64,000 bases of DNA, taken from assembly GCA_937885645.1 (NCBI GenBank), contig CALABJ010000018.1, positions 72,203 to 136,202 of the forward strand. The letters run 5' to 3'. The DNA is from an uncultured Clostridia bacterium (GTDB lineage Bacteria; Bacillota; Clostridia; Christensenellales; CAG-917). The position numbers and the translations under genes are program-made. This document shows positions 1-64,000 of this stretch, piece by piece (positions within the stretch are counted from its first letter, which is position 1; the number at the start of each line of letters is the position of its first letter). The notes below the pieces were generated by a model, which was given only the letters and a program-made list of their open reading frames with translations, searched no databases and was not told where the DNA came from.

Positions 1-2079
1 TTTGGCTCAGTTGACGGTGACGGGGCGGCGGCTATGCGTTATACCGAAGCCCGTATGGCATCACTTGCCCTTGAACTTTTGAGGGATCTTGACAAAGATA
101 CCGTGTCTTGGACACCCAACTTTGACGACAGCCTTGAAGAGCCCACAACTCTCCCCGGCAGATTCCCCAACTTGCTGGTCAACGGCGCAAACGGCATTGC
201 AGTCGGCCTTGCCACAAACATCCCCACCCACAATATGGCAGAGAGCATTGACGCAGTGGTTGCAATGATTGACAATCCCTCAATCACCACGGCGGAACTT
301 CTCAAAGTGTTCAAAGGCCCCGATTTCCCCACAGGCGGATTTATCGTCCCTGTTGACAGCCTTGAATCAATCTATGAAACAGGCAAGGGCAGAATCAAAA
401 TTCGTTCACGCCTGCACGTTGAAGACGAGGACAACGGCAAGAAGAATATCGTCATCACCGAACTTCCTTATCAAGTCAACAAGGCGGAATTGCTCACCAA
501 GATTGCAGACTTGAGAGAAACCAACAAGGAATTGCTTTCAGGCATCAGCGACATCGTTGACGAAAGTGACAAGTCTGGTATGCGCGCGGTCATCAAATTG
601 AAGAAGGACGCACCTGTTGACAAGATTGTGGCTTTCCTCATGAAAAAGTCCAACCTTGAAATCGGCTACTCAGTCAACATCGTTGCAATCGCAGGGGGCA
701 AACCCGAGCAACTTGGGCTCAAAGACATACTGAAATATTACATCGCATATCAAAGAGAAATCATCGTCAAGCGCACGACCTTTGACCTTAAAGCCGCAAA
801 GGCAAGAGCAGAAATCGTCAAAGGCTTGCTCATTGCAATAGCCAACATTGACGAGGTCATCCAAATCATCAAGACCAGCGAAACCACCGCAAAGGCAAAG
901 GCAACACTCCGTGAAAGATTTGACCTCAGTGACGAGCAAGCACAAGCAATCCTTGATATGCGCCTCAAAGCCCTTGCACGTCTTGAAGTTGGCAAACTGG
1001 AAGAAGAACTTGCAAAGCTTGAAAAACTCATTTCAAAACTCAGTGCAATCCTTGCCAGCAAGGCAAAGCAATATGCAGTCATCAAGGATGAAATCCTTGA
1101 AATCAAAAAGAACAATCCTTCTCCTCGTCTTTCAGTCATATTGGGCGCAGAGGAAGGTGACAAGGTTGAAATCCCCACCGCAGAGGAGTCTGTTGCATAT
1201 CGTGAGGGCGTGTTTGTGTTGAACGATGCAGGCACAATAAGATTTATGTCACAAAAGAGCTATTCATTGGCGCTCAAGGATATGTCCGCTTATGGTGAAA
1301 ACGAACTCCCCAAACAAGTCCTGCACGTCAACAACAATGGCGCGCTGTACGCCTTCACTTCAAAGGGCAATCTTGTGAAGATTGACGTCACCACTCTCCC
1401 CGAAAAGAGATGGAGAGAGAAGGGCGTCACCATCGGCTCACTAAATCCTGAAGTGACCGCAGGCGAATACGTGGTCAAAGCCTTCTTCTTTGGCTCAACT
1501 CCCGTTGGCGAATTCCTCTTCTTCACAAAGCAAGGCATGGTCAAGCGCACCGACGTCAACGAGTATGCAGGCAGCAAGTCCTTTATGAACGCAGTCATTT
1601 TGGGGGACAATGACACACTCCTCAACGTAGAACTTGTTGACGATGAAAAGAACGTCTTTGAAGTGACCGCAGACGGACAATGCTTGCTCTACAATCCTCT
1701 TGAAGTGCCCCTCCAAGGCAGAAAGGCAGGGGGTGTCAAGGGTGTCAAGTTGAACGAAGGGGACAGCATCGTATTCGGCGGACTCATTGAAGAGGAAGGA
1801 GAAGTGGTCATCGTCACCACCACAGGCTACACAAAACGCGTCATATCCTCAACTCTTGAACTGTCTTCAAGGTACTTGAAGGGTGTCAAGATTGTTGACC
1901 TTGACAAGAGCAAAGTCAAGTACGTAGGCATGGTGAAAGAGCCCTATGACATAGCAATCGTCACCGGCGGAAAGACTTATATTGTCAACACTGAGGATAT
2001 CCGCATTGACACAAGAACAACCAAAGGCAAACAACTGTACAAAACACCTGTGACCTTAGTCACAAAAGTGAGCGAATAA
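1..2079 (+). CDS. Type IIA DNA topoisomerase subunit A (GyrA/ParC family), 5'-truncated by window edge; ParC-like
   Basis: Frame 1 is open from nt 1. Translation begins FGSVDGDGAAAMRYTEARM, a conserved GyrA/ParC motif. It continues through a coiled-coil region into C-terminal beta-pinwheel-type repeats (e.g. GRKAGGVKGVKL). I found no GyrA-box (QRRGGKG-like), so ParC type is favoured, not proven. Confidence 0.85.
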   Translation, partial: FGSVDGDGAAAMRYTEARMASLALELLRDLDKDTVSWTPNFDDSLEEPTTLPGRFPNLLVNGANGIAVGLATNIPTHNMAESIDAVVAMIDNPSITTAELLKVFKGPDFPTGGFIVPVDSLESIYETGKGRIKIRSRLHVEDEDNGKKNIVITELPYQVNKAELLTKIADLRETNKELLSGISDIVDESDKSGMRAVIKLKKDAPVDKIVAFLMKKSNLEIGYSVNIVAIAGGKPEQLGLKDILKYYIAYQREIIVKRTTFDLKAAKARAEIVKGLLIAIANIDEVIQIIKTSETTAKAKATLRERFDLSDEQAQAILDMRLKALARLEVGKLEEELAKLEKLISKLSAILASKAKQYAVIKDEILEIKKNNPSPRLSVILGAEEGDKVEIPTAEESVAYREGVFVLNDAGTIRFMSQKSYSLALKDMSAYGENELPKQVLHVNNNGALYAFTSKGNLVKIDVTTLPEKRWREKGVTIGSLNPEVTAGEYVVKAFFFGSTPVGEFLFFTKQGMVKRTDVNEYAGSKSFMNAVILGDNDTLLNVELVDDEKNVFEVTADGQCLLYNPLEVPLQGRKAGGVKGVKLNEGDSIVFGGLIEEEGEVVIVTTTGYTKRVISSTLELSSRYLKGVKIVDLDKSKVKYVGMVKEPYDIAIVTGGKTYIVNTEDIRIDTRTTKGKQLYKTPVTLVTKVSE

Positions 2080-2091
2080 AAGGACGACATT

Positions 2092-3579
2092 ATGAACAGA
2101 ATCGGATTTGACAAAGACCTTTATATGCAAAAGCAATCGGAGCATATTCTTGAAAGAATCAATCTTTTTGACAAGCTCTATCTTGAATTTGGCGGAAAAC
2201 TTTTCGACGATTTGCACGCAACAAGAGTTTTGCCCGGCTTTGACAAGGCGGCAAAAATCAAACTGCTCAAAAACTTGAAAGACGAAGCGGAACTTATCAT
2301 TTGCATAAACGCAAACGACATTGAACGAAACAAAATCCGCGCCGACTACGGCATCACTTACGGCAGTGAAGTGGAACGTATGATTGACAACATTTCCTCA
2401 ATGGGGATATATATCAACTGCGTTGTCATCACAATGTTCCAAGAGCAACCTGCCGCCCTTGCTTTCAAGTATAAACTTGAAAATCGTGGCGTAAAGGTCT
2501 ATGTCCATCGTCCTACAAAGGGCTATCCCAACGACATTGATGTCATCGTTTCAGATGAAGGATACGGCGCAAACCCCTACATTGAAACCACAAGACGCCT
2601 CGTTGTCTGCACAGCCCCCGGCCCCGGCAGTGGAAAACTTGCCACCTGCCTCAGCCAACTCTATCACGACCAAAAGAAGGGCATCAAAGGCGGATATGCA
2701 AAGTTTGAAACTTTCCCCATTTGGAATTTGCCCTTGACACACCCCGTCAACATTGCCTATGAGGCAGCAACCGCAGACCTTAAAGACGTCAACAAGATTG
2801 ACCACTTCCACCTTGAAGCCTATGGCAAGATGGCAGTCAACTACAATCGTGACATCGAGGTCTTCCCCTTGGTGAAGAATATCCTCACCAAAATTTCTGG
2901 GGGAGAGTTTGTCTATAACTCACCCACGGATATGGGTGTCAATATGGCAGGATATTGCATCATAGACAACGACGCTTGCGAAGAAGCATCAAAGCAAGAA
3001 GTTCTCCGCAGATACTACAAGGCAAGATGCGACTACAAAAACGGTCAAGGCACAAAGGGCACAATCGAGCGCCTTCGCGTGCTTATGTCCAAGCTTCAAG
3101 TGTCCGCAAATGACAGAAAGGTCATTGCATCAGCCCTCATCAAAAACCAAATTGCAGACGGAAAGGGTGCAGTGGCAATCGAGCTCCCTGACGGACAAAT
3201 CGTCACGGGCAGAAACACAAAACTTATGTCCGCAGCAGCGGCAGCAGTGTTCAACGCAGTGAAGACAATAGGCAAAATTGACGACGACATTGACCTCATC
3301 GCCCCTGTTGTCATCGAGCCTATCATCTCATTGAAATCTAAGGTCCTTCACGAAAAGCACACTCCTCTTTCACTTGAAGAAGCACTCCTTGCTTTGTCAG
3401 TGTGCGCAGCCACCAACCCCCTTGCAGCCAAGGCAGTGAAGAAACTTGAAATGCTTGCAGGCTGTGAAGCCCACTCATCACACATGCTTTTCAAGGCGGA
3501 CGAAAACCCTATGCGCAAACTTGGTTTGCACCTGACCTGTGAACCTGAGTTTTTGGACAACAATCTCTTCATCAACTAA
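2092..3579 (+). CDS. DUF1846 (UPF0371) family protein
   Basis: 495-aa ORF 12 nt after the upstream stop. The N-terminus MNRIGFDKDLYMQKQSEHILERI...LEFGGKLFDDLHATRVLPGF matches my memory of the UPF0371/DUF1846 family. Confidence 0.65.
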   Translation: MNRIGFDKDLYMQKQSEHILERINLFDKLYLEFGGKLFDDLHATRVLPGFDKAAKIKLLKNLKDEAELIICINANDIERNKIRADYGITYGSEVERMIDNISSMGIYINCVVITMFQEQPAALAFKYKLENRGVKVYVHRPTKGYPNDIDVIVSDEGYGANPYIETTRRLVVCTAPGPGSGKLATCLSQLYHDQKKGIKGGYAKFETFPIWNLPLTHPVNIAYEAATADLKDVNKIDHFHLEAYGKMAVNYNRDIEVFPLVKNILTKISGGEFVYNSPTDMGVNMAGYCIIDNDACEEASKQEVLRRYYKARCDYKNGQGTKGTIERLRVLMSKLQVSANDRKVIASALIKNQIADGKGAVAIELPDGQIVTGRNTKLMSAAAAAVFNAVKTIGKIDDDIDLIAPVVIEPIISLKSKVLHEKHTPLSLEEALLALSVCAATNPLAAKAVKKLEMLAGCEAHSSHMLFKADENPMRKLGLHLTCEPEFLDNNLFIN

Positions 3580-3671
3580 AACAGCACTTTTTCCTGCGGA
3601 AATGATAGGATAAAGTGGCATTTTGAAAAAACAAGTAATCAACGGTAAACCCGAAACATAGTGAGGTAAAT

Positions 3672-5450
3672 ATGCAAGTCAAACAAAGAAATGAAATCGA
3701 ACAAAAGTACAAGTGGCACCTTGAGGACATCTTTGAAAGCAACGATGCTTGGGAAGAAGCATTTTTTGCAACCGAAGAGATGATCCCCAGCATCGCAAAG
3801 TTCAACGGCAAGCTCAACGATGATGACAATATCCTTGAATGCCTTACTCTCACCACAAAGATTGGTCACGAACTGTCAAGACTTTATCAATATGCACGTA
3901 TGCGCCGTGACGAGGATTCTCGTGAAAGTGTCTATCAAGGCATGACTGACAGAGCAGAAATGCTCATGGTAAAGTTTGGCTCATTGTCATCATACATTTC
4001 ACCTGAACTGACCGAACTTCCCACCGAAAAACTTGAAGCACTGAAAAAGGACAAGAGATTTGCTGATTACGACGTCAGCATCGATGAACTCATCCGTGAC
4101 AAGAGCATCACCCTCTCAAAGAAGGAAGAAAAACTCCTCAGCGAAATGCGCTTGTTCAGTGGCAACAGCGGTGAAGTCTTCACAATGTTTGACAACGCAG
4201 ACGTCAAGTTTGACCCCATTGAAGACGAAGAGGGCAACAAGATTGAAATGAGCCACGGCGTCTATTCAATGATGATGCAAAACCCCAATCAAGAGATGAG
4301 AAGAAAGGCATTTGAAAGCATGTTCAACGCCTACAAAAACTACGTCAACACCCTTGCAGTCAACTACGGCGGAAACGTGAAGAAAAACTGGTTCTTTGCA
4401 AAGATACGTGGTTTCAACACCGCACTTGACTACTCAATGTACAATGAAAACGTGCCTTCAACTTGCTACAAGAAACTTCTTGAAGCAGTGGACAAAGGCA
4501 CAGCACCTCTTCATAGATATATCGCTCTCCGCAAGCGCATTTTGGGCATTGACCTCAACATGTACGACCTGCATGTGCCCATCATCAAAGCACAAAACCT
4601 TGCTTTGCCCTATGAAGAAGCAGTGGAAACCGTGAAAGAAGCATTGAAGGTTATGGGCAAGGAATACAGCGACATTTTGGCATCAGCATTCACCGACGGC
4701 TGGATTGACGTCTATGAAAACAAGGGAAAGAGAAGTGGCGCATACAGCTGGGGTTGCTATGGTGTTCACCCCTTCGTCCTCCTCAACTATCACGAAACAA
4801 CCCACGATATTTTCACCATTGCCCACGAACTTGGCCACGCATTGCACTCCTATTATTCAAATGCAAACCAATGTGAAGAAAAGGCAGGCTACAAGATTTT
4901 CGTTGCAGAAATCGCATCAACCGTCAACGAAGTGCTCCTTCTCAAACACCTTTTGAAGACAGCCACCGGCGAGTTTAGGAAATATCTCCTTTCATATTAT
5001 CTTGATATGTTCCGCACAACCCTGTTCCGTCAAACAATGTTCTCAGAGTTTGAAGTGGCAGCCCACACAATGGTTGAAAGTGGAGTGCCTGTCACCGCAG
5101 ACGCACTGTCCAATGCCTACTATGAACTGAACAAGAAGTATTATGGCGAAGCAGTCAACCACAACGACCTTATCCGCTATGAATGGGCAAGAATCCCTCA
5201 CTTCTACAGAAGCTACTACGTTTATAAGTACGCAACCGGCATCACCACCGCAGTGACCATCGCCAACAATATCCTCACCTATGGTGAAGAATATTTCAAC
5301 AAATATCGCAAATTCCTCAGCGCAGGCGGATCACTTGCCCCTCTTGACATCATCCGTCTTGCTGACGTAGACCTTGAAACTTCCGCACCCTTTGAAAAGG
5401 CTATGGAAGAATTTGACAAAACCCTCAAAGAACTTGAAGAACTTGTCTAA
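3672..5450 (+). CDS. pepF: Oligoendopeptidase F (M3B metallopeptidase)
   Basis: 592-aa ORF with the HEXXH zinc motif in TIAHELGHALH. Length and layout are typical of PepF. GTGAGG lies upstream of the ATG. Confidence 0.9.
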   Translation: MQVKQRNEIEQKYKWHLEDIFESNDAWEEAFFATEEMIPSIAKFNGKLNDDDNILECLTLTTKIGHELSRLYQYARMRRDEDSRESVYQGMTDRAEMLMVKFGSLSSYISPELTELPTEKLEALKKDKRFADYDVSIDELIRDKSITLSKKEEKLLSEMRLFSGNSGEVFTMFDNADVKFDPIEDEEGNKIEMSHGVYSMMMQNPNQEMRRKAFESMFNAYKNYVNTLAVNYGGNVKKNWFFAKIRGFNTALDYSMYNENVPSTCYKKLLEAVDKGTAPLHRYIALRKRILGIDLNMYDLHVPIIKAQNLALPYEEAVETVKEALKVMGKEYSDILASAFTDGWIDVYENKGKRSGAYSWGCYGVHPFVLLNYHETTHDIFTIAHELGHALHSYYSNANQCEEKAGYKIFVAEIASTVNEVLLLKHLLKTATGEFRKYLLSYYLDMFRTTLFRQTMFSEFEVAAHTMVESGVPVTADALSNAYYELNKKYYGEAVNHNDLIRYEWARIPHFYRSYYVYKYATGITTAVTIANNILTYGEEYFNKYRKFLSAGGSLAPLDIIRLADVDLETSAPFEKAMEEFDKTLKELEELV

Positions 5451-6021
5451 AATTGCAATAATAATCTTGCTCCTTTTGGTAGGTTTGGTGGCGGTAGGTT
5501 GCAACAGCACCGACACCGCTCCTGCCACCTACGGAGTGTACGTCAAGTCAGTCACTGTGGAGGAGGACGTTTGCACAGTCCGTCTTTCCCGTTCGGGAAA
5601 GGGAGAGTCCCTTCAAGACTCGGTGATTGCAGTTGAAGAGGTGGGTGGAAGCTTTTTTGACACCTACATTTACACCGTGTCCTTTGACGGCGGGGCAACA
5701 TTTAGTGCCGTCAACCATCTTCTCACCCAAGATGTCACAATCTTGGAAGGGAAGGAATATTCCACTTTGAAAATAGTCTATGACTATGATACAATCTACA
5801 AATCAATAAAAAGTGACGGAGTCCACACCAAATCAGGTAGAACTCACACCCACTCTTTTGAGGTGGTGGAAGGACCTTTTCAAGTGACCTTGACAAGGGA
5901 AGTGCCCAACCAATCAGTGTGGTACGCCGTTGCAATCGGTGGGACAGTTGCGTTGCTTCTGGTGGCAGTTGTCACACTGAAAGTGGTCAGAGGAAAGTAT
6001 GGCAGAAAAGAAGAAAACTGA
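5443..6021 (+). CDS. Hypothetical lipoprotein with C-terminal membrane anchor
   Basis: The tracked ORF (5374) overlaps pepF by 77 nt. An in-frame TTG at 5443 gives (M)SKIAIIILLLLVGLVAVGC, a lipoprotein-type signal peptide. A hydrophobic helix lies near the C-terminus (WYAVAIGGTVALLLVAVVTL). The start codon is uncertain. Confidence 0.5.
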   Translation: MSKIAIIILLLLVGLVAVGCNSTDTAPATYGVYVKSVTVEEDVCTVRLSRSGKGESLQDSVIAVEEVGGSFFDTYIYTVSFDGGATFSAVNHLLTQDVTILEGKEYSTLKIVYDYDTIYKSIKSDGVHTKSGRTHTHSFEVVEGPFQVTLTREVPNQSVWYAVAIGGTVALLLVAVVTLKVVRGKYGRKEEN

Positions 6022-7537
6022 AAGAAAAAACCTGCGCGCAATGCCCAACAACGTTGAGGCAGAGCAAAACGTCTTGGGCGCATTGCTCATTGACGACAAA
6101 ATGGCAGACGTCATTATGCCCACTCTCGCAGTGGAGGACTTTTTCGTAAGTCAAAACCGCATAATCTACTCCGCTATGCGTGAACTTGTTGAGCGCAGTT
6201 CCCCCATTGACACCGTGTCAGTGGCAGACAAGCTGGAACTTCAAGGCAAACTTGACGAAGTGGGAAGCATTGACTATCTCAACTCACTTGCAATGGGAGT
6301 TGTCAGCAGTGCCAACGCAAAATACTACGCCGACATCATCAAGCGTGACTCTTTGACACGCAAGGTCATCTCTGCCGGCAACGACATTTTGGAATATGCC
6401 TACACTTGCGAAGACGGCGCAGACGCCCTTGGCAAAGCAGAGCAACTTGTGTTCAAGATTGCAGAAGAAAAAACTGACAAAGCACTGACCCACGCAAAAG
6501 AAGCCCTTGCCACCGCTTTCCAAAACATACAAGACGCACAAGCAGGCAACACCCCTAGCAACCTTATCTTCACAGGGTTCACCAACCTTGACAGAAAGAC
6601 AAAAGGTTTGAAGCCCGGTGACTTTGTCATCCTCGCCGCTCGTCCCGGTGTTGGTAAAACAGCTCTTGCACTGAACATTGCCGTCAACTGCTTGCTGAAA
6701 AACAAGACCGTTGCAGTGTTCAATATGGAAATGACCGCACCCTCACTTGTCAAACGTATGCTTGCATATCTTTCAGGCGTCACCTTTGAAAGCATGGACG
6801 TCCGCGGACAACTGAGCGACTCTGACATAGCCAAACTCTACAACGCATACACAACCCTTCTTGGCAAGGAACTTTACATAGACGACTACTCAATGAATCA
6901 CCCCAGTGATATCCTTTCAAAGTGCCGTAGATTGAAACGTGAAAAAGGTCTTGACCTTGTCATTGTCGACTATCTCCAACTTATGGAAGCGGACAGCAAG
7001 GGCAGAGCATCTGAGTCAAGACAAAATGACGTCAGCACAATGTCACGTCAACTGAAAGTCTATGCAAAGGAACTGGGCGTGCCCATCCTTGCACTGTCAC
7101 AAATGAGCCGTGGCGCAGAAAAGGAAGGCAGAGCACCTCAACTGAGTGACCTTCGTGACTCAGGCGCAATCGAGCAAGATGCTGACGTCGTCATGTTCTT
7201 GCACGATCCTAGCAAGGTTGATGAAAATCTTCCTAAGGATGAAATCCTACTTCTCCTCCGCAAAAACAGAAGCGGTTCAATTGGTGAAATGAAACTCCAC
7301 TGGGACGGCAACACCACCACTTTCCGTGATATTGATGAAAGTGGTGCAGTGAGAGAGCCTGAAACCCCAGTCATCCAAGGTGACGTCACCCGTCTTGAAG
7401 AGGTTGAAACCAACGGCAATCCCATGCCTTTCCAAGAGTTGGCAGGGGACTTTGAAGAAGTTGTCACCGCAGAAGTGTTGCCCTTTGACGACGACGATAT
7501 GGAATACGTTGACGAAGGAGATGACCTTCCTTTCTAA
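5999..7537 (+). CDS. dnaB: Replicative DNA helicase DnaB with a 66-aa acidic C-terminal extension
   Basis: N-terminal NVEAEQNVLGALLID, Walker A ARPGVGKTALAL, and IVDYLQLM...LSQMSRG motifs. AGAGGAAAG lies upstream of the ATG. The canonical end (...WDGNTTTFRDID) is followed by an extra tail ending DEGDDLPF. Confidence 0.95.
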   Translation: MAEKKKTERKNLRAMPNNVEAEQNVLGALLIDDKMADVIMPTLAVEDFFVSQNRIIYSAMRELVERSSPIDTVSVADKLELQGKLDEVGSIDYLNSLAMGVVSSANAKYYADIIKRDSLTRKVISAGNDILEYAYTCEDGADALGKAEQLVFKIAEEKTDKALTHAKEALATAFQNIQDAQAGNTPSNLIFTGFTNLDRKTKGLKPGDFVILAARPGVGKTALALNIAVNCLLKNKTVAVFNMEMTAPSLVKRMLAYLSGVTFESMDVRGQLSDSDIAKLYNAYTTLLGKELYIDDYSMNHPSDILSKCRRLKREKGLDLVIVDYLQLMEADSKGRASESRQNDVSTMSRQLKVYAKELGVPILALSQMSRGAEKEGRAPQLSDLRDSGAIEQDADVVMFLHDPSKVDENLPKDEILLLLRKNRSGSIGEMKLHWDGNTTTFRDIDESGAVREPETPVIQGDVTRLEEVETNGNPMPFQELAGDFEEVVTAEVLPFDDDDMEYVDEGDDLPF

Positions 7538-7562
7538 AATCTAGCACAAATGAAATGAAAAG

Positions 7563-7591
7563 AGGACAGAGAAATCTGTCCTTTTTATTTT
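7563..7591 (+). terminator. Rho-independent terminator after dnaB
   Basis: aggacaga-gaaa-tctgtcct stem-loop followed by a T-run. Confidence 0.6.
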
Positions 7592-7645
7592 GCCCACAAA
7601 AAGGTTTGTCCTCATACTCCTCACGCGCGCGACATATATTAAAGT

Positions 7646-7894
7646 ATGTTTTTTGACGAGTTGAAATTGAAACTAAATCTTGAAGACGTAGTCCACTTTT
7701 CGGTGACAATATTAGGAAGAAATGCCCTTGTCATCGAGGGTGTAAAAAACGTTGTTTTTTCAAACGAAAATCAGCTTAAAGCAAGGGTGAAAAAGTGTGT
7801 TGTTTCAGTCAGCGGTGAGAGGCTCAAAATCAAGGAAATAGGTGACGGAAACATCCTCATTTCAGGAGTTATAAACGGGGTGCAATATGAGTGA
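7646..7894 (+). CDS. yqfC: Sporulation protein YqfC (YabP family)
   Basis: 82-aa ORF with YabP/YqfC-like sequence (VTILGRNALVIEGVKNV...LKIKEIGDGNILISG). It sits directly before yqfD and phoH, as in the Bacillus yqfC-yqfD-phoH order. Confidence 0.75.
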   Translation: MFFDELKLKLNLEDVVHFSVTILGRNALVIEGVKNVVFSNENQLKARVKKCVVSVSGERLKIKEIGDGNILISGVINGVQYE

Positions 7895-9209
7895 AAACAG
7901 AGTATCTAAACGGACAAAATCCAAAATTACACCAAAAATCACTGACAGCAAAAAGCCCTTGAAATTTAGGAAAAATGAAGTGGATAGTGTCACTGAAAAA
8001 CCCCGCAAAATAAAAGAGAGAAACCACGAAAGGAAAGAGAGCAAAACCGTCACCGAAAATAGGGTTGAAACACCCGTTGAAGTCAAGAGGGAAACCATAT
8101 CAAAACTCAGCCTTTTGATGAGGAAAATTGAGGACAAACTTGCCCCCTTCGGCACGGATATTCACAGGGTGGAAACCCCCACTTTTTCACGGCTTTTGAA
8201 CGAACTTTCTCGTGTTGCACACTTCAAAAAAGTGGAGCACAAAGAGGGTGTTTTGACCTTTTACGCCCCAAGAAAAGAAAGACGCGAAATTATTGCAATA
8301 ATAAATAACTTATGTTATACTCATACTATTGTAGGCACAAAAGGCTTTCCCTACGCTCTTCTTTCCGTCCTAAAAAGGACGGGGTTGGTGGTTGGGTTGT
8401 TTTGTGCTGTATGCACTTTTATCATTTATCCCCACTTTGTTTTCAAGGTGGAATACGGCGGAAATGACAGGAGTGTTTTGGACGTCCTCGACGCCTACGG
8501 CATTGAGGAAGGGGCACTGATTTTTGGCTTTGACGACAAGGCGGTTGAAAGAGCCTTGTTAGGTCTTGACGGAGTGTCCTTTGCGTCTGTGGAGAAACTT
8601 GGCACGCGCGTGTATGTGAGTGTGGTGCGTGAGCTTGCCCGTGACGAGTACGTAGGTGGAGGCGCGCCCCCGACGGCACTGAAAAGTGGAGTTGTCACAA
8701 GAGTGATTGTCTTTTCAGGCACGGCGGAAGTGCAGGTAGGCGATGAGGTCAATGTAGGTCAAATCCTCATCGGCGACTATTATCTCAAAGGTGAGGACAA
8801 AATCCCTGCCGTTGCCAACGGATACGTGTATGGTGAGAGAGTGGTGACGGTGTCGCGGTTTTATCCCGACAGAGTTATGACCGAAAGCGGACGGACAAAG
8901 ACAAAAACCGTCATAGGTCTGTTTCGTGGGAGCAAAACTCCAAAACCGCCCTTTGACAACTACACTGTGAAAAAGACGGTGACAAAAAACGACTTTCTCA
9001 TCCCTTTCACGGTGTACGAGTGGACCTATCACGAAGTGGTGGAAGTGGATTTCACCGCCAGTGATGAGGAGCTGAAGCAAATCGCCTATGGCGAAGTGAT
9101 AGACAAAAACCAATTTGAAAAGGTGAGTTCGTGGCAAGCCCAAGTCGAAAGAGTTGACGGCGGACGGCTTGTGACACTGACTTTGACAGTGGAGGAAAGG
9201 CTCAATTGA
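7887..9209 (+). CDS. yqfD: Sporulation protein YqfD with Lys-rich N-terminal extension
   Basis: 440-aa ORF whose ATG overlaps the yqfC stop. It has a central hydrophobic segment (GLVVGLFCAVCTFIIYPHFVF). Its position between yqfC and phoH also fits. The first ~90 aa are K/E/R-rich low complexity. Confidence 0.7.
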   Translation: MSENRVSKRTKSKITPKITDSKKPLKFRKNEVDSVTEKPRKIKERNHERKESKTVTENRVETPVEVKRETISKLSLLMRKIEDKLAPFGTDIHRVETPTFSRLLNELSRVAHFKKVEHKEGVLTFYAPRKERREIIAIINNLCYTHTIVGTKGFPYALLSVLKRTGLVVGLFCAVCTFIIYPHFVFKVEYGGNDRSVLDVLDAYGIEEGALIFGFDDKAVERALLGLDGVSFASVEKLGTRVYVSVVRELARDEYVGGGAPPTALKSGVVTRVIVFSGTAEVQVGDEVNVGQILIGDYYLKGEDKIPAVANGYVYGERVVTVSRFYPDRVMTESGRTKTKTVIGLFRGSKTPKPPFDNYTVKKTVTKNDFLIPFTVYEWTYHEVVEVDFTASDEELKQIAYGEVIDKNQFEKVSSWQAQVERVDGGRLVTLTLTVEERLN

Positions 9210-10198
9210 AGATTTCAAGAGACAAGCATTTTGATGATTATGACACATTAGTCATGCTTTTTGGCGGACTTGACGGCAACGTAGAACGCATTGAAGACGC
9301 TTTCAACGTCAAGATTTTCACAGGCAGTTCAGTGATGAAGATCACTGGTGAAGAAAAGGACGTCCTTGACGCCATATCCGCAATAGACGCCATAGCAACC
9401 CTTTCAAAAAAGGACACCTTGACCACAACCCAAATTTGTATGGTCATTGATATGGTCAAAAGCGGACAAGTGGCTTCTCTTAATGATTTGATGGGCACTG
9501 TGGCAATCACCGCAAAGGGCAAAGTCATACGTCCCAAATCACTTGGACAAAAGGAATACGTTGATGCCATCCGCAAAAACAAGATTGTTTTTGGCATAGG
9601 ACCTGCCGGCACAGGCAAGACCTATCTTGCAGTGGCCCTTGCAGTGTATGCACTGAAAAACCACGACGTAGAAAGGATAATTTTGACACGTCCTGCCGTT
9701 GAAGCCGGCGAAAAACTTGGTTTCCTCCCCGGCGACCTTGCTGAAAAGGTTGATCCCTATCTTCGCCCCATATACGATGCTCTTCAAGACACGATGGGTG
9801 GGGATAGTTATCTCAAAGCCATTGAGCGCGGAAGCATAGAAATCGCACCCCTCGCTTACATGCGCGGGCGTACGTTGTCCAACAGTTTCATCATTCTTGA
9901 CGAGGCGCAAAACACCACAAGAGAGCAGATGAAGATGTTTTTGACACGTATGGGTGAAGGAAGCAAAATCGTGGTGACTGGGGATATAACACAAATTGAC
10001 CTGCCTCACCACGTCACAAGCGGTATGAAAGATGCAGTCAGTGTCCTTGAAGGCCTTGACGACATAAAGGTTATCCGCTTTGACCACAGAGACGTTGTCC
10101 GTCATGAACTTGTATCTCGCATAATACGCGCCTACGAGAAAGCGGACAAGGAAAGAGAACAAAAGAGAAAGGAAAACACTGAAAACGGGGACAAATAA
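9206..10198 (+). CDS. phoH: PhoH-like ATPase
   Basis: Walker A GPAGTGKTYLA and Walker B ILDEAQN. TTG start preceded by GGAGGAAAGG, overlapping the yqfD stop. Confidence 0.9.
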   Translation: MKISRDKHFDDYDTLVMLFGGLDGNVERIEDAFNVKIFTGSSVMKITGEEKDVLDAISAIDAIATLSKKDTLTTTQICMVIDMVKSGQVASLNDLMGTVAITAKGKVIRPKSLGQKEYVDAIRKNKIVFGIGPAGTGKTYLAVALAVYALKNHDVERIILTRPAVEAGEKLGFLPGDLAEKVDPYLRPIYDALQDTMGGDSYLKAIERGSIEIAPLAYMRGRTLSNSFIILDEAQNTTREQMKMFLTRMGEGSKIVVTGDITQIDLPHHVTSGMKDAVSVLEGLDDIKVIRFDHRDVVRHELVSRIIRAYEKADKEREQKRKENTENGDK

Positions 10199-10214
10199 CC
10201 CGTGAGAGAAAGTT

Positions 10215-11687
10215 ATGATAGACGATATTAAAGATTTGAGTTTGATTCAAAAACAAAAGCAGTTGAAGCGCAGAAGCCTAGGCTCTGCCTTTGGCAAAAC
10301 CTTCCCCCTGACATTTATTGCAGCGGAAGGTATGGCGCTTTTTGGCATTATGATAACAGGGGATTTCCTCAACGCATTCACCGTTGAAAACGCCTTTGAA
10401 ACCGCAGGCAGACTTGCAATATATCTCTTTTTGATGATTGCAATGTTCTTTGCTGTGCACTCCTTTGCCCACGAGGAAAAGTTCCTTGCAAGAAACTTCA
10501 CTCTTGTGACAATCGTTGTGGCGGCAACCTACGTTGTCTGCATGGCCACAGTGCACTATTTCAACACCTATCTTATGCCAATATCATTGGTGTCACTGAT
10601 TCTTTTGGTGCTGACCAACCGCAGGACAAGTCTTATTGCAACCTCTTGCACCGCACTCTTCTTGATGACGTCGTTCATATCCACGGATATGCTTGAAAAC
10701 AACATTGACGTCTATCAAGTCATTGCATCAATAGTGTGCAACTTGGTGGCGGCAATCTGCGTCAACTCACTGGCATCAAGACACTACACCCGCTTGAAAT
10801 TCTTGATGATGAGTGCCCTTGCAGCCTTTGTTTCAGTCCCTCTCGTTGTCATATCCACAATGGCAATCGGCGACGTGTCAATGGAGATTTTGTTCAACAT
10901 TGCTTGGTCATACGGCGGAAACCTTGCCGCAGTCATCGTGTCACTGCCTTTCTGTGCAATCTTTGAAGGAATCTTCAACATTGCAGACGACTTCAAACTG
11001 AACGAACTGACCGCACTTTCGCACCCCCTCTTGAAGCGACTTGCCAGTGAAGCCCCCGGCACCTTCAACCACTCACTTGTTGTTGGAAACTTGGCAGAAG
11101 CCTGCGCAGAAGCAATCGGTGAAAACCCTCACCTTGCAAGATGCGCCGCATATTATCACGACGTAGGCAAACTGAAAGCCCCTGTGTATTTTTCTGAAAA
11201 CCAATCAACCTACAACCCCCACGACGAGCTTATCCCTGAAGTCAGCGTCAGTATGATAACTTCACACACTCTCTTTGGTGAAATCCTTGCAAAGCAATAT
11301 CGTCTTCCTAAGGAAATCATCGCAATTTGCAGAGAGCATCACGGCACAACTCCTGTTGGATATTTCTATCGTAAGGCACTGTCCCTCACCGAAGAAGGTG
11401 AACTTCCCACAGTGGACTACACCTATTCAGGTCCTAAACCCCAATCAAAGGTGGGGGCAATCATTATGATTGCAGACACCATCGAGGCGGCTTGCAGATC
11501 ATATATGCCTGACACCAAAGAGGAATTTGTGGCGCGCATCAACAAGCTTGTTGATGAAAAGCTGGCTCTCGGTCAATTTGACGAATGCCCCATTACAATC
11601 AAGGACATCAACACCATCAAGGAAACAATCATTGACGTGCTTCCCAGCATCCACCACAGCAGAGTTTCATACGAAAAGAGAAAATGA
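10215..11687 (+). CDS. pgpH: 7TM-HD membrane phosphohydrolase (PgpH/YqfF-like)
   Basis: Multiple N-terminal TM helices, then an HD domain (YYHDVGK, CREHHGTT). Syntenic with B. subtilis yqfF. It seems to lack the long extracellular N-domain of longer homologues. Confidence 0.8.
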   Translation: MIDDIKDLSLIQKQKQLKRRSLGSAFGKTFPLTFIAAEGMALFGIMITGDFLNAFTVENAFETAGRLAIYLFLMIAMFFAVHSFAHEEKFLARNFTLVTIVVAATYVVCMATVHYFNTYLMPISLVSLILLVLTNRRTSLIATSCTALFLMTSFISTDMLENNIDVYQVIASIVCNLVAAICVNSLASRHYTRLKFLMMSALAAFVSVPLVVISTMAIGDVSMEILFNIAWSYGGNLAAVIVSLPFCAIFEGIFNIADDFKLNELTALSHPLLKRLASEAPGTFNHSLVVGNLAEACAEAIGENPHLARCAAYYHDVGKLKAPVYFSENQSTYNPHDELIPEVSVSMITSHTLFGEILAKQYRLPKEIIAICREHHGTTPVGYFYRKALSLTEEGELPTVDYTYSGPKPQSKVGAIIMIADTIEAACRSYMPDTKEEFVARINKLVDEKLALGQFDECPITIKDINTIKETIIDVLPSIHHSRVSYEKRK

Positions 11688-12154
11688 TAAACTTCACCTA
11701 CGCAAAACTGAAAGAAAAGGCACTTATGAAAAATGTGGAGAAGGCAGTCTTTGACCACCTTGGACAAGACAACTTTTTCGTCACCGACATAGCCGTTGTG
11801 GACGAAGACACCATAAGAGCGTATAATCTTGAAACCCGCGGAGTTGACGGCGTCACCGACGTGCTCAGTTTCCCTTATTTTGAAGGACTGAAACTGCCTG
11901 CAAAAAGAGAGGACTTCACCGATGCAGACGGTGTCAGTGGCAAGGTGTGTCTTGGCAGCATTATGATTTGCCGTAAAAGAGCAAAGGAGCAAGCCAAGGA
12001 ATACGGCCACTCAATGGAAAGAGAAATGGGCTTTCTCACCTGCCACGGACTATTGCATCTTTTGGGCTATGACCACGTTATCCCCGAAGACGAAAAGATT
12101 ATGTTCCCCCTTCAAAACCAAATTATGAACAAAGTAGGCTTGAAAAGGGATTGA
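11684..12154 (+). CDS. ybeY: rRNA maturation endoribonuclease YbeY
   Basis: HGLLHLLGYDH zinc-binding motif. The start overlaps the upstream stop by 4 nt. Confidence 0.9.
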   Translation: MINFTYAKLKEKALMKNVEKAVFDHLGQDNFFVTDIAVVDEDTIRAYNLETRGVDGVTDVLSFPYFEGLKLPAKREDFTDADGVSGKVCLGSIMICRKRAKEQAKEYGHSMEREMGFLTCHGLLHLLGYDHVIPEDEKIMFPLQNQIMNKVGLKRD

Positions 12155-12254
12155 TGGAATTTGTCTAGACAACTAAACAACACAAAAACAAAACAATTCA
12201 AAACGTAAACAATCAAATCGACATAGCAACTCATAGGGTTGGAACGGAAAACAG

Positions 12255-13166
12255 ATGAAATCAGGATTTATTTGTATCACAGGCCTTGCAAACGCAGGCA
12301 AATCAACACTTATCAATTCACTTGTAGGGGAGAAGGTGGCAATCGTCTCTTGGCGTCCCCAAACCACAAGAAACAAAATTCTCGGCATAGTCAACGGCAC
12401 GGACGAAAGTGGCGAGGACTATCAAGTCGTATTCATTGACACCCCCGGCATACACAGCGCAAAAAACCATCTTGGTGACTATATGATGAAGTCAGTGGAA
12501 GTTGGTCTTAAAGACGTGGACGGCATACTCTACGTTGTTGACACCGCAAAAGGACTTCAAAAAGAGGACTATGAATTCATCGAAAAACACGCAGAGGGCA
12601 AACCCCTCATCGTTGTGCTCAACAAGGAAGATGCAGTCACCAAGACCACAATGCTTGACGTCCTTCAAAAACTGACCGCTTTCCCTCAAATCAAAGCGGT
12701 TGTGCCCGCATCTGCAAAGAAGGGTGAAAACCTTGAACCAATTATGAACGAACTGCTTGCGCTCCTCCCCGAGGGTGTGCAAATGTTCCCCGAAGATATG
12801 TTCACAGACAGCAGTATGCGTTTTATGGCGGCGGAAATCATCCGCGAAAAGGGACTTTATCTCCTTGACAAGGAAATCCCTTACGGAATCGGCGTATATA
12901 TCAACAAGTTTGAAATGAGAGAGGACAAGCCCATCTATGAGATAGATGCAGACATCGTTGTTGAAAAGCAATCTCACAAAGCCATCGTCATCGGCAAGGG
13001 CGGAAGCACCTTGAAGCAAATCGCATCCGCAGCAAGAAAGGACCTTGAAGAAATGACCGGTGAGCAAGTTTTCCTCACTCTGTACGTGAAAGCAAAACCC
13101 GACTGGCGCAACAGCGACTATCTCATGAGAGAGTTGGGCTACGACATCAAAGATTTGAAAAAATAG
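12255..13166 (+). CDS. era: GTPase Era
   Basis: G1 GLANAGKST, G3 DTPG and G4 NKED motifs, plus a C-terminal KH-like region (IVIGKGGSTLKQI). Confidence 0.95.
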   Translation: MKSGFICITGLANAGKSTLINSLVGEKVAIVSWRPQTTRNKILGIVNGTDESGEDYQVVFIDTPGIHSAKNHLGDYMMKSVEVGLKDVDGILYVVDTAKGLQKEDYEFIEKHAEGKPLIVVLNKEDAVTKTTMLDVLQKLTAFPQIKAVVPASAKKGENLEPIMNELLALLPEGVQMFPEDMFTDSSMRFMAAEIIREKGLYLLDKEIPYGIGVYINKFEMREDKPIYEIDADIVVEKQSHKAIVIGKGGSTLKQIASAARKDLEEMTGEQVFLTLYVKAKPDWRNSDYLMRELGYDIKDLKK

Positions 13167-13167
13167 T

Positions 13168-13866
13168 ATGGATGCAAAAAAAGTCACCGCAATAGTCACA
13201 AGGGCAGTGCCCTATGGTGATACGGATATGATTGTCACCCTCGTGTCAATAGAGGAGGGCAAACTGACCGTCACCGCCAAGGGATGCTTGAAGCCTAAGG
13301 CAAAACTGCGCTATGCCACCGAACCTATGAATTTCGGTGAGTATATGCTTGCAGGCAAGCCCGAAAGGTTGGTCCTTGCAGACTGCTCGCAGATTGACAG
13401 TTTTTCACCCATAACACTTGACATAGAAAAGTACTATGCTGCCGCCCTTATCCTTGAAGGGTTGCAGAAGTTGTCCCCTGAAAGCCAACCCACCCTCTTT
13501 ATGCACGCCATAGAGGTGTTGAAGGGCATGGCATATGAAGGGAAGAGCGCAGAGGACAGTGTCACCAAGTTTTTGACTTACGCCCTCACCGACAACGGCT
13601 ACGAAGTGGATTTTTCCACTTGCAACCTGTGCAAATGCATTCTTGATGGCGACGCAGTATTTTCTGAAAAAGACGGCATCGTTTGCCCCCATTGCGCGGA
13701 TTACACGGGCACGGGCATAGACGCCATAACACGGGCGTATCTCGCAGGTGAAAACCTTGATATCCCCACCCACCTCAAAAACAATGCCAACATGGTCCTT
13801 GCTGACCTTATAGGTCAAGTCCTTGGACTTCGTCTTGGCAAGCACTATTTTACGGAGCTTTTATGA
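13168..13866 (+). CDS. recO: DNA repair protein RecO
   Basis: 232-aa ORF directly after era. OB-fold-like N-terminus and a Cys4 zinc motif (CNLCKC...CPHC). Confidence 0.85.
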   Translation: MDAKKVTAIVTRAVPYGDTDMIVTLVSIEEGKLTVTAKGCLKPKAKLRYATEPMNFGEYMLAGKPERLVLADCSQIDSFSPITLDIEKYYAAALILEGLQKLSPESQPTLFMHAIEVLKGMAYEGKSAEDSVTKFLTYALTDNGYEVDFSTCNLCKCILDGDAVFSEKDGIVCPHCADYTGTGIDAITRAYLAGENLDIPTHLKNNANMVLADLIGQVLGLRLGKHYFTELL

Positions 13867-15680
13867 AAAGAACAATCAAGACAGTTGCATTAGTGACGTT
13901 GCTTGCATTGAGCAGTGTTTGTTTCTTTGCTTGCAATCCCGACGTGAACGACTACAGCGATTTCACAACCGTGTACGAAAACCACACCTCAACAGGGGAG
14001 TTCACTTCTTGCGAAGTGGCAATCGAGTCAATCCCTGCAGGCTGGTCACTCTATTCACCCACAACCACTTCAAGCGAGTACAAAAACTCGAACAGTGGCT
14101 ACGTCAGTGACCTTGACGCATTTGTGGTGAAAAAGACGTTGGGCTCAAACACCTATCTCAGCATCATCAAGTGTGGCACAACAGAGCTTATGTTCCAAGA
14201 AAATTTGGCAATCACCGCCCTTAGAGTGTCAAACGGCCTCATCGTTTTGAAGAGCGCAAATGGTGTTATGTTCGTCACAGACTATAATGGCAAAATTGTC
14301 ATCCCTCAAGGTGTCATCACCGGCACAAACAACGTGACCATTGACAACACCGTCAAGGTCCTTGACAACGAACTTATTGCAGTCAACCCCAACTACGACC
14401 AAAACGCAACTGACAACAAGTCATACACCTGCATTTATCGTGTTTCAACAGGCAAAATTGCTTGCCGTGTGAAAAACGCCGGTGCAAGCCTTGCATCACT
14501 TCAAGGATTTGACGGCAACTACGTCGTGTCCACAGGCACAACCGAAGACGGCACTGACGTCAGCCGTGTTTTTTCAATCCCTCGTGGAGGTGACGTAGTC
14601 AACAACAACGGCACGGAGTATGGCTCCTACTACGACAACGGCGAAGACGACTACTACAACGAAATCACCTATATGGGAGAGGGCAAGTTCTTCATCCACG
14701 AGGACTGGACGGTTGAAAAGGAAGAGGGCTACACCTACCACTACAACGACGAATACGTCAAGGTGTCACGTTTCATCTACGATGCCACCACCGATAGCAG
14801 AAAAGTGTTCACCAGCGACTACTATTTCTTGAACCTTGCCAACCACTATTATGGCAGTGACCGCACAGGCATCGCAACCAAGAATATCTTGAAGGAAGGA
14901 TATTATTACGCCACCTACTGCATAACCGTTGAAGGGGACAAGGAAGGATATTATGATCAATTCATCCTTGATGAAAATCTCAACGTCATTTATTCATTGT
15001 CAGGAAACCTCGGTGCATCCCGTGACAAGCTTCTTGAAGTTGACGAAGTGTCATATTTTGACCTTGCACTTCTCTTTGTTGACAACGTGGGCATAGTACC
15101 CCTGCCTTCAACAAGCCTCAGAGTCATTGACAACAAGGGCAATATTCTTTTCACAGTCAACAAAACAGTCACCTCTGCCGCCTACAACAACGGTATGGTC
15201 ATCGCAACTGCACTCAACTCAAAAGGACAAACAATCTACGCCGTGTACGATTTGACTGGCAAGGAAATCGTGCCTTTCTCAAAGGGCTTCACTGAAATCA
15301 ATCCTTTCCTTGGCTACTACACCCTTGCAAAACTTGACGGCAAGTCAGTGCTTTTGTCAAAGGACGGCAACGTGGTTGAAAAGATGAGCGACAACGAGAC
15401 AGTGCCTTTTGCCGACATTGCACAAACCTCATCAAAGAGCGACATCTACAAGCTTGGCTCATACATGTTTGCAGAAACCAGAGTCAGTGACGTGACCGGT
15501 GAAAACGTCAAATACTACGGCATCAAGAATTTCTCAACCGATGTAAATAACAACGTTATCATCCCTGCAAATATGGTGTCAGGCAGTCTTATGTACGCAC
15601 CCACCTCAACCCCTGACAAAGTGTTTGTCTTTGCAAAATTCGAGGGCAGTGACAACTTTGTCGTGTACAGACTGATTTAA
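13863..15680 (+). CDS. Hypothetical secreted lipoprotein (beta-rich, repeated DxxGKxVIP-type segments)
   Basis: The start overlaps the recO stop in an ATGA arrangement. Signal peptide MKRTIKTVALVTLLALSSVCFFAC. No family recognised with confidence. Confidence 0.55.
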   Translation: MKRTIKTVALVTLLALSSVCFFACNPDVNDYSDFTTVYENHTSTGEFTSCEVAIESIPAGWSLYSPTTTSSEYKNSNSGYVSDLDAFVVKKTLGSNTYLSIIKCGTTELMFQENLAITALRVSNGLIVLKSANGVMFVTDYNGKIVIPQGVITGTNNVTIDNTVKVLDNELIAVNPNYDQNATDNKSYTCIYRVSTGKIACRVKNAGASLASLQGFDGNYVVSTGTTEDGTDVSRVFSIPRGGDVVNNNGTEYGSYYDNGEDDYYNEITYMGEGKFFIHEDWTVEKEEGYTYHYNDEYVKVSRFIYDATTDSRKVFTSDYYFLNLANHYYGSDRTGIATKNILKEGYYYATYCITVEGDKEGYYDQFILDENLNVIYSLSGNLGASRDKLLEVDEVSYFDLALLFVDNVGIVPLPSTSLRVIDNKGNILFTVNKTVTSAAYNNGMVIATALNSKGQTIYAVYDLTGKEIVPFSKGFTEINPFLGYYTLAKLDGKSVLLSKDGNVVEKMSDNETVPFADIAQTSSKSDIYKLGSYMFAETRVSDVTGENVKYYGIKNFSTDVNNNVIIPANMVSGSLMYAPTSTPDKVFVFAKFEGSDNFVVYRLI

Positions 15681-15738
15681 GAAAAAAAGCGAAAGAAACA
15701 GTTTATCTTGCGGAAATTTGCGGATAAACAACCGAATT

Positions 15739-16725
15739 ATGAAAGAAACCAAAATCCTCAGCGGCACAAAAGCAATAGAAGAAGGCGCACGGCTCATCCT
15801 CAGTGGTGAGCTTGTTGTCTTTCCCACCGAAACCGTATATGGCCTCGGTGCTGACGCCTTCAATGAAAAGGCAGTTGGGGACATTTTCAAGGCAAAGGGC
15901 AGACCTCAGGACAATCCTCTCATCGTCCATATTGCGTCCATCGACCAAGTGAAGGACGTGGCAAAGGACGTGCCCGAAGCCTTTTATGCCATTGCAGAAA
16001 AGTTTATGCCCGGCCCTATCTCCGTCGTTTTGAAGAAGGGTGACAAAGTGCCTTACGTGGTCACCGCAGGAGGAGAAACCGTGGCAGTCCGTATGCCCGA
16101 AAACAAGGTGGCAAGGGCGCTTATATCCGCCTCAGCCCCTCTTGCAGCCCCATCAGCCAACAAGTCAAAGCACGTGTCACCAACAACGGCAGAGCACGTC
16201 TATGACGACTTAAAGGGTGAGGTTGCCCTCATCATAGACGACGGCCCTTGCAAAGTGGGCATTGAAAGCACAGTCCTTGACCTTACCACAGATATCCCCA
16301 CAGTGTTGCGCCCCGGTGCAGTCACAGTTGAAATGCTCAGCGAAGTTTTAGGTGAAGTTGTGTCAAGTGGCAAAGTCATCAAGATTGCCAAATCCCCCGG
16401 AATGAAATACACCCACTACGCACCCAAAGTGAAGACAGTCGTTGCAGTCAGCCCTCAACACGCAGTTGAGGAATACGACAGGTGTGTGAGAGAAGGTGGC
16501 AACCCCGTTTTGGTGTATCGCAACATTTACAAAGACGTGACAGGAGATAGACGCATCATTGACCTAGGGGTCAGCCCTGAGGACTATGCAAGAAGGGTCT
16601 ATTCCGCCCTCCGTGAAGGAGAGCAAATTGCCGATGAAATCATCATAGAGGAACTCCACGGCGGTGGCATTGAGTATTCTGTTATGAACAGGGTATATAA
16701 ATCCGCAGGAGACAAGTTGGTGTAG
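15739..16725 (+). CDS. tsaC: L-threonylcarbamoyladenylate synthase (Sua5/YwlC type)
   Basis: VVFPTETVYGLGADAF and APSANKS motifs plus a C-terminal Sua5 domain. The ATG at 15739 is preferred over the tracked TTG at 15718, but this is uncertain. Confidence 0.85.
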   Translation: MKETKILSGTKAIEEGARLILSGELVVFPTETVYGLGADAFNEKAVGDIFKAKGRPQDNPLIVHIASIDQVKDVAKDVPEAFYAIAEKFMPGPISVVLKKGDKVPYVVTAGGETVAVRMPENKVARALISASAPLAAPSANKSKHVSPTTAEHVYDDLKGEVALIIDDGPCKVGIESTVLDLTTDIPTVLRPGAVTVEMLSEVLGEVVSSGKVIKIAKSPGMKYTHYAPKVKTVVAVSPQHAVEEYDRCVREGGNPVLVYRNIYKDVTGDRRIIDLGVSPEDYARRVYSALREGEQIADEIIIEELHGGGIEYSVMNRVYKSAGDKLV

Positions 16726-16726
16726 T

Positions 16727-17167
16727 ATGAAAGTGACTTTTGTGTGCGTTGGAAACACTTGTCGCTCACCCCTTCTTAAAGGGCTTTTTTCCCACTATGC
16801 TATGGCACAAGGAGTGGAGTGTGAAGTGGAAAGCGCAGGGCTTTATGTCACTGACGGAAAAATCTCTCCCGAAACTGAAAAGATGCTGTTAGATTGCGGA
16901 ATTTCGGTGGAAAATCAAAATCCCACCACCTTGAACAAAAACCTCGTTGACAGCAGTGATTTGATTGTTGCAGTAAGCAGTGAAATTGCCGAAATGATTA
17001 TGAAACTAGGTTGCGAAAACAAGGTCTATTCCTTGTCAAGCCCCTTGCTTCTCGGTGAAGATATGCTTGACCCTTATCACAAAGGAGAGGAAGCCTACAA
17101 GCAGGTTTTTGACCAAGCCTTACGCGCCCTCCCCAAGGTGATGAGCCTTCTTCAAATGGTCAAATAG
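16727..17167 (+). CDS. Low-molecular-weight protein phosphatase (YwlE-like)
   Basis: CX5R(S) P-loop in VCVGNTCRSP and a DPY motif near the C-terminus. Adjacent to sua5, as in Bacillus ywlC-ywlE. Confidence 0.8.
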   Translation: MKVTFVCVGNTCRSPLLKGLFSHYAMAQGVECEVESAGLYVTDGKISPETEKMLLDCGISVENQNPTTLNKNLVDSSDLIVAVSSEIAEMIMKLGCENKVYSLSSPLLLGEDMLDPYHKGEEAYKQVFDQALRALPKVMSLLQMVK

Positions 17168-17639
17168 AGGAGAGAAACTCTTTGAACAATTTGACGTGGA
17201 TTTCCTCATCCAAGATTATCCGCTCAATAAGGTTTTTCACAGAGTCCTGCGACAGGTTGAGTATGGCACGCTCGTAGCCTAAAATGGCGTTTTCCTCAGC
17301 CAAAATGTTTTGTCGCAAAAATCGTTTTGGGTCTAGGGTGTAGTTGACGTAGCTCCCACTCCAATATGCTCTGCCACCAATGACGGGATAACCTCCTAGG
17401 GCGGTGATTGCATTGCCAAGGAGGTCCACGTGCTTCATCTCGGCAATAGACACTCCCTCGAGCATTTCCTTCAAGGCTTCGTCCTCTGCAACAAAGTGCT
17501 GATAGGTGTAAGTCATGACGGCAGTGATTTCACCTTGCACCCCGCCGTAAACAGGCATAAGGATTTTGCTATCGTGCAGGTTTTTCTCAACTTGCAAAGT
17601 GGGGTAATGAAGGTCACTTGAATAGGTTTTCAGGTCCAT
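17160..17639 (-). CDS. Ferritin-like / Mn-catalase (CotJC-like) family protein
   Basis: ATG at 17639 preceded by AAAGGAG; the tracked longer start adds only hydrophobic junk. The pattern YGGVQGEITAVMTYTYQ...EMKHVDLLGNAITALGG...EEIH resembles di-metal ferritin-like/CotJC proteins. Confidence 0.6.
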   Translation of the reverse strand: MDLKTYSSDLHYPTLQVEKNLHDSKILMPVYGGVQGEITAVMTYTYQHFVAEDEALKEMLEGVSIAEMKHVDLLGNAITALGGYPVIGGRAYWSGSYVNYTLDPKRFLRQNILAEENAILGYERAILNLSQDSVKNLIERIILDEEIHVKLFKEFLSSI

Positions 17640-17795
17640 AAAACACTCCTTTTCAGTGACAAATATATTCTGAGACCACTGAAAGTGTGAAAAATAAAGA
17701 AAAATCAATAGAAAATATATATCTTTGCTGTATTTTGCTTGCCAAATCATTTTGACTATGCTAAAATCACATAGATAATTTTTGGAGGTAAAAAA

Positions 17796-18122
17796 ATGCT
17801 GAACTCAATTTTCAACACACTTCTTGCAGCATCAGACTTCATCAGCAACCCCGGTGGATCAATTGATGCAACAGTAAGAAACAATGTTGTTATGGCATTT
17901 ATGATATTGATGATGATCGCAGCAATCGCAATGATCGTCGTCGTTTTGATGCAAAAAGGTACAAACGATAACGTGGGAGTCATCACCGGCGTTTCAGACA
18001 CATACTATGGCAAGAACAAGGAAAAGACCAAGGCTGGCATCTTGAAGAAAGTCACCTTCGCACTCTTTGCTTTCATCATTGTTTGTGCAATCATCTGCTT
18101 CGTCGTTGCAACAGTGGCATAA
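17796..18122 (+). CDS. secG: Preprotein translocase subunit SecG (probable)
   Basis: 108-aa protein with two TM helices and LMQKGTNDNVG (similar to the SecG LLQ.GKG.G motif). It lies upstream of smpB, as in many Firmicutes. Confidence 0.6.
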   Translation: MLNSIFNTLLAASDFISNPGGSIDATVRNNVVMAFMILMMIAAIAMIVVVLMQKGTNDNVGVITGVSDTYYGKNKEKTKAGILKKVTFALFAFIIVCAIICFVVATVA

Positions 18123-18137
18123 TTCAATTGAAACCAA

Positions 18138-18169
18138 GACGACTCCGACAACTCGGAGTCGTTTTTTTT
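18138..18169 (+). terminator. Rho-independent terminator after secG
   Basis: gacgactccg-acaact-cggagtcgt stem followed by an 8-T run. Confidence 0.7.
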
Positions 18170-18375
18170 ATCCAAAATCTTGAAAGTGGATTGCGAGAGT
18201 GCTGTTGTTTTGGTTTGATTGAGTTTTGTTTAGGGACAGAAAATTTTGATAAACATTGAGACGCATTTCAATCCCATTGAAAAGACAATAGGCAAATCAG
18301 TGCAGTTTTTGTCTATTTTAGACAAAAAATCTATTTTGCTTGAAAGAGAGATAAAAGTAAGATATAATAAAGTTT

Positions 18376-18828
18376 ATGAAATTGATTGCAGAAAACAGAA
18401 AAGCCCGCCACGATTATTTTGTGGAGGACACCTATGAAGCCGGCATAGTGCTGGTGGGTTGCGAGGTCAAGTCCATACGTCAAGGACAGGTCAACCTTCG
18501 TGACAGTTTTGCCATAATCAAAAATGGCGAGGTCTTTGCTGTTGGTATGCACATTGCTCCCTATCAAATGGGCAGTTATTTCAATCACGACCCAAGACGC
18601 AATCGTAAACTCCTTCTCAACAAGGCTGAGATACGCAAGCTCAAAGCCAAAGTAGAGCAAAAGGGCTACACCCTCGTCCCCCTCAAAATCTATTTTAAGG
18701 ACGCTCTAGTCAAGGTTGAGCTTGGTCTTTGCAAGGGCAAGGAAACCCACGACAAACGTGAATCAATCAAGCGTAGAGAAGAAGACAGAAAGATTGACAG
18801 AATCAAAAAGGAATACAACGTAAGATAA
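18376..18828 (+). CDS. smpB: SsrA-binding protein SmpB
   Basis: KLIAENRKARHDYF... and a basic C-terminal tail. A TTGAAA-17-TATAAT promoter-like sequence lies just upstream. Confidence 0.95.
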   Translation: MKLIAENRKARHDYFVEDTYEAGIVLVGCEVKSIRQGQVNLRDSFAIIKNGEVFAVGMHIAPYQMGSYFNHDPRRNRKLLLNKAEIRKLKAKVEQKGYTLVPLKIYFKDALVKVELGLCKGKETHDKRESIKRREEDRKIDRIKKEYNVR

Positions 18829-18842
18829 CTTATAGGTGAAAT

Positions 18843-20123
18843 ATGAAAAACATTGACACAATTTGCGTGCAAGGTGGCTACACCCCAAAAAACGGCGAGC
18901 CTAGACAAATCCCCATCGTCCAAAGCACAACTTTCAAATATGACACCAGCGAGGATATGGGCAAACTCTTTGACCTTGAAGCAAGCGGATATTTTTATAC
19001 CCGTCTGCAAAACCCCACCAATGACTACGTAGCGGCAAAACTGACCGAAATGGAAGGTGGCACGGCAGGTATGTTGACCTCATCAGGTCAAGCAGCCAAC
19101 TTCTTTGCAGTGTTCAACATTGCCACCAGCGGTGACCACGTTGTGTCCAGTGCAAACATCTATGGTGGCACTTTCAACCTATTTTCTGTCACAATGAAGA
19201 AGATGGGCATTGATTTCACCTTCATCTCACCTGACAGCACCGAGGAAGAAATCGAGGCAGCAATGCGCCCCAACACCAAAGCAGTGTTTGGCGAGACCGT
19301 TGCCAACCCTTCACTTGCAGTCCTTGACATCGAGCGCTTTGCAAAGGTGGCACACCGCCACGGAGTGCCTCTCATCATTGACAACACCTTTGCCACTCCT
19401 GTAAATTGCAGACCTATCGAGTGGGGCGCAGACATCGTCACCCACTCCACAACCAAGTATATTGACGGACACGGAGTGTCCGTTGGTGGTGCAATCATTG
19501 ACAGTGGCAAGTTTGACTGGATGGCACACGCCGACAAATTCCCTGGTCTTTGCACCCCCGACGACAGTTATCACGGAATCACCTACGCCACCAAGTTTGG
19601 CAAGGAAGGTGCTTTCATCACAAAGGCAACCGCCCAACTTATGCGCGACTTTGGTGCAATCCAATCACCTCAACACGCATTCTATATCAACCTCGGCCTT
19701 GAAAGTCTTCACGTACGTATGGCACGTCACGTTGAAAACGGCAAGAGAGTTGCAGAGTTTTTGAAAAATCATCCTCTTGTTGACTGGGTGACCTATCCCG
19801 ACCTTGAAGGGGACAAATATTACGACCTTGCCAAAAAGTATTGTCCCAACGGCACTTGTGGCGTTGTCAGTTTCGGCGTAAAGGGCGGAAGAAAGGGAGC
19901 AGAGCAATTTATGAAGAGCCTGCGCCTTATTGCCATTGAAACCCACGTGGCAGATGCAAGAAGTTGCTGTCTGCACCCTGCCAACGCAACCCATCGTCAA
20001 ATGACCGATGACGAGCTTGTTTCCGCAGGCATCACCCCCGACCTTGTCCGTCTCAGTTGCGGACTTGAAAGCGCAGATGACCTCATCGCAGACCTTAGTC
20101 AAGCCCTTGACACAGTGAGATAA
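18843..20123 (+). CDS. metY: O-acetylhomoserine sulfhydrylase (PLP-dependent, Cys/Met metabolism family)
   Basis: 426 aa. Motifs YTRLQNPT and the PLP-lysine region HSTTKYIDGHG. Confidence 0.85.
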   Translation: MKNIDTICVQGGYTPKNGEPRQIPIVQSTTFKYDTSEDMGKLFDLEASGYFYTRLQNPTNDYVAAKLTEMEGGTAGMLTSSGQAANFFAVFNIATSGDHVVSSANIYGGTFNLFSVTMKKMGIDFTFISPDSTEEEIEAAMRPNTKAVFGETVANPSLAVLDIERFAKVAHRHGVPLIIDNTFATPVNCRPIEWGADIVTHSTTKYIDGHGVSVGGAIIDSGKFDWMAHADKFPGLCTPDDSYHGITYATKFGKEGAFITKATAQLMRDFGAIQSPQHAFYINLGLESLHVRMARHVENGKRVAEFLKNHPLVDWVTYPDLEGDKYYDLAKKYCPNGTCGVVSFGVKGGRKGAEQFMKSLRLIAIETHVADARSCCLHPANATHRQMTDDELVSAGITPDLVRLSCGLESADDLIADLSQALDTVR

Positions 20124-20125
20124 TT

Positions 20126-21043
20126 ATGCCCATTATTATTCCAAAAGAGTTGCCCGCCTACAAGGTGTTGGCAAAAGAAAAAATCTTCGTTATGGACAGC
20201 GACAGGGCAGGCAAGCAGGACATCCGTCCTATTGAGATTGCCATAGTCAACTTGATGCCCACAAAGGAAGTGACCGAGGCGCAAATCGTGCGTCTTCTTT
20301 CCAACAGCCCTTTGCAGATCAACATCACTCTCATCAAGACCGCAAGCTACACAAGCACCCACGCATCAACCGACCATATGGGCAAATTCTATTGCACCAT
20401 AGAGGAAGCCAAAAAGAAGAAGTTTGACGGCATGATAGTGACAGGCGCACCCGTTGAAAACATCCCCTTTGAAGAGGTCAAATACTGGAACGAATTGACT
20501 GATATTATGGACTTTGCCGAAACCAACGTCACCAGCACCATATTTATCTGTTGGGGAGCACAAGCGGCACTTTATCATCAATACGGCATCAATAAACACC
20601 CTCTTCCTGAAAAATTGTTTGGAGTGTTTGAAACAAAAGCGGTTGTTGAAAACGATATGCTTCTTAAAGGCATGAACGACACTTTCAACATTCCTCACTC
20701 CCGCCACACCGCCATTGACGAAAAGGCTGTGTATGAGTGCAAGGACTTGAAGGTTTTGGCAGTCAGTGACAAGGCAGGCATTTGCATTTTGAAACGTCAC
20801 AACAACAGAAGTTTTTATTTCACTGGCCACGCCGAATATGACCGCGAAACCCTCCTCACTGAGTACGAAAGAGATCTTGCAAAAGGCGAGCCCATCAAAG
20901 CCCCCGAAAACTATTTTGTTGACGAAGAGAAGAGAGAAATCAGGATGACTTGGCGCTCAACCGCAAATCTTCTTTTCTACAACTGGCTGAACTATTACGT
21001 GTATCAAATCACGCCCTTTGACATTAACGATATTAAGAAATAA
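20126..21043 (+). CDS. metA: Homoserine O-acyltransferase MetA
   Basis: 305 aa starting MPIIIPKELPAYKVL. MetA-family layout, 2 nt after the metY stop. Confidence 0.85.
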   Translation: MPIIIPKELPAYKVLAKEKIFVMDSDRAGKQDIRPIEIAIVNLMPTKEVTEAQIVRLLSNSPLQINITLIKTASYTSTHASTDHMGKFYCTIEEAKKKKFDGMIVTGAPVENIPFEEVKYWNELTDIMDFAETNVTSTIFICWGAQAALYHQYGINKHPLPEKLFGVFETKAVVENDMLLKGMNDTFNIPHSRHTAIDEKAVYECKDLKVLAVSDKAGICILKRHNNRSFYFTGHAEYDRETLLTEYERDLAKGEPIKAPENYFVDEEKREIRMTWRSTANLLFYNWLNYYVYQITPFDINDIKK

Positions 21044-21075
21044 AAACGCGCTATTTGGCGAATAACTTCAAAAAA

Positions 21076-21101
21076 GGCACTCCGTTTGGAGTGCTTTTTT
21101 A
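21076..21101 (+). terminator. Terminator after metA
   Basis: ggcactcc-gttt-ggagtgc stem followed by a T-run. Confidence 0.65.
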
Positions 21102-21494
21102 TAATTTTAGTGCGTAATCCCCTAAGCGCATGTCCCCCTTCCTCACGTGTTTCCCCCTTCTGCCATATGGCAGAGCCCTTCGGGCAGGGCAACACTCGGC
21201 TCTCGCACATTAAGCGACGCCGCCTCATTATGCCACTCGTTGCGTTGGTGCAAAAAGATCACAGCGCACCCGCAACTTCGTACTCTTGTCTGGTGCTCGG
21301 CGCTCCCTTCCTCGTCGCCGCTGCTCCTCGCGTTCCGTCACGCAACATGTGAGTGTTTGTTTAAGAACGCTCCATACAGACTTTTCACCGCAACTCACCG
21401 CAGGTGAATATCACGCACGAAGTGCATATAACTCACGAAGTGAATATAACTTTGCAAAGCAAAATATAACTTGTCTTGCAACGCAAGACAAATA

Positions 21495-21526
21495 AAAAAG
21501 ACACTCAATCGAGTGCCTTTTTTGTT
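21495..21526 (-). terminator. Bidirectional-looking terminator downstream of the MFS gene
   Basis: A-run, then gacactc-aatc-gagtgcc, then a T-run. The hairpin includes one G-U pair. Confidence 0.5.
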
Positions 21527-21540
21527 TCATTTTTCATTTT

Positions 21541-23046
21541 TTAGTCTTCATTTTCATCAGGGAAGGGACATGCTCCTTCACAGTCAACACCACAGGTGCA
21601 GACGGGTTCAAGCTCTTCACCGACAGGTGCTTCTTCCATTGTTTCTTCAACCATTTCTTCTGCGGTTTCTGCGGCTGCCACTTCTTCTGCTTGTTGCTCT
21701 GCAAGTTTTTCTTCCATCTTACGCTTGCGGAGTTTGTCTGCATCAATCATGACAAACACGATAGGAATGATTGCAAGCACTGCGATGATTGCTGCTGCAA
21801 GGAAGATTTCAAAGGGAGGCATATAGTCCACTGATTGATCGTCCATCTTCATAAGGTTGATGATCATTGTGATGAGAGGACCGATGAGCATAGGGAGAAG
21901 CACTGTGAAGCACATTCTCACACCTTGGAATCTGCCTTCGCCACCCTTGGGGATATAGTCTTGGAAGGTTGACATCAAAGCGCCACCGCCTGCAAGAAGT
22001 GCGCCAAGCATAAATGTGCCTGCCACCACAAGGACGTAAACGTAGACGTTTTGAGGCATAAACTTCATAAGGTAGATGACGATTGTTGCTGCGATGACCA
22101 CAAGGACAAGGGGGAGATAGAAGAACTTTCTGCCGTATTTGTCATAGAGGATACCTGTCACAGCGGTGAGGACACCAGCAAGCACGATGACGATTGCAAG
22201 GGGAACGATGAAGTCCTTGACGCCAAGGGTGTTGGTGATGAAGTTGATGAGGTATGAGAAGAAAGTTTGTTGTGAGATGCCAAGGATACAGCTTGCGGTG
22301 AGGCAAACGTAGAGCATCTTATTGTTTTTTATGACGGAAGGACGGAAGCCGTAGAAGGTTTCCTTCCAGTAGTTGGGGTTGCTGTTTTTGATGATGTTGG
22401 GGCTATCCTTCATTGTGAAGATTGCCACAATACCAGCCACAATAGGCAGCACACCGAGGACGATGAAGAATGCCACTGTGTTGCCTGCGTCATAGGTGAG
22501 CATGCCAAGGACAAACACGATGACGAAAGCAAGGATAGAGAAGATTGACATGACGCTGTTGACCTTACCGCGGTTGGTTGTGTCGGTGACGTCAGTGATC
22601 CAAGTGTTGAATGCGGCGTCGTTTGCAGTTGAGCCAAAGAAGGTCATGATGCAGTCGAAGATGACGAGGAATGCTGCAACAATGCCCAAGGTGTTGGCAG
22701 TAGGGGACATAGGGATTGCTGCAAAGAGCATAATGGTGACGCCCCATGCGATATAGCCGTATGCCACAAAGGGTTTACGTTTGCCCACTTTGTCAATGAG
22801 TCCGCCTGCAAAGATAGTGGTTGCGGTTGCGGCGATTGCGCTGAGCCAAATCATCAAAGTGCTGACGATAGTGCCCCAGTCCACGTTGCCCACGTTTGCG
22901 CCGATGTCTTGCGCCATCTTTGCAAAGTACATGTTTTCAACCGACCAAGCAATTTGACCAATCAAGCCGAAGAGGATAGCAGAGAGCCAAACTTTTCCGC
23001 TGAGCTTAGTTGTTTTCACAGTTTGAGTTGTAGGAATATTGCTCAT
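21541..23046 (-). CDS. MFS-type transporter (GPH/sugar-like) with acidic, Cys-containing C-terminal tail
   Basis: 501-aa polytopic protein with about 12 hydrophobic segments. It ends ...EELEPVCTCGVDCEGACPFPDENED. Confidence 0.75.
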   Translation of the reverse strand: MSNIPTTQTVKTTKLSGKVWLSAILFGLIGQIAWSVENMYFAKMAQDIGANVGNVDWGTIVSTLMIWLSAIAATATTIFAGGLIDKVGKRKPFVAYGYIAWGVTIMLFAAIPMSPTANTLGIVAAFLVIFDCIMTFFGSTANDAAFNTWITDVTDTTNRGKVNSVMSIFSILAFVIVFVLGMLTYDAGNTVAFFIVLGVLPIVAGIVAIFTMKDSPNIIKNSNPNYWKETFYGFRPSVIKNNKMLYVCLTASCILGISQQTFFSYLINFITNTLGVKDFIVPLAIVIVLAGVLTAVTGILYDKYGRKFFYLPLVLVVIAATIVIYLMKFMPQNVYVYVLVVAGTFMLGALLAGGGALMSTFQDYIPKGGEGRFQGVRMCFTVLLPMLIGPLITMIINLMKMDDQSVDYMPPFEIFLAAAIIAVLAIIPIVFVMIDADKLRKRKMEEKLAEQQAEEVAAAETAEEMVEETMEEAPVGEELEPVCTCGVDCEGACPFPDENED

Positions 23047-23110
23047 AAGTTTCTCCTAAAATTGTCTTAACACAATAATTTTAGCACAATACTGGGATAT
23101 GTCAATATAG

Positions 23111-23135
23111 AAAAACCACTCAACTGAGTGGTTTT
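23111..23135 (-). terminator. Terminator after tcdA
   Basis: On the minus strand: aaccactc-agtt-gagtggtt followed by a T-run. Confidence 0.6.
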
Positions 23136-23171
23136 CAATCAAATTCGGTAGAATTATCCGCCTATTTTGGT

Positions 23172-23870
23172 CTAGTCAATGAGGACTCTTATCACGTATC
23201 CTGCCAGTTTCAGTCCCGCAATGGCAGGAGGGTAGGATATGCTTGCAGGGATATGCCTGCCTTTTTCTTCCACTTGATACTTAGGTGAAACAGGTGTTTC
23301 CTTTGAGTACACCACGGTGAGAGAGTTTATCCCACGGGCTTTAAGCTCCTTTCTCATCACCTTTGCAAGGGGGCAGACAGATGTCTTTTTTATGTCCGCA
23401 ATCTCAAAATCATCCCCAAGTTTGTTGCCTGTGCCCATTGAACTGACGATATTTATGCCAAGGGCTTTTGCACGGACAATGAGTTCAAGCTTTGCAGACA
23501 CTGTGTCCACTGCATCCACTATGAAATCATAGTTTTCAAGGGGAATAGAGTCCGCATTTTCAGGCAAATAGAAAGTGTCATAGACGTCCACGACGCACTG
23601 TGGATTGATGGACAAAATACGCTCCTTTGCCACCTCAACCTTCTTTTTGCCAATGGTGGAAGTGGTCGCCAAAATTTGGCGATTTAGGTTGCTTTCGTGG
23701 ATGCAGTCATTGTCAAGGACACCAATACGTCCAACACCGGCACGGGCCAGTGCTTCAACAACGTATCCCCCAACACCTCCAACACCAGCCACAAGGACTT
23801 TGGCGTTTTTGAGAGCGGAAAGAGCATCACAGCCTATGAGCATTTCAGTGCGAGAAAAGTTTGTTTCCAT
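23172..23870 (-). CDS. tcdA: tRNA threonylcarbamoyladenosine dehydratase (ThiF/MoeB-like, TcdA)
   Basis: VLVAGVGGVGGYVVEALARAGVGRIGVLDNDCIHESNLNRQ nucleotide-binding region. The start is ambiguous: ATG at 23870 or GTG at 23927, neither with a clear RBS. Confidence 0.75.
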   Translation of the reverse strand: METNFSRTEMLIGCDALSALKNAKVLVAGVGGVGGYVVEALARAGVGRIGVLDNDCIHESNLNRQILATTSTIGKKKVEVAKERILSINPQCVVDVYDTFYLPENADSIPLENYDFIVDAVDTVSAKLELIVRAKALGINIVSSMGTGNKLGDDFEIADIKKTSVCPLAKVMRKELKARGINSLTVVYSKETPVSPKYQVEEKGRHIPASISYPPAIAGLKLAGYVIRVLID

Positions 23871-23947
23871 AGTTTTTACACTTTGTGTAAAGTTTTTTAC
23901 AAAAGAAACTTGCGGTGGGGTTGCCACCGCAAGTGTTTCGTTGATGA

Positions 23948-25639
23948 TTATTCTGCGTCAGTTGCAGGTGCTTCGTCTGCTGCTACTTCTTCAAACACCT
24001 CTTCTGCGGGTGCTTCTGAGTGGCAGGAGCAAGTGCAAGTTTCGTCGCAGTTTTCGTCACAGTCACAGGTGCATTCACCGTCTGCGCAGTCACAACCGCA
24101 GTCGCAAGTGCATTCACTGAGTTCTGCACCGCTGTCACGGAGTCTGATTTCTTCACAGATTCTGTCGTATTCCACTTCATCGATCTTGAACTTCTTCATA
24201 TAGAGGATGAATGATGAAAGGATGAAGAGGATGGGGAATACTGCCATACAAACAATAACCCACTGTGCGGTGTCAGGGTTTGCTGTGCCGAGAATGCCGT
24301 TGATGTTTTCAAGCATAACTTCTTCACTGATATGACCTGTTGCGTTGAGTTGTGTTTGCTCAGAGATTTGTTTTGCAAGGAGGTCGATGCCGAGAGCGAT
24401 GAGAGCCACGGTTTCAATTGCCTTGACGATTGATGAGCCCATCTTTGCCATGAAGGGACGGACTGCGAAGATAATGCCTTCGTCACGACGGCCAGTCTTG
24501 ATGTCGTTGTATTCGATGGTGTTTGAAACTGAGATAGTGAGCACTTGATAGTAGAGTGCTTGACCAAATGATGCGATTGCACCGCAAAGACCGATGAACA
24601 CAAATGAAACCATGCTTTCTCTTGCGCCGTCAAATGCGCCGGTGACAAGGGCGAGGATGAGCATAAGTGCATATCCAGCCACAACCGTTGACACGCAAAT
24701 CTTTGCAAGTTGTTTTCTGGTCAGTTTCTTTGACAGGATAGGGTAGAACACGATGATTGCCATTGAAATACCGGTGAGGATTGAGAAGATGGTGCAAAGT
24801 GTGCCCTTATAGCCAAAGCGGAGATACACCCAGTAGGTGTAGAGTGAGTTCATGATTGCACTGCCAACGTTGTAGAGGAGCATTGAGCCTGCGGTGACAA
24901 GAAGTTGGTCGTTTTTGAGGACGACTTTGAACATTGCACCAAGACCACGCTTGTCTTTGTTTTCTGCAGTGACAGGGGGGAGGGGTTTTTCCTTGACAAC
25001 ACAGCAAGTCATAACTTGGCATGCAGCAAAGAGGACGCAAACCACACAAGCAATGATTTGATATGCAGTTTGAGTGTTGCCACCGAGAGCGGTTTCACCT
25101 GCTGTAAGTGTGGGGATAAGGATGACGCAAAGACCTGCACCAATACCAGCACCAACGTTTGCGATGGTGGACAGATTGTTTCTGTCGGTGGGATGTGAGG
25201 TGAGCGAAGGCATCATGCCCCAGTAAGAGATGTCGTTCATCGTGTAGGTGACGCCCCAGAGGAGATAACCAAATGCGAAGAAGATGACGTAGCTTGAGCC
25301 TTGGAGAGGCACGAAGAACAGGAGCAAAATGATTACGATGTTAGAGAAGCATCCTGCCAAAATCCAAGGTTTGAACTTGCCGATCTTGGTGCGAGTTTTT
25401 TCGATGAGCATGCCCATGAAGGGGTCGTTGCATCCGTCGAAAATTCTGCACACGATGAAGATGATGCCCACTGCTGCGTATTCTGCAGTGGTCAATCCTT
25501 TTGTGAAGAGGATAAACAGGGTGAGGTAGGTGTTGACAAGAGTATAGGTCATGTCACGGCCGATACCACCGAGTGAATATCCCCAAAGGTTGCGCTTTGA
25601 AAGTCTTTCGACTCCAGGTGAGGCTGTAAGTGTTGCCAT
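23948..25639 (-). CDS. Glycoside-pentoside-hexuronide (MelB-like) cation symporter with Cys-rich C-terminal tail
   Basis: 563 aa. GPH-like N-terminus (LSKRNLWGYSLGGIGRDM..., DGCNDPFMG) and about 12 TM segments. The tail contains CTCDCGCDCADGECTCDCDENCDETCTCSCH. Confidence 0.8.
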   Translation of the reverse strand: MATLTASPGVERLSKRNLWGYSLGGIGRDMTYTLVNTYLTLFILFTKGLTTAEYAAVGIIFIVCRIFDGCNDPFMGMLIEKTRTKIGKFKPWILAGCFSNIVIILLLFFVPLQGSSYVIFFAFGYLLWGVTYTMNDISYWGMMPSLTSHPTDRNNLSTIANVGAGIGAGLCVILIPTLTAGETALGGNTQTAYQIIACVVCVLFAACQVMTCCVVKEKPLPPVTAENKDKRGLGAMFKVVLKNDQLLVTAGSMLLYNVGSAIMNSLYTYWVYLRFGYKGTLCTIFSILTGISMAIIVFYPILSKKLTRKQLAKICVSTVVAGYALMLILALVTGAFDGARESMVSFVFIGLCGAIASFGQALYYQVLTISVSNTIEYNDIKTGRRDEGIIFAVRPFMAKMGSSIVKAIETVALIALGIDLLAKQISEQTQLNATGHISEEVMLENINGILGTANPDTAQWVIVCMAVFPILFILSSFILYMKKFKIDEVEYDRICEEIRLRDSGAELSECTCDCGCDCADGECTCDCDENCDETCTCSCHSEAPAEEVFEEVAADEAPATDAE

Positions 25640-25757
25640 AGTTTTCTCCCTTTAAGGTTTTATTTTCATTTTATTGATACAATTTGACGTTGAAGCAACG
25701 ATTTTTCATAGACAAGGGTTTATATGTCTGTTTTCGGCACATAAACCATCATTTTCG

Positions 25758-26201
25758 TTAGCACTCAAACACAAAGGATAAAGGACCGTCTTGCTGTTGT
25801 TCGATGTACATATGTGCGCCAAAGACGCCGTTTTTCACTGTGACGCCTTGCTCGCGGATTTTCTCGGTGACGTATTCGTAGAGTTGTTTTGCTCTCACCG
25901 GCTCTTCTGCCTTGCCAAAGTCGGGGCGGTTGCCACTGCCTTTTCCAAGAGTGCCTGCAAGAGAAAATTGTGACACAAGAAGTATCTCTCCACCTGCTTG
26001 CAAAATGTTCAAATTCATCTTTTCATTTTCATCACGGAAGACACGGAGCTTTGCCATTTTGCCTGCAAAGTAGTCCGCCTGCGCCTCGGTGTCACCCTTT
26101 TCAATGCCAAGAAAAATGGTGAGACCTGAGGGTATCTCGCTGATGAGTTTGCCGTCCACGTAGAGGGCGGAATGAAATGTTCTTTGAATCACTGCTCGCA
26201 T
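25758..26201 (-). CDS. dtd: D-aminoacyl-tRNA deacylase
   Basis: 147 aa starting MRAVIQR..., with SQFSLAG (SQFTL-like) and a GPxTxxxE-like end. Confidence 0.9.
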   Translation of the reverse strand: MRAVIQRTFHSALYVDGKLISEIPSGLTIFLGIEKGDTEAQADYFAGKMAKLRVFRDENEKMNLNILQAGGEILLVSQFSLAGTLGKGSGNRPDFGKAEEPVRAKQLYEYVTEKIREQGVTVKNGVFGAHMYIEQQQDGPLSFVFEC

Positions 26202-26230
26202 AGTAGTATTTGTCTTGTTTTTGAAGTTTG

Positions 26231-27412
26231 TTATCTAAGCAACCTAGGGTTTTTATGCACCTCGTCAAAACGCATTTTGGGAGGCTTGCCAAGATATTGA
26301 TATAGGTTGCACTCAAGTTCACTGTTGTAGAGTTTTCTTGTCTTTGTTGCCTTTTTGCCGAAGTATTTTTCAAAGGCCATATATGAGGTGATGACGTAGG
26401 CGCACCACTCATCAAGTGAGTTGAACACCTTGCCAAAGTCACGATATAGTTCTCTCAGTTCATCTTCCTTCATCAGTCTTTCGCCGTAAGGGGGATTGGT
26501 GACGATGACGCCGTGAGAGAATCTTGAAGACAGATTTCTCATATCCGCCACTTGCAGATGAATCTTGTCGCGTACACCTGCCTTTTCTGCGTGGCGCAGG
26601 GCAAGTTTTATGGCCTCGGGGTTTATGTCAAATCCGCTTATGCGGATTTCTCTGTCGCGGTTCACCAGTTGCTCAGCTTCCTCTTGAACGACACCACGAA
26701 CAGACGGCGCGTTTGAAAAGTGCTCGCAACTGAATTCTCTTTGTATGCCGGGGGCAATATTCAGTCCAATCAGTGCAGCTTCAATGGGGATTGTACCGCT
26801 TCCGCAGAAAGGGTCAATGAGAGGGCGGTCGGGATTCCACACCGACAGTTGAATTATGGCAGATGCCAAAGTTTCACGGATAGGTGCTTCACCAAGCCAA
26901 GTGCGGTAGCCACGTTTGTGAAGGCCAGCCCCAGAGGTGTCAAGGGTAAGGCGGACGGTGTCGTTGATGATTGATGCCTCAACAGAGTATTCCGCACCGC
27001 TTTCACTGAGCTTGTTCACTTTGTGAACACGGCACAACTTTGTGACTATGGCTTTTTTGACTATGCTTTGAATGTTACTTAAAGCAAACAACTTGCTTTT
27101 GATGCTTTTTGCAGTCACCAGAATTTTGCCGTCAAGGGGGATAATATCTTGCCAATCAACAGACTCAGTACCGTCAAAGAGAGCATCAAAGTCGGTGGCA
27201 TCAAAAGTGCCCACAAGCACTCTCACTCTGCCTGCTGTACGGAGAAACATGTTTGCCCTCAGCACATCGGTCCAGTCGCCCTCGAAAAGAATACGACCAT
27301 ATTCAGCACCGCCGGGGGTGTAGCCCAGTGACGTGATTTCTCGTTTTGTCACCGCTTCAATACCGCTTGCGGATGAAACCTCAATATTCAGTTTTCCGTC
27401 AAAAATGCTCAT
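26231..27412 (-). CDS. THUMP-domain class I SAM-dependent RNA methyltransferase
   Basis: N-terminal THUMP-like region, SAM motif I DPFCGSGTI and catalytic NPPYGERL. Confidence 0.85.
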   Translation of the reverse strand: MSIFDGKLNIEVSSASGIEAVTKREITSLGYTPGGAEYGRILFEGDWTDVLRANMFLRTAGRVRVLVGTFDATDFDALFDGTESVDWQDIIPLDGKILVTAKSIKSKLFALSNIQSIVKKAIVTKLCRVHKVNKLSESGAEYSVEASIINDTVRLTLDTSGAGLHKRGYRTWLGEAPIRETLASAIIQLSVWNPDRPLIDPFCGSGTIPIEAALIGLNIAPGIQREFSCEHFSNAPSVRGVVQEEAEQLVNRDREIRISGFDINPEAIKLALRHAEKAGVRDKIHLQVADMRNLSSRFSHGVIVTNPPYGERLMKEDELRELYRDFGKVFNSLDEWCAYVITSYMAFEKYFGKKATKTRKLYNSELECNLYQYLGKPPKMRFDEVHKNPRLLR

Positions 27413-27655
27413 ACAATCTTATTATACTTATAAATAAGTATTAAGTCAATACGCAAAATTCACGGTTTTTTAATACAAACAGGCTAAAAGTGTTGTGTAG
27501 AAACCCCGAATTCAATAAAAATTCACGGATTATAAGATTAAGAAAGGTCTAACGGTCGTGTCAAATCAAAAAAATACTATTGACGGATATGGGCGAAGAA
27601 TATATAATCAAAGCATAAAAAGAAAGGAAACTATGTTTCCTTGAAGCGAGTGACT

Positions 27656-28192
27656 ATGAATTTTAATGAACTTGTAGAAAAGAGAGAAAGTTGTCGTGCA
27701 TACACAGGCGCACCCGTAAAGAGAGAAGACCTAGACACCATAGTCCACGCAGGACGTATGGCACCCTCTGCCAAAAACACTCAACCTTGGAAGTTTTACG
27801 TGGTCAGCGGTGAAAAACTTGAAGATATGGCAGAAGCGGTCAAGGTCATGGGGTTTAACAAATTTGTGGACAACGCAGGGGCTTTTATTGCCATCGTTGC
27901 AGACAAAAGCACCACCCTTGACAAGATGATGAAAACCATCACAAGCCGTGATTTTGTTGAAAACGACATAGGCATCGCAGTGGCATCAATGACCTATCAA
28001 GCAGCGGACATGGGACTTGGCAGTTGCATACTTGGTGCATTCAGTGGTAAGGCTGTCGCAAAGGTCATCGGCATTGATGAATCAAGGGCAAAAGACGTCA
28101 AACTTGTCCTTGCCATCGGCAAGCGCGAAAACCCAGAAACAAGGGTTAAAAGGCGCAAAGAGCTCAATGAAACCGTGTTTTATGTTGATTGA
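27656..28192 (+). CDS. Nitroreductase family protein
   Basis: RESCRAY and SAKNTQPWKFYVV motifs. The ATG at 27656 is preferred to the tracked TTG at 27641. Confidence 0.8.
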   Translation: MNFNELVEKRESCRAYTGAPVKREDLDTIVHAGRMAPSAKNTQPWKFYVVSGEKLEDMAEAVKVMGFNKFVDNAGAFIAIVADKSTTLDKMMKTITSRDFVENDIGIAVASMTYQAADMGLGSCILGAFSGKAVAKVIGIDESRAKDVKLVLAIGKRENPETRVKRRKELNETVFYVD

Positions 28193-28250
28193 CGGATTTT
28201 GTGCGAATAATTTAGACATAATTCTACACTATAAATTCAGGTAAATACAA

Positions 28251-28988
28251 ATGAGAAATAGCATTTTTGGAGAGCCGATTGAAATCAAAAATCGGAAAGC
28301 AAAAGAGATCGCTCTTATCCTTTTGACCTTCATTGTTGTGCCCATAGTCAGCGTTCTCATTATATGCAGTGGCAAGCAATCCGCCCTGTACAATTCATTG
28401 TCCCGTTTGGCATGGCCCGAGGGGCTTTTGTGGCTTGTCTACATTTGGGGCATATTCAATATGGGCAACTTCTTCTTTGCTATGAAGATGGCCCTTGATG
28501 ACGGTGGCTACACAAAGAAATGGCGCAAACTTTTCTTTGCACTTTTTGGTGTCAGCGTCTTTTTGCTCACTGCTGGAGTGTCAATCCCTGCCTACGTTGA
28601 CAGAGGCCCTGTGCATGAAGCAATGCGCACCGCCCACACTGCAATTTCAACGGTTGGTTTCTTTGGCTTCTACTTTATTGAGATATTCCTTATCCTCACC
28701 ACGGTGAAACGCAATCACAAACAATTTTTGATAGGAATGGCCCTTGTTGGATTCACTCTTATCCTTGGGGTATTTTCACTGACAAGCATATTTGATCCCA
28801 GCAGTTATTGTGTAGTGTCCGCCCCCGCGCAGATGATATTGTTTATGCTTTACAATATAGGAGTCACCTATCTTTACACCTCAATGTCATTCTTCAAAAA
28901 CGAGCACCCAGTCGCAGTCGGTGCTGACTCTTGCTCTCAACTGACGGAAGATGATGAAGACGACAACGAGGCGGTGGAGGCAAACTGA
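28251..28988 (+). CDS. Hypothetical polytopic membrane protein with acidic C-terminus
   Basis: 245 aa with about 6 hydrophobic helices, ending EDDEDDNEAVEAN. No family recognised. Confidence 0.55.
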   Translation: MRNSIFGEPIEIKNRKAKEIALILLTFIVVPIVSVLIICSGKQSALYNSLSRLAWPEGLLWLVYIWGIFNMGNFFFAMKMALDDGGYTKKWRKLFFALFGVSVFLLTAGVSIPAYVDRGPVHEAMRTAHTAISTVGFFGFYFIEIFLILTTVKRNHKQFLIGMALVGFTLILGVFSLTSIFDPSSYCVVSAPAQMILFMLYNIGVTYLYTSMSFFKNEHPVAVGADSCSQLTEDDEDDNEAVEAN

Positions 28989-29047
28989 CCACAGCAAATC
29001 ATAGGTTGCAGTCAAGGAAGAAGCAACCTAAAACTCAAACCCAAAAG

Positions 29048-29076
29048 GCACGACCATGCGTCGTGCTTTTTCTTTT
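29048..29076 (+). terminator. Terminator after membrane-protein gene
   Basis: gcacgac-catgc-gtcgtgc stem followed by a T-run. Confidence 0.6.
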
Positions 29077-29139
29077 GTTGAAAGTCAGCGCGTTTGACAA
29101 AAATGAAAGCGTATGTTTTAATTGTTCATAGGAGGGCGT

Positions 29140-29619
29140 ATGTCAAAGGATAGAAAATTGAAAATAATGTTTGTTTGTCTTGGCAATATTTGCCGTTCAC
29201 CTATGGCAGAGTTTGTCATGCGTGATGAACTGAGCCGTCGTCACCTTGACCATCTCATTGAGGTGTCCTCAGGGGCAACCAGTTATGAAGAGTACGGCAA
29301 CCCTGTCTATCCTCCTGCGGTGCAAAAGATGAAGAAGGAAGGTGTCACCATCTATCCTCACCGCGCCACACCCATCGTGAAAGAGGACTATGACCGCTAC
29401 GATATGTTTATCGGCATGGAGGACTACAACCTTCGCCGTATGAGAAACATATTCGGCGGAGACAAGGATAACAAGATTTCAAAACTCTTGGACTACACTT
29501 CCCGTGGCGGTGACATTGCAGACCCTTGGTACAGTGGCAACTTTGACGAAACCTACCGAGACGTAGTTGAAGGCGTGGACGGGCTTATCAAGCACCTTAC
29601 CGAAAGCAATCTTATATAA
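29140..29619 (+). CDS. Low-molecular-weight phosphotyrosine protein phosphatase
   Basis: P-loop in VCLGNICRSPMAE and a DPWY motif. The ATG at 29140 is preceded by GGAGGG. Confidence 0.85.
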   Translation: MSKDRKLKIMFVCLGNICRSPMAEFVMRDELSRRHLDHLIEVSSGATSYEEYGNPVYPPAVQKMKKEGVTIYPHRATPIVKEDYDRYDMFIGMEDYNLRRMRNIFGGDKDNKISKLLDYTSRGGDIADPWYSGNFDETYRDVVEGVDGLIKHLTESNLI

Positions 29620-29811
29620 GTGTTTGCAAAATAAAACAACATGGGGGCTAGCTCTAAATATGGGACAGCAAATCAATCTTAAACCAATCCCAAAAACCGC
29701 AATCAACTCAAGCCCAGACTACAATTACCGCAATCAACTATAATTTTAGAAAAAAATCTCAATGACGTCAGCAAATATGTTGGCGTTTTTCTTTTGCTTG
29801 TTTTTGAAAAT

Positions 29812-29914
29812 AATACACGATAAGTGTTTTGACTGTTGCAGATAAGTACACGATATGTGTTATAAATGGCGAAAAATAGGCAAAAATCCAAAAATATAAC
29901 ACGTATCGTGTATT
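29812..29914. promoter_or_regulatory. Three copies of a 17-bp palindromic motif AATACACGATAHGTGTT (operator/iteron-like)
   Basis: Copies at 29812-29828 (aatacacgataagtgtt), 29845-29861 (agtacacgatatgtgtt) and, inverted, 29898-29914 (reverse complement aatacacgatacgtgtt). Each has ACAC...GTGT arms. Confidence 0.4.
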
Positions 29915-30491
29915 TTGGTGTTTGAACACACTATTTCTTAAAACCAAAAGTTGAAAAGCATTTGAGCAATACAAAGAGGGCGAAGAAGCGCTGACGTAAG
30001 CACTTCACCACTATATTTTCTTGGTTTTTCGTTGCGACGAAATGCAATTTGCATAGGGCAGTATCCTAGATTGCATAATTGTTTTTGCAACTTTGTTTAA
30101 ATTTTAGTTTTTTGTGGCTACGAAAATAAAATTTTTCGGTGAAATTTTAGATTGTCTCTTGGATTTAACTGATTTTCAAACCGACAGCTGTATCGTTAAC
30201 AGCCAGTTGTGCAGTCAAAATCGACAAAATTCGACCATTAAACGGACAAGTGTTTTAATAAAGGCAACATTTTTGCCAAAAATTGTCGGGATAAAAAAAG
30301 TAGTAGGCAAATTCGTTTTGATGTGGTATAATATCAAAGATGTATGACAGCGCGTTGTAATATTTATATAAACAGAGGGCGGTTTCAACCGAAAATAATC
30401 CGCCGTCCAAACAACAAAATCATCGTTTCAGCACTAGTAGGCTACAACCGCTTGTCCAACTGCATCACAATCTAAATAAGGAAGACAGTTT

Positions 30492-33293
30492 ATGCTTAAA
30501 CTTTTGAATATAACCAAAGAGTATCGCATTGACGATAATGACGTTACTCTTGCCCTCAATAACGTATCAATCGAATTTAGACAAAACGAATTTGTTTCAA
30601 TATTAGGCCCTTCGGGCTGTGGCAAAACCACACTTCTTAATATCGTTGGCGGACTTGATCGCTACACCAGTGGCGACATCCAAGTTGACGGCGTTTCCAC
30701 AAAGGAATTTGACGACGTTGACTGGGACACTTACCGCAACCAACGTATCGGCTTTGTTTTCCAATCCTACAACCTTATCCCTCATATGAACATTCTAAAG
30801 AATGTTGCTCTTTGTCTTACCCTTGCAGGTGTGTCAAAAGAGGAACGTATTGAGAGAGCCATGGAAGCACTCCGCAAGGTTGGCCTTGCAGACCAAGCCA
30901 AGAAGCGTCCCAACCAACTTTCTGGCGGACAAGCACAACGTGTAGCAATCGCTCGCGCCCTTGTCAACAATCCTGATATCATCCTTGCAGACGAGCCCAC
31001 CGGCGCACTTGACACCGAAAGTGGTCTTCAAGTTATGGAACTTTTGAAGGAAGTTGCCAGCGATCGTCTTGTGGTTATGGTCACACACAACCCTCAACTT
31101 GCCGAGGAATACAGCACACGCATCGTGTACTTGAAGGACGGCGAAGTTGTTGGCGACACAATGCCTTATGATGGCACGGCTGAAGAGGCAGAAGAAGTCG
31201 CAGTTGTTGAAACAGTTGAAGAAGCACAAGCAGAAACCCCTGCACCTAAAAAGACATCTTTCAAGGACAAGATGAAGAAATTGTCCGAAAAGATTGAAAA
31301 GTTCAAAAAGCACGACAAAGCATCAATGAAGTTGTCCACAGCAATCTCTTTGTCCTGGAACAACCTCATCAGCAAGAAGGGTAGGACTTTCCTCACCTCA
31401 GTTGCAGGCTCAATCGGCATCATCGGCATAATTTTGGTTTTGGCACTGTCATCAGGTGCAAGTGCATTTATTGCATCAATGGAAGAGGATGCACTGTCCA
31501 CCTATCCTCTCACCGTCAACAAGAGCAGTCTTCAAATCGACGAGGTCATGTCCAAGCTTATGTCAGGTGGCGAAGTGTGCGAGGAACACGTTGACGCAAA
31601 CGCAGACGGATATTGCGATAAATGCAACATCGACATCGATGCAGGCTATGACGTCACAGTCCTTTCAGTGCTTGGTGAATTGATCCCCGGCTTTGTGGCG
31701 GGCGAGTTTGGCTCAGAAAACGACTTGCACTCTTTCAAGAAGTACATAGAAGAAAACTTTGACGATGCAATCGCCACCGTCAAGTATGACTACGGCACAA
31801 CCTTCAACGTGTACGCCGAAGACCCCAAAAACAACGAAAGACCTGCCGACGAGCAAATCTATATGAAGATAAACCCCTACGTGGAAGCAATGTTCATCGT
31901 CCTTGAACAAATGCGTGACAATCCCATGATAGGCGCAATTATGGACACCAAGTTCAATATCTTCGGCATGGAAATCACTATGAACGAGGCTCTGCCTCTT
32001 ATGGGCAGTATGCTTGGTGACAGTTGGGCAGAGATGTCTTCAAACCAAGAACTCCTTGACAGTCAATACGATGTCAAGGCAGGCAGATGGCCCACGTCAA
32101 AAGATGAAGTCGTCGTTGTGCTGACCAGAGACGGCAAACTTATTGACTTCCAACTCTTTATGCTTGGCTTGAAGTCACAAGACGACGTCATGCAAGCACT
32201 TATGGACGGAAAAACCTTCAGTTCAACTGGTTTCAAATATGAGGACCTCCTTGGCAAACCCTACAAAATTCTTACCAACGCAGACTACCTCGTTCCCAAC
32301 GTAGATGCAGATGGCAATCCCATCCTTTCAGCAGACGGCGGTCCTACTTGGACACATATGCCCAAGAGCACTCTTGACAAGGAATTTGTTGAAGGAGAAA
32401 ACGCCAACGCAATGGACGTGAAGATTGTCGGCGTTGTCCAACCCAAGGAAGGCGCAAACTCATTGTCAATCAACGGTGTCGTTGGCTACACCAAGGAACT
32501 TGGTGACTACCTCCTTGAAAAAGCAAGTTCTCACGAAGCAGTCCAAGCCCAAATCGCCGCATACGAAAAGGCAGTGGCAGAGGGCAAAAATAGTTATAAG
32601 AGCGTGCTTTCATACACCATCAACAGCGGTGACAGCACTGATGAATTGAAGGTGGGTGGCACAATCAACATCAAGACAAAGGATCGTCACGACGTCATCC
32701 TCCGTGCTCTCGGCGTTGCTGACCTTGACTATCCTCTTGCAATCGAGTTCTACTGTTCATCCTTCGATTCAAAGGATGACGTGGAGGCGTTCATCAAGGA
32801 ATACAACGAACAAGTCGACACAGACAAGCAAATTCAATACAGCGACTCACTGTCATCAATGATGTCGTTTGTCAACACAATGGCAGAGGTCATCACAGGC
32901 GTTCTGGTTGCATTTGCCGCAATCTCACTGGTTGTTTCAACAATTATGATTGCAATCATCATCTACACCTCAGTCCTTGAAAGACGAAAGGAAATCGGTG
33001 TGCTCAGAAGTATCGGCGCAAGAAAGAAAGACGTTGCCCGTGTCTTCCTTGCAGAAAGTGCAATCCTCGGCGGATACAGTGGCGTCATCGGTGTGGTGGT
33101 CAGTTGCCTCATATCCCTTGCAGGCAGTGCAATACTGAAATCAGTGTTTGGCATCGCCGACATTATGCAAGTGGAGTGGTGGCACGCAGTTATGATGCTT
33201 GGCATATCAGTGCTTCTCAGCATGCTTGCAGGCTTCGTACCTTCAAGAGTTGCCGCCAAGAAAGACCCTGCAATCGCCCTCCGCAGCGAATAA
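30492..33293 (+). CDS. Fused ABC transporter ATP-binding protein/permease (MacB/FtsX type) with large extracytoplasmic domain
   Basis: Walker [10 protein letters not shown], signature LSGGQAQRV and Walker B ILADEPT. An acidic linker and a TM helix follow, then a ~480-aa extracellular region. The C-terminus is FtsX-like ([11 protein letters not shown] plus 3 TM helices). Confidence 0.85.
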
Positions 33294-33321
33294 CAGAGCA
33301 GAGCACCTCATCTCAATCAAC

Positions 33322-33386
33322 CAAAAAACCGAGAGCAATCTCGGTTTTTTTATTAAAAGAAAAAACGGACTTGTTTGTCCGTTTTT
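33322..33386. repeat. Double-hairpin terminator cassette, left copy (inverted repeat partner of 44064-44129)
   Basis: aaaaaaccgagagcaatctcggttttttt followed by aaaaaacggacttgtttgtccgttttt, lying between convergent genes. By my manual alignment it matches the reverse complement of 44064-44129 except for a 1-nt T-run indel and 3 loop positions. Confidence 0.7.
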
Positions 33387-33400
33387 GTTTTGCACTTCCT

Positions 33401-33994
33401 CTATTCTTGAATGTACGTAGGATAAGTGGTTTTGTCCTCATCGGTGATTTCTCGCAGAGCCCTGCAGGGCACTCCAACTGCCACCACACCACTGGGGATA
33501 TCTTTTGTCACCACACTGCCCGCACCTATGACAGAGTCGTCGCCGATTGTCACACCAGCAAGAATTGTGCTATGCGCTCCTATCCAAACGTTGTTGCCAA
33601 TGGTTATAGGTTTTGCAATCTCCACTCCTGCCTTGCGCATTTCAGGGTCTATAGCATGCTCGGCGGTTGTGATGCAACAGTATGGCGCGATGAAAACGTT
33701 GTTGCCAAAAGTCACTTTTGCGCCGTCTGTGATGACAAGACCATGGTTTGAATAAAAGTTGTCACCAACGGATATGTTGTAGCCATAGTCGCACCAAAAA
33801 GGAGGGGTGATGATGACGTCACTGCCCATATTTCCAAGCAAAGTTTTCAAGATTTCAGTTTGCTCTATCCTGTCGTTTGGCGACAGTTGGTTGAAACGGA
33901 AACACTTGTCCTTGCCTTTTTTGATCTCCTCTTCATATTGCGGGTTGTAGCACCCCTGAAAAAACTGATATGTTGGCACAATAGGCTTTTCCAT
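33401..33994 (-). CDS. Sugar O-acetyltransferase (maltose/galactoside acetyltransferase family, hexapeptide repeats)
   Basis: 197 aa with a Maa-like N-terminus and left-handed beta-helix repeats (IGNNVWIGAHSTILAGVTIGDDSVIGAGSVV). Confidence 0.85.
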   Translation of the reverse strand: MEKPIVPTYQFFQGCYNPQYEEEIKKGKDKCFRFNQLSPNDRIEQTEILKTLLGNMGSDVIITPPFWCDYGYNISVGDNFYSNHGLVITDGAKVTFGNNVFIAPYCCITTAEHAIDPEMRKAGVEIAKPITIGNNVWIGAHSTILAGVTIGDDSVIGAGSVVTKDIPSGVVAVGVPCRALREITDEDKTTYPTYIQE

Positions 33995-34064
33995 AAGACT
34001 CTCCTTTTCATAATAATATCACCCTTTCCACACAATTTCAATATCAAAATTAAGCATCAAACTC

Positions 34065-34092
34065 TTGCAAATTGAAAATAATATGTTATAAT
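34065..34092 (+). promoter_or_regulatory. Putative sigma-A promoter of ssrA
   Basis: TTGCAA (34065-34070), 16-nt spacer, TGtTATAAT (-10 at 34087-34092). About 17 nt upstream of the mature tmRNA 5' end. Confidence 0.5.
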
Positions 34093-34108
34093 ACGACTAC
34101 ACTCTTTT

Positions 34109-34474
34109 GGGGGTGTACTGGATTCGACTACTGGTTGGAGTCGGGATAAGCATGTCGCAGGCTCGTCTGCGTTAAAACGGAAAGCTAAAATTAAATGCAA
34201 AAAACAATACTATGAGATCCTCAAACATGGGTCTCGCCCTCGCTGCATAATTTAGTCAGCGTGTCGCCCCGAGGTTTTCTGTTCCCTTGGCAAGCGGCAT
34301 CAGAAAAACAGACAACGCCAGCCCAGTGTCCTGTAAGTTGGTTGTCATGAAGGACTCATCAATCTGCGGTTCGCCCACGTACCAAAGTGCGAAAAATCTA
34401 AACGTGAGATAAACATGTAGAAAGTCGCGGTGAAGGCTTTTAGGACCGGGGTTCAACTCCCCGCATCTCCACCA
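34109..34474 (+). ncRNA. ssrA: tmRNA (SsrA)
   Basis: 5' GGGGGTGTACTGGATTCGAC. The 3' T-arm is cGGGGTTCAACTCCCCg plus CATCTCCACCA. The acceptor stem pairs, including a G3:U pair. The internal tag ORF gca aaa aac aat act atg aga tcc tca aac atg ggt ctc gcc ctc gct gca taa encodes AKNNTMRSSNMGLALAA*. Confidence 0.9.
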
Positions 34475-34475
34475 A
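34454..34475 (+). repeat. attL-side 22-bp direct repeat (3' end of ssrA)
   Basis: caactccccgcatctccaccaa is identical to 44039-44060. Confidence 0.85.
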
Positions 34476-34476
34476 T

Positions 34477-34520
34477 GACAACCATATTCGAACTCTGTTC
34501 GAGACTGGTTGTCTTTTTCT
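34477..34520 (+). terminator. Element-supplied terminator for ssrA
   Basis: gacaacca...tggttgtc stem (34477-34513) followed by ttttt, immediately after the tmRNA CCA end. Confidence 0.6.
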
Positions 34521-34700
34521 TTATCAATGAATTATAGCACAATGCTTTATGCCGCGAAAGGTTCTTTACATGAGTAGGAACGTGTTAGGCTATTTGCCAA
34601 GGCAAAACAAAAGCCCCTTGGGCGGTGGTGTTGGCTTCTTTGCCATCATACCACGTTCCGAAGAGGCTCGTGTCAAGAGCACCGTGGAATAAACATTGCA

Positions 34701-36224
34701 CTATCCAATTATCATCTCTATATCTATGTCAAATAGATATGGCTCCTTCTTGCTCTCAATATAGACTGGCATCACCAGTTTTTCTTTGTAAAATAAAAAG
34801 CCCTGACTTATCTCAGGACTTGTTGTTATTGGGCTGTTTAGATATATTTCAATTTTGTCGTTGAAAACTATGATCTCTTTTATTAAAGTTCCAATCAGCA
34901 TTTGTGCATCCAGCCTTAATGCCTTTTCGTAAAATGATTTTATTTGCACCTCATTCAAACAGATTATCGTCTTGCATTTCTCAATGCTTATTTCCTTTTC
35001 TAGCTCAATTTGTCTGGTTTCAAGTTCATGCAATCGCTTATTTGTTGTGTTAGACATTATACCTCTTTCAAGCGCAGCAACCAAGTTATTTAAAGAAGTT
35101 TCTACCTGCCTTAATTCTCGTTGTAGTGAGCCAAGCCGAGGATTGTCTTTAAGCAACTTATTCTGCAAAGCCATAACATTTTTAATTAAGCCATTCATCG
35201 TTGTAGGTTCACATAATTTTGAAATGATAATATCTATGATAAAATTCTCAAAATCATCCTTCCGAATAGTTGTTTTTTGGCAACCATTTCTATATGTTTT
35301 TCTGCCACGACATTTGTAGTAATGGACTTTTTTGCCCGTCTTAGATGTTCCACTTTCTGCGCTAAAAGGTTTGCCACAATAACCACATTTTACCTTATCT
35401 CTCAGCAGATAAACGGCATTAAGACTTCGTGTTCCTCTAAAATTAGTACTCAAGATTTGTTGGACTTGTTGATAGACCTCTACATCAACTATTTTAGGAT
35501 ATATGTTGTCAAACACCTCTCCATTATGCCTATATATCCCCGTGTATTTTTCCTTTCTCAAAATATTGTAAAGCATGTTCATATTGAAAGGCTTTCCTCT
35601 GTAAAGAACACCCTTTTCGGTGAGCGACTTAATAATTTGTGGCACGTATACACCAACGGCATATTGTGAGAAAATATACCTTACAATTTCTGCCTCGCCC
35701 TCGTTGATAACAATCTTCTTATCAACCACCTTGTATCCGTAGGGGACACCTCCACCACAATATAATCCTTTCTTTCGATTTTCATCTTGTCCACGGCGTA
35801 TCTTTTGTGACATTTCAGCTGAGTAATATTCAGCGATACCAATATAGACGTTTTCAAGCAGTATGCCATCTAGGTTTTTTGTGCCATCAATATTCTCGGA
35901 TGTTCGTTGCGTTGCAGAGATAAGAATCTTGCCATTATCGGTCAATTTCTTCTTGTTGAGTATGACCTCAGTTGAGTTTCTTCCAAATCGATCTATGGCA
36001 TAAACAAGAACGATTTCCCATGGTGCATTTTTGCTATCTGACAGCATTTGTTGGAATGCTGCTCGGTTATCATTGGTGCCTGTCATGGCACGATCTATGT
36101 ATGTGTTGACAATAAGCAAGTTGTTATCTCTTGCATATTTTTCACACACTGTAAGTTGACCTTCAATAGATTGTTCGGTCTGTGCATTGCTAGAGTATCT
36201 AGCATAGATTACTGCAGATTTCAT
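34701..36224 (-). CDS. Large serine recombinase (integrase)
   Basis: N-terminal resolvase catalytic domain AVIYARYSSNAQTEQSIEGQ. Then a recombinase domain, a zinc-ribbon (CGYCGKPFS...YYKCRGRK) and a coiled-coil-like region. 507 aa. Confidence 0.9.
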   Translation of the reverse strand: MKSAVIYARYSSNAQTEQSIEGQLTVCEKYARDNNLLIVNTYIDRAMTGTNDNRAAFQQMLSDSKNAPWEIVLVYAIDRFGRNSTEVILNKKKLTDNGKILISATQRTSENIDGTKNLDGILLENVYIGIAEYYSAEMSQKIRRGQDENRKKGLYCGGGVPYGYKVVDKKIVINEGEAEIVRYIFSQYAVGVYVPQIIKSLTEKGVLYRGKPFNMNMLYNILRKEKYTGIYRHNGEVFDNIYPKIVDVEVYQQVQQILSTNFRGTRSLNAVYLLRDKVKCGYCGKPFSAESGTSKTGKKVHYYKCRGRKTYRNGCQKTTIRKDDFENFIIDIIISKLCEPTTMNGLIKNVMALQNKLLKDNPRLGSLQRELRQVETSLNNLVAALERGIMSNTTNKRLHELETRQIELEKEISIEKCKTIICLNEVQIKSFYEKALRLDAQMLIGTLIKEIIVFNDKIEIYLNSPITTSPEISQGFLFYKEKLVMPVYIESKKEPYLFDIDIEMIIG

Positions 36225-36411
36225 ATTTTATCCTCCTATTTTGTATTAATAAAATTTGTCTTTCGACAGGAGCAAAGAAAACGGAACGGCGTTAAGCTGC
36301 TCGCTTTTCTTTTGAGTTCATCTGCTTTTATACAAGGGTTGAGTATCAATGCACCTTGCCCTTGTATAAAAGAGTCGTTCCGTTTATGCTCCACAAAAGG
36401 CGAAAGAAAAA

Positions 36412-37293
36412 CTAGTTCGCCTTTCTCATTTGTGCTATTACTTCGGGGCTAACTTTTCCCATATAACAACCCTCATCTAAGCATTGAAAGTCGTCAAAAA
36501 GTATTAGTTTAATTCCTTTCTTTTCGTCCATGCTGCACGCCACATCTTCATCCAAAATGTCCGAAATAAAATAGGTCGGCGTGCCTTTGGAATACACTAC
36601 TCTCTCACCGGATTTTTCTAGGTATTTCATCAAGTATCTTTTGGCATCTTGTATTGCATCCATATTGCTTTGGATAGGGCTGAAATCAGACCTTCCAAAC
36701 CTTTCATTGAAATATGTGTTTTGCGTTGTAGTTTGCCTTTTATGAGTGTTGAAACTGTAATCGGTCACTTCTATTAACTCACCAACCATTGCGCCCTCAG
36801 GGATGTTAAAAATGCCGTGGAAGTGCAATCTGTTCTTTTCTGGACTACGTTCCCAAACGCCGATATATACCCAACCTTTTCTATGACTCATTTTCTTCAA
36901 GCAATTGGATAGTTTCTTTTTGAAACTTTCTTCATCGTGTAATTTGTCGTCATAGGTGAATGTGCAAAAGTAGTTCCATCTTCCAATATTAATTTTCCTA
37001 GACAATCTCTTTCTTCGTTCAATAAGGTTTCTTTGTCGCTTTTCCATATATTCATCTGCAAATTGTTTTGCCTCATTTTCATCTTCAAAATATCCTTTCA
37101 ATTCCCTTATCAATTCTTCTTTCTTCTCAACCTTTTTCTTGCCTTTGTTTTCCTCAAATACTTTGTCCGCTTTTTCTTTTAATTCAATGTCATCTTTGCT
37201 TATTTTCTTTCGTTTCTTCGTAGGTCTTGTTGTCTTTGGTATGGCAATATAATGACTGCCGTCTGAGTAAATTTTTGTCTCTTCGTAAAACAT
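36412..37293 (-). CDS. Rolling-circle replication initiator (HUH endonuclease, Rep)
   Basis: Motif I WNYFCTFTYD, motif II (HUH) RLHFHGIFN and motif III AKRYLMKYLEKS (catalytic Tyr). Lys-rich N-terminus. Confidence 0.75.
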   Translation of the reverse strand: MFYEETKIYSDGSHYIAIPKTTRPTKKRKKISKDDIELKEKADKVFEENKGKKKVEKKEELIRELKGYFEDENEAKQFADEYMEKRQRNLIERRKRLSRKINIGRWNYFCTFTYDDKLHDEESFKKKLSNCLKKMSHRKGWVYIGVWERSPEKNRLHFHGIFNIPEGAMVGELIEVTDYSFNTHKRQTTTQNTYFNERFGRSDFSPIQSNMDAIQDAKRYLMKYLEKSGERVVYSKGTPTYFISDILDEDVACSMDEKKGIKLILFDDFQCLDEGCYMGKVSPEVIAQMRKAN

Positions 37294-37296
37294 GTT

Positions 37297-37446
37297 TTAA
37301 TCCTCCTTTTCGTTTTCTAGTTGCTCTTTGTGAAGCGACAAAACTCGTGCTAGCAGTGTGGCATAAATTGCCTTCTGCTGTTGTTCACTAAGGCTATTGA
37401 CATCTATGTTTCCGCGCACAATAACCTCAATTCCATTTTTGTCCAT
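37297..37446 (-). CDS. Small hypothetical protein (49 aa) translationally coupled to Rep
   Basis: Not in the ORF track because it is under 60 aa. AAAAGGAGG lies 7 nt upstream of the ATG at 37446. Translation: MDKNGIEVIVRGNIDVNSLSEQQQKAIYATLLARVLSLHKEQLENEKED. The stop lies 3 nt before the rep ATG. Confidence 0.5.
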   Translation of the reverse strand: MDKNGIEVIVRGNIDVNSLSEQQQKAIYATLLARVLSLHKEQLENEKED

Positions 37447-37769
37447 AGCGACACCTCCTTTTGTTTTATTTCAAAAGGTATGAAAAAAACGCAATACGAA
37501 AACGTATTACGCCATTCCATTAAGTGCACCATCCGATACTAGCCCTCGGACGACGGGTTTGCGCCTTTTTTATTCGGCAATCTTTACATTAGGCTTGCCA
37601 CCTTGAATGCGATTTCAGTCCTTTTTTATTCAACTTGATTTTATCTTATTTTGTTTTGAGGGTGTGAGTCTTTTGCCGTTAAGATATCCACACTTTCCGT
37701 TATGAAAATATAGGAAAACGATACTTTTAGGTAAGTTAGTGATGTCTGAATTTGTGGCAAAGAAAAAGT

Positions 37770-37884
37770 CCCCCCAATATATAGCCACGAAAAACGCAAA
37801 ATTTAACGGTCTAAACGAAAAATTCTTGAAAAAATTTTTATCCCCTCAATATATATACCTTGAGAACAGGCAAAATATAACGGT
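37770..37884. repeat. Two ~45-bp imperfect direct repeats in the element's non-coding region (iteron-like)
   Basis: ccccccaatatatagcc...gcaaaatttaacggt (37770-37810) versus cccctcaatatatatacc...gcaaaatataacggt (37842-37884). Confidence 0.5.
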
Positions 37885-37935
37885 TTTTTGAAAAAAGTTA
37901 AAAAAAATTTAATTGCCTTTGAAAAGATAAAGAAT

Positions 37936-37999
37936 CCAGCCAGAGGGATAGGCGAAAGATTGCACAAGCGGGCTAGCGTGCAACTTCGCCCCCTGCTGG
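37936..37999. other. Long imperfect hairpin (candidate single-strand origin or structured RNA)
   Basis: Three nested stems: CCAGC(c)AG(a)GG / CCCTGCTGG, GGCGAA / TTCGCC and TTGCAC / GTGCAA. About 22 bp over 64 nt. Confidence 0.45.
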
Positions 38000-38038
38000 C
38001 TTTATCTCAAAGCAATTTAGTTTTGTTTTTACACAACC

Positions 38039-38093
38039 GTGTGCTTGTCTATGGCGGAGCGAAGCGACGCCACTTGTATCAAGACAAGCACAC
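38039..38093 (-). other. Hairpin carrying a CTTGATA nick-site-like motif (candidate double-strand origin for the HUH Rep)
   Basis: Perfect 12-bp outer stem gtgtgcttgtct / agacaagcacac and inner stem tggcg / cgcca. The minus strand (the rep-coding strand) reads gtgtgcttgTCTTGATACaag at 38077-38083. Confidence 0.5.
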
Positions 38094-38204
38094 GTCTCAG
38101 TGCCATTCCATCGTAAATTTTGAAAAAAGATTGATTTTTTAATTAATTTGTGTTAAACTAATAATGTTCCACGGGACGAACAATATAACTTGGAGATTTT
38201 GTTA

Positions 38205-38393
38205 ATGAATGACGAATTTATTACCGCAAATCAAGCAGCAAAAAGATGGAACATTACGCAACGAAGAGTGCAAATCTTATGCGCTAAAGGGCGAATTGAC
38301 GGAGTCTTTAAATTGGGCGAAAGCTGGGTGATTCCTGCAAATGCCAAAAAACCAATCGACAGAAGAATTAAAAAGGAAAAAGAAAATGTTTAA
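38205..38393 (+). CDS. Small helix-turn-helix DNA-binding protein (excisionase/MerR-like HTH; controller or RDF candidate)
   Basis: 62 aa. ITANQAAKRWNITQRRVQILCAKGRIDGVFKLGESWVIP resembles excisionase-type HTH proteins. GGAG lies 9 nt upstream. Its 3' end overlaps the first methyltransferase start by 8 nt. Confidence 0.6.
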   Translation: MNDEFITANQAAKRWNITQRRVQILCAKGRIDGVFKLGESWVIPANAKKPIDRRIKKEKENV

Positions 38394-39429
38394 TGTATTA
38401 GATTTGTTTTGTGGATGCGGTGGATTGTCTTATGGATTTAAATCTGCAGGATATAATGTAGTTTTAGGTATTGACAATGATAAAAATGCCCTGGAAACAT
38501 TCGAATTTAACCATAAAAATTCAAAGTCAATATGTGGTGATATTACTACCATACGCGCAGAAGATATAAGTCGTATTGTTGGTGGAAAACAAATTGACGT
38601 TATCATTGGTGGACCGCCTTGCCAAGGAATGTCTTTATCCGGTCCTAGAAGATTCGATGATCCAAGAAATAAACTGTATTTATCTTATATTCGCCTTGTT
38701 GAAGAACTTCAACCTAAAGCGTTTGTTATAGAAAATGTTCCTGGATTAGTGTCGTTATTTAACGGACAAATTAAGGAAAGCATTGTCGAAAGATTAACAG
38801 CCTTAGGTTATAATGTGCAATACAAAATTTTGTGTTCGGCTGATTATGGTGTTCCCCAAAGTCGCAGAAGAGTTGTTTTTGTTGGATTAAAAACGGGCGA
38901 ATTTGTATACCCTGAAATTAATAATAATCAAGTAACTTGTGAAATGGCGTTGAGTGATTTGCCCCCCTTGATAGATTGTTTAGGGGAAGAAAATCAAGAA
39001 TATGCTACCAGAGCCACTTGCGATTATCAAAAACTGATGAGAAAACGTTCTAATGTAGTGAAAAATCATATAGCAGCAACTCATTCTGATAAAGTAAAAA
39101 ACATTATTTCTATGGTTCCCGATGGTGGTAATTATAAAAACCTCCCCGAACCCTATCGCAGCAGTCGAAATTTTCACGTGGCATGGACGCGTTTTAATAG
39201 TCAAAAGCCTGCTCCCACTATTGATACGGGGCATCGACATCATTTCCATTATAAGTATGATAGAGTTCCTACGGTTAGAGAATGTGCGAGGTTGCAATCA
39301 TTTCCCGATGACTTTATCTTCTTGGGAAACAAAACACAGCAATTCAGACAGGTTGGCAATGCTGTTCCACCATTAATGGCACAGGCGATTGCTGAACAGT
39401 TACTGCAATTTATTACTAAGGGGAACTAA
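38386..39429 (+). CDS. DNA (cytosine-5)-methyltransferase 1
   Basis: Motif I DLFCGCGG, IV GGPPCQGMS, VI ENVPGL, VIII QSRRRV and X GNAVPP. The start is taken at MFNVLDLF. Confidence 0.9.
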   Translation: MFNVLDLFCGCGGLSYGFKSAGYNVVLGIDNDKNALETFEFNHKNSKSICGDITTIRAEDISRIVGGKQIDVIIGGPPCQGMSLSGPRRFDDPRNKLYLSYIRLVEELQPKAFVIENVPGLVSLFNGQIKESIVERLTALGYNVQYKILCSADYGVPQSRRRVVFVGLKTGEFVYPEINNNQVTCEMALSDLPPLIDCLGEENQEYATRATCDYQKLMRKRSNVVKNHIAATHSDKVKNIISMVPDGGNYKNLPEPYRSSRNFHVAWTRFNSQKPAPTIDTGHRHHFHYKYDRVPTVRECARLQSFPDDFIFLGNKTQQFRQVGNAVPPLMAQAIAEQLLQFITKGN

Positions 39430-39430
39430 T

Positions 39431-40840
39431 ATGTATAAGGTTCCTGAAGAATATTATTTTAGAATACACCACGTTCGTCCGCGCTTTAAAGGCGATATTG
39501 AAAATGTTTTATTATTTATGGCGACAGAAATTTCCAAAATGGAAGAAATGCCTGACAAAGATTTTGCTAACGAATTAAACAATGCCATTAGAAGATATCC
39601 TGGCAATGGTATAAGAGAAATTAAAACAATTAACAATTGGAGAACGGAAATATCTGCTTTATTTGGTTATTTCATTGTGGAAAATGGAATAACTCGCGCT
39701 GGTAAGCGCGCTATTGAATTGGCTCAAAAGGAGGATTTGGTAGAAGCGTTTAAGACTTTCCTTTATACTTTCCAATATCCAGGCGCACATATTAAAACTC
39801 ACGAAGTATTAAAGCAAATTGAAAAAGGTGTTCATTTTAAGCCTGCACAGTACATACTACAAGTACTAGATGAGGCGGAAAAGGATGCGAATGGTAGAGT
39901 TGGATTAACCAAAGAAGAAGTTTGCCATTGTATTTTTAACGATTTGAGAGCAACGGCGCAATTAGAAACCCCGTTGGATACTTGGAAAAGGATAAAACAT
40001 AATCGCGATTTGGAAATGGAATATGATTCTACAGGAGATGTCGTTCGATATGCTGGTGATATCGTGGATTATATGGAAATTGCAAACTTATTAGTTTCCC
40101 ACGATTGTCGTTGTTATTACAAAAACAAGCTTGAAAGTGAAACAATATTAAAGTTTATTAATTCATCCGAGTGGTATAGTGCTTATGATAAACTAATTCA
40201 AAAGAAAAGCGCAACGCTTGAAAATATCAAAGATTGCGTAGTTGGTTGGTTTAAGTATGTAAATAAGGATTTGGCGGATACTGACTTCACTACGGATATT
40301 TTAGCGTTTATTGCAAACGATACGGACGAATATAAAGACCTTCAAAAAAGTAAAGATGATATTTTTGAGAAGTTGTTGGGTGGAGAAGATATTAAGACTA
40401 AGGATATTGGAGATATCGGAGAAAGTCTTGTTCATTCTCACGAATGTCAGAGAATTAAAATTGGTGGACGTGGAGACCTTATTCATTTAATTAAACGAAT
40501 CCCTACTCAATTTGCCGTGGGTTATGATATACAGTCCGTTGAAATTGATGAAAGAAAGAGATACATTGAAGTAAAAACTACAATTAGCTCAAAACCTTTA
40601 CATTTCAATAAAATTCATCTTACTCCAAATGAATGGAGCACAGCAACTACAACTCGTGACCGTTATTTTGTTTATAGGCTTATGATAAGCAAGGTGGATA
40701 AAAAGTTGTATGTCATTCAAGACCCTGTTGGTTTGTATAAAAATGATATAATTGAAATGATACCTAAAAATGGTGCGGAGATTACGTTAAACGTAGATAC
40801 CGCAGGACAATATGAGGAGTTATTATCGTGGGCAAATTAA
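39431..40840 (+). CDS. Putative restriction endonuclease (C-terminal PD-(D/E)xK, DUF3883-like domain)
   Basis: 469-aa ORF squeezed between two m5C methyltransferase genes: 1-nt gap upstream, 13-nt overlap downstream. The C-terminus has GYDIQS...YIEVKTT (D...ExK) and ...RDRYFVYRL..., resembling DUF3883. The N-terminal ~330 aa are unrecognised. Confidence 0.55.
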   Translation: MYKVPEEYYFRIHHVRPRFKGDIENVLLFMATEISKMEEMPDKDFANELNNAIRRYPGNGIREIKTINNWRTEISALFGYFIVENGITRAGKRAIELAQKEDLVEAFKTFLYTFQYPGAHIKTHEVLKQIEKGVHFKPAQYILQVLDEAEKDANGRVGLTKEEVCHCIFNDLRATAQLETPLDTWKRIKHNRDLEMEYDSTGDVVRYAGDIVDYMEIANLLVSHDCRCYYKNKLESETILKFINSSEWYSAYDKLIQKKSATLENIKDCVVGWFKYVNKDLADTDFTTDILAFIANDTDEYKDLQKSKDDIFEKLLGGEDIKTKDIGDIGESLVHSHECQRIKIGGRGDLIHLIKRIPTQFAVGYDIQSVEIDERKRYIEVKTTISSKPLHFNKIHLTPNEWSTATTTRDRYFVYRLMISKVDKKLYVIQDPVGLYKNDIIEMIPKNGAEITLNVDTAGQYEELLSWAN

Positions 40841-41793
40841 AAGTAGCATCATTATTTTGTGGTTGTGGCGGTACTGATGTTGGTTTGTTAGGCGGATTTG
40901 ACTTTTTAGGCAAGAATTATCCTAATAATCCCGTAAAAATTGTATATGCGAACGACATTGACGATAATGCTTGTCGCATATTTGAAGAAAATTTTGGTAT
41001 TACGCCTGATAATCGTGATATTAGAGAAATAAAATCAGAAGAACTTCCCAATTTTGATATTTTGACAGGTGGTTTTCCTTGTCAATCGTTTTCTATTGTC
41101 GCTCAAAATCCTAAACGCTTAGGCGTTAAAGACGATAGAGGCAAGTTGTTTTTTGAAATGTGTCGCATTTTAAGAGATAAAAAGCCAAAATGTTTTATAG
41201 CAGAAAATGTAAAAGGCATTTTGTCCGCTAATGAAAAAAATGCATTTCCGTTAATTACTAAAGAATTTGAAGATAGCGGCTATAATGTATCTTATAAACT
41301 TCTCAATGCGGTTAACTTTGGCGTTCCACAAAAGAGAGAAAGAGTTATTATTGTCGGCATAAGAAAAGATTTAGGTTTCACATTCGACTTTAACGGTTTG
41401 CCGCAAGAAGGCGATTTCCCTATTGCTTCACTCTCTCAAGTAATAGAAAATAGTGTTCCTGAAAAATACTTCTTTAGTCAAAAAGCCGTTGACGGAATGA
41501 TGAGAAAAAGAGAAACTATGAACAAAGGTCGTGCTCAAGACATCACTCAACCTTGCAATACGGTTGGAGCACACCTTGCAAAAGTTTCGTTGAATAGTAC
41601 TGACCCCGTTTTAATGGTCGGAGAAAGATATAGAAGATTTACTCCGAGAGAAGTTGCTCGCATTCAGTCTTTCCCGGAAACTTTCAAATTGGTAGGTTCG
41701 GAATCGGCTCAATATAAGGCTTTAGGCAATGCTATTGCACCTGTTATGTTTTGGCATGTAGCAAATTCTGTATTAAAACGCTTAAAAGACTAA
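40828..41793 (+). CDS. DNA (cytosine-5)-methyltransferase 2
   Basis: GTG start. Motif I SLFCGCGG, IV GGFPCQSFS, VI ENVKG, VIII QKRERV and X GNAIAPV. Confidence 0.9.
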   Translation: MGKLKVASLFCGCGGTDVGLLGGFDFLGKNYPNNPVKIVYANDIDDNACRIFEENFGITPDNRDIREIKSEELPNFDILTGGFPCQSFSIVAQNPKRLGVKDDRGKLFFEMCRILRDKKPKCFIAENVKGILSANEKNAFPLITKEFEDSGYNVSYKLLNAVNFGVPQKRERVIIVGIRKDLGFTFDFNGLPQEGDFPIASLSQVIENSVPEKYFFSQKAVDGMMRKRETMNKGRAQDITQPCNTVGAHLAKVSLNSTDPVLMVGERYRRFTPREVARIQSFPETFKLVGSESAQYKALGNAIAPVMFWHVANSVLKRLKD

Positions 41794-41806
41794 AAAAGGA
41801 GGAATT

Positions 41807-42940
41807 ATGGAATATATTAATAAGGAAAGCAAAAAAGACATATTGGTGGAAAAAGAAGAAAGTGAACTTTTGCCAACAGTAAACATTCGGGATTATAAGT
41901 TTACAACTATGGGTGGTGACATCCAAATTAGACAGTTTGTTGACCAGCTTAATGAAGGAGATATTGAGATTCCCGATATACAACGCCATTACGTTTGGCC
42001 GCACCTTCAGGCCAGTCGTTTTATAGAGTCAGCATTGCTTGATTTGCCTTTACCTAGTGTTTTTTTATGCAAACAAAAAAATGGCAAATATTTAATCGTA
42101 GACGGGTTGCAAAGGCTTAGCACTCTAAAAATGTTTTTAAATATGGAAACAATTAATGGTAAAATATTTAAACTCAGCAATTCAAAAGAGATTTATGAAG
42201 ATTGGAGAGGTAAAACATTCGGAGAGCTATCTGTTGATGACAAACGAAAATTGAAAAATAAAACGATACACGCTATTATAGTTGAACAGCAAAACCCTGA
42301 AAATTATGATGGTTTATTCTTAATATTTGAAAGAATAAACTCGGGAGGGGTGCAATTAAATCAACAAGAGATCCGAAATGCTATATATCAGACGGATTAC
42401 AATAGCTTATTGGCAACAATAAATGAAGACCCACTATGGAGATCGTTTTTTGGAGATAAAAATTCTCACAAACGAATGAAAGATGTAGAGATGATTTTGC
42501 GCTTTTTTGCGTTGGTGGATCATCCTATTAAAAACACTGACACGGGAACAACTTCTTTTGTAGCACTCTTAAATAAACAGATGAACGAAAATAAGGATGT
42601 CACCCAAGAAAAAATGGAAGCATCAAAAGATAGATTTTTGGCAACTCTTAACAAGCTTCGAGACTTTTTCAATACTGATATTTTTAGAATGAACATTTCG
42701 GATAAAAATAAAGTTACAAAGAAGTTCTACGCTACCTTGTTTGATTCAATTATGATAGCCACGGATTATGCTCTTTTAAAGGACCCGAATATACATTCCA
42801 ATACAAGCAAACTGGAAGAATTGTTTAAAAATGATTTGTTCAAAGGATTTATAAATTCTCATACATCAGAAAACAAGTCGATCTTTGGGAGAATAAATTT
42901 GGCGTGTCAAATTTTGTACGGAATGAACTATGCAAGATGA
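41807..42940 (+). CDS. DUF262 (ParB-like/GmrSD N-terminal) domain protein
   Basis: IEIPDIQRHYVW and YLIVDGLQRLSTL motifs typical of DUF262. I saw no DUF1524/HNH-type C-terminal motif. Confidence 0.75.
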   Translation: MEYINKESKKDILVEKEESELLPTVNIRDYKFTTMGGDIQIRQFVDQLNEGDIEIPDIQRHYVWPHLQASRFIESALLDLPLPSVFLCKQKNGKYLIVDGLQRLSTLKMFLNMETINGKIFKLSNSKEIYEDWRGKTFGELSVDDKRKLKNKTIHAIIVEQQNPENYDGLFLIFERINSGGVQLNQQEIRNAIYQTDYNSLLATINEDPLWRSFFGDKNSHKRMKDVEMILRFFALVDHPIKNTDTGTTSFVALLNKQMNENKDVTQEKMEASKDRFLATLNKLRDFFNTDIFRMNISDKNKVTKKFYATLFDSIMIATDYALLKDPNIHSNTSKLEELFKNDLFKGFINSHTSENKSIFGRINLACQILYGMNYAR

Positions 42941-43490
42941 TTATGTAAATAAAATAAATGCTACATTAAAAGAGTTGCTTAGGATACGGAAAAAAATCAA
43001 TAAATTTCAAAGCTCGCCTCATTCTATCAATATGCTTCCTGATATAAATGTATATAAAAACTATGCTGTGATTTTAGCATACGGATGTATAGAAAATATA
43101 TCTAAAAATATTATTGCTGATTATTATAAAATTTCAACAATGCCTATGCGATGCCAAGAGTTTGCAGCACGATTATTGGGCGATAAGTATTCTCTGTCCG
43201 TTGACAAAGAGAGCTTTAAGAATTTCCTCAAAAAAGAATGTAGTAGCGAATGGTTTGAAGAGATGAAACGCCGAGAAAAAGCTGATTTGTTAGATAAGCG
43301 CTATAAAAGATGCAGATATTCGAAGATGTGGATGGCATTAAATTTTATCTTTCAAGAAAGGTGTAATTTTGCGCATGGCAAATCTTCTTATCAAGGGACA
43401 ATTAAGGAGCTGATTGATAATTTTTATTCTGCTAGATCGTGGTTGTATGAATTAGATAACATCGTTTCCTCGTCCAAATTGAATGGATAA
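42930..43490 (+). CDS. HEPN-like protein (Rx4H motif; MAE_28990/MAE_18760-like)
   Basis: 186-aa ORF overlapping the DUF262 gene by 11 nt. It contains QERCNFAHGK (R-x4-H), the HEPN catalytic signature. The family assignment is from memory. Confidence 0.5.
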   Translation: MQDDYVNKINATLKELLRIRKKINKFQSSPHSINMLPDINVYKNYAVILAYGCIENISKNIIADYYKISTMPMRCQEFAARLLGDKYSLSVDKESFKNFLKKECSSEWFEEMKRREKADLLDKRYKRCRYSKMWMALNFIFQERCNFAHGKSSYQGTIKELIDNFYSARSWLYELDNIVSSSKLNG

Positions 43491-43531
43491 ATACATCGGG
43501 CTATAGATATGAAAATCGGAGGGGGTAATTT

Positions 43532-43666
43532 ATGAACTGCAATTGTGCCATTTGTAATAACAATAGTCCATTTGACATGCCTAAAGAAATAGTAGAAGCG
43601 GCCGTAATGCTGCAATGGCTAAGAGCTTCCCTTTTGTATATTTGCCAAATTCAGGGCAAAATCTAA
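43532..43666 (+). CDS. Small Cys-containing ORF (44 aa), possibly 5' part of a frameshifted gene
   Basis: GGAGGGGG lies 7 nt upstream of the ATG. Translation: MNCNCAICNNNSPFDMPKEIVEAAVMLQWLRASLLYICQIQGKI. It overlaps the +1-frame ORF 43615-43797. Confidence 0.3.
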   Translation: MNCNCAICNNNSPFDMPKEIVEAAVMLQWLRASLLYICQIQGKI

Positions 43667-43865
43667 ACAATTTAAAGGCTTATAATCGTGAGTTGGCAAT
43701 GGCATCTTCAAAAAACAAACAATATCATAAAGCCGCAAAGATAATTGTTAATAAGTGCTGTGGTGAAGATATTATAGTACATCATCCACCCTATTAATGC
43801 CGTGGAATTGATATAAACAATCATCTATTAGACATTGACTTAATGTTCGAATATCTTTGATATTG

Positions 43866-43911
43866 CTCCACCAAAAGGACAAAACGGACAAACAAGTCCG
43901 TTTTTTCTTTT
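43866..43911 (+). repeat. Partial third copy of the ssrA 3' tip plus its downstream terminator
   Basis: ctccaccaaaaggacaaaacggacaaacaagtccgttttttctttt versus 44052-44097 ctccaccaaaagtacaaaacggacaatttagtccgttttttctttt. The 46-nt alignment has 4 mismatches, 3 of them in the hairpin loop. Confidence 0.7.
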
Positions 43912-44038
43912 GGCAGAGTGTGGGGATACACAACTACGTTGTGTGCAACTTTGTTGCTATGAACCACGGGGCCGGGCTGGCGCTCATTCGCCTGTGCAAG
44001 CACGCTCATTTCACTATTACAGCGCGCGGACGCGCCTA

Positions 44039-44060
44039 CAACTCCCCGCATCTCCACCAA
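44039..44060 (+). repeat. attR-side 22-bp direct repeat
   Basis: caactccccgcatctccaccaa is identical to 34454-34475. Confidence 0.85.
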
Positions 44061-44063
44061 AAG

Positions 44064-44129
44064 TACAAAACGGACAATTTAGTCCGTTTTTTCTTTTAAT
44101 AAAAAACCGAGATTGCTCTCGGTTTTTTG
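44064..44129. repeat. Double-hairpin terminator cassette, right copy (probable native ssrA terminator + terminator of the lipoprotein gene)
   Basis: acaaaacggacaatttagtccgtttttt followed by aaaaaaccgagattgctctcggtttttt. Inverted-repeat partner of 33322-33386. Confidence 0.7.
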
Positions 44130-44146
44130 TTTGAGATTAGGATTTG

Positions 44147-46822
44147 TTAGATTGTTTTTGTGAAGGTGATTGTGGCGGTGTCGCCGTTGATTGAGTCCAC
44201 AACAAAGTTGTAAACAAGAGCATTTCCGCTGTCGTCTGTGACTGCACCCATTGTGTCACCTGCGATATAGGTGAAAGTGTCGTTTGATGACTTTATATAC
44301 TCAATAAGGTTGTTTAAAGTACCGTATTGGTCAGATGAGTGGGTATTGTTGTTGTAGACGTCATAGTACGTTTCACCGTCATAAACCTCACGATAGAGGG
44401 AAGCATTGACGTGATAGACCACCACGCCGTCACGGGAGAAATAGCCGTAGTCATCACCTGCGTTGAGGCCTGTGTTGGTGTAGTACATAAGGACGTAATA
44501 TTCTTGATATGCACCAAGGTCATCAGACCAGTTGTTTGCGATGATGATGGTGTCACCTGTCTTGCCGAAATCGGTGAGAGTGAGGGTGACAGAGTCCTCC
44601 GCCACAACAAGGCGAGAGGGGGTAATCCAGCCGTAGTTGAACTTGGTGTAGGGGTTGTGGTCGCCGAACATAGCGTCCATCATATCTTTGCCGTCGAGGA
44701 GCAAATCCTCATTGACGTAAGCGGTGTCGTAGTAGTCGTCTGCACCGAGGACGTGGGCAAATTCGTGGACGTATGTGTAGGTGTTGAAGGCGGTGGTGCC
44801 GGTGTAGTCAACGTTGCCGTCCTCGTCGTAGGACTCATGCATAAATTGATATGACGCCCAGAGATAGTCGTTGGCACTGACACCGTCGTATTCGTAGTAA
44901 TATCCGTCCTCGTCCACGTGGGTGTTCCAATATCTATATGCCCAGTAGAAGTCGGCGGAGTCATCTATGTCGAGAGTGTGGATGATGACAACTGCATCAA
45001 TAATGGAGTTGCCGTCGCTGTCGAACTCGCTGAGATCCATAGTGGTGGCAAGATATTGAAGAGCCTCGTCAATGATCAGTTGATCGCCGTTCATACCGCC
45101 TTCAGCGTCAGTAGAGTTGGCGTAATATGTGCTGTTGTTTTCAGGTCTAAACCAACTGTCAAGGACGGTGAAGTCCAACGTCAATTGACCATAGCTTGAA
45201 ATGTTGAAATATTCATAGACAGAGTAGAATCCGTCAGTTGAATCATTGCTTTCAAATGCCTTTTTGATGAGGTCGATATCGTATCCTTTGCTTGATGCCG
45301 TCACGTCAGCAAAGTCCACGGGAATGACAAGCACCTTAGGTGTGCCAGTTGTGGGGCATCCGTCAAGATAATATCCTTGGTCGTGGACGTTTTTCACATT
45401 GGTTGCTTTGGAGAAGTCAATGTTATATACACCATTTGTGCCTGAGGGGAGACCAAGTCCGTTGTTGGTGATGAGGTCAACATCATCAGTGTTGCCACCG
45501 CCGGTGTTTCCGCCAGTATTTCCGCTGTCACCACTGCCGTCACCCTCGGTGTAGAGATAGACATAAAGATCAACCACATATCCGTCTTCGGTGTTGTAGT
45601 ATGCCACGTCAATGCAGATGTCGCCCTTGTCGTAGAAATACCAAGTGTCACCGTATTCATCTACGTCACTGCCAGAGAGCACGTATCCTGCGCTGACAAG
45701 AGCGGAGCGATATGCATTGTATTCCGCCTCGGTATTGCCGTAGGTGTAGAAGTTGACGCCGTTTTCACCTTCAAGGGTATATTCGTCAACGTAATATTCG
45801 TTGTTTGAGAGGAAGGGGATAGTTTCACCCACTTTTGCAATTATCGTTTGATTTTCAGATGCAGTGAAAGCGGTGTAGGTCTTTGTGTCACCAGTGTTTC
45901 CGCCAGTATTTCCGTTATCACCACTGCCGTCATCTTCGGTGTAAAGATAGACGTATGAGTCCACCACGTACTCGCCTTCATAATAGTAGAATGAGATGTC
46001 AATGCAGACGTCGCCTTTTTCGTAATAATACCAAGTGTCGCCATATTCATCTTCGCCGTCACCCACAAGGGTATAGCCTACGCTGACGATAGTTGTGCAG
46101 TATGCGTCAAATTCCGCTTTGGTATTGCCGAAGGTGTAGAAAGCGATGTATGTGCCGTATTCATCACTGCCCACCTCAACGTAGTATTCGTCGTTGGGGA
46201 GGAAGGGGATAGTCTCACCAACCAAGTTTGTCAGCATATCAACTTCACCAGAAGTGAAAGAGGTGTAGGTTTTGCCTGAGGGAGTATCACCGTCACTAGG
46301 GGTATCTCCGCCAGAGGGAGTATCATCGCCTCCGGGATTGTCACCGCCGGGAGTATCACCACCGCCGGGGGTATCTTCGGGGATAATGCGAAGTGTTGCA
46401 ACGGCGGTGATTGTGCCGTTTGAGTATGACATTTCAACACGGATGACATTTTTGTCCGCAAGTTCTTTTTCATAGATGTGCCAAGTCTTGCCACCGATAT
46501 CATCTATGTAGGCATCTTTATATTCATATCCTGTCATAAGACTGCGATATGTGATAAAATCGTCAACCTCCGCACCATTGATGGTGTAGGTGACTGCTTC
46601 AGCATTTCCCACAACAGAATACTCATTGCAGGGCAGGAAGGGGATAGTCTCACCGACCAAATCCACAAACGCCGCTTTTTCTTCATCGGTGAAATCGGTG
46701 TAGAGGTATGTAGGTGTGCCGTCAGCAGGATTGTCGTCTATTGGTTCGTCAACGGGGCTACAAGCCACAAAAAGGGACAAACCAATGAGGAATACAAGGA
46801 TAAGTGCAAGCAGTTTTTTCAT
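44147..46822 (-). CDS. Secreted lipoprotein: three tandem ~130-aa repeats plus C-terminal M6 (InhA-like) zinc metalloprotease domain
   Basis: ATG at 46822 preceded by GAGGTG. Signal peptide MKKLLALILVFLIGLSLFVAC. KVLVIPVDFAD and the HEXXH motif in VHEFAHVLGADDYYD (nt 44753-44767) resemble M6 peptidases. Confidence 0.7.
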   Translation of the reverse strand: MKKLLALILVFLIGLSLFVACSPVDEPIDDNPADGTPTYLYTDFTDEEKAAFVDLVGETIPFLPCNEYSVVGNAEAVTYTINGAEVDDFITYRSLMTGYEYKDAYIDDIGGKTWHIYEKELADKNVIRVEMSYSNGTITAVATLRIIPEDTPGGGDTPGGDNPGGDDTPSGGDTPSDGDTPSGKTYTSFTSGEVDMLTNLVGETIPFLPNDEYYVEVGSDEYGTYIAFYTFGNTKAEFDAYCTTIVSVGYTLVGDGEDEYGDTWYYYEKGDVCIDISFYYYEGEYVVDSYVYLYTEDDGSGDNGNTGGNTGDTKTYTAFTASENQTIIAKVGETIPFLSNNEYYVDEYTLEGENGVNFYTYGNTEAEYNAYRSALVSAGYVLSGSDVDEYGDTWYFYDKGDICIDVAYYNTEDGYVVDLYVYLYTEGDGSGDSGNTGGNTGGGNTDDVDLITNNGLGLPSGTNGVYNIDFSKATNVKNVHDQGYYLDGCPTTGTPKVLVIPVDFADVTASSKGYDIDLIKKAFESNDSTDGFYSVYEYFNISSYGQLTLDFTVLDSWFRPENNSTYYANSTDAEGGMNGDQLIIDEALQYLATTMDLSEFDSDGNSIIDAVVIIHTLDIDDSADFYWAYRYWNTHVDEDGYYYEYDGVSANDYLWASYQFMHESYDEDGNVDYTGTTAFNTYTYVHEFAHVLGADDYYDTAYVNEDLLLDGKDMMDAMFGDHNPYTKFNYGWITPSRLVVAEDSVTLTLTDFGKTGDTIIIANNWSDDLGAYQEYYVLMYYTNTGLNAGDDYGYFSRDGVVVYHVNASLYREVYDGETYYDVYNNNTHSSDQYGTLNNLIEYIKSSNDTFTYIAGDTMGAVTDDSGNALVYNFVVDSINGDTATITFTKTI
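45485..46714 (-). repeat. Intragenic tandem repeats (3 units) in the lipoprotein gene
   Basis: The units start (P/K)TY..FT...LVGETIPFL(P/S). Units 2 (45884-46273) and 3 (45485-45883) are clearly similar at protein level and each ends in GSGD(N/S)GNTGGNTG. Unit 1 is diverged and ends in a TPGGGDTPGGDNPGGDDTPSGGDTPSDGDTPSG linker. Confidence 0.8.
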
Positions 46823-47027
46823 AATGCACCTCATTTGTTTTTTTATATTGTAGCACAAATGAAGAAATATGGAAATATTTTTTTATCTTAGCGCGTACCA
46901 CCTGCGCGCGCAAAACATTATTCAAAAATTGAACCTACAATAGTGGAGAGTTTTATCTTCAAAACAGGGGATAAACCACTGAAAATGTTATATAAACCCA
47001 CAAAAACGATGAATAAAATTCATAATG

Positions 47028-47056
47028 TTGACAAAGCGGATATTTGGTTTTATAAT
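47028..47056 (+). promoter_or_regulatory. Consensus sigma-A promoter upstream of the ECF-S-like gene
   Basis: TTGACA (47028-47033), exactly 17-nt spacer, TATAAT (47051-47056). AAGGTG RBS before the ATG at 47084. Confidence 0.6.
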
Positions 47057-47083
47057 TTATCTATACTTTAAGAAGGTGATTTT

Positions 47084-47896
47084 ATGGCAAAGTCAACTGC
47101 AAGAAACAAAATGGGAAGGACAAAACTGATTGCACTCTTGGCACTCATGCTTGCTCTCACCATAATTTTCTGCTTCGTGCCCATCCAGTTTGGCCCGATA
47201 ACTTTGGCATTGATGATATTGCCCACCCTTATCCTTGCCCAAGTTTGTGACTTCAAGATTTCCTTGTTTATGGGTCTTATGATGGGGCTCATCAACTATA
47301 TTGCATGGTTCACAACAAAAGCCGCAAGCCCCATTGCACCTATCTTCCAAAATCCTTTGGTGTGCATTCTGCCTAGAGTGCTCATTGCAGTGGTGGCATA
47401 TTGGTCTCGTATAGGTCTTGAAAAACTCCTCCTTGAAAAGTGGCTAGGCATCAACTTGAAACCTGAAAAAGTAGTTGTAGAAGAGGATGACGAAGAGGAA
47501 GCACAACTTGACGGAATTGCCGATGTTATGACCGATGAGGTGACAGAGGATATCGCACCTCAAGAGAAAATCACCGCAACTGATGACGTCATCGTAGATG
47601 ACGAAGTTGAGGAAAATGAACTCACCGACAAGGAAAAGAAAGCCAAAAAGGCAAAGGAAATTGCCGTAAGACAAGTGGTTCACTTGGTGTCAACCGCTCT
47701 CGGTGTCATCACCAACACCGTGTTTGTGGCAATCTTCACCCTGATCTTCTTCAACAACACCTCTCTTGGCAACACAATCATCAACGTGGAATATATCCTT
47801 GCTTGGTTCAGTTTGAACTTTGGCATAGAGGTTGTGGCATTCAGCCTTATCACACCGCCTATCGCCACTGCAATCCGTGCTGCAAAACTGGTTTAG
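47084..47896 (+). CDS. ECF-transporter S-component-like membrane protein with a long acidic insertion
   Basis: The TM pattern and sequence (FVPIQFGPITLALMILPTLILAQ...) resemble ECF substrate-capture subunits. Residues ~111-196 are an E/D-rich insert (VVVEEDDEEEAQLDG...DDEVEENELTDKEKKAKKAK). Confidence 0.5.
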   Translation: MAKSTARNKMGRTKLIALLALMLALTIIFCFVPIQFGPITLALMILPTLILAQVCDFKISLFMGLMMGLINYIAWFTTKAASPIAPIFQNPLVCILPRVLIAVVAYWSRIGLEKLLLEKWLGINLKPEKVVVEEDDEEEAQLDGIADVMTDEVTEDIAPQEKITATDDVIVDDEVEENELTDKEKKAKKAKEIAVRQVVHLVSTALGVITNTVFVAIFTLIFFNNTSLGNTIINVEYILAWFSLNFGIEVVAFSLITPPIATAIRAAKLV

Positions 47897-47966
47897 TTGA
47901 CAGAATAATGCAACGATGATACAATGAAAATGGTATGCAAAGCATATCATTTTTTTTGGAGAAATT

Positions 47967-48602
47967 ATGCCCTGGATAGTCCAAAGTTTGCTCATATCCG
48001 TGTCCTTGTCAATGGACGCATTTGCAGTCAGTTTGTCAAACGGCTTGACCGCAAAAAAGATGCCTGTGAAATATATGATTCTCACAGCCCTTTCCTTTGG
48101 ACTTTTTCAAGGAATTATGCCCCTCATAGGCTATCTTCTAGGCAGTCTATTTGAAAAGTGGATTGAGGTGGCAGTGCCCATAATCGGCTTCTGCATCCTG
48201 TTCCTTTTGGGCGCAAAAATGATATTTGATTCCGTCCGCGACATAATGAAGGAAAAGAAGGCAAAAGAGAAGGAAACCGACAATCTATCCTGCCCGAATT
48301 GCCTTGACAATAAAGAGGAAAAGCCCTACAAGTTTGGGGTGAAAACCCTCATTATTCAGTCTGTGGCGACCTCAATTGATGCTCTCACCGTTGGGCTTGT
48401 CTATATAGGCAAATCACCTCTTGAAACCTATGTCACCTTTGCGCTTATTGCAGTGATAACATTCGGCATTTGCGTAGGCGGAGTATTCATCGGTCAAAAG
48501 TTTGGAGACAAGCTGAAATCAAAGTCCGGGATACTTGGCGGACTTATCCTCATAGCAATCGGTCTTAAACTGCTCATTGAGTTTTTGATTGAAAGATTTT
48601 AG
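47967..48602 (+). CDS. mntP: Manganese efflux pump MntP family
   Basis: Two DUF204-like halves (SVSLSMDAFAVSLSNG and QSVATSIDALTVG). The central loop has a KEKKAKEKETDNLSCPNCLDNKEE insert. Confidence 0.8.
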   Translation: MPWIVQSLLISVSLSMDAFAVSLSNGLTAKKMPVKYMILTALSFGLFQGIMPLIGYLLGSLFEKWIEVAVPIIGFCILFLLGAKMIFDSVRDIMKEKKAKEKETDNLSCPNCLDNKEEKPYKFGVKTLIIQSVATSIDALTVGLVYIGKSPLETYVTFALIAVITFGICVGGVFIGQKFGDKLKSKSGILGGLILIAIGLKLLIEFLIERF

Positions 48603-48746
48603 GCGGTTCGAAATTGAAAAACTCTTTTGTTTAACAACGTCACACGTCAAAATTGTCGTCGCCAAGACCACAACAATAGCTAGACAGCAAGCAAGATGTG
48701 TCTATTGAGCACATTGCAACAACAAAAACAACAAAAAACGCCAATT

Positions 48747-48776
48747 CAAAAAGCACTGTGATAGTGCTTTTTGTTT
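48747..48776 (+). terminator. Terminator downstream of mntP
   Basis: agcact-gtgat-agtgct stem followed by a T-run. Confidence 0.5.
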
Positions 48777-48856
48777 TATTTTTATTATTTTTATGGCATT
48801 TTCTGCGGTTTTTGCAAGTTTTTTCATCTCAAACGGACACAAATCAAAATTGGGTA

Positions 48857-48885
48857 TTGTGAAATTGGCGGTTTTAGTGTATAAT
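48857..48885 (+). promoter_or_regulatory. Putative promoter of the nucleoside cluster
   Basis: TTGTGA, 17-nt spacer, TATAAT (48880-48885). About 40 nt upstream of the pdp ATG. Confidence 0.45.
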
Positions 48886-48924
48886 GTATTGGCTAAAAGC
48901 CAATATCCCTTTTGGAGGAATATT

Positions 48925-50226
48925 ATGAGAATGTACGACATTATCAAAAAGAAGCGTGACGGCGGTGAATTGACCCCCAAGGAAATTCACTTTTTCGTGG
49001 ATGGATACGTCAAGGGTGAAATCCCCGATTATCAAGCCTCCGCTTTTTTGATGGCAGTTTACTACAAGGGTATGACAATAAACGAAACCCGTGAGCTGAC
49101 TTTTGCAGTTCGTGACAGCGGTGTCACCCTTGACTTTTCAGTGATAGACGGCATCCGTGTTGACAAGCACTCAACTGGCGGTGTTGGTGACAAAACAAGC
49201 CTTGTCGTTGCACCTATCGTTGCTTCCCTTGGTGTCAAAGTTGCAAAGATGAGCGGTAGAGGCCTGGGTCACACCGGTGGCACAATAGACAAACTGGAGT
49301 CAATCCCCGGCTTCAAAACCGACCTTAGTGAAGAGGAATTCATCTCAATCGTCAACGACTTGGGTGTGGCAATCGTAGGTCAATCTCACGAACTTGCTCC
49401 CGCAGACAAAAAGTTGTACGCCCTCCGCGATGTCACTGCAACGGTGGACTGTTTGCCCCTCATAGTGTCCAGCATTATGGGCAAAAAGTTGGCGGCAGAC
49501 GATGACTGCATAGTCCTTGACGTCAAGACAGGCAGTGGCGCATTTGCAAAGACTGTTGAAGAAAGTGTCCGTCTTGCAGAGGTTATGGTGGACATCGGTA
49601 AGAGCGCCGGCAAAAAGATGCTCGCCCTCATCACTGATATGGACAGACCTCTCGGCGCAAACATAGGCAACAGCCTTGAAGTGATTGAAGCCATTGAAAC
49701 CCTCAAAGGCAACGGCCCTGAGGACTTCACCGAGGTGTGCGTGATTCTTGCCACAAATATGCTTTATCTTGCAGGCAAAGGCAGTATGGCGGAGTGCGAA
49801 GATATGGTCAAAAAGGCAATTGCAGACGGCACCGCCCTTGAAACCCTTGCCAAAATGGTCAAAGCCCAACACGGTGACGACTCAGTCATCTACAACCCCG
49901 ACCTATTTGAAAAGGCAAAATTCAGCCGTGAAGTCAAGGCGGAAAAGAGCGGATATATCGTCCGTGTTGACACCGAGGGCTACGGCATAGCATCACTTAT
50001 GCTTGGCGCAGGCAGAAACACCAAGGAAGAAGAAATTGACTACTCAGCCGGCATCACCCTGGTGAAAAAGACAGGTGACAAGGTTGAAAAGGGAGAGGTC
50101 ATTGCGGTGATGTACACCAATGACGAAGCTCGATTTGACGGCGCTGTGGCAAGATTTAATAACTCAACAACAATCAAAGATGAAAAACCTCAGGAAAGAC
50201 CTTTGGTCTTTGCTAGGGTAGAATAG
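48925..50226 (+). CDS. pdp: Pyrimidine-nucleoside (thymidine) phosphorylase
   Basis: MRMYDIIKKKRDGGELT...DKHSTGGVGDK motifs. The ATG at 48925 is preceded by GGAGGA; the tracked longer start adds an implausible hydrophobic leader. Confidence 0.9.
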   Translation: MRMYDIIKKKRDGGELTPKEIHFFVDGYVKGEIPDYQASAFLMAVYYKGMTINETRELTFAVRDSGVTLDFSVIDGIRVDKHSTGGVGDKTSLVVAPIVASLGVKVAKMSGRGLGHTGGTIDKLESIPGFKTDLSEEEFISIVNDLGVAIVGQSHELAPADKKLYALRDVTATVDCLPLIVSSIMGKKLAADDDCIVLDVKTGSGAFAKTVEESVRLAEVMVDIGKSAGKKMLALITDMDRPLGANIGNSLEVIEAIETLKGNGPEDFTEVCVILATNMLYLAGKGSMAECEDMVKKAIADGTALETLAKMVKAQHGDDSVIYNPDLFEKAKFSREVKAEKSGYIVRVDTEGYGIASLMLGAGRNTKEEEIDYSAGITLVKKTGDKVEKGEVIAVMYTNDEARFDGAVARFNNSTTIKDEKPQERPLVFARVE

Positions 50227-50233
50227 GTGAAAA

Positions 50234-50830
50234 ATGGCAAAACTTTATTTCAAGTTTGGGGCAATGGGTTGCTCCAAAACAGCACAAGCACTGATAACCA
50301 AATTCAACTATGAAGAAAGAGGGATGAAAGTCCTTCTTGTGAAGCCCTCCACCGACAATCGTGACGGCGCAACCACAGTGCGCTCACGTATCGGTCTTCA
50401 TGCAGAGGCAATCACCGTCCCCGAAAGTGTGGACCTCTATGACCTCTACAAGGACGAAAACAGCGACTGCAATGTCATCATCGTGGACGAGTGCCAATTC
50501 CTGCACCCCGACCAAGTTGACCAACTGAGCAGAGTGGTTATGGACTTTGACATCCCCGTTCTGTGCTTTGGTCTGTCCACTGACTTTCTCACCCACCTTT
50601 TCCCCGGAAGCAGACGCCTTTTTGAAATTGCAGACTCAATCCAAGAAATCAAGTCCGTTTGCAAATGCGGTGACAAAGCCACAGTCAACGCCCGCCTTGA
50701 CGACGACGGCAACGTTGTTTTCAGCGGTGACCAACTGTGCTTGGGGGGCAATGAAAGATACGTGGCAATGTGCAAAAAGTGCTGGTTGAAAGCAAGACGC
50801 GATCAAGAAGCACGTGGCATTTTCACCTAA
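50234..50830 (+). CDS. tdk: Thymidine kinase
   Basis: P-loop GAMGCSKT, VIIVDECQF, and a C-terminal zinc motif (CKCG...CKKC). Confidence 0.9.
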   Translation: MAKLYFKFGAMGCSKTAQALITKFNYEERGMKVLLVKPSTDNRDGATTVRSRIGLHAEAITVPESVDLYDLYKDENSDCNVIIVDECQFLHPDQVDQLSRVVMDFDIPVLCFGLSTDFLTHLFPGSRRLFEIADSIQEIKSVCKCGDKATVNARLDDDGNVVFSGDQLCLGGNERYVAMCKKCWLKARRDQEARGIFT

Positions 50831-50963
50831 GACCATACTGGCACAGCGTGTCAACTGGCTTGTATCTCAATGAGAAAAACAAAATAGTCAACAAAACACA
50901 GAAAGTACAACACTCACAGCAAACGACAACTTAAAATACAAAAGCAAAATCACACGGAAAGAT

Positions 50964-51584
50964 ATGGAACGCTTGATTATAGGATTTTGTGGTGGCACAG
51001 GCTCAGGCAAAACCACCCTTGCAAAAAGAGTAATTGACGCAGTAGGTGGAGACGGTGTCCTCGTCAGCATGGACTGTTACTACACCGACCACAGAGAAAT
51101 GCCCTTTGAAGAAAGAGCAAAAATCAACTACGACCACCCCAATGCATTTGACACCGACCTTCTCATCTCACATTTGAAAGATTTGAAGGCAGGCAAGAGC
51201 ATTATGCACCCCACCTATGACTTCTCAAACCACGTCCGCGGTGAAGAGTGGTTGAAGCTTGACAGCGCAAAGGTCATAGTGGTTGAAGGCATTTTGCTCT
51301 TTGAAAACCAAGACCTTGTTGATATGCTTGACATCAAAATCTTTGTGGACACAGATGCAGACGTACGCATACTTCGTCGTCTTGTCCGTGACGTCAAGGA
51401 GAGAGGCAGAAATCTTGACAGCGTAGTCAAGCAATATCTCACCACAGTCAAGCCTATGCACGAAAGATTTGTTGAGCCCTCAAAACGCCTTGCAGACGTC
51501 ATCGTTCCCGTAGGCGGACACAATGACGTGGCGTTCAATATGATAATAAACACCATCAAGAGAAAAATCGCAGAGCAGGAGTAA
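50964..51584 (+). CDS. udk: Uridine kinase
   Basis: P-loop GGTGSGKTT, INYDHPNAFD and RRLVRDVKERGR motifs. Confidence 0.9.
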   Translation: MERLIIGFCGGTGSGKTTLAKRVIDAVGGDGVLVSMDCYYTDHREMPFEERAKINYDHPNAFDTDLLISHLKDLKAGKSIMHPTYDFSNHVRGEEWLKLDSAKVIVVEGILLFENQDLVDMLDIKIFVDTDADVRILRRLVRDVKERGRNLDSVVKQYLTTVKPMHERFVEPSKRLADVIVPVGGHNDVAFNMIINTIKRKIAEQE

Positions 51585-51645
51585 TCCCCAATCGAAGCGA
51601 CGAAACAGCCGACGAAATAGACGAAATAAAAGAACAGGAAAAGTT

Positions 51646-52557
51646 ATGAAAATCAAAGTAGCCGAAGAAGTAAAAAAGGCCCTAGCCGAAGGCAAAGCCG
51701 TTGTGGCGTTGGAATCCACAATCATATCTCACGGTATGCCTTACCCTCAAAACGTAGAAACCGCATTGAGAGTTGAAGAGGAAGTGAGAAAGAGCGGCGC
51801 AGTGCCTGCAACCATTGCAATCATTGACGGCGTGCCCACAGTTGGATGCAATCGTGAAGAGATTGAAAAGCTGGGAAAGGCAGGTCTCACCGTCACCAAG
51901 GTGTCAAGAAGGGATATCCCCATCGTCATAGCAAAGGGGCTCAACGGCGCAACCACAGTTGCAAGCACAATGATTTTTGCTGAAAAGGCAGGAGTCAAGA
52001 TTTTTGCCACAGGTGGCATAGGCGGAGTGCATAGAGGGGCAGAAAAAACAATGGATATTTCCGCTGACCTTGATGAACTATCCAAGACCAACGTGACCGT
52101 TGTCTCAGCAGGTGCAAAGAGCATACTTGACCTCAATCTCACCATGGAATATCTTGAAACAAAGGGTGTTGCAGTCATAGGCTACGGCACAGATGAACTT
52201 CCTGCCTTCTTCACAAGAGAAAGCGGAATCAAGGTTGGTTATCGTATGGACACACCAAAGGAAATTGCAAAGTCAATGAAGGCAAAAGAGGATATGGGGC
52301 TTGAAGGCGCAATGCTTGTCACCAACCCTATCCCCGAAGAGTATTCAATGGACGCTAAGGTCATCGGTGAGGCAATTGACAAGGCAGTGAAAGAGGCAGA
52401 AGAAAAGGGCGTCAAGGGCAAGGACATCACCCCGTTCCTTCTTGACAAAATCCAAAAGATAACAGGAGGCGACAGCCTTGCAAGCAACATTCAACTTGTA
52501 CTCAACAACGCCCGTCTTGCATCACAAATCGCAGTTGAACTGTCAAAACTCGGCTGA
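51646..52557 (+). CDS. psuG: Pseudouridine-5'-phosphate glycosidase
   Basis: ALESTIISHGMPYPQN and GGIGGVHRG motifs (indigoidine synthase A-like family). Confidence 0.85.
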   Translation: MKIKVAEEVKKALAEGKAVVALESTIISHGMPYPQNVETALRVEEEVRKSGAVPATIAIIDGVPTVGCNREEIEKLGKAGLTVTKVSRRDIPIVIAKGLNGATTVASTMIFAEKAGVKIFATGGIGGVHRGAEKTMDISADLDELSKTNVTVVSAGAKSILDLNLTMEYLETKGVAVIGYGTDELPAFFTRESGIKVGYRMDTPKEIAKSMKAKEDMGLEGAMLVTNPIPEEYSMDAKVIGEAIDKAVKEAEEKGVKGKDITPFLLDKIQKITGGDSLASNIQLVLNNARLASQIAVELSKLG

Positions 52558-52666
52558 TAAACCCTCGATTTTGTAAACAAACAAAAAATAAACTCAGTGA
52601 AAACAACGTGGAATATGCGTGGCATATCCCACCAAAAATAGTAATAAAATTTAGGAGAAATAAATT

Positions 52667-53335
52667 ATGGACATCAAAGACATTCTCGCAAAATGCGACC
52701 ACACTTTGCTTGGTCAAACAGCAACTTGGGACGAAATCAAAGGCATCTGTGATGACGGCATCAAATATTCAACCGCATCAGTTTGCATCCCTCCCAGTTT
52801 TGTGAAAAGAGCAAAGGACTACGTAGGAGACAAGCTTGCAATCTGCACAGTCATCGGCTTCCCCAACGGCTATAACACAACTGCCTGCAAGGAGTTTGAA
52901 ACCATTGATGCACTGAAAAACGGCGCAGATGAAATTGATATGGTCATCAACATTGGTGAGCTGAAAGCAGGCAACTATGACTACGTCCTCAACGAAATCA
53001 AAACCTTGAAAAAGGCATGTGGTGACAACATCCTCAAAGTCATCATTGAAACCTGCCTCCTCACCGATGAAGAAAAGGTGAAGATGTGTCAACTTGTCAC
53101 CGAAGCCGGTGCAGACTACATCAAGACCTCAACAGGTTTTTCAAAAGCAGGCGCAACTTTCAGCGACATCGCACTCTTTGCAGCCAACATTGGAGCAGAT
53201 GTCAAGATGAAGGCCGCAGGTGGCATCTCATCAATTGAAGACGCAGAAGAATTCGTCCGCCTTGGCGCAAGCCGTCTTGGCACGTCACGCATTGTCAAAA
53301 TCGTCAAAGCACAGGACGACGGCAGTGCATATTAA
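52667..53335 (+). CDS. deoC: Deoxyribose-phosphate aldolase
   Basis: [14 protein letters not shown] and DYIKTSTGF (Schiff-base Lys) motifs. Confidence 0.9.
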
Positions 53336-53345
53336 GGAGGAAACT

Positions 53346-54053
53346 ATGCCTATCCCTACACCACACATCACAGCAAAAGCAGGTGACTTTGCCGATACAG
53401 TGCTTATGCCCGGCGATCCCTTGAGAGCAAAATTTATCGCAGAAAACTTCCTTGAAGACGCAGTCCTTGTCAACAACGTCCGTGGCGTCAACGGCTACAC
53501 AGGCTACTACAAGGGCAAGAGAGTTTCCGTCATGGCATCAGGCATGGGACAACCCTCAATCGGCATCTACTCATACGAACTTTTCAACTTCTACGACGTG
53601 AAGACCATCATCCGCATTGGCTCATGTGGATCATTCCACAAGGATTTGCACGCAAGAGACATCATCGTTGCAATGGGCGCATGCACCAACGGCAACTATG
53701 CAATGCAGTATAACCTCCCCGGCACTTATGCACCTATCGCAGACTTTGACCTTGTCCGTAGAGCCGCCGAACTTTGTGAAAAGGCAGGAGTCAACTACAA
53801 GGTGGGCAACATTTTCTCATCAGACATTTTCTATGACGAAGCCAACTCCGGCATGGAATGGGCAAAGATGGGTGTCCTCGGTGTTGAAATGGAGTCAGCA
53901 GCCCTTTACTGCAACGCAGCAAGAGCAGGCAAGAAAGCCCTCTGCATCTGCACCGTCAGCGACTCTTTCATCTATCCCGAAGAAAACACAACAGCGGAGG
54001 AGAGACAAAATTCCTTCACAAAGATGATGGAAATTGCTCTTGAACTTGCATGA
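53346..54053 (+). CDS. deoD: Purine nucleoside phosphorylase, DeoD type
   Basis: MPIPTPHITAKAGDFADTVLMPGDPLRAKF... and GVEMESAALY. The ATG at 53346 is preceded by AAGGAGG. The tracked longer start overlaps deoC. Confidence 0.9.
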   Translation: MPIPTPHITAKAGDFADTVLMPGDPLRAKFIAENFLEDAVLVNNVRGVNGYTGYYKGKRVSVMASGMGQPSIGIYSYELFNFYDVKTIIRIGSCGSFHKDLHARDIIVAMGACTNGNYAMQYNLPGTYAPIADFDLVRRAAELCEKAGVNYKVGNIFSSDIFYDEANSGMEWAKMGVLGVEMESAALYCNAARAGKKALCICTVSDSFIYPEENTTAEERQNSFTKMMEIALELA

Positions 54054-55213
54054 TGAAAAGAGCTTTTATTATCGTACTTGACAGTTGCGGAATAGGGGCA
54101 CTTCCTGACGCACACCTTTGGGGTGACGAAGGAAGCAACACCCTTGGCGCAATCCGCAATCACGAAAACTTCAACTGCCCAAACCTTGTCAATATGGGTC
54201 TTTTCAACGTGGAAACAGTTGGTGGGGGAGTGGCTCATCCCACCGGCAGTTTTGCTCGTCTTGGTGAACTTTCAAAGGGCAAGGACACAACCATAGGACA
54301 CTGGGAGATTGCAGGCATTGTGTCACCCACACCTCTCCCCACCTATCCCAACGGCTTCCCCAAGGAAGTGATTGAGGAGTTTGAAAGACGCACAGGCAGA
54401 AAGGCAATCTGCAATCTGCCATATTCAGGCACCGAAGTCATCAAGGACTACGGCAAAGAGCATATTGAAACAGGCGCGCTCATCGTCTATACCTCAGCGG
54501 ACAGCGTTTTCCAAATCGCAGCCCACGAGGACTACGTGCCCGTGCCCGAACTTTATAGATATTGTGAAATCGCAAGAGACCTTCTCCAAGGTGAGCACGG
54601 CGTAGGCAGAGTTATTGCCCGTCCTTTCAACGGCGAATATCCCTACACAAGGACAGCCAACCGCCACGACTATTCACTGCTCCCCGTAGGCACAACAATG
54701 CTTGACCTTCTTATGGAAAAGGGTCTTGCCACCATATCAGTGGGCAAGATATACGACATCTTTGCAGGCAAGTCAGTGAGCGAAAGCAATCGCACCACCT
54801 CAAACCACCACGGCATGGAAGTGACTCTTGACATCCAAAAGAGAGATTTTGAGGGGCTGTGCTTTGTCAACCTTGTGGACTTTGACATGAAATATGGTCA
54901 CCGCAACGACGTAGCAGGCTATGCTGCCGCCATGACAGACTTTGACAACCAACTTGGTGAATTTATGGCAAATATGCGTGAAGATGACCTTCTCATCATC
55001 ACCGCAGACCACGGCTGTGACCCCTCAACCCCCTCAACAGACCACTCCCGTGAATACGTGCCTATGCTGGTCTACGGCAATGGCGTAAAGGGCGGAGTTG
55101 ACCTTGGCACACGTGACTCATTTGCAGACGTTTCAGCCACAATCCTTGACTTCTTTGGAGTTGACAAAAAGGACACCAACGGACACAGCTTCCTTGGCGA
55201 AGTGGCAAAATAA
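54050..55213 (+). CDS. deoB: Phosphopentomutase
   Basis: IIVLDSCGIGALPDA..., NLVDFDMKYGHRND and TADHGCDP motifs. Confidence 0.9.
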   Translation: MMKRAFIIVLDSCGIGALPDAHLWGDEGSNTLGAIRNHENFNCPNLVNMGLFNVETVGGGVAHPTGSFARLGELSKGKDTTIGHWEIAGIVSPTPLPTYPNGFPKEVIEEFERRTGRKAICNLPYSGTEVIKDYGKEHIETGALIVYTSADSVFQIAAHEDYVPVPELYRYCEIARDLLQGEHGVGRVIARPFNGEYPYTRTANRHDYSLLPVGTTMLDLLMEKGLATISVGKIYDIFAGKSVSESNRTTSNHHGMEVTLDIQKRDFEGLCFVNLVDFDMKYGHRNDVAGYAAAMTDFDNQLGEFMANMREDDLLIITADHGCDPSTPSTDHSREYVPMLVYGNGVKGGVDLGTRDSFADVSATILDFFGVDKKDTNGHSFLGEVAK

Positions 55214-55259
55214 CCCCAGTTCATCTTAAAAATTTGAGTAGAGATGAAAGGAGAAAACT

Positions 55260-55661
55260 ATGAAAAAGCAACTCATTGAAACCGCAGTGAAGGCAAGAGA
55301 AATGGCTTATGCCCCCTACTCACACTACAAAGTAGGGGCGGCACTTCTTGCCAAAAGCGGAAAAATCTACACCGGTTGCAACGTTGAAAACGCATCTTTC
55401 ACCCCCACCAACTGCGCAGAAAGAACAGCCTTTTTCAAGGCGATAAGCGAGGGTGACAGAGAGTTTGAAATGATAGCAATCGTGGCAGGAAAGGACGGAG
55501 AAGAGTTGTCCAAAAACTGCACTCCTTGCGGAGTTTGCCGTCAGGTGATGACAGAGTTTTGCGACAAGGATTTCAAGATTATCCTTGGCACACCCGATGA
55601 CTTCAAGGTGTTGACTCTTGAAGAAATCATGCCTTATTCCTTCTCTGCAACTGAACTGTAA
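55260..55661 (+). CDS. cdd: Cytidine deaminase
   Basis: CAERTA and PCGVCRQ zinc-binding motifs. 133 aa. Confidence 0.9.
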   Translation: MKKQLIETAVKAREMAYAPYSHYKVGAALLAKSGKIYTGCNVENASFTPTNCAERTAFFKAISEGDREFEMIAIVAGKDGEELSKNCTPCGVCRQVMTEFCDKDFKIILGTPDDFKVLTLEEIMPYSFSATEL

Positions 55662-55735
55662 AAAATCTACTAAACAGCAGAAAGTGGTGTTTATCTTGCG
55701 TATATGACAGGATAAACATCGCTTTTGGCTTTATT

Positions 55736-55945
55736 ATGAATTATTTTGATGATGACAAAAATTTGAATAAAGACCTCTTCCGTGACGTGGATATTTGCAC
55801 TTGCGGTGCTCACACTGGGGTGTACGTATGCCGTGAAGAAGACGGGTGGTATTATCGTTGCAACGATTGCGACCTTCCAATAAAAGACAGTTTCCACCGC
55901 CACGAGCCTAGGCGCACAAGATACGTTGACGAATACGATGACTGA
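55736..55945 (+). CDS. Small hypothetical Cys-rich protein (zinc-ribbon-like)
   Basis: 69 aa with CTCG...C...CNDC spacing and an acidic N- and C-terminus. No family recognised. Confidence 0.35.
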   Translation: MNYFDDDKNLNKDLFRDVDICTCGAHTGVYVCREEDGWYYRCNDCDLPIKDSFHRHEPRRTRYVDEYDD

Positions 55946-55998
55946 ATAGAACCTTTCCTTTTGCACACAATAGTGTCAAAACCAAAAAGGAGGTTTCT

Positions 55999-56241
55999 AT
56001 GGACAACGAAAAAATCTTGCTGAAAAAAGTGGCAGAACTTTCAAACATCAATATGATGATTCTTGCACTTCTCGTTGCAGTCATCGCACTGTCAGTGGGC
56101 CTTGCGTTTTTCTTCCTAGTGCCCGGCTCAGTTGGATACGGCATCGGCGTGGCAATGTTTATTGTGGCAGGTCTTATCTTCGTCATCGGTGAAATGACCT
56201 ATCTTGTCAAGATGAGCAAAATCAGACGACAAGAAGACTAA
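55999..56241 (+). CDS. Small hypothetical membrane protein
   Basis: 80 aa with two hydrophobic helices. GGAGG-like aaaggagg lies upstream of the ATG. Confidence 0.45.
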   Translation: MDNEKILLKKVAELSNINMMILALLVAVIALSVGLAFFFLVPGSVGYGIGVAMFIVAGLIFVIGEMTYLVKMSKIRRQED

Positions 56242-56302
56242 CAAATTTTTGAGGGAAGAAAATAAACCTTAACCCTCAACCCAAAAAAGACCAAAACAAA
56301 AA

Positions 56303-56326
56303 ACCGAGCACACCGCTCGGTTTTTT
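56303..56326. terminator. Bidirectional terminator between convergent genes
   Basis: A-run, then accgagc-acacc-gctcggt, then a T-run. Confidence 0.6.
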
Positions 56327-56344
56327 CATTGTGATTTGATAGGA

Positions 56345-57301
56345 CTAAATCAGGTTGTTTGTTTTGAGATAGTCAACGTAGTCGTTGTAGAGTTTTACGC
56401 TGTCGGGGTGTCCGCAGAATGAGGGGGAGTCCGCCGGATTCATTATGCCAAGATATTGATATGCGATGATTTTGTTGACGTAAGGTGACACGTTTTCAAT
56501 CTGTCGTTTGACACGGTCAAAACTTGCAGGGAGAAGGGCACTGTCATAGACAACTCCTTCAAACTTGAACACCTCAACCTCTGCCCAAAGTTCGGCGCGA
56601 CCTGCCTCGTCATGGACACGCTTCAACTTTTCGTATAGTTTTACGGTGCGGTGGACGGGAGTCTTTTGCACACCCACCTCGTCTTGATACACAATGTAGT
56701 CAAGGTCCATAGACACAAGGTCGCGGATATATCTGTCGTTTGTCAAGGTGACGTTTGTGCCGTAGGGAGCAATCAATGTCTTTTTGCCCGGGGTGAGTTC
56801 ATGAGCAACCTTTGACGCCCTGTTGACGTAGGACACGAAAGCACGGGGGAAGTGGAGTTTGATGAAGCACTCGTCAGGGTAATACCAACCATAGAAACTG
56901 GGGTGATGACCGTATAGTGCGGTGATTTCCTCCATAGCCTTGAAGGACATGTTGACGATATCTTCCGTCTTTATGTTGTGATGAGCCCTGCGCCAGTTGC
57001 CGAAAAATCCGTTGCCAAGAAAGACTTTCAGCCCCAACTTGTCCGCTTCGTCAAGGACTTCATCAATGGGGTCTGCTGTTTTCATATCCGCGGAGGGGAA
57101 GATTTTGGATTGATAGAAGCACCTTTCATAAAGTGCAGTCGCCATAATCATCACGTACTCCATGCCAAGGGCGTGGATTTCACGGATTTTATTGCGCCAG
57201 TCAATGCCTTCAAATTCCTTCAAGGCAGGATTCCAGTATTTACCCTCAGCGGTGTTGTGATGTCTAAACTCAAAAAAAGTTCCGTCAAGTTTACGAAGCA
57301 T
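56345..57301 (-). CDS. Glycoside-hydrolase-like TIM-barrel protein (DUF4434-like)
   Basis: ATG at 57301 preceded by GGAGGAGGGAG. 318 aa. The sequence (GTFFEFRHHN...YWNP...) recalls DUF4434, from memory only. Confidence 0.45.
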   Translation of the reverse strand: MLRKLDGTFFEFRHHNTAEGKYWNPALKEFEGIDWRNKIREIHALGMEYVMIMATALYERCFYQSKIFPSADMKTADPIDEVLDEADKLGLKVFLGNGFFGNWRRAHHNIKTEDIVNMSFKAMEEITALYGHHPSFYGWYYPDECFIKLHFPRAFVSYVNRASKVAHELTPGKKTLIAPYGTNVTLTNDRYIRDLVSMDLDYIVYQDEVGVQKTPVHRTVKLYEKLKRVHDEAGRAELWAEVEVFKFEGVVYDSALLPASFDRVKRQIENVSPYVNKIIAYQYLGIMNPADSPSFCGHPDSVKLYNDYVDYLKTNNLI

Positions 57302-57449
57302 AATTCTCCCTCCTCCACAAAGTATAACCCATACAACAGCGAAAGGCAATAGTGGATTTCGGCGGTTAGAGGGGCGAAAAACTCAAAAAATTCACACTTT
57401 TCAAAAAACAGTTGCGAAATGACAACAGTTGTGATATATTATCACTTGC

Positions 57450-57537
57450 GCCGGTGTGGTGAAATTGGCAGACGCGCTGGACTCAAAATCCTGTGGACTA
57501 ATCCTCCGTGACGGTTCGAGTCCGTCCACCGGCACCA
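57450..57537 (+). tRNA. tRNA-Leu (anticodon CAA), CCA encoded
   Basis: Acceptor GCCGGTG...CACCGGC-A-CCA, anticodon loop CT-CAA-AA, long variable arm (class II) and T-arm GGTTCGAGTCC. Confidence 0.9.
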
Positions 57538-57543
57538 ACACAG

Positions 57544-57571
57544 CCCTACGAAATCGTGGGGTTGTTTTTTT
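57544..57571 (+). terminator. Terminator after tRNA-Leu
   Basis: ccctacg-aaat-cgtgggg stem followed by ttgttttttt. Confidence 0.6.
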
Positions 57572-57662
57572 ATACTGTCCTTTGCGTTTTCTTTGAAAAC
57601 GTGAATTTTCTTCATATTTTTGAAAAATGTGTGCTAGAATATGAGAAAAGTGAAGTCCGCTA

Positions 57663-57691
57663 TTGACTTTACGCCCGTGCGAGCGTATAAT
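57663..57691 (+). promoter_or_regulatory. Putative promoter of the M20 peptidase gene
   Basis: TTGACT, 17-nt spacer, TATAAT (57686-57691). It lies inside the tracked longer ORF, which argues for the downstream ATG. Confidence 0.5.
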
Positions 57692-57718
57692 GTTCCCATA
57701 AGTTTTTTGGGGGTTAAT

Positions 57719-59053
57719 ATGTCAAATCAATTTGAAAAATATTCAAACACCTTTGCAAAAATGATTCAATGCCCCACCGTGTCAAGCAGCGGAGCAGAGT
57801 ATTTTGACAAATTCCAACAAGTGCTGAAAGAGGAGTTCCCCCTTGTTTTCAGCAATCTTGAAGTGTTCTATCCCGGCAAGGACAAGGACAGTGAGTCGCG
57901 AGCAATCCTTCTCAAATGGAAAGGCAAATCAGACCGCCGTCCTATGGTGCTTATGGCACACCAAGACGTAGTGCCCGCCTCACCCGAAAACTGGAAGTAT
58001 GACCCTTACGGTGGCACTCTTGAAGACGGCAAGATTTGGGGACGTGGCGCAATGGACTGCAAAAACACCCTTTTCATCACAATCAACGCAGTTGAGGAAC
58101 TGATTGCAGAAGGTTTTGTCCCTGAACACGACGTCTATCTTTCATATTCAGACTGCGAAGAAAACAGCGGTATGGGCGCACCCTACGCCGTGGAGTGGTT
58201 CAAAGAACACGACGTACACCCTGTTGTGGCAGTTGACGAAGGTGGCGCAATTGTTGAAAATGCTTTCCCCGGTATGAAGATGCCCTTTGCAATGGTTGGC
58301 ATTATGGAAAAGGGCTATGCAGACATCCGTTTCACCGCACACAGTAAGGGCGGACACAGCAGTTCACCTCCGAACAATACACCTCTTGCACGACTTGGTG
58401 CATTCATCGACTACTGCGAAAACCACGTTCTTTTCAAACGCAGTATGTCAAAGCCTGCATTACAAATGCTGAAAGGCGTGTCAACAGGCCTTGGCGGACC
58501 TTTGAAGTTCATCACCAAACACGCAAAAGGTTTTGCCCCTCTCATCGTCAAGGCACTGCCTATGATTACACCCTTTGGCAAAGCACTTCTTGGCACAACA
58601 ATGGTTTTCACAATGGCACAGGCTTCAGATGCCCCCAACGTGATTCCTCAATCCGCCTCAGTGGTGGCAAATCTACGATTTGGCCCCGGTGATAAGAGTG
58701 CAGATTGCATTGCAAAACTCACCGACCTTGCAAAGAAATACGACCTTGAGGTTGAAGTCCTCACCTGCCGTGAGCACAGCGCATTTGTTGACACAGAGTG
58801 TGATGAATACAAACACTTTGTGGACACAATGAGAGAGTGTTTCCCTGAAATCGGCATTTCACCCTATCTTATGTTTGGTGGCACAGATTGCAGACATATG
58901 CAGACCATCGTGCCCTGCGCAATAAGATGCACTCCTTGCCGTCTTAATCCTCAACAGCTGGCATCAATGCACGCAAGTGATGAAAACATTGACGTACAAT
59001 CCCTCATTGACGGCACGGCATTCTTCAAGAAATTCATCAGCAACTTTAAATAG
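57719..59053 (+). CDS. M20 family metallopeptidase
   Basis: MAHQDVVP, WGRGAMDCK and SDCEENSG motifs. 444 aa from the ATG at 57719. Confidence 0.8.
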   Translation: MSNQFEKYSNTFAKMIQCPTVSSSGAEYFDKFQQVLKEEFPLVFSNLEVFYPGKDKDSESRAILLKWKGKSDRRPMVLMAHQDVVPASPENWKYDPYGGTLEDGKIWGRGAMDCKNTLFITINAVEELIAEGFVPEHDVYLSYSDCEENSGMGAPYAVEWFKEHDVHPVVAVDEGGAIVENAFPGMKMPFAMVGIMEKGYADIRFTAHSKGGHSSSPPNNTPLARLGAFIDYCENHVLFKRSMSKPALQMLKGVSTGLGGPLKFITKHAKGFAPLIVKALPMITPFGKALLGTTMVFTMAQASDAPNVIPQSASVVANLRFGPGDKSADCIAKLTDLAKKYDLEVEVLTCREHSAFVDTECDEYKHFVDTMRECFPEIGISPYLMFGGTDCRHMQTIVPCAIRCTPCRLNPQQLASMHASDENIDVQSLIDGTAFFKKFISNFK

Positions 59054-59102
59054 ACAAACACAGACAAAACATAGTTTTGTAATTCAACAATAGGAGACAG
59101 AT

Positions 59103-59636
59103 ATGAGCATTTGGCATGACGTTGACCCTAGTCGCATTACACCCACAGATTTTCTGGCTGTAATCGAAATTTCAAAGGGTTGCAAAAACAAATACGAACT
59201 TGACAAGGAAACTGGCGTCCTCATTCTTGACAGAGTTCTGCACACGTCCACCCACTATCCTGCAAACTACGGATTTATCCCCCGCACTTTCAGTGACGAC
59301 AACGATCCTCTTGACGTGCTGGTCCTTTGCAGTGAAGCAATCGTGCCTATGGCAATGGTGCGTTGCTATCCCATCGGTGTGATGATGATGCAAGACGGCG
59401 GAGATATGGACTACAAGATCATCGCAATTCCTTTCAAAGATCCCAACTGGAGCATATACAAGGAAGTGGAAGAACTCCCTCCCCACATTATGCAAGAAAT
59501 GGCCCACTTCTTCCGCGTCTATAAGCAACTGGAAGAGAAAGAAACAACAGTATTCCAAGTGAAGGACAGAGCCTTTGCGGAACTTATCATCAAAGACAAT
59601 ATCCATCAATACAAGAAGAAATTTAACGTGAAATAA
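59103..59636 (+). CDS. ppa: Inorganic pyrophosphatase (family I)
   Basis: EISKGCKNKYELD, YPANYGFIP and DGDPLDVLV-like (DDNDPLDVLV) motifs. Confidence 0.9.
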   Translation: MSIWHDVDPSRITPTDFLAVIEISKGCKNKYELDKETGVLILDRVLHTSTHYPANYGFIPRTFSDDNDPLDVLVLCSEAIVPMAMVRCYPIGVMMMQDGGDMDYKIIAIPFKDPNWSIYKEVEELPPHIMQEMAHFFRVYKQLEEKETTVFQVKDRAFAELIIKDNIHQYKKKFNVK

Positions 59637-59663
59637 GGCGGGGGAAACCCCGAGAGGGATATT

Positions 59664-61094
59664 ATGAAAACATACGATTGTATAGTTATTGGCGGTGGCG
59701 TAGTCGGCACGGCAGTCTTAGACAGGCTTGCTTTCCACGACTTGGCCACCTTACTTTTGGAAAAAGATGACGACGTATCGGTCGGCGCATCTCGTGCAAA
59801 CAGTGGTATAGTCCACGCAGGATATGACTGCAAGCCAGGCACTTTGAAGGCAAAATTCAACGTTCGTGGCAATCATCTTATGTGGAGTTTGGTTGACGAC
59901 CTTGATGTGCCTCACTTGAAGTGCGGTTCACTTGTCGTAGCAGACAAGGACAACAAAGCAGGCATAGACGAACTCTATGACAAGGGCGTGAAAAACGGCG
60001 TTGAAGTGGAAGTCTGGGACAAGCAAAAGACTATGTCTTTTGAGCCAAACCTTTCAGACAACATCGAGTGGTCGTTGTACGCAAAAGAAGCAGGCATCGT
60101 GTCACCCTATCAGCTGGCAATAGCCTTAGCCGACAGAGCGGTCCTCAACGGGGCGGAAATCCACCTTGAAGAAGGGGTCACCGCCCTTGAAAGAAAGGAC
60201 GGACTTTGGATTGTCACCACCGAGAAGAGCCAATATCTTGCAAAAACAGTTGTCAACTGCGCAGGGGCATACGGCGCAGACGTAAACGACATTGCTGGAG
60301 CAGAGCATTATGAAACCTCTTTCCGCAAAGGCGAGTATTATGTCCTTGACAACACCGAAAGACAAAACGTTGAAACAGTCATATTCCCTCTGCCCACCAA
60401 AGCAGGCAAAGGCATTTTGGTAGCCCCCACAGCAGACGGCAACGTCATCTACGGCCCTACCTCACACCTTTGTGACCTTGATGATACGTCAGTCACCCTT
60501 GACGGACTTCAAGACATCCGCGCAAACGTGGCAAAGACCTACAAGAATCCTGTCGTGCGCAAGTGCATACGCACGTATGCCGGCGTGCGCACCATTATAG
60601 GAGACGACTTTGTCATCGGCTCATCAAAAGTGGTGGATGACTTCTATATGGCAATCGGCATTTGCTCACCGGGGCTTTCCTCAGCACCTGCCATTGCAGA
60701 GCATCTTGAAAACCTCATCGCAGGTGACGTAGCATTGAAAGACAACGTTGTCACCCGTTTGCCTAGAGTGAAACGTTTGAGCGAGCTTGACGGTGATGAA
60801 CTCAACACCCTCATCAAAGAAGACAAGGCTTGGGGACGTATCGTCTGCAGATGTGAAAAGGTCAGTGAAGCAGAAATAGTCAAAGCAATCCACTCACCTC
60901 TTCCTGCAGTCACCGTTGACGCAGTAAAGCGCAGAGTCCGTGCAGGTATGGGAAGATGCCAAGGCGGTTTCTGTGCCACAAGAGTTATGGAAATCATCTC
61001 TCGTGAAACAGGCAAAGACATCACCGAAATAAGAAAGGGCAAAAAAGGCTCAAACATTGCTCTTTACTCCGTAAAGGAGGTGCCCAATGATTAA
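59664..61094 (+). CDS. FAD-dependent oxidoreductase (GlpA/glycerol-3-phosphate dehydrogenase-like) with BFD-like [2Fe-2S] domain
   Basis: N-terminal DCIVIGGGVVGTAV. C-terminal CRCEKVSEAEIVKAI...GMGRCQGGFC. Confidence 0.75.
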   Translation: MKTYDCIVIGGGVVGTAVLDRLAFHDLATLLLEKDDDVSVGASRANSGIVHAGYDCKPGTLKAKFNVRGNHLMWSLVDDLDVPHLKCGSLVVADKDNKAGIDELYDKGVKNGVEVEVWDKQKTMSFEPNLSDNIEWSLYAKEAGIVSPYQLAIALADRAVLNGAEIHLEEGVTALERKDGLWIVTTEKSQYLAKTVVNCAGAYGADVNDIAGAEHYETSFRKGEYYVLDNTERQNVETVIFPLPTKAGKGILVAPTADGNVIYGPTSHLCDLDDTSVTLDGLQDIRANVAKTYKNPVVRKCIRTYAGVRTIIGDDFVIGSSKVVDDFYMAIGICSPGLSSAPAIAEHLENLIAGDVALKDNVVTRLPRVKRLSELDGDELNTLIKEDKAWGRIVCRCEKVSEAEIVKAIHSPLPAVTVDAVKRRVRAGMGRCQGGFCATRVMEIISRETGKDITEIRKGKKGSNIALYSVKEVPND

Positions 61095-62319
61095 GAAATA
61101 TGACGTTGTAGTTATAGGCGGTGGCCCTGCAGGTATGGCGGCGGCACTTAGCGCACTGAAAAAGGGTGCAAAAGTCCTCGTGGTTGAAAGAGACGTCCGT
61201 CTTGGCGGAATCCTCAATCAATGCATTCACAACGGATTTGGACTCCACTATTTTGGTGAGGAGTTGACAGGCCCCGAATATGCAAATAGATTTGCAAAGT
61301 TGGTGGAAAGTGAGGATATTGACGTCATGCTTGAAAGCATGGTGTTGCGCCTCACTCCCGACAAGAAGGTGGAAATCCTTTCCCCCGAAGGCTACATAAC
61401 AGTTGAAGCAGGGGCAGTGGTCCTTGCAATGGGTTGCAGAGAGCGTACAGCTGGGGCAATCGCAGTGCCCGGCACCCGTCCTGCAGGCGTATATACCGCA
61501 GGTATGGCACAAAAACTCTGCAATATGAAGGGATACCTCGTAGGCAAAAAGGTTGTCATTTTGGGCAGTGGTGACATCGGGCTCATTATGGCAAGACGTA
61601 TGACCCTTGAAGGGGCAAAGGTGGAACTTGTCCTTGAACTTATGCCTTATTCAAGCGGTTTGAAGCGCAATATTGTCCAATGCCTCAACGACTTTGACAT
61701 CCCCATCAAGTACGCACATACAATCACTCGTCTTGAAGGAAGCCCCCGTCTTACTGGGCTTTACTACGCACCCGTTGACGAAAACAGGAATCCTATCCTT
61801 GAAAAGGAAGAATACGTCTCTTGCGACACCTTGCTTTTGTCAGTTGGTCTTATTCCCGAAAACGACCTTCTCTCAGGCATGAACGTTGAAATGTCCCCCA
61901 TCACCTCAGGGGCAGTGGTTGACGAAAATCGTATGACCTCAATCCCCGGCGTATTCTCTTGCGGAAACGTCCTTCACGTCCACGACCTTGTGGACAACGT
62001 ATCTCGTGAGGCAGAGATTGCAGGGGTCGCAGCCGCAGACTATGCTCTCGGAAACGTGACGGCAGGCGACACCGTGAGTGTCCGCGCCACAGACGGCGTA
62101 AGATATGCTCTCCCTCAAAAGATAACAAAGGGCGGAGAAGGCAAGGTTGACGTCTTCTTCCGCGTAGGCGATGTGTACACAAAGAAACGCATCGTAGTTG
62201 AAGTGGACGGCAATGAAATCTATTCAAGAAAGACAATGATTCTCGCCCCCGGCGAAATGGAAAAAATCACTCTTGCACGTCAAGATTTGGTTGGTGACGT
62301 GATTGTGAGGTTGAAATGA
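61087..62319 (+). CDS. FAD/NAD(P)-binding pyridine nucleotide-disulfide oxidoreductase family protein
   Basis: DVVVIGGGPAGMAAA plus a second dinucleotide fold VVILGSGDIGL. Overlaps the upstream gene by 8 nt. Confidence 0.75.
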   Translation: MIKKYDVVVIGGGPAGMAAALSALKKGAKVLVVERDVRLGGILNQCIHNGFGLHYFGEELTGPEYANRFAKLVESEDIDVMLESMVLRLTPDKKVEILSPEGYITVEAGAVVLAMGCRERTAGAIAVPGTRPAGVYTAGMAQKLCNMKGYLVGKKVVILGSGDIGLIMARRMTLEGAKVELVLELMPYSSGLKRNIVQCLNDFDIPIKYAHTITRLEGSPRLTGLYYAPVDENRNPILEKEEYVSCDTLLLSVGLIPENDLLSGMNVEMSPITSGAVVDENRMTSIPGVFSCGNVLHVHDLVDNVSREAEIAGVAAADYALGNVTAGDTVSVRATDGVRYALPQKITKGGEGKVDVFFRVGDVYTKKRIVVEVDGNEIYSRKTMILAPGEMEKITLARQDLVGDVIVRLK

Positions 62320-62657
62320 TGAACACAATCTGCATTATGTGTCCTATGGGATGCCCCCTTACAATAGAAGAAAAGGACGGTGTCATCACTGTCCAAGGCA
62401 ACACTTGCCCTCGTGGCAAAAAGTATGGTGAGCAAGAGTATTCCGCCCCTGTCCGCACCTTGACAACCCTCATCAAGCGTGCAGACGGCGGTATGGCATC
62501 TGCCAAAACCTCAGCCCCTATCCCCAAAGACAAAATCCGTGAAGCCGCCGAATACGTTGGCAAACTGACTGTTTCCACCGACAGCAAAATCGGTGACGTT
62601 GTTGAAGAAAATTTCTTTGCAGACGGCGTAAATTTGGTGATCACAGGTATCGCCTAA
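62316..62657 (+). CDS. DUF1667 domain protein
   Basis: CIMCPMGCPL...GNTCPRGKKYG is typical of DUF1667. Third gene of the conserved oxidoreductase trio. Confidence 0.7.
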   Translation: MMNTICIMCPMGCPLTIEEKDGVITVQGNTCPRGKKYGEQEYSAPVRTLTTLIKRADGGMASAKTSAPIPKDKIREAAEYVGKLTVSTDSKIGDVVEENFFADGVNLVITGIA

Positions 62658-62658
62658 G

Positions 62659-64000
62659 ATGAAGACCAAGAGGCTTTTCAACTACCGTCCTTTGTGCTTT
62701 GTCGCACTATTTCTTGTGGCAGGCATATTGACGGCGGAGTGCCTCTATCCCGTCCACAAACTTTACGTTTTGATTCCAGCAGTTCTATCTCTCGCAGTAG
62801 GGATAGGGCTGTTTTTATTTTCAAAAACCCGCCGTTTTACCTATATGGCAGTGTTCTTCCTCATAGGTCTTATTGCCATGTTTTCAGCCAACGCCGTCTA
62901 TGATGGACGATATGTGGAAAGCGGTTTCACAGCCATTCAAGGCAAGGTGGACAGTGAGATAGTCATAGAAGAAGGCAAAACAATATTCTATGTCAAGGAT
63001 ATAGTCCTTGACGGCGAGGAACTCAGTGGCAGGGCATATGTCAGGTTAGAAAGCGATGACAGACCTGACTTCCGTGCAGGGGATATTGTTGTCATCTACG
63101 GCAACTTTGGTTTCAATGAACACAAGTGGTTTGACACCTTTTATCCGGTTAACGTCAACGAGCAATCCTACTATTATTTGTGGGGCAAAAGTGTCACTAG
63201 GGTGGCTGACGGCAAGCCCTCTTTCCCCTTGAATTTGCAACTGAGCATCAAGCAAATGTTCTATGACCATTTGGATGAGGACACAGCAATGATTTGTCAA
63301 GCTCTAGTGCTCGGTGACAAGTTTGGCATTGAAGACAACCTCTATGAGGGCATAAAGGAAAGCGGTCTTGCTCACGTACTTGCAGTCAGCGGACTTCATG
63401 TCACCGCCCTTGCCAGTGCCTTGATGTATCTTCTCAAAAAGACCAAGTTGAAGCCATGGTTGTCCTTCATTATAGTGGCAGTCATCACTTTCTTCTACGT
63501 TATGCTTTGTGGCTTCACCGCCTCGTCAATAAGAGCATTCATTATGACCGCCGTCCTCAACTTCGGTGTGATGATGGGGTTCAAATACGACAAAATGTCC
63601 TCACTCAGTCTTGCCGGAGCAATCTTGCTCATCACCCGTCCTCAGAGCATTATGGACGCAGGATTCCTCCTCAGTATGTTTTCTGTGCTTGGCATATTCA
63701 CCTACTACAAGACCTTCAAAAACACGGTGGAGAAGGTGCGGTTGAAACTTGGTTTTGGCAACAAGAAAAGGGAAGACGGCAATGGTATTTTCCTCTTGGA
63801 CAAAGGCTTCACCAAGTGCTACAACAAGGTAGGTGACGTGGTGTCAGTGAGCCTATCCGCCAACTTGATGACCACGCCACTTGTTGCGTATTTCTTCAAA
63901 TCCGTGCCCGTTTTGTTTATCCTGTCAAACATCATCATTTTACCGTATTTGATGTTTATCTATCTGATTTTGCTGATTATCACCATGTTTTGTCAGTTGA
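62659..64000 (+). CDS. comEC: ComEC/Rec2 family competence protein, 3'-truncated by window edge
   Basis: Not in the ORF track because there is no stop in the window. My manual translation from the ATG at 62659 is open to nt 64000. It is polytopic and contains GLAHVLAVSGLHV and TASSIRAF motifs. Confidence 0.8.
   Translation, partial: MKTKRLFNYRPLCFVALFLVAGILTAECLYPVHKLYVLIPAVLSLAVGIGLFLFSKTRRFTYMAVFFLIGLIAMFSANAVYDGRYVESGFTAIQGKVDSEIVIEEGKTIFYVKDIVLDGEELSGRAYVRLESDDRPDFRAGDIVVIYGNFGFNEHKWFDTFYPVNVNEQSYYYLWGKSVTRVADGKPSFPLNLQLSIKQMFYDHLDEDTAMICQALVLGDKFGIEDNLYEGIKESGLAHVLAVSGLHVTALASALMYLLKKTKLKPWLSFIIVAVITFFYVMLCGFTASSIRAFIMTAVLNFGVMMGFKYDKMSSLSLAGAILLITRPQSIMDAGFLLSMFSVLGIFTYYKTFKNTVEKVRLKLGFGNKKREDGNGIFLLDKGFTKCYNKVGDVVSVSLSANLMTTPLVAYFFKSVPVLFILSNIIILPYLMFIYLILLIITMFCQL

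Follow-up and report, generated by a model that had tools for sequence, protein, structure and literature searches.

Two secondary carriers of an uncultured gut Clostridia bacterium, encoded in the window (the whole 64,000-nucleotide stretch of DNA that we analysed; all features located below lie on the minus strand), end in acidic, Cys-rich tails. A sequence-only reading had reported such tails, and their open reading frames, coordinates and Cys counts are confirmed. Comparison of orthologues indicates that the tails are real, translated, lineage-specific and under purifying selection on Cys. The explanation we favour, to which we give slightly better than even chances, is that they are thiolate modules of the metallothionein/phytochelatin type that form a distributed metal buffer or store; here we infer metal binding, metal identity and buffering alike.

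The first carrier is a MelB-like cation:sugar symporter of the GPH family. Its gene lies at 23948..25639, exactly where the sequence-only reading placed it, and encodes 563 amino acids. Both carriers had been called sugar-type. This holds for GPH, which matches Pfam MFS_2 (1e-60) and in profile searches reaches 276 bits against TIGR00792 (cut-off 231), but not for the second carrier, which is an MFS_1 protein (Pfam, 3.3e-29) with marginal Sugar_tr and MFS_2 scores. The closest PDB match of GPH is MelB, both in sequence (2e-41) and in fold (Foldseek, 2e-15). Its 12-TM core (24179..25582, residues 20-487, the Pfam span) belongs to an AF2 model with a mean pLDDT of 84.1 and a pTM of 0.79, and the MelB-GPH alignment shows conservation of the D/N/D residues of the MelB cation site (CRIFDGCNDPFMG) and of the D in YTMNDISYW. 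Residues 456-487 align with MelB TM12. Past this last TM lies a conserved cytoplasmic helix (24116..24178, residues 488-508, ...EVEYDRICEEIRLRD..., helical in AF2), whose motif YMKK[FY]KIDE..Y..IC.EI is kept in homologues both with and without Cys tails. The Cys array CTCDCGCDCADGECTCDCDENCDETCTCSCH (24020..24112, residues 510-540) contains 12 Cys and one His: residues 510-539 (CTCDCGCDCADGECTCDCDENCDETCTCSC) hold 12 Cys in 30 positions and are followed by H and then by SEAPAEEVFEEVAADEAPATDAE. At the proteome-wide Cys frequency of 1.45%, a particular stretch of 30 residues would contain 12 Cys with a probability of ~6e-15. The remainder is an acidic, E/A/P-rich C-terminal end (23951..24019, residues 541-563, ending ...ATDAE), whose length varies among orthologues through in-frame indels while the terminal ...(T/A)DAE is retained.

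The MFS_1 gene (21541..23046) encodes 501 amino acids, and its AF2 model has a mean pLDDT of 80.5 and a pTM of 0.79. Judged by sequence, a cytoplasmic K/R patch and then an E/A-rich linker follow (21604..21744, residues 435-481); the linker varies between orthologues in both length and sequence, and AF2 models it as a helix of fading confidence. The conserved Cys motif VCTCGVDCEGACPF (21562..21603, residues 482-495) comes next, and the C-terminus reads ...EEAPVGEELEPVCTCGVDCEGACPFPDENED. Four Cys in 12 residues, at ~2e-5 per stretch of that length, are not rare by themselves. The motif, however, is invariant save for E[G/D] in orthologues P0121-P0129 (77-97% identity), whose linkers differ, and occurs in other orthologues as the variants VC[TN]CGE[ED]GC[NS]CP[FC]DC and TCNCTDCVCEN. 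Its non-Cys residues (V, T, G, P, F) show the same degree of conservation as the Cys, a pattern that points to a dedicated site or binding partner rather than to bulk thiolate capacity.

Both tails are cytoplasmic, because they are placed after the last TM helix by the MelB TM12 alignment, the match to the MelB fold and the K/R patches that come after the last TM helix of both carriers. In the AF2 models the tails, the GPH array and the MFS_1 motif included, have pLDDT values <50, no secondary structure and no docking on the carrier. Such predicted disorder is what a metallothionein without metal should show. The idea that the tail tethers the carrier is without support.

Among the 120 best homologues of each carrier, Cys tails were found on 37 for GPH and on 13 for MFS_1, in many independent assemblies from ENA, Logan and NCBI. 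Five GPH orthologues at 57-92% identity (57-94% in a second comparison) were aligned by codon: every indel is in frame, and both TGC and TGT are used in 11 of the 13 conserved Cys columns. Thus, where the sequence-only reading had named tail-less orthologues with mis-assembled frames as counter-evidence, we find in-frame tails in many assemblies and synonymous changes of Cys codons. No DNA homology between the two carriers' tails was found, nor any other protein family with the carriers' tail, and the GPH and MFS_1 tails therefore arose independently.

A very unlikely explanation for these arrays is functionless low-complexity expansion, in which slippage in TGY-GAY-type repeats within older acidic tails gave rise to Cys-rich runs that the cell tolerates without using them. 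It would account for the acidic, Cys-free tails that ancestral homologues carry at the same position, for the two local 12-nt duplications and the unit-sized indels within the GPH array and for the frequent gain and loss of tails. It is at odds with Cys columns that are kept down to 57% core identity despite synonymous codon turnover, with an MFS_1 motif that is invariant within a diverging linker, and with the cost and reactivity of Cys, which makes up 14-29% of the residues of 34 orthologue tails amid very restricted intervening residues. Moreover, D-to-C requires two base changes, and drift from poly-acidic tracts alone therefore could not yield the arrays.

The same 34 tails hold 9-21 Cys each and 30-40% D+E. 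Their spacing amounts to 308 CxC, 41 CC and 4 CxxC, in agreement with the earlier description of CxC thiolate arrays of metallothionein type, and the x of CxC is almost always D, G, T, E or H, the only others being S, N, P and Q. Fe-S binding emerges as the least likely of the options that the sequence-only reading had listed. That the Cys motifs, especially CxCx3Cx3CP of MFS_1, hold a [2Fe-2S] or [4Fe-4S] cluster is highly improbable: CxxC is nearly absent (4 versus 308 CxC), the tails are disordered, highly acidic and without a match to an Fe-S domain, and 12-21 Cys far exceed what a cluster requires. In favour of a cluster are the likeness of the Cx3CP ending to the ferredoxin motif, CxxCxxCx3CP, and the fact that the host, a gut anaerobe with a small genome, is rich in Fe-S enzymes and has ferredoxin-type motifs in its proteome. 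Modification of the Cys, be it of CxC to thiooxazole (MNIO), to azolines (YcaO) or to radical-SAM thioethers, has a next to negligible probability. MNIO (PF05114) and YcaO (PF02624) are absent from the genome and 12 relatives, with positive controls, and the targets of such enzymes are small leader-bearing peptides, not tails of 500-aa carriers.

Tails of this kind occur in homologous transporters and elsewhere in the genome. Within the genus similar tails occur as a mosaic on a 249-aa membrane protein, at the C-terminus of a GldA-like dehydrogenase and on a 223-aa soluble protein of unassigned family, labelled HEAT-like. The fourth host in the mosaic is a copper-type (CPC-type P1B) ATPase. 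The genome analysed here has the same Cys style (CDCGDVNCGCCEDEH...) both in this ATPase, in a linker adjoining the metal-binding HMA domain, and at the end of its GldA-like enzyme. Close orthologues of both carriers without tails also occur. The tail thus appears to be a habit of the lineage rather than a transporter feature, since at least four further proteins, all unrelated, have the same type in some genomes and lack it in others, and the transporter-specific role implied earlier is weakened by these four mosaic cases together with the tail-less close orthologues. Four genomes of the genus have no tails at all, and an SmtA-type metallothionein was not found in them as a replacement; the function of the tails is therefore dispensable. 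By a codon-adaptation proxy the GPH, MFS_1 and GldA-like genes rank at the 91st-97th percentile. The 249-aa membrane protein, the HEAT-like protein and the ATPase are only average, which leaves the idea of abundant scaffolds incomplete.

In the mechanism we propose, GPH would be a working Na+/H+-coupled sugar symporter and MFS_1 a working secondary carrier, each with an intrinsically disordered, acidic spacer as its cytoplasmic C-terminus that bears a thiolate module, a 12-Cys CxC array in GPH and a 4-Cys CxCx3Cx3CP motif in MFS_1. Reduced thiolates, aided by Asp, Glu and His, would fold on binding soft or borderline metals, most likely Zn(II) or Cu(I), and so build metal-thiolate clusters on the inner side of the membrane. 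As the module, with 4 to 21 Cys, has been independently gained and lost on six or more unrelated proteins within the genus, selection seems to act on thiolate capacity rather than on a function in sugar transport. The modules would thus make up a distributed metal buffer or store, carried in part by abundant proteins. The same Cys style next to HMA in the ATPase and on the GldA-like enzyme, whose family is Zn-dependent, supports metal modules. Against them speak the strongly acidic context, which is unusual among classical Cu(I)-thioneins, and the fact that sugar carriers have, to our knowledge, no need for metal.

Metal-free thiol chemistry is unlikely. The tails would serve either as sacrificial or reversible thiol buffers against O2, ROS and electrophiles or as a disulfide switch, and so protect the membrane proteins of a strict anaerobe during oxygen exposure. 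The reactivity of dense reduced thiols and the antioxidant action that metallothioneins also have would fit, as would a small-genome gut anaerobe as host and tails that are lineage-specific and dispensable. Yet the strict CxC spacing, the D/E/H neighbours and the terminal CxCH are typical of metal ligation and unneeded for scavenging, and the same style adjoins the HMA domain of a metal ATPase.

Metal modules have close counterparts. Ribosomally made (Glu-Cys)20 (EC20) binds Cd, Hg, Zn, Pb, Cu and Ni, also as a membrane-protein fusion (PMC4611968). Like metallothioneins and EC20, the tails have 14-29% Cys, dominant CxC, acidic residues alternating with Cys and an array that lacks aromatics and is unstructured without metal. 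Unlike them, they are C-terminal extensions of 500-aa carriers rather than stand-alone small proteins, they match no Pfam metallothionein family even at E<=10, and their metal binding is something we infer; moreover, they are natural, whereas EC20 belongs to the engineered 'synthetic phytochelatins'. In the plant P1B ATPase HMA4, the C-terminal di-Cys/His tail has nanomolar affinity for Zn and is required for function (PMC6255694). It and the Cys-rich N-terminus of ZntA are likewise cytoplasmic Cys-rich regions on membrane transporters, and a Cys/His linker comparable to them is present in the CPC-type ATPase of this genome. HMA4, however, moves the metal bound by its tail and uses CC motifs, while the hosts here are MFS carriers of sugars or organic solutes with CxC prevailing over CC (308 versus 41). 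SlyD binds Ni and Zn through its Cys/His tail (PMC3292732). Like SlyD, H. pylori HspA and related metallochaperones, the carriers join an unstructured Cys/His/Asp/Glu-rich C-terminal tail of lineage-variable length to an unrelated folded protein, and CxCH-type endings recur (GPH ...CSCH, GldA-like ...CGCH); unlike these chaperones, the hosts are secondary carriers and metabolic enzymes, and Cys dominates with far fewer His. On GPH/MFS carriers such tails do seem to be undescribed, as the sequence-only reading supposed: a review from 2026 on glycoside transporters of bacteria does not mention them, no Pfam or NCBIfam model covers either tail, and we found no description in the literature.

Some of these parallels bear on a rather unlikely reading, in which the tail is a metal or redox switch that collapses on Cu(I)/Zn(II) binding or oxidation and alters the carrier's transport rate, its oligomerisation or its turnover. 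SlyD exerts protein-level control of Ni uptake in H. pylori (PMC7840056). The short CxC peptides of yeast Mac1 and Drosophila MTF-1 form Cu4S6 clusters, folding cooperatively around four Cu(I) as all-or-none sensors (PMC4992176, PMC2396432). They too are short CxC motifs in disordered regions, and the MFS_1 variant VCTCGEEGCNCPFDC (CxCx4CxCx3C) comes near the Mac1 REP spacing CXCX4CXCX2CX2H; but both are eukaryotic transcription factors, the MFS_1 motif in the window is CxCx3Cx3C with four Cys and zero His, and no homology is implied. In GPH carriers of the LacS/RafP type a C-terminal IIA domain regulates the carrier (PMC8154325). The tails share with it the carrier family and a hydrophilic cytoplasmic C-terminal position, but are disordered Cys/acidic extensions of 55-84 aa without PTS relationship, whereas LacS has a folded IIAGlc-like phospho-domain. 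The LacS extension measures ~160 aa. The conserved non-Cys residues of the MFS_1 motif and the position of the tails directly past a conserved cytoplasmic helix also favour a sensor. It is opposed by the same tails on a dehydrogenase, a soluble HEAT-like protein and a small membrane protein, by tail-less close orthologues of both carriers, by two-fold variation of Cys number inside the GPH clade and by the lack of docking of either tail in the AF2 models, and we are not aware of any connection of sugar uptake with metal status.

Hairpins lie directly 3' of both stop codons: an intrinsic terminator-like one after GPH (23908..23934; 11-pair stem with 7 GC pairs, then a T run) and a terminator-like one after MFS_1 (21494..21523; 13-pair stem, then a T run). 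A promoter-like site 5' of the MFS_1 gene (23078..23105) reads TTGACA-16-TAAAAT, with 11 of 12 matches and an extended TG. The gene between the carriers, previously called tcdA, is in place as a ThiF-family, TcdA-like gene (23172..23927; Pfam ThiF 1.9e-39), but its top NCBIfam match, TcdA, stays below the curated cut-off (129 versus 304 bits). Its start is likely M20 (nt 23870), as deduced from the L002 orthologue.

The window corresponds to positions 72203-136202 of contig C18 in a 1.5 Mb genome (30 contigs, 45% GC), whose nearest named relatives are MAGs of uncultured Clostridia from gut and rumen; several of these bear the label Christensenellales or Christensenellaceae. Its reverse strand encodes, at 23948-25639, a carrier of 563 aa (termed GPH carrier) that matches Pfam MFS_2 (1e-60). 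It exceeds the cut-offs of PF13347 (205.9 bits, cut-off 27) and TIGR00792 (276.3 bits, cut-off 231.35) and is a member of the GPH:cation symporter family (TC 2.A.2). Because its score against the MelB equivalog NF007749 (melibiose:sodium transporter) is below the cut-off (241.7 bits vs 456), we treat it as a family member without an assignable substrate. Among solved structures, MelB of Salmonella is closest by sequence (2e-41) as well as by fold (Foldseek, 2e-15), and the top five Foldseek matches of the predicted model are all MelB (E 2e-15 to 4e-14, target-normalised TM-score 0.70-0.84). In the alignment, RIFDGCNDPFMG of the GPH carrier pairs with RIWDAINDPIMG of MelB, and YTMNDISYW pairs with YTIMDIPFW. 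We take the cation site of MelB to consist of an Asp/Asn/Asp set in helix II (D55, N58, D59) and an Asp in helix IV (D124). D68, N71, D72 and D136 of the GPH carrier are unchanged across 38 homologues. The match to MelB, together with the conserved helix-II Asp/Asn/Asp and helix-IV Asp, argues that the protein is most likely a functional cation-coupled symporter.

The second carrier (501 aa; 21541-23046, reverse strand) belongs to the Major facilitator superfamily, MFS_1 (PF07690, 102.3 bits, cut-off 33.4), and its AlphaFold2 model has 12 long helices (pTM 0.79). Against sugar profiles it scores 23.2 bits for Sugar_tr (cut-off 22.3) and 18.8 bits for MFS_2 (cut-off 27), and no NCBIfam match exceeds its cut-off. 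Between the two carriers lies a TcdA-like gene with a clear ThiF domain (23172-23927, reverse strand), which misses the equivalog for TcdA, the tRNA ct6A37 synthase (NF011696 is best, with 129.1 bits vs a cut-off of 304). Its probable start is Met20 (nt 23870), matching orthologous loci. Terminator hairpins follow both carrier genes at a distance of 15-20 nt or less, and the MFS_1 gene has a strong promoter-like site upstream. The gene order rlmL-like / dtd / GPH / tcdA-like / MFS_1, convergent with metA and metY, is kept in relatives at 92, 74 and 61% GPH identity, and the loci at these identities carry both Cys tails. At three loci with 53-55% GPH identity (L006, L007, L013), an extra gene of ~450 aa separates GPH from the tcdA-like gene, the MFS_1 gene is missing and the GPH tails are acidic and Cys-free. 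The present genome encodes a second GPH paralogue (40% identity; contig C16:19451-21055, reverse strand), whose tail is short, acidic and free of Cys.

The C-terminus of the GPH carrier reads LRDSGAELSE-CTCDCGCDCADGECTCDCDENCDETCTCSCH-SEAPAEEVFEEVAADEAPATDAE. The count of 12 Cys in 30 residues, made in the sequence-only reading, is exact in the ORF, and at the proteome-wide Cys frequency of 1.45% a given stretch of 30 residues would hold 12 Cys by chance with a probability of ~6e-15. In the MFS_1 carrier a K/R patch is followed by an E/A-rich linker and then by VCTCGVDCEGACPFPDENED. Of the 120 best homologues of each carrier, 37 (GPH) and 13 (MFS_1) have Cys-rich tails, and those bearing them span many independent assemblies from ENA, Logan, JGI and NCBI. 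Mis-assembly or a frameshift, the artefact against which the sequence-only reading had set its claim, is ruled out by this recurrence, by the terminators after both stop codons and by the maintained frame. Selenocysteine read-through is ruled out too, as each ORF has TAA as its stop codon. When five GPH orthologues are aligned by codon, all indels are in frame, and 13 columns hold Cys in at least four of the five sequences, with TGC and TGT both used in 11 of the 13. This mixed codon use means that it is the amino acid that is kept, not the DNA. Both carrier tails therefore appear to be translated and under selection, and we hold a neutral expansion of low-complexity sequence to be very unlikely.

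Across 34 tail-bearing GPH orthologues, the tails measure 55-84 residues with 9-21 Cys (14-29%), while Asp and Glu together make up 30-40%. Between the two Cys of CxC stands D (100), G (67), T (64), E (32) or H (19), the rest being S, N, P or Q; no basic or hydrophobic residue occupies this position. The spacing is strongly biased, with 308 CxC, 41 CC and just 4 CxxC. This near lack of CxxC speaks against Fe-S or zinc-ribbon sites, and makes Fe-S ligation highly improbable as the role of the tails. In the MFS_1 family the motif VCTCGVDCE[G/D]ACPF is unchanged in nine cluster representatives of 77-97% identity, among which the preceding linker varies in length and sequence. Remoter forms are VC[TN]CGE[ED]GC[NS]CP[FC]DC and TCNCTDCVCEN.

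AlphaFold2 modelled the two carriers confidently, with mean pLDDT values of 84.1 (GPH) and 80.5 (MFS_1) and a pTM of 0.79 each. The last helix of MelB aligns to GPH residues 456-487, after which the model shows a cytoplasmic helix (488-508) and then residues 509-563 with pLDDT <50 and no secondary structure. The MFS_1 model has a linker helix of fading confidence, and over its residues 462-501 pLDDT again falls below 50. Neither model docks the tail on its carrier. MelB homology and the K/R patches after the last helix place both tails, by prediction, in the cytoplasm. In this reducing compartment their thiols would stay free. A role of the tails as a thiol buffer that holds no metal is unlikely in our judgement.

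The acidic CxC style is not confined to the carrier pair on which it was first noticed, since a whole-genome scan for Cys-dense segments found it on four more proteins. These are a 249-aa membrane protein without a Pfam match (mem249; C18:17220-17969, forward strand; tail TCDCAHCDCCCHEEPALEEAAADEE), a GldA-like dehydrogenase of the Fe-ADH family (C18:160442-161632, reverse strand; tail YGCDCDCGCH), a 223-aa soluble protein without a Pfam match, called HEAT-like for its helical look only (contig C3:4094-4765, reverse strand; tail ACDCDDDDCDCHHHDCDDDCDCHHHHHDQQ), and a CPC-type P1B (CopA-like) ATPase (contig C20:8891-11539, forward strand). In the first three the tail is acidic and of CxC/His type. 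The ATPase has two HMA domains, one N-terminal and one C-terminal, and a Cys/His/Asp-rich linker (CDCGDVNCGCCEDEHNDCYCDDHH; CDCGDVNCGCCEDEHNDCYCDDHHEARCDDHCSCHNDHHEDH) precedes the latter. A 215-aa J-domain/TPR-like protein (C16:41054-41701, reverse strand) has a hydrophobic, CC-rich tail, NCCTVCQALWCADCCCECMGGDCIRCC, of a style unlike the acidic CxC tails, and a 105-aa ORF nearby (C16:39605-39922, reverse strand) ends in GNGCCCGQG.

We then compared Cys counts per tail module in 12 genomes of the genus (G000-G011), some of which are incomplete. In the order GPH, MFS_1, mem249, GldA-like, HEAT-like and ATPase linker, the counts are 13, 4, 7, 4, 7 and 10 in G000; 14, 4, 7, 4, 4 and 10 in G006; and 15, 4, 7, 4, 8 and 9 in G005. 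G002 has 16 on GPH, 0 on MFS_1, 0 on HEAT-like and 5 in the ATPase linker, G011 has 17, 5 and 0 on GPH, MFS_1 and HEAT-like, and G010 has 18 on GPH and 0 on HEAT-like, its MFS_1 gene being truncated by a contig end; homologues of mem249 and the GldA-like protein were not found in these three. G007 has 0, 0, 5, 6, 12 and 0, and G009, whose GPH gene is truncated by a contig end, has 0, 5, 7 and 15 from MFS_1 to HEAT-like. G009, G010 and G011 were outside the search for the ATPase linker, which bears its Cys only in G000, G006, G005 and G002 and is plain in other relatives and in outgroup orders. G001, G003, G004 and G008 have no Cys module on the homologues present; some homologues are missing from these genomes, including MFS_1 (none at E <= 1e-60). 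Thus, the trait is labile, does not depend on the host protein, and is found mainly in certain sub-lineages of a single genus.

Five different tails matched no Pfam family at E<=10, and no curated family model covers them. A phmmer search of the GPH tail alone against 1.84 billion representatives returned one orthologue fragment and chance matches to repeat proteins; with tails of such low complexity, composition correction leaves this kind of search uninformative. When the tail region was searched by words against 5.8 billion clusters, GPH orthologues alone were recovered, so the tail is neither shared nor mobile as a module. A blastn-short comparison between tail sequences from different genes of this genome gave only chance 14-nt matches, and this lack of DNA similarity rules out the exchange of 3'-end cassettes. 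In remoter homologues, of GPH as well as of MFS_1, the same position is occupied by acidic tails free of Cys. Since no domain or DNA is shared and distant homologues have such tails, the Cys modules arose independently in each protein inside pre-existing acidic tails. Small local duplications took part in their formation, and many MFS_1 orthologues at 78-79% identity are without any tail.

The modules vary freely in length within a strongly constrained composition, and their hosts range from carriers and an enzyme to a soluble protein and a metal pump. A generic chemical property accounts best for such a pattern, and the alternation of Cys with acidic residues points to soft-metal chelation as that property. 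We consider it somewhat more probable than the contrary that the tails form a distributed, membrane-proximal buffer or store that would chelate Zn(II) or Cu(I) close to the membrane, although we infer every step from CxC array to binding in vivo. Analogues from the literature lend support. In bacteria, ribosomally made (Glu-Cys)20 attached to membrane anchors binds Cd, Hg, Zn, Pb, Cu and Ni (PMC4611968). SlyD has a Cys/His tail that binds Ni and Zn (PMC3292732), and in the plant pump HMA4 a di-Cys tail holds Zn at nanomolar affinity (PMC6255694). Mac1 (CXCX4CXCX2CX2H) and dMTF-1 have short CxC motifs that form Cu4S6 clusters by cooperative folding (PMC4992176, PMC2396432). Moreover, the ATPase segment of the same style adjoins an HMA metal-binding domain. 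The GldA family, to which one tailed enzyme belongs, is presumably Zn-dependent. By a codon-adaptation proxy, with percentiles derived from a crude set of ORFs and 10 reference genes, the GPH carrier (92nd percentile), the MFS_1 carrier (91st) and the GldA-like enzyme (97th) lie near GroEL and DnaK, as compared to the 64th percentile for the tail-less GPH paralogue and the 19th for the tcdA-like gene. These high values fit a thiolate capacity placed on abundant proteins; mem249, HEAT-like and the ATPase show average codon adaptation only. Enzymatic modification of the Cys residues is barely credible, as the genus lacks both MNIO and YcaO in searches whose controls were positive.

The GPH tails resemble metallothioneins in being CxC-dominated with 14-29% Cys, compared to about 15-30% in CxC, CC and CxxC for that family, and the array in the window has no aromatic residue, a few orthologues having TFEDG or EYC. 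Metallothioneins, however, are small stand-alone proteins, whereas the modules found here extend proteins of 223-882 aa at the C-terminus, and the five tails examined match none of the Pfam families (E<=10), that of the metallothioneins included. Few bacterial metallothioneins are known, and they are regarded as stand-alone proteins. The SmtA type (PF02069) is absent from all 14 genomes searched, and the tails therefore do not alternate with a classical metallothionein. Cys-rich metal-binding tails are already known as a kind, from SlyD, HspA, HMA4 and ZntA. The sequence-only reading knew of none fused to GPH or MFS carriers, and our literature search agrees: no account of Cys-rich tails on GPH or MFS solute carriers was found, a 2026 review of bacterial glycoside transporters is silent on them, and no paper was found that joins Christensenellales with cysteine-rich proteins.

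The tails might instead act as carrier-specific metal or redox switches, a reading to which we give a small but real chance. A C-terminal regulatory domain is known in GPH carriers, the IIA domain of LacS (PMC8154325). The switch is an attractive reading for the MFS_1 motif, in which the non-Cys residues are conserved as well and variants approach the Mac1 spacing. The window's motif, CxCx3Cx3C, does not match the Mac1 REP pattern CXCX4CXCX2CX2H (PMC4992176); the orthologues P0133, P0160 and P0162, with CxCx4CxCx3C or CxCx4CxCxCxC, come close to its spacing with the His missing. The mosaic spread of the tails and the lack of any predicted docking weaken the case for a switch. Buffering and switching might also be combined: a sub-lineage of uncultured gut Christensenellales-like Clostridia without a dedicated metallothionein would run a 'distributed metallothionein', grafted repeatedly onto proteins at hand. 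On its two likely most abundant carriers the tails would at the same time be switches, worked by Cu(I)/Zn(II) or by redox state, through which sugar uptake is tied to metal status. Transporter regulation of this form would be undescribed for GPH/MFS carriers. We offer this combined scheme as speculation and think it doubtful.

A whole genus-level lineage of gut and rumen anaerobes, abundant but uncultured, carries tails of metallothionein-like kind, kept by selection, on as many as six unrelated proteins, two of them nutrient carriers that are probably highly expressed. If the tails bind metal, buffering would be a portable C-terminal property and not that of a gene alone, annotation pipelines would have missed cytoplasmic Zn/Cu capacity, and the tails would be natural compact metal-binding tags usable on membrane proteins. 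The mosaic of gain and loss within one genus is a natural experiment, in which the presence of tails can be set against host, diet or metal exposure.

Finally, the DNA pattern TGYNNNTGYNNNTGYNNNTGY was counted in this genome and 40 relatives, where its matches are mostly out of frame and unusable for counting CxC tails. A reversed control of the pattern gave no split among G000-G011. The pattern itself is 5-10 times commoner in G000, G002, G005, G006, G010 and G011 than in G001, G003, G004 and G007-G009, a division within the genus that coincides with the GPH-tail clade.

Follow-up and report, generated by a model that had tools for sequence, protein, structure and literature searches.

A 9.4-kb, probably mobile island with anti-phage defence genes at the end of a tmRNA gene in an uncultured Clostridia bacterium

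In SCCmec/SCC, large serine recombinases (Ccr) insert a small non-conjugative island at the 3′ end of a conserved housekeeping gene, which remains active. Islands of the Islander type also insert in the 3′ part of tRNA and tmRNA genes (Williams 2002; Hudson 2015, PMC4383910). In a survey of Firmicute IMEs, those at tRNA genes use tyrosine integrases whereas serine-recombinase IMEs disrupt protein genes (Guedon 2017, PMC5704250), and some members carry rolling-circle-type "non-canonical relaxases" (Rep_trans, Rep_2 and PHA00330), of which the PHA00330 class is described as related to phage RCR proteins (PMC5704250). Serine-recombinase precedents at tRNA genes are rare and include phiRSM (tRNA-Ser) and Mycobacterium AICEs (tRNA-Leu) (Ghinet 2011, PMC3218068).

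Here, we analysed a 64,000-nucleotide stretch of DNA from an uncultured Clostridia bacterium (GCA_937885645.1, CALABJ010000018.1:72203-136202; the window), in which a probably mobile island of 9.4 kb carries anti-phage defence genes at the end of the tmRNA gene ssrA (Table 1). A sequence-only reading had placed an integrative element within the 3′ end of ssrA, and this was borne out by a large serine recombinase (LSR), 9-bp repeats and an empty site in a sister strain. We consider it likely that the locus is as a whole explained by a 9,399-bp ssrA island with its own LSR, an attB read through the T-arm, a Rep/hairpin module and an older relic that holds a 22-mer.

Table 1. Features of the ssrA island and its surroundings (window coordinates)
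Feature	Position	Strand	Evidence
ssrA (tmRNA gene), intact, tag AKNNTMRSSNMGLALAA	34109-34474	+	ARAGORN; Rfam RF00023, 143 bits, full length
attL	34446-34493	+	Junction alignment, 51 loci; L001 comparison
Intrinsic terminator for ssrA, element-supplied	34477-34520	+	RNA fold
Large serine recombinase, 507 aa	34701-36224	-	Pfam, PHROG, homolog alignment
HUH rolling-circle Rep-like protein, 293 aa	36412-37293	-	PF23343 REP_ORF2-G2P, 1e-10
Conserved structured non-coding element	38036-38096	+	Cross-locus identity, covariation, DNA fold z = -3.9
Small HTH protein, 67 aa	38190-38393	+	HTH_17 8e-5; PHROG excisionase-like 4e-9
BpuJI-type IIS R-M cassette	38341-41793	+	Pfam; PADLOC MTase_II, REase_II
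m5C MTase	38341-39429	+	DNA_methylase PF00145; cassette pair 1e-81 and 1e-75
BpuJI-type endonuclease	39389-40840	+	BpuJI_N 9.2e-100 (full profile), NOV_C 1.7e-13
Second m5C MTase	40828-41793	+	DNA_methylase PF00145; cassette pair 1e-81 and 1e-75
DUF262/GmrSD_N protein	41807-42940	+	GmrSD_N 4e-30; PADLOC NsnA 3.4e-66, PD-T4-2_A 7.5e-47
RiboL-PSP HEPN protein	42930-43490	+	HEPN_RiboL-PSP 3e-7
attR, true right end	43845-43892	+	Inverted P′ motif, L094 identity, empty-site comparison
Relic, 186 bp, outside LSR element	43875-44060	+	Repeat search; L094/L097 comparison; no adjacent P arm
Hairpin T, part of relic	43881-43911	+	Sequence comparison
Hairpin T copy and second hairpin	44067-44134	+	Complementarity to left arm; folds

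Boundaries of the element

The sequence CAACTCCCCGCATCTCCACCAA, comprising the last 21 nt of the tmRNA gene (as placed by ARAGORN and Rfam) plus one base, occurs exactly twice, at 34454-34475 and 44039-44060 (0 matches expected from shuffles). This 22-bp repeat had been taken for the ends of the element, but the right junction lies 186 bp earlier, at 43866-43874, where the P arm GTTCGAATATCTTTGATATTG is directly followed by 9 bp that duplicate the end of ssrA. The first reading had missed this third att-like site (43866-43911), made up of the last 9 nt of ssrA and a hairpin sharing 91% identity with that behind the 22-mer. The arm at the left junction reappears in inverted orientation at the right junction (GTTCGAATAT.../...ATATTCGAAC). 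In attR, the P arm (43845-43867) has GTTCGAATA at half-site positions 24-16, the central CC is at 43868-43869, the 9-bp repeat CTCCACCAA occupies 43866-43874, and the host-side B′ arm starts at 43870. The LSR element extends from 34469 to 43868 (9,399 bp), with the 9-bp sequence as its flanking repeat. GC content is 0.32-0.39 over 34500-44000 versus 0.44-0.52 on either side, so that the AT-rich interior noticed earlier appears as a discontinuity in the GC profile.

The same geometry recurs in related elements. A CCA end was found exactly 15 nt past the inverted P′ motif at 17 right junctions in 16 family elements, whereas a reversed-motif control yielded 0 canonical right junctions at that offset. 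Direct repeats in the family measure 6-9 nt. The earlier remark that a 22-bp identity exceeds the length of an LSR core was correct. Window positions 43844-43876 are 100% identical (33 nt) to the right junction of the same-species strain L094, which is occupied. The LSR-free strain L097 of the same species is empty and runs straight from CTCCACCAA into the DNA following the L094 right junction (95% identity over 126 nt, then 97% over 93 nt). The expected empty site was therefore recovered in L097, although none was found for the window's own right flank, and the proof comes via sister strains.

The 22-mer is located ~300 bp downstream of the empty site in L097 and ~200 bp beyond the 9-bp core in L094, in both cases preceded by a relic unlike that of the window. 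Since it is retained in an LSR-free and in an occupied strain, it predates the LSR element or is independent of it, and the 22-bp repeat does not bound the island but appears to be an older scar. No P arm is present to the left of the 22-mer at 44039 in the window sequence. Besides hairpin T, the relic comprises a further 127 bp and the 22-bp fragment of the tmRNA 3′ end (44039-44060), which begins in the T-loop. This repeat partner would be a displaced tmRNA fragment left by an older, now nearly erased element, probably one with a tyrosine integrase that crossed over in the T-loop.

For the hairpin following ssrA (34477-34513, with a U-run), the folding energy is -18.7 kcal/mol (z = -5.5), in agreement with the view that the element supplies its own ssrA terminator, and nearly all family members have an equivalent hairpin after CCA. 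The hairpin after the second 22-mer copy (44067-44097) folds too. Its previous label as the native ssrA terminator is doubtful, because the same hairpin ends an acetyltransferase gene and marks inversion breakpoints. Specifically, 33317-33385 and 44067-44134 are the left and right arms of an inverted repeat of ~80 bp (88-93% complementary), and the acetyltransferase terminator (33355-33385) is the same hairpin, matching the copy behind the 9-bp core at 100% identity. In L097, the 44067-44134 sequence is found after the acetyltransferase gene, and the hairpin lies at the breakpoints of a whole-segment inversion relative to other strains.

The recombinase and its attachment sites

As had been read, the LSR gene sits beside the ssrA junction, 226 nt from the gene end. 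Profile searches, proposed earlier as a check, identified PF23343 in Rep and three domains in the LSR: Resolvase (PF00239, 1.6e-25, residues 4-153), Recombinase (PF07508, 4.2e-15, residues 177-261) and Zn_ribbon_recom (PF13408, 1.2e-12, residues 273-331), a catalytic domain with the C-terminal Recombinase and zinc-ribbon parts of the serine-integrase architecture. It matches integrases in PHROG (4e-105), and phage LSRs in GenBank are at most 37% identical to it. Among 36 homologs, R9, S11, S12, R45, D78-R79 and R82 are invariant or nearly so, and the zinc-ribbon residues C280, C283, C305 and C315 are invariant.

The clade was found in gut Clostridia. A tRNA or tmRNA gene lies within 1.5 kb in 49 of the 79 full-length homologs from representative genomes (genome_contigs), or 52/82 when L002, L003 and the window are added. 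All 49 genes have their 3′ end toward the recombinase; three are tmRNA cases, and the others represent nine amino-acid specificities. ARAGORN had overlooked a further nine tRNA-like CCA junctions. In L001, a 99%-identical LSR is located at a tRNA-Ala(GGC) gene, which the same enzyme would be able to use because tmRNA mimics tRNA-Ala. Identity between L001 and the window begins only at CATCTCCACCAA, and host-derived sequence in L001 reaches to within 12 nt of CCA. This is a large and apparently undescribed group of LSRs that targets the ends of tRNA-type genes, and its choice of target apparently reflects a reading of the universal tRNA T-arm.

The 3′ part of ssrA doubles as the B arm of attL: it comprises the tmRNA T-arm and acceptor 3′ strand, with GTTCAACTC at half-site positions 19-11. 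The P′ arm (34471-34493) is contained in the terminator stem and has AACCATATTCGAAC at 34480-34493. The reconstructed attP is a dyad-symmetric 48-bp site, GTTCGAATATCTTTGATATTG-CTCCACCAA-TGACAACCATATTCGAAC. Both attP arms have GTTCGATTT at half-site positions 24-16, while the tRNA T-arm sequence GTTCGAATC occupies positions 19-11 of the attB half-site. The P motif (24-16) fits the B arm best at a shift of exactly 5 bp (6.25/9 identities) versus at most 3.5 identities at every other shift, and in 16 elements the P arm and its mirror image, the P′ arm, show covariation (0/20,000 permutations). For LI integrase, the zinc-ribbon motif frames are 16-24 in attP and 11-19 in attB (PMC3783163), and the motif positions of the window family agree with them. 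By analogy, the offset in the B arm would be the known 5-bp shift of the LSR zinc-ribbon motif, and this shift places the crossover at tRNA positions 71-72; we infer that the central dinucleotide of attL is the CC at 34469-34470, which corresponds to these positions. Consensus half-sites showed no recognisable zinc-ribbon motif in the host-side B′ arm, unlike well-studied LSR attB sites. At Leu, Lys or Arg tRNA targets, the symmetric centre is a palindromic GC, which LSRs do not usually have, and the scissile dinucleotide may therefore lie one base away.

We propose that the LSR inserted the 9,399-bp element at the extreme 3′ end of ssrA, with crossovers at 34469/70 and 43868/69. The enzyme would bind the ~48-bp dyad-symmetric attP on the excised circle as well as an attB in which the tRNA-like part of tmRNA, namely its T-arm and acceptor strand, forms the left half. 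The zinc-ribbon domain of the LSR would read GTTCGAWTY, provided by the attP arms at 24-16 and, in attB, by the universal T-arm (tRNA G53-C61) at 19-11. Strand exchange would occur at or beside the last two acceptor-stem bases (positions 71-72), and the element would donate the discriminator base, CCA and a new terminator, so that ssrA stays intact. Relatives would reach at least nine tRNA specificities through a matching 6-9-nt core. Tandem arrays and P-core-P′ junctions (L009, L023, L057, L014, L066 and L073) are hard to obtain by strict attP × attB recombination, which counts against this explanation.

Backbone and defence cargo

Three parts make up the conserved backbone: the LSR, an HUH Rep of the two-tyrosine type and an origin-like structured hairpin. 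The Rep gene is directly upstream of the LSR in 49 loci. Its motif I, HUH motif and Tyr motif III are complete, FxTFT, H157-F-H159 and Y220xxxY224 being at least 95% conserved in 33 homologs. In the non-coding element, an outer stem of 14 bp is combined with an inner stem that ends in a GCGAAGC tip, and an invariant ACTTGT (38072-38077) is unpaired. It retains 80-100% nucleotide identity in ~27 loci although the LSRs there are ~50% identical, and compensatory changes occur in 9 of its 20 pairs. GCGNAGC mini-hairpins are present at replication initiation sites of ssDNA phages (PMC13037366), and the element is a candidate for the origin used by Rep, be it a double-strand origin, a single-strand origin or an oriT. 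It also marks the border between backbone and cargo: homology with L084 stops at 38095 and with L095 at 38105. A canonical relaxase was not found; Rep could be inactive, or it could act solely as a replication initiator or solely as a relaxase.

The defence cargo noted previously proved to be a BpuJI-type R-M system and a DUF262/HEPN pair. The former has the BpuJI_N recognition domain, nuclease domain and two m5C methyltransferases of the type IIS class. The small HTH protein accompanies the same cassette in the divergent element L075 (84% identity) and is absent from the backbone; it is probably an R-M controller, not an excision factor. The HEPN protein gave no PADLOC match, and with its DUF262 neighbour it forms a candidate two-gene defence system (41807-43490). 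Cargo is variable across the family and consists mostly of restriction-modification genes. L084/L094 (16.5 kb) share the window's backbone (96.6% identical) with unlike cargo, whereas the window's R-M cassette recurs in L075. New cargo would enter beyond the hairpin and be swapped between elements.

The absence of phage structural or conjugation genes, as first read, held in domain searches of the window island. Neither T4SS nor coupling-protein domains were detected in it or in 61 cargo ORFs of 15 relatives, and none of the 16 delimited elements carries capsid or other phage genes. Beyond the integrase and the excisionase-like HTH there were no PHROG matches, nor any capsid or terminase domains. 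A phage satellite of the PICI/P4-like kind was rejected on these grounds.

Alternative explanations and known systems

Integration of a single 9.6-kb element (34476-44060) as a whole by the LSR, with the 22-bp repeat as its ends, is highly improbable. The repeat is indeed exact and non-random, and low GC continues up to ~43900, but the same 22-mer pair exists in a strain without the LSR element, the occupied sister has its right junction at the 9-bp core, and the missing P arm at 44039, the L001 boundary near CCA and the short family repeats all disagree with it. It is also improbable that the GTTCGA motif merely reflects a terminator hairpin with a chance likeness to the T-loop, the target being chosen via the short core only. 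While the P′ motif sits in the terminator stem and the B′ arm lacks the motif, the P arm, at the opposite end and with no need of a terminator, has it too, at a mirror-image distance and co-varying with P′; moreover, the T-arm match has a sharp optimum at the 5-bp shift that LSR structures predict, and site specificity is unattainable from a 6-nt core alone.

The site is polymorphic, being empty in L097 and occupied in L084-L087, and this, along with the varied cargo, argues for recent mobility and cargo exchange. We regard it as unlikely that the island is instead a fixed, immobile remnant whose recombinase and Rep are relics or co-opted by the host. Such a view would fit the lack of an excised circle or attP junction (0 matches in IMG/VR and JGI metagenomes; no circular contigs) and of a candidate recombination directionality factor in the backbone; most recovered same-species contigs are occupied, and L095/L096 represent a decayed copy without LSR and Rep. 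It is opposed by intact LSR and Rep frames with all catalytic motifs, intact and symmetric att arms, the empty site, the 99%-identical LSR with the same end sequence at tRNA-Ala, and strains differing in cargo on a nearly identical backbone. Rather unlikely, too, is an integrated rolling-circle plasmid or ssDNA (Microviridae-like) phage satellite with Rep and hairpin serving replication or packaging only. PF23343 is the Rep family of Microviridae and Spiroplasma-phage initiators, the only relative with an annotation is a replication initiator of Microviridae (33.8% over 128 aa), the two-tyrosine motif resembles that of phiX174 gpA, and GCGNAGC mini-hairpins occur at microvirus complementary-strand origins. 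Yet the delimited elements are free of capsid and phage genes, no PLSDB plasmid encodes this Rep, and element sizes (5.4-16.5 kb) exceed those of microvirus genomes (~4.4-6.1 kb). The backbone is most likely a rolling-circle module: LSR, HUH Rep and hairpin would replicate the excised circle and/or start single-strand transfer driven by a helper conjugative element, and such transfer would make the island IME-like. An integration module of its own (the LSR) without mating-pore genes is an IME feature, and the HUH Rep with intact motifs and the conserved hairpin are a candidate relaxase/oriT for mobilisation.

SCCmec/SCC resemble the window family in that their cargo varies, they form composite or tandem arrays and they carry a replication module of their own. 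They differ in using a ccrA/ccrB pair versus one LSR, rlmH versus a tRNA/tmRNA gene and an MCM-like helicase versus a HUH Rep, and in their hosts. Firmicute IMEs are likewise small, combining an integrase, an RCR-initiator-like protein and adaptive cargo without mating-pore genes (PMC5704250), but a TcpA-type coupling protein was not seen in the window element. phiRSM is a filamentous phage with a small resolvase-type enzyme, unlike the window LSR; it and the Mycobacterium AICEs use one target gene each, in Proteobacteria or Actinobacteria, and their descriptions mention no multi-tRNA clade, tmRNA use or T-arm logic (PMC3218068). A118/LI, Bxb1 and phiC31-type integrases have the same three-domain architecture and dyad-symmetric attP arms, and the distal 9-bp motif of their att model (Rutherford et al. 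2013, PMC3783163), at 16-24 in attP and 11-19 in attB, is shared by the two attP arms and the B arm. However, these phage enzymes split a protein gene, whereas the window element preserves an RNA gene end, its attB motif comes from a universal RNA-gene feature, and its B′ arm is unrecognisable. In Islander-type islands, the gene is also restored by the element with a displaced fragment at the far end (here, ssrA is intact, and the displaced fragments measure 9 nt at 43866 and, for the older one, 22 nt at 44039), tandem arrays and relics likewise pile up at the site, and cargo is often defence-related or adaptive. Their tyrosine enzyme is unrelated to the window's serine recombinase, and no island ORF in the window has a Phage_integrase domain. 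The Islander-type repeat is a 20-50-nt block from the anticodon loop or T-loop, in contrast to 6-9 nt at the acceptor end, and attP in the window family is a ~48-bp dyad without arm-type sites. The 22-mer relic in the window is probably the trace of such a classical Islander-type element.

Boundaries of the element and the element-free ssrA site

The 22-bp repeat pair, the GC drop, the large serine recombinase (LSR) gene and the defense cargo described in the sequence-only reading were all found in the window, and its interpretation was supported in part: an LSR element does lie at the 3' end of ssrA, and its bounds are redefined here (see the table). Two exact copies of the 22-mer (CAACTCCCCGCATCTCCACCAA) are present where chance would give none, and GC content is 0.32 to 0.39 between the copies versus 0.44 to 0.52 outside. 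Repeat analysis revealed a third att-like site, where a copy of the 9-nt ssrA tail (CTCCACCAA) precedes a hairpin 91% identical to that after the 22-mer. Directly left of this 9-nt copy (43866), GTTCGAATATCTTTGATATTG is an inverted copy of the post-ssrA sequence TGACAACCATATTCGAAC. When the two element ends were joined in silico, a 48-bp dyad with perfect 10-bp termini was obtained, which looks as would be expected of a serine-integrase attP. On the excised circle, GTTCGAATATCTTTGATATTGCTCCACCAATGACAACCATATTCGAAC would be expected at the attP junction; attB, once repaired, would read ...GCATCTCCACCAAAAGGACAAAACGG.

Positions of the features in the window
Feature	Position	Remarks
Segment inverted between strains	33342-44141	
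Inverted repeat, left copy	33317-33385	~80-bp repeat
Inverted repeat, right copy	44067-44134	
Hairpin T (three copies)	33355-33385; 43881-43911	these two 100% identical; third copy after the 22-mer
tmRNA gene (ssrA)	34109-34474	full-length (ARAGORN; Rfam, 143 bits)
22-mer, left copy	34454-34475	last 21 nt of the tmRNA gene plus one base
22-mer, right copy	44039-44060	
Element, as redefined	34469-43868	
LSR gene	34701-36224 (-)	507 aa; Resolvase, Recombinase and Zn_ribbon_recom domains
Rep-like gene	36412-37293 (-)	293 aa; HUH, PF23343
Conserved hairpin	38036-38096	61 nt
Conserved hairpin, outer stem		14 bp
Conserved hairpin, inner stem		many compensatory changes; 9/20 pairs co-vary overall
Conserved hairpin, tip		GCGAAGC, nearly invariant
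Conserved hairpin, unpaired bases		ACTTGT, invariant
Small ORF	43533-43670	~45 codons; below the ORF-list cut-off
Third att-like site	43866-43911	9-nt ssrA tail, then hairpin
Relic	43875-44060	186 bp

An exact empty-site pattern (ssrA end plus AAAG) gave 0 matches in GTDB representative genomes. Same-species contigs were reached via homologs of the flanking host genes, and four of them (L084 to L087) carry an LSR element at ssrA, with a backbone 96.6% identical to window 33342-38095. Three of these, L085 to L087, had been taken for empty sites from their gene spacing, and this was rejected since the LSR element is present in their sequence. A same-species strain without the element, L097 (GCA_017461985.1), was then found; its ssrA reads ...CATCTCCACCAA|AAAGTAAGAAACACGAACCC... 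The far half of the L084 contig, L094, contains the right junction GTTCGAATATCTTTGATATTG-CTCCACCAA|AAAGCAAGAAACACGAACCC..., and window 43844-43876 is 100% identical to it. The sequence just after the 9-bp core in L094 matches the post-ssrA sequence of L097, with 95% identity over 126 nt and 97% over another 93 nt.

The 22-mer is present in both L097 and L094, 200 to 330 bp downstream and behind a short relic, that is, with or without the element, so the end of the LSR element is the 9-bp core and the bounds proposed from the 22-bp repeats were misplaced by 186 bp. The crossover is likewise placed within the last 12 nt rather than at the left edge of the 22-mer, because identity between the window and L001, a locus with a 99% identical LSR, starts only at CATCTCCACCAA. 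Moreover, the 22-mer lacks the first three T-arm bases required by the LSR model set out below; it begins within the T-loop, as reportedly do the identity blocks classically seen in tDNA islands of tyrosine integrases. We read the 22-mer as a fragment displaced in an older element, of which almost nothing is left. Tandem duplication was considered as a source of the 186-bp interval and rejected, since the repeat covers only 46 nt, and homology of the window relic to that of L097 and L094 was rejected as well, only the last 33 nt matching. An Rfam search over 33500-44500 gave no match besides the tmRNA.

The relic common to L097 (12850-13180, minus strand) and L094 (~8362-8598) is ~200 to 330 bp long, ends at the 22-bp tmRNA 3' fragment and starts with a P'-like arm and a hairpin (AAGAAACACGAAC...); because of this start, it may itself be what is left of an earlier element. 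In L095 (13248-15600) and L096, a strain with the tmRNA allele of the window, ssrA is followed by a copy in decay. The LSR and Rep genes (equivalent to window 34967-37817) are deleted there, so that 82 aa of the LSR remain as a stub; this copy has kept the origin-like hairpin and has a Fic protein as cargo, no right junction of it was found, and the acetyltransferase gene is missing.

The window segment holding the acetyltransferase gene, ssrA, the element and the relic was also found to be inverted between the ABC-transporter gene and the gene for a 903-aa protein relative to L097 and L084/L094. An inverted repeat comprising hairpin T and a second hairpin flanks it on both sides, and the breakpoints of the inversion seem to fall within the hairpin. 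Given this inversion, and since the right-hand repeat copy follows the acetyltransferase gene in L097, the hairpin that had been proposed as the native ssrA terminator is partly of other origin.

Targets of the recombinase clade and architecture of the att sites

Homologs of the LSR number in the thousands; exact-protein look-ups of the window LSR and acetyltransferase returned no record. In L001, the element-end sequence is as in the window, but on the host side it adjoins a tRNA-Ala(GGC) gene, of which the 3' half is present, and LSR homologs of 69% and 60% identity were located at tRNA-Val and tRNA-Ala 3' ends. A profile scan of GTDB representative genomes yielded 80 loci (L004 to L083), nearly all from uncultured gut Clostridia or Christensenellales, and leaving out L006, whose stretch ends at the match, gave 79 full-length homologs on genome contigs. 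Of these 79, 49 have a tRNA or tmRNA gene at most 1.5 kb from the stop codon of the LSR gene; adding L002, L003 and the window makes this 52 of 82, and in all 52 the 3' end of the RNA gene faces the LSR. The targets include Ala, Val, Leu, Met, Gln, Ser, Glu, Arg and Lys tRNA genes, with tmRNA genes in L005, L033 and the window. Among the 33 loci in which no tRNA was called, 9 are of insufficient length for a judgment, 9 further ones show a tRNA-like ...CCA junction overlooked by ARAGORN, and 5 have a P-core-P' junction (P and P' being the element-side arms of attP). Two or three LSR paralogs (34 to 49% identity to the query) lie within 8 kb in L059 (241-6438) and L056 (4001-5404), which suggests nested or adjacent serine-recombinase elements.

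In all elements, 5 nt follow the encoded CCA and then comes a conserved motif, AACCTAAATCGAAC (AACCATATTCGAAC in the window), inside the terminator hairpin (window fold, -18.7 kcal/mol; z = -5.5). When each locus was searched for the inverted motif beside a copy of the tRNA tail, 17 right junctions were found in 16 elements, and the CCA end is located exactly 15 nt past the motif in 17/17; a reversed-motif control gave 0 at this offset. The tail repeats are 6 to 9 nt long and the elements of this set 5.4 to 11 kb, and the window site at 43866 fits exactly. Half-sites were then anchored on the symmetric center, tRNA positions 71-72. The P and P' arms follow the consensus GTTCgAtTTAsGTT..., with GTTCGATTT at half-site positions 24-16, and on the host side the B arm is provided by the tRNA (GGGTTCgAaTCCC), in which GTTCGAATC (G53-C61) occupies positions 19-11. 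Agreement between P and B arms has a sharp maximum at a 5-bp shift (6.25/9 identities; all other shifts, ≤3.5), and P and P' arms of one element co-vary, the observed identity being reached in 0/20,000 permutations.

These frames coincide with those of LI integrase, in which the zinc-ribbon-domain motif lies at 16-24 in attP and at 11-19 in attB, a 5-bp shift towards the center (PMC3783163). We infer that the universal T-arm would serve this clade as the zinc-ribbon motif of attB and that strand exchange probably occurs at or beside the last two acceptor-stem bases. After exchange, the element would donate the discriminator, the CCA and the terminator. As caveats to this LSR model, the symmetric center at Leu, Lys and Arg targets is palindromic GC; the host-side B' arm has no recognizable zinc-ribbon motif. 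In addition, tandem arrays or P-arm-core-P' downstream junctions were observed in L009, L023 and L057 and in L014, L025, L066, L073 and L081. In the arrays, the P' arm of another element directly follows the right junction of one element, and in L066 and L073 the P-arm-core-P' junction is beside a nine-gene tRNA cluster in opposite orientation. Tandem arrays are not easily explained by strict attP x attB chemistry.

Rep protein, conserved hairpin and cargo

In 49 loci, and in 13/16 delimited elements, the gene directly upstream of the LSR gene is that of the Rep. Its rolling-circle motifs FxTFT, H-F-H and YxxxY are each at least 95% conserved among 33 full-length homologs, the two-tyrosine YxxxY being as in phiX174 gpA. 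Just one of its relatives is annotated, as a replication initiator of Microviridae; comparison with PDB sequences gave nothing useful, and no PLSDB plasmid encodes this Rep. The most conserved DNA of the family is a 61-nt structured element, which is 80 to 100% identical in ~27 loci whose LSRs are only ~50% identical. GCGNAGC mini-hairpins are known from replication initiation sites of single-stranded DNA phages (PMC13037366), and the hairpin is a strong candidate for the Rep origin (double-strand or single-strand) or an oriT. A second partial copy, comprising the 3' half with ACTTGT and detected as 24- to 27-nt matches to window 38071-38097, was observed 600 to 700 nt from the full copy in five loci (L075, L042, L035, L065 and L038); it could act in termination or be nicked as a secondary site.

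The cargo lies between this hairpin and the P arm, since homology between strains with unlike cargo stops at the hairpin (38095 and 38105). In the window it comprises a small HTH protein, a BpuJI-type IIS restriction-modification (R-M) cassette of two m5C methyltransferases and an endonuclease (BpuJI_N, 9e-100), and a DUF262 protein (PADLOC NsnA/PD-T4-2_A) with a RiboL-PSP HEPN partner. A small ORF between the HEPN gene and the right junction has a strong Shine-Dalgarno sequence (GGAGGGGG) and a CxxC...C-rich N terminus. L075, at tRNA-Ser(GCT) and with an LSR only 49% identical, carries the HTH, M1, BpuJI-like and M2 cassette of the window at 84 to 95% protein identity, and its endonuclease gene (within 5338-8521) is apparently split into 293-aa and 57-aa pieces. 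The HTH_17/excisionase-like ORF was rejected as the recombination directionality factor because it accompanies the R-M cassette, as in L075, and not the backbone. R-M genes also dominate the cargo of 15 other elements, which includes genes of the HaeIII, HpaII, AlwI, ICEA and Eco57I types, many methyltransferases, Vsr, GmrSD_N and AAA_13; LSR-Rep elements appear to be common R-M carriers in uncultured gut Clostridia. The sister strain L084/L094 has the backbone of the window and 16.5 kb with different cargo. This contains a 2,540-aa TIR/TPR/LRR/Flg_new protein, an SMC_N/AAA_21 ATPase and a Band_7/zinc-ribbon protein (L084, 1-5659; L094, 7471-17277), which may be defense or surface cargo.

Mobility and relation to known systems

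Genomic islands classically insert at tRNA and tmRNA genes, which has so far been treated as a property of tyrosine integrases. Integration at tRNA genes by serine recombinases has been termed rare, phiRSM and one Mycobacterium AICE group being cited (Ghinet et al., PMC3218068), and serine-recombinase IMEs are described as going inside protein genes and disrupting them (PMC5704250). In the largest LSR survey (Durrant et al.), only protein-coding target clusters were scored, and the word "tRNA" is absent from the text. No published description of a tRNA/tmRNA-targeting LSR clade was found, and large island databases may hold members.

We lean slightly towards one joint reading of these data. 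A large serine-integrase clade would have converged independently on tRNA/tmRNA genes through two features that are universal among them: the T-arm, acting in the attB half-site as the motif for the zinc-ribbon domain, and the discriminator-CCA end, forming part of the core. A change of ~6 nt in the attP core would retarget the element, one enzyme would serve both tRNA-Ala and its tmRNA mimic, and Rep-LSR mini-islands would be a major overlooked vehicle of R-M and defense genes in gut Clostridia. If true, an unrelated serine mechanism has evolved convergently onto tRNA/tmRNA targets with the genes preserved, for which the att geometry suggests a concrete reason: a universally conserved sequence at the right distance from a replaceable gene end. 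Island-finding tools that need a tyrosine integrase or a long tDNA fragment would miss such elements or misplace their ends, as happened here, and LSRs with an attB in essentially every bacterium could serve as integration tools.

Site polymorphism, the second target of the 99% identical LSR and cargo turnover argue for recent activity of the element. Searches for the S2/S3 junction pattern in JGI metagenomes and for the attL/attP pattern in IMG/VR gave 0 matches each, and none of the 19 whole-contig loci is a circular contig; as a circular form was not detected, the excision, replication and transfer of the element are putative. Phage structural genes, canonical relaxases and mating-pore genes are absent from the window element and from the cargo of 15 relatives. 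The element most resembles two kinds of known element, without being a member of either: the Firmicute IMEs with a rolling-circle-type non-canonical relaxase (PMC5704250) and the SCC elements, with which it shares an LSR, the 3' end of a conserved gene as insertion site, a replication function of its own and variable cargo.

Follow-up and report, generated by a model that had tools for sequence, protein, structure and literature searches.

Introduction

Elements that join a rolling-circle Rep to chromosomal integration are of a known kind, represented by RCR-Rep integrative elements, the phiRSM phages and the satellites of filamentous phages in Vibrio. Among the last, RS1 and TLCphi of Vibrio cholerae are small and integrated, have an HUH Rep and an origin of their own, lack morphogenesis genes and need a filamentous helper; their integration at dif relies on XerCD, and defense cargo is absent. 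In phiRSM1 and phiRSM3, phages of Ralstonia (Inoviridae; PMC4471427), a rolling-circle Rep occurs together with a serine recombinase, which inserts the phage genome into the 3' end of a tRNA gene. [quoted passage not shown] The ssrA islands of Dehalococcoides encode DsiB, a CcrB-like serine recombinase, occupy the 3' end of ssrA and show a direct repeat and tandem accretion (PMC3146451).

Here we analyze a locus of an uncultured Clostridia bacterium within a stretch of 64,000 nucleotides, the whole of which is referred to as the window. The original prediction for positions 36412-38093 had proposed a serine-recombinase element that also carries a rolling-circle replicon. We consider it likely that these positions make up the replication module of an element of 9.4 kb integrated by a large serine recombinase (LSR), and that the excised circle replicates by the rolling-circle mechanism. 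The family to which the element belongs appears to be undescribed in the literature searched.

Results

A 9.4-kb island at the CCA end of ssrA

The island covers 9.4 kb, from about 34476 to 43865, and lies at the CCA end of its putative integration target, the tmRNA gene ssrA (34109-34474, plus strand; detected by ARAGORN and by Rfam RF00023 with 143 bits). The att sites were read from sequence. In attL (34467-34493), which contains repeats D2/D4 and inverted repeat I16, the 9-bp core CTCCACCAA, corresponding to the tmRNA 3' end, is followed by the element arm TGACAACCATATTCGAAC; in attR (43845-43874), which contains I16 and D2, the element arm GTTCGAATATCTTTGATATTG precedes the same core. The arms flanking the core (34473-34493 and 43845-43865) are imperfectly inverted, as in serine-integrase sites, and in 30 related loci a GTTCGA..GGTT arm like that of attL adjoins tRNA CCA ends. 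Past rearrangement at the site is indicated by a further partial ssrA tip (43866-43911).

The recombinase (507 aa; 34701-36224, minus strand) matched the Pfam families Resolvase (1.6e-25), Recombinase (4e-15) and Zn_ribbon_recom (1e-12). In 45 related loci a serine recombinase gene directly follows rep, and the order orf49-rep-LSR recurs. Judged by its recombinase domains and att sites, the island is a large serine recombinase integrative element.

The cargo (38341-43490, plus strand) comprises, according to Pfam, an m5C methyltransferase, a BpuJI-type endonuclease, a second m5C methyltransferase, a DUF262/GmrSD_N protein and a HEPN protein, that is, a BpuJI-type restriction-modification system and a DUF262-HEPN pair. 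At the head of this operon stands a small HTH protein (38190-38393, plus strand; HTH_17, 8e-5; phrog_2655 excisionase, 4e-9), which may be a restriction-modification controller or excisionase-like. It was considered as a recombination directionality factor and discarded on account of this position in the restriction-modification operon and because the other clustered loci lack a counterpart. All open reading frames of the island are intact. Between attL and attR there are no genes for a Zot/pI-type morphogenesis ATPase, a coat protein or other virion components; such genes occur solely in the related prophage-like blocks described below. Helicase and partition genes are likewise absent from the element. 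A search of JGI metagenome contigs and IMG/VR with the predicted attP/attL junction pattern (CTCCACCAWTGACAACCATATTCGAAC) gave no matches, and the contigs encoding near-identical Reps all held integrated copies, none of them circular.

Rep belongs to the G2P/ORF2-type HUH initiators

The rep gene (36412-37293, minus strand) encodes a 293-aa protein in which NYFCTFTYD, RLHFHGIF and RYLMKYLEK follow each other in this order, so that the three rolling-circle motifs reported earlier are indeed present. The protein matched the Pfam profile PF23343 (REP_ORF2-G2P) with 42.2 bits (E = 1e-10, profile positions 1-98 of 99), above the curated cut-off of 27.8 bits, which agrees with the HUH assignment of the original prediction. 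The presumed catalytic residues (H157 and H159, Y220 and Y224) are likewise kept: F109/T111/F112/T113, H157/H159 and Y220/K223/Y224 are invariant in 43 Rep homologues, down to 52% identity. The spacing Y-x-x-K-Y of motif III is that of phiX174 gpA. An AF2 model of Rep, confident with a pLDDT of 89.5, yielded 94 structure matches in BFVD at E<=1e-3 (best E = 1e-8); the targets are predicted phage Reps, and those with names are initiators of the microvirus and G2P types. Against solved HUH domains (Vientovirus, wheat dwarf virus and parvovirus NS1) the model gave weak matches, with E about 0.1 and target-normalised TM-scores of 0.27-0.51. PDB chains searched with the Rep sequence gave no meaningful match, Pfam gave none to Rep_1 (PF01446) at E<=1, and in NCBIfam Rep, orf49 and the HTH protein all lacked a match above noise. 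On profile, motif and model evidence, Rep is a predicted two-tyrosine HUH endonuclease of the phage G2P/ORF2 type, phiX174-like.

The original prediction had likened CTTGATA to the nick-site core of pC194/pUB110-type plasmids and of phiX174. In pC194 a nick-site-like sequence, TCTTGATAA, occurs about 190 bp 5' of rep on the rep strand and can be compared with TCTTGATAC in the island. The island Rep is of the G2P/ORF2 type and not of the pC194/pUB110 Rep_1 family. RepA of pC194 has one catalytic tyrosine.

Two conserved hairpins accompany rep

Hairpin H1 (38024-38112, minus strand; stem 38038-38094) is the candidate origin cognate to Rep. In its outer stem GTGTGCTTGTCT (38093-38082) is perfectly paired with AGACAAGCACAC (38050-38039), which reproduces the hairpin with a 12-bp stem first described at 38039-38093, and the pair C38094:G38038 lengthens this stem to 13 bp. 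Its top strand contains GCTTGTCTTGATACAAG and its bottom strand CTTGTATCAAGACAAGC; on the rep strand, TCTTGATAC occupies 38076-38084, where the stem meets the internal loop. The 231-nt region folds with -51 kcal/mol, compared to -27 +/- 3.5 in shuffles (z = -6.95). The 9-mer TCTTGATAC, with two copies in the window against 0.34 expected, is not significant alone; it represents more than chance because it is sited in a covarying hairpin that is kept beside nearly every homologous rep.

This last point comes from a covariance model (R1), which scores H1 in the window at 87 bits and which, run over 87 related loci, found one full-strength match beside nearly every homologous rep, as the claim that homologous elements have the hairpin demands. 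Within the alignment 93.7% of cells are paired, 8 pairs show double changes, and none of 500 shuffles reached the observed score. The H1 core is near-identical even though Rep identity drops to 46%. CTTGATA, the proposed nick-site motif, was found in the window and in 47 further loci; it is present in most relatives but is not universal, as the loop differs among sub-lineages, where it reads TTATAC, TATGAC, ATAGAC, TTGAAC or TTTATATAC. In the prophage relatives described below, H1 lies on the strand opposite to rep; given this inversion and the varying loops, CTTGATA is a candidate nick site, and either strand may be the one nicked.

Hairpin H2 (37936-37999, minus strand) folds as first described, with the apical module GCACGCTAGCCCGCTTGTGC, and is a candidate single-strand origin or packaging signal. 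The apical module has a covarying stem; at least 35 loci, drawn from both element classes (LSR-linked and prophage-like), carry it 50-137 nt after H1 and on the same strand, and it is also present on contig C6 of the same genome. The conservation and constant strand of H2 fit the single-strand origin that had been suggested. H1 and H2 are both conserved, covary and are linked to rep. H1, H2 and the leader described in the following section all lack a family in Rfam. An HUH transposon of the IS91 or Helitron kind was also considered and rejected, given one hairpin per element and ends that are serine-integrase att sites.

The interval between the hairpins and rep

All features of this interval lie on the minus strand. 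Two TATATATTG(A/G)GGGGA boxes (37769-37857), about 70 nt apart and partly kept in close relatives, are candidate iteron-like or promoter-like elements. They are followed by a conserved structured leader (37476-37612) just 5' of the orf49 ribosome-binding site, with an intrinsic terminator (37488-37513) at its end. An alignment of the leader from 10 loci showed 72% column identity and a consensus terminator stem, in agreement with a terminator scan. The small gene orf49 (37297-37446) has the ribosome-binding site AAGGAGG, and 3 nt separate its TAA stop from the rep ATG (GGAGGATTAAAACATG); the strong ribosome-binding site and close spacing reported earlier for a 49-aa ORF are thereby corroborated, and orf49 would be translationally coupled to rep. 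Profile searches of its product, including NCBIfam, matched no family. Homologues of orf49 (clusters c9 and c23) are located 5' of rep in LSR-linked loci only. The leader-terminator and orf49 probably set the level of Rep.

Distribution and prophage relatives

Cores with 94-96% identical Reps were found at ssrA or at tRNA-Ala, with differing cargo. The Rep family is patchy, being present in 23 of 61 genomes of the host family and in 3 of 11 of the host genus. The same Rep family and H1-H2 cassette also occur in inovirus-like prophage blocks, some of which encode a Zot-type ATPase (22.1 bits to Pfam Zot, whose cut-off is 20.3; phrog_197, 5.5e-10) and a LexA-type repressor. That the module is common to filamentous-phage-like prophages had been overlooked earlier. 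Such a related block, with both H1 and H2, is present on contig C6 of the same genome; its H2 apex is almost identical to that of the window, while the H1 loops of the two elements differ (TCTTGATAC in the window versus TTTATATAC on C6). Both classes of element occur together in at least 6 other MAGs, and tandem arrays are seen in loci L082, L083 and L087. The Reps of the LSR-linked and the prophage classes form old separate clades and are not recent derivatives of each other. A membrane P-loop protein of 709-737 aa encoded by prophages of the C6 type had no Pfam, PHROG or PDB-profile match; it could not be connected to Zot, as hhalign against a Zot-like cluster gave a probability of 2.8% and its AF2 model had a pLDDT of only 47.

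Discussion

The evidence above points to a replication module made up of the H1-H2 origin cassette, a spacer with repeated boxes, the leader-terminator, the coupled orf49 and rep. In the cycle that we propose, the recombinase would excise the element as a circle, and Rep would then nick one strand where H1 is unpaired, with Tyr220 or Tyr224 forming the link to the 5' end. That strand would be displaced by host helicase and polymerase, the second tyrosine would close the round, and on the displaced single strand H2 would serve to prime synthesis of the complement. The outcome would be an excised, defense-carrying circle that is kept or amplified autonomously. We regard the island as a probable virion-less relative or hitch-hiker of the filamentous-phage-like prophages, one that ferries anti-phage defense genes.

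A tentative extension of this explanation is that the element relies on its own Rep to replicate, and that a co-resident filamentous-phage-like element sharing H1-H2 exports and transfers the displaced ssDNA. The parallels would be RS1 and TLCphi with CTXphi in Vibrio, and a phagemid with M13. The island has a Rep and an origin of its own, lacks virion and morphogenesis genes, and shares its cis-acting hairpins, down to a near-identical H2 apex, with a candidate helper in the same genome; moreover, its Rep family and cassette are common to prophage-like blocks encoding Zot and a LexA-type repressor, and the co-occurrence of both classes in other MAGs and the tandem arrays fit the same picture. 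However, the C6 block is of the subtype whose P-loop protein could not be linked to Zot, the two classes have Reps that separated long ago, and the H1 loops differ within this very genome. We would regard as doubtful the broader proposal that rep-LSR elements constitute a widespread, unnamed, capsid-less satellite lineage of filamentous-phage-like elements in gut Clostridia/Christensenellales, with swappable defense cassettes and helper-exported ssDNA. Such a lineage would retain only Rep, a two-hairpin origin/packaging cassette and a serine integrase that targets tRNA or tmRNA genes and, if real, would be a phagemid-like vehicle spreading defense systems among gut anaerobes.

It is quite unlikely that the island is instead an integrative mobilizable element in which Rep acts mainly as a non-canonical relaxase, H1 serves as oriT and a conjugative element supplies the pore for transfer. 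It would then resemble streptococcal IMEs with Rep_2, PHA00330 or Rep_trans relaxases. Its content (integrase, Rep, origin, cargo and nothing else) agrees with that reading, and RCR-type Reps are relaxases or putative relaxases in many integrative elements of Firmicutes (PMC5704250). Yet the element encodes no coupling protein, its nearest relatives in Rep and H1 reside in Zot-encoding phage-like blocks rather than in conjugative elements, and a search of the 97%-complete genome that covered the VirB4-like (PF12846) and VirD4-like (PF02534) families found no VirB4-like match above the cut-off and no VirD4-like match, which weakens the relaxase alternative raised in the original prediction. An inert remnant of a decaying filamentous prophage that no longer replicates would account for the absent virion genes and the rearranged ssrA tip, but is highly implausible in view of the intact reading frames, the orf49-rep-LSR architecture shared by 45 loci, the near-identical cores at different tRNA/tmRNA sites with different cargo, and the hairpin pairing preserved by compensatory changes.

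If the island is indeed an LSR-integrated element with rolling-circle replication, it would represent a common and compact type of vehicle (about 5-15 kb) by which defense cassettes (restriction-modification, PD-T4-2-type (DUF262-HEPN), CBASS and others) move among hard-to-culture gut Clostridia. The minimal cis and trans needs of that vehicle would then be H1, H2, orf49, rep and the serine integrase. With its strong conservation, the origin hairpin offers a metagenome marker for these elements and their filamentous-phage-like relatives, and the integrase family, which reads the CCA/T-loop end of many tRNA genes and of tmRNA, may be a useful set of site-specific integrases. Were the satellite reading true, this would be the first filamentous-phage satellite outside Vibrio, and one with defense cargo.

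Compared with the described systems, the Firmicute IMEs have other Rep families, mostly tyrosine integrases and often a TcpA coupling protein, none of which applies to the island. In contrast to pC194/pUB110, the island Rep has no Rep_1 match, and the heptamer is not kept across its Rep family. The Dehalococcoides islands resemble this one in a large serine recombinase that inserts at the ssrA 3' end, but they have no Rep and no origin module, and their insertion is in the T-loop and not at the CCA end. The phiRSM phages share with the island the combination of a rolling-circle Rep and a serine recombinase at a tRNA/tmRNA 3' end; they are, however, complete phages that infect a Gram-negative host, encode coat and morphogenesis proteins and use a small resolvase-type recombinase, whereas the island has no virion genes, a 507-aa large serine recombinase, defense cargo and a host among gut Clostridia. 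Like RS1/TLCphi, the island is small, carries its own HUH Rep and origin and is devoid of morphogenesis genes, with dependence on a helper as a candidate further likeness.

Rep belongs to a phage-type initiator family

The rep gene (36412–37293, minus strand) encodes a 293-aa protein with the motifs NYFCTFTYD, RLHFHGIF and RYLMKYLEK. It is coupled to the small gene orf49 (37297–37446), which has a strong AAGGAGG ribosome-binding site and a TAA stop codon three bases ahead of the rep ATG, the Shine-Dalgarno sequence of rep falling within the final orf49 codons. The ORF, motif and hairpin positions of the original prediction were all reproduced from the sequence. In profile searches plasmid Rep families gave no match to Rep; the protein matched, above the curated cut-off, an HUH family of plectroviruses and inoviruses, Pfam PF23343 ("Replication-associated protein ORF2/G2P"). 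A PHROG rolling-circle initiation family was matched weakly. At E≤1e-3 the Rep family comprises 4546 proteins, nearly all of them unnamed, metagenomic and from Clostridia. Conservation of the catalytic residues also held, with the FCTFT motif, the HUH histidines (H157/H159) and Y220/K223/Y224 invariant in two alignments (18 and 43 homologues, to 52% identity). Two-tyrosine initiators, phiX174 gpA among them, have this Y-x-x-K-Y spacing. A confident AlphaFold model of Rep (pLDDT 89.5) matched 94 predicted viral proteins in a structure search (E≤1e-3), the named ones being microvirus replication initiators, ORF2/G2P-domain proteins and one "replication gene A" protein; solved HUH domains matched the model weakly.

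Related loci fall into two architectures

The best 80 of at least 554 genome loci, plus metagenome contigs, were fetched, and two architectures were recognized among them, class A (n = 45, window included) and class B (n = 32). Class A Reps (290–300 aa, 55–97% identical to that of the window) have an orf49-like small gene upstream and a large serine recombinase directly downstream, with unrelated upstream cargo that includes CBASS with NUDIX, Eco57I-like restriction-modification, ABC ATPase and AraC-type genes. Class B Reps (330–358 aa, 46–51% identical) are encoded at the end of a conserved block whose genes all run one way, together with a LexA-type repressor, secreted and membrane proteins, and either a Zot-like ATPase (Pfam Zot, 22.1 bits against a cut-off of 20.3; phrog_197, 5.5e-10) or a 709-aa membrane P-loop protein for which no family assignment was obtained. 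With this content, class B elements look like filamentous-phage-type prophages. A quick maximum-likelihood tree grouped the class B Reps in one supported clade (SH-aLRT 98) with class A Reps outside it; both lineages are old, and class A did not arise recently from class B. In three loci (L082, L083 and L087) a second element directly follows the class A serine recombinase (~12964–20879 in L082), with a 366-aa PF23343 Rep and then many small ORFs and phage-like-block proteins (clusters c5 and c2), making these loci tandem arrays of both element types.

The 1.5-Mb source genome has a second Rep, 51–55% identical, within a class B block on another contig (C6), in a filamentous-phage-like element of ~19 kb (C6:4336–23131; loci L094 and L095). 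This block contains both hairpins described below, H1 and an H2 whose apex is nearly identical to that of the window, as well as genes for a 737-aa membrane P-loop protein, for a LexA-type repressor and for a paralogue of the serine recombinase (43% identical), with Hachiman-type cargo (HamA and a DEAD-box helicase) just past H1. In profile searches of the source genome nothing VirB4-like scored above cut-off, and nothing VirD4-like was matched. The Rep family was detected in 23 of 61 genomes of the host family, at up to five copies each, and in 3 of 11 of the host genus.

A conserved hairpin pair accompanies rep

Hairpin H1 has a perfect 12-bp outer stem (38093–38082 with 38050–38039), extending to 13 bp, and within it a GC inner hairpin and an asymmetric 5' internal loop with TCTTGATAC (38076–38084). 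This 9-mer alone is not significant within the 64-kb window; the 231 nt spanning H1 and the second hairpin, H2, fold much more strongly than shuffled sequence (z = −6.95). A covariance model built on 29 hairpins detected one full-strength H1 adjoining rep in practically every sufficiently long locus, on the rep strand 550–1750 bp upstream of rep in class A, and on the opposite strand 150–200 bp downstream of rep in class B. Its core CGTGTGCTTGT...ACAAGCACACG is almost invariant though the Reps diverge to 46% identity, and the stem extension and inner hairpin vary by compensatory changes. Pairing reached 93.7%, with double changes in eight pairs and a score attained by none of 500 shuffles, compared to 22–52% pairing in slid controls. 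Homologous elements do carry the hairpin, its unpaired loop being TTGATAC in most loci; in other sub-lineages the loop differs (TTATAC, TATGAC, ATAGAC, TTGAAC or TTTATATAC). The loop flanks (CTTG/CAAG or CTTGTC/GACAAG) can also pair as a small alternative hairpin. Two loci (L016:9137–9267 and L061:11123–11255) have an extra structured insertion of ~45 nt in the inner hairpin, with outer stem and loop unchanged.

As pC194 carries TCTTGATAA on its rep strand, ~190 bp upstream of its rep, the proposed likeness to its nick site is real, but it is a likeness of sites only and does not prove a single Rep family. By comparison with Ff phages, the packaged strand would be the class B coding strand, where the H1 sequence is GTATCAAGAC rather than CTTGATAC.

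H2 (37936–37999) comes after H1 on the same strand, and its apical module, GCNCGCT(R)A(N)CCGCTTGNGC, whose stem covaries, was found in 35 or more loci representing both classes. H1 and H2 thus constitute a conserved unit, such as would be expected of a double-strand origin together with a single-strand origin or packaging signal. On the strand opposite rep, the H2 apex (37960–37975) reads GCGGGCTAGCGTGC, containing TAGCGT, the consensus for the CS-6 element in single-strand origins of the ssoA type; the corresponding sequence in relatives is TAGCGG, TAGTGC or CAGCGC, which makes the match partial only.

Two TATATATTG(A/G)GGGGA boxes (37769–37783 and 37841–37857, minus strand), which lie between H2 and the orf49 leader at a spacing of ~70 nt and are kept in the closest relatives, could be iterons or promoter elements. 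The leader itself, a structured region of ~130 nt immediately ahead of the orf49–rep operon (37476–37612, minus strand) and conserved in ten loci, matched no Rfam family and terminates in an intrinsic terminator (37488–37513) just ahead of the orf49 ribosome-binding site. By analogy with copy-number control in rolling-circle plasmids, a reasonable guess is that it acts as an attenuator limiting Rep synthesis; an antisense target in the control of Rep is the other candidate role.

Element ends, cargo and integration specificity

The tmRNA gene (ssrA) ends at 34474, and G+C content drops from ~0.47 to ~0.35 across roughly 34.5–43.9 kb. The left end (34467–34493) reads CTCCACCAA then TGACAACCATATTCGAAC, and the right end (43845–43874) GTTCGAATATCTTTGATATTG then CTCCACCAA, so that attP, when rebuilt from them, is imperfectly palindromic about a core of 9 bp, as a serine integrase site should be. 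The 507-aa recombinase, with Resolvase, Recombinase and zinc-ribbon domains, adjoins attL. The cargo includes a BpuJI-type endonuclease with an m5C methyltransferase on each side (two in all), and a DUF262/GmrSD_N protein whose gene overlaps that of a HEPN protein. A partial second ssrA tip with terminator lies 186 bp past attR, the two right-end copies (43866–43911 and 44052–44097) being separated by an orphan 116-nt GC-rich segment; the ssrA end is also present in a longer version, of 33 nt, at 44028–44060. These repeated tips probably record a previous insertion, or accretion, at this site.

The serine recombinases of this family insert at the CCA ends of ssrA and of many kinds of tRNA gene. 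In class A, such an end lies within 40–1100 bp after the recombinase gene and belongs either to ssrA or to a tRNA gene (Val, Ser, Gln, Met, Tyr, Glu, Ala or Leu). Across junctions (L001–L085) an element arm motif, GTTCGA-N4-5-GGTT, is conserved ~19 nt from the CCA and mirrors the T-loop GTTCGA/GTTCAA across the crossover. Cores with Reps 94–96% identical occupy either ssrA (the window and L099) or tRNA-Ala (L100), targets that have the acceptor end CTCCACCA in common.

Comparison with known systems

On the best reading, the module is the rolling-circle replicon of a defence island that is borne by a serine integrase and would be excisable; the original finding is real, and its interpretation essentially right. 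The Rep family and origin cassette of the island are common to filamentous-phage-like prophages, one of them in the source genome. Filamentous-phage satellites are a known kind of element; the present virion-less, defence-carrying Clostridia lineage was not found in the literature searched. Integrated elements with rolling-circle Reps are likewise known (PMC5704250), phiRSM provides a precedent for a filamentous phage integrating at a tRNA via a serine recombinase (PMC4471427), and the Dehalococcoides ssrA islands one for a serine recombinase acting at the ssrA end (PMC3146451).
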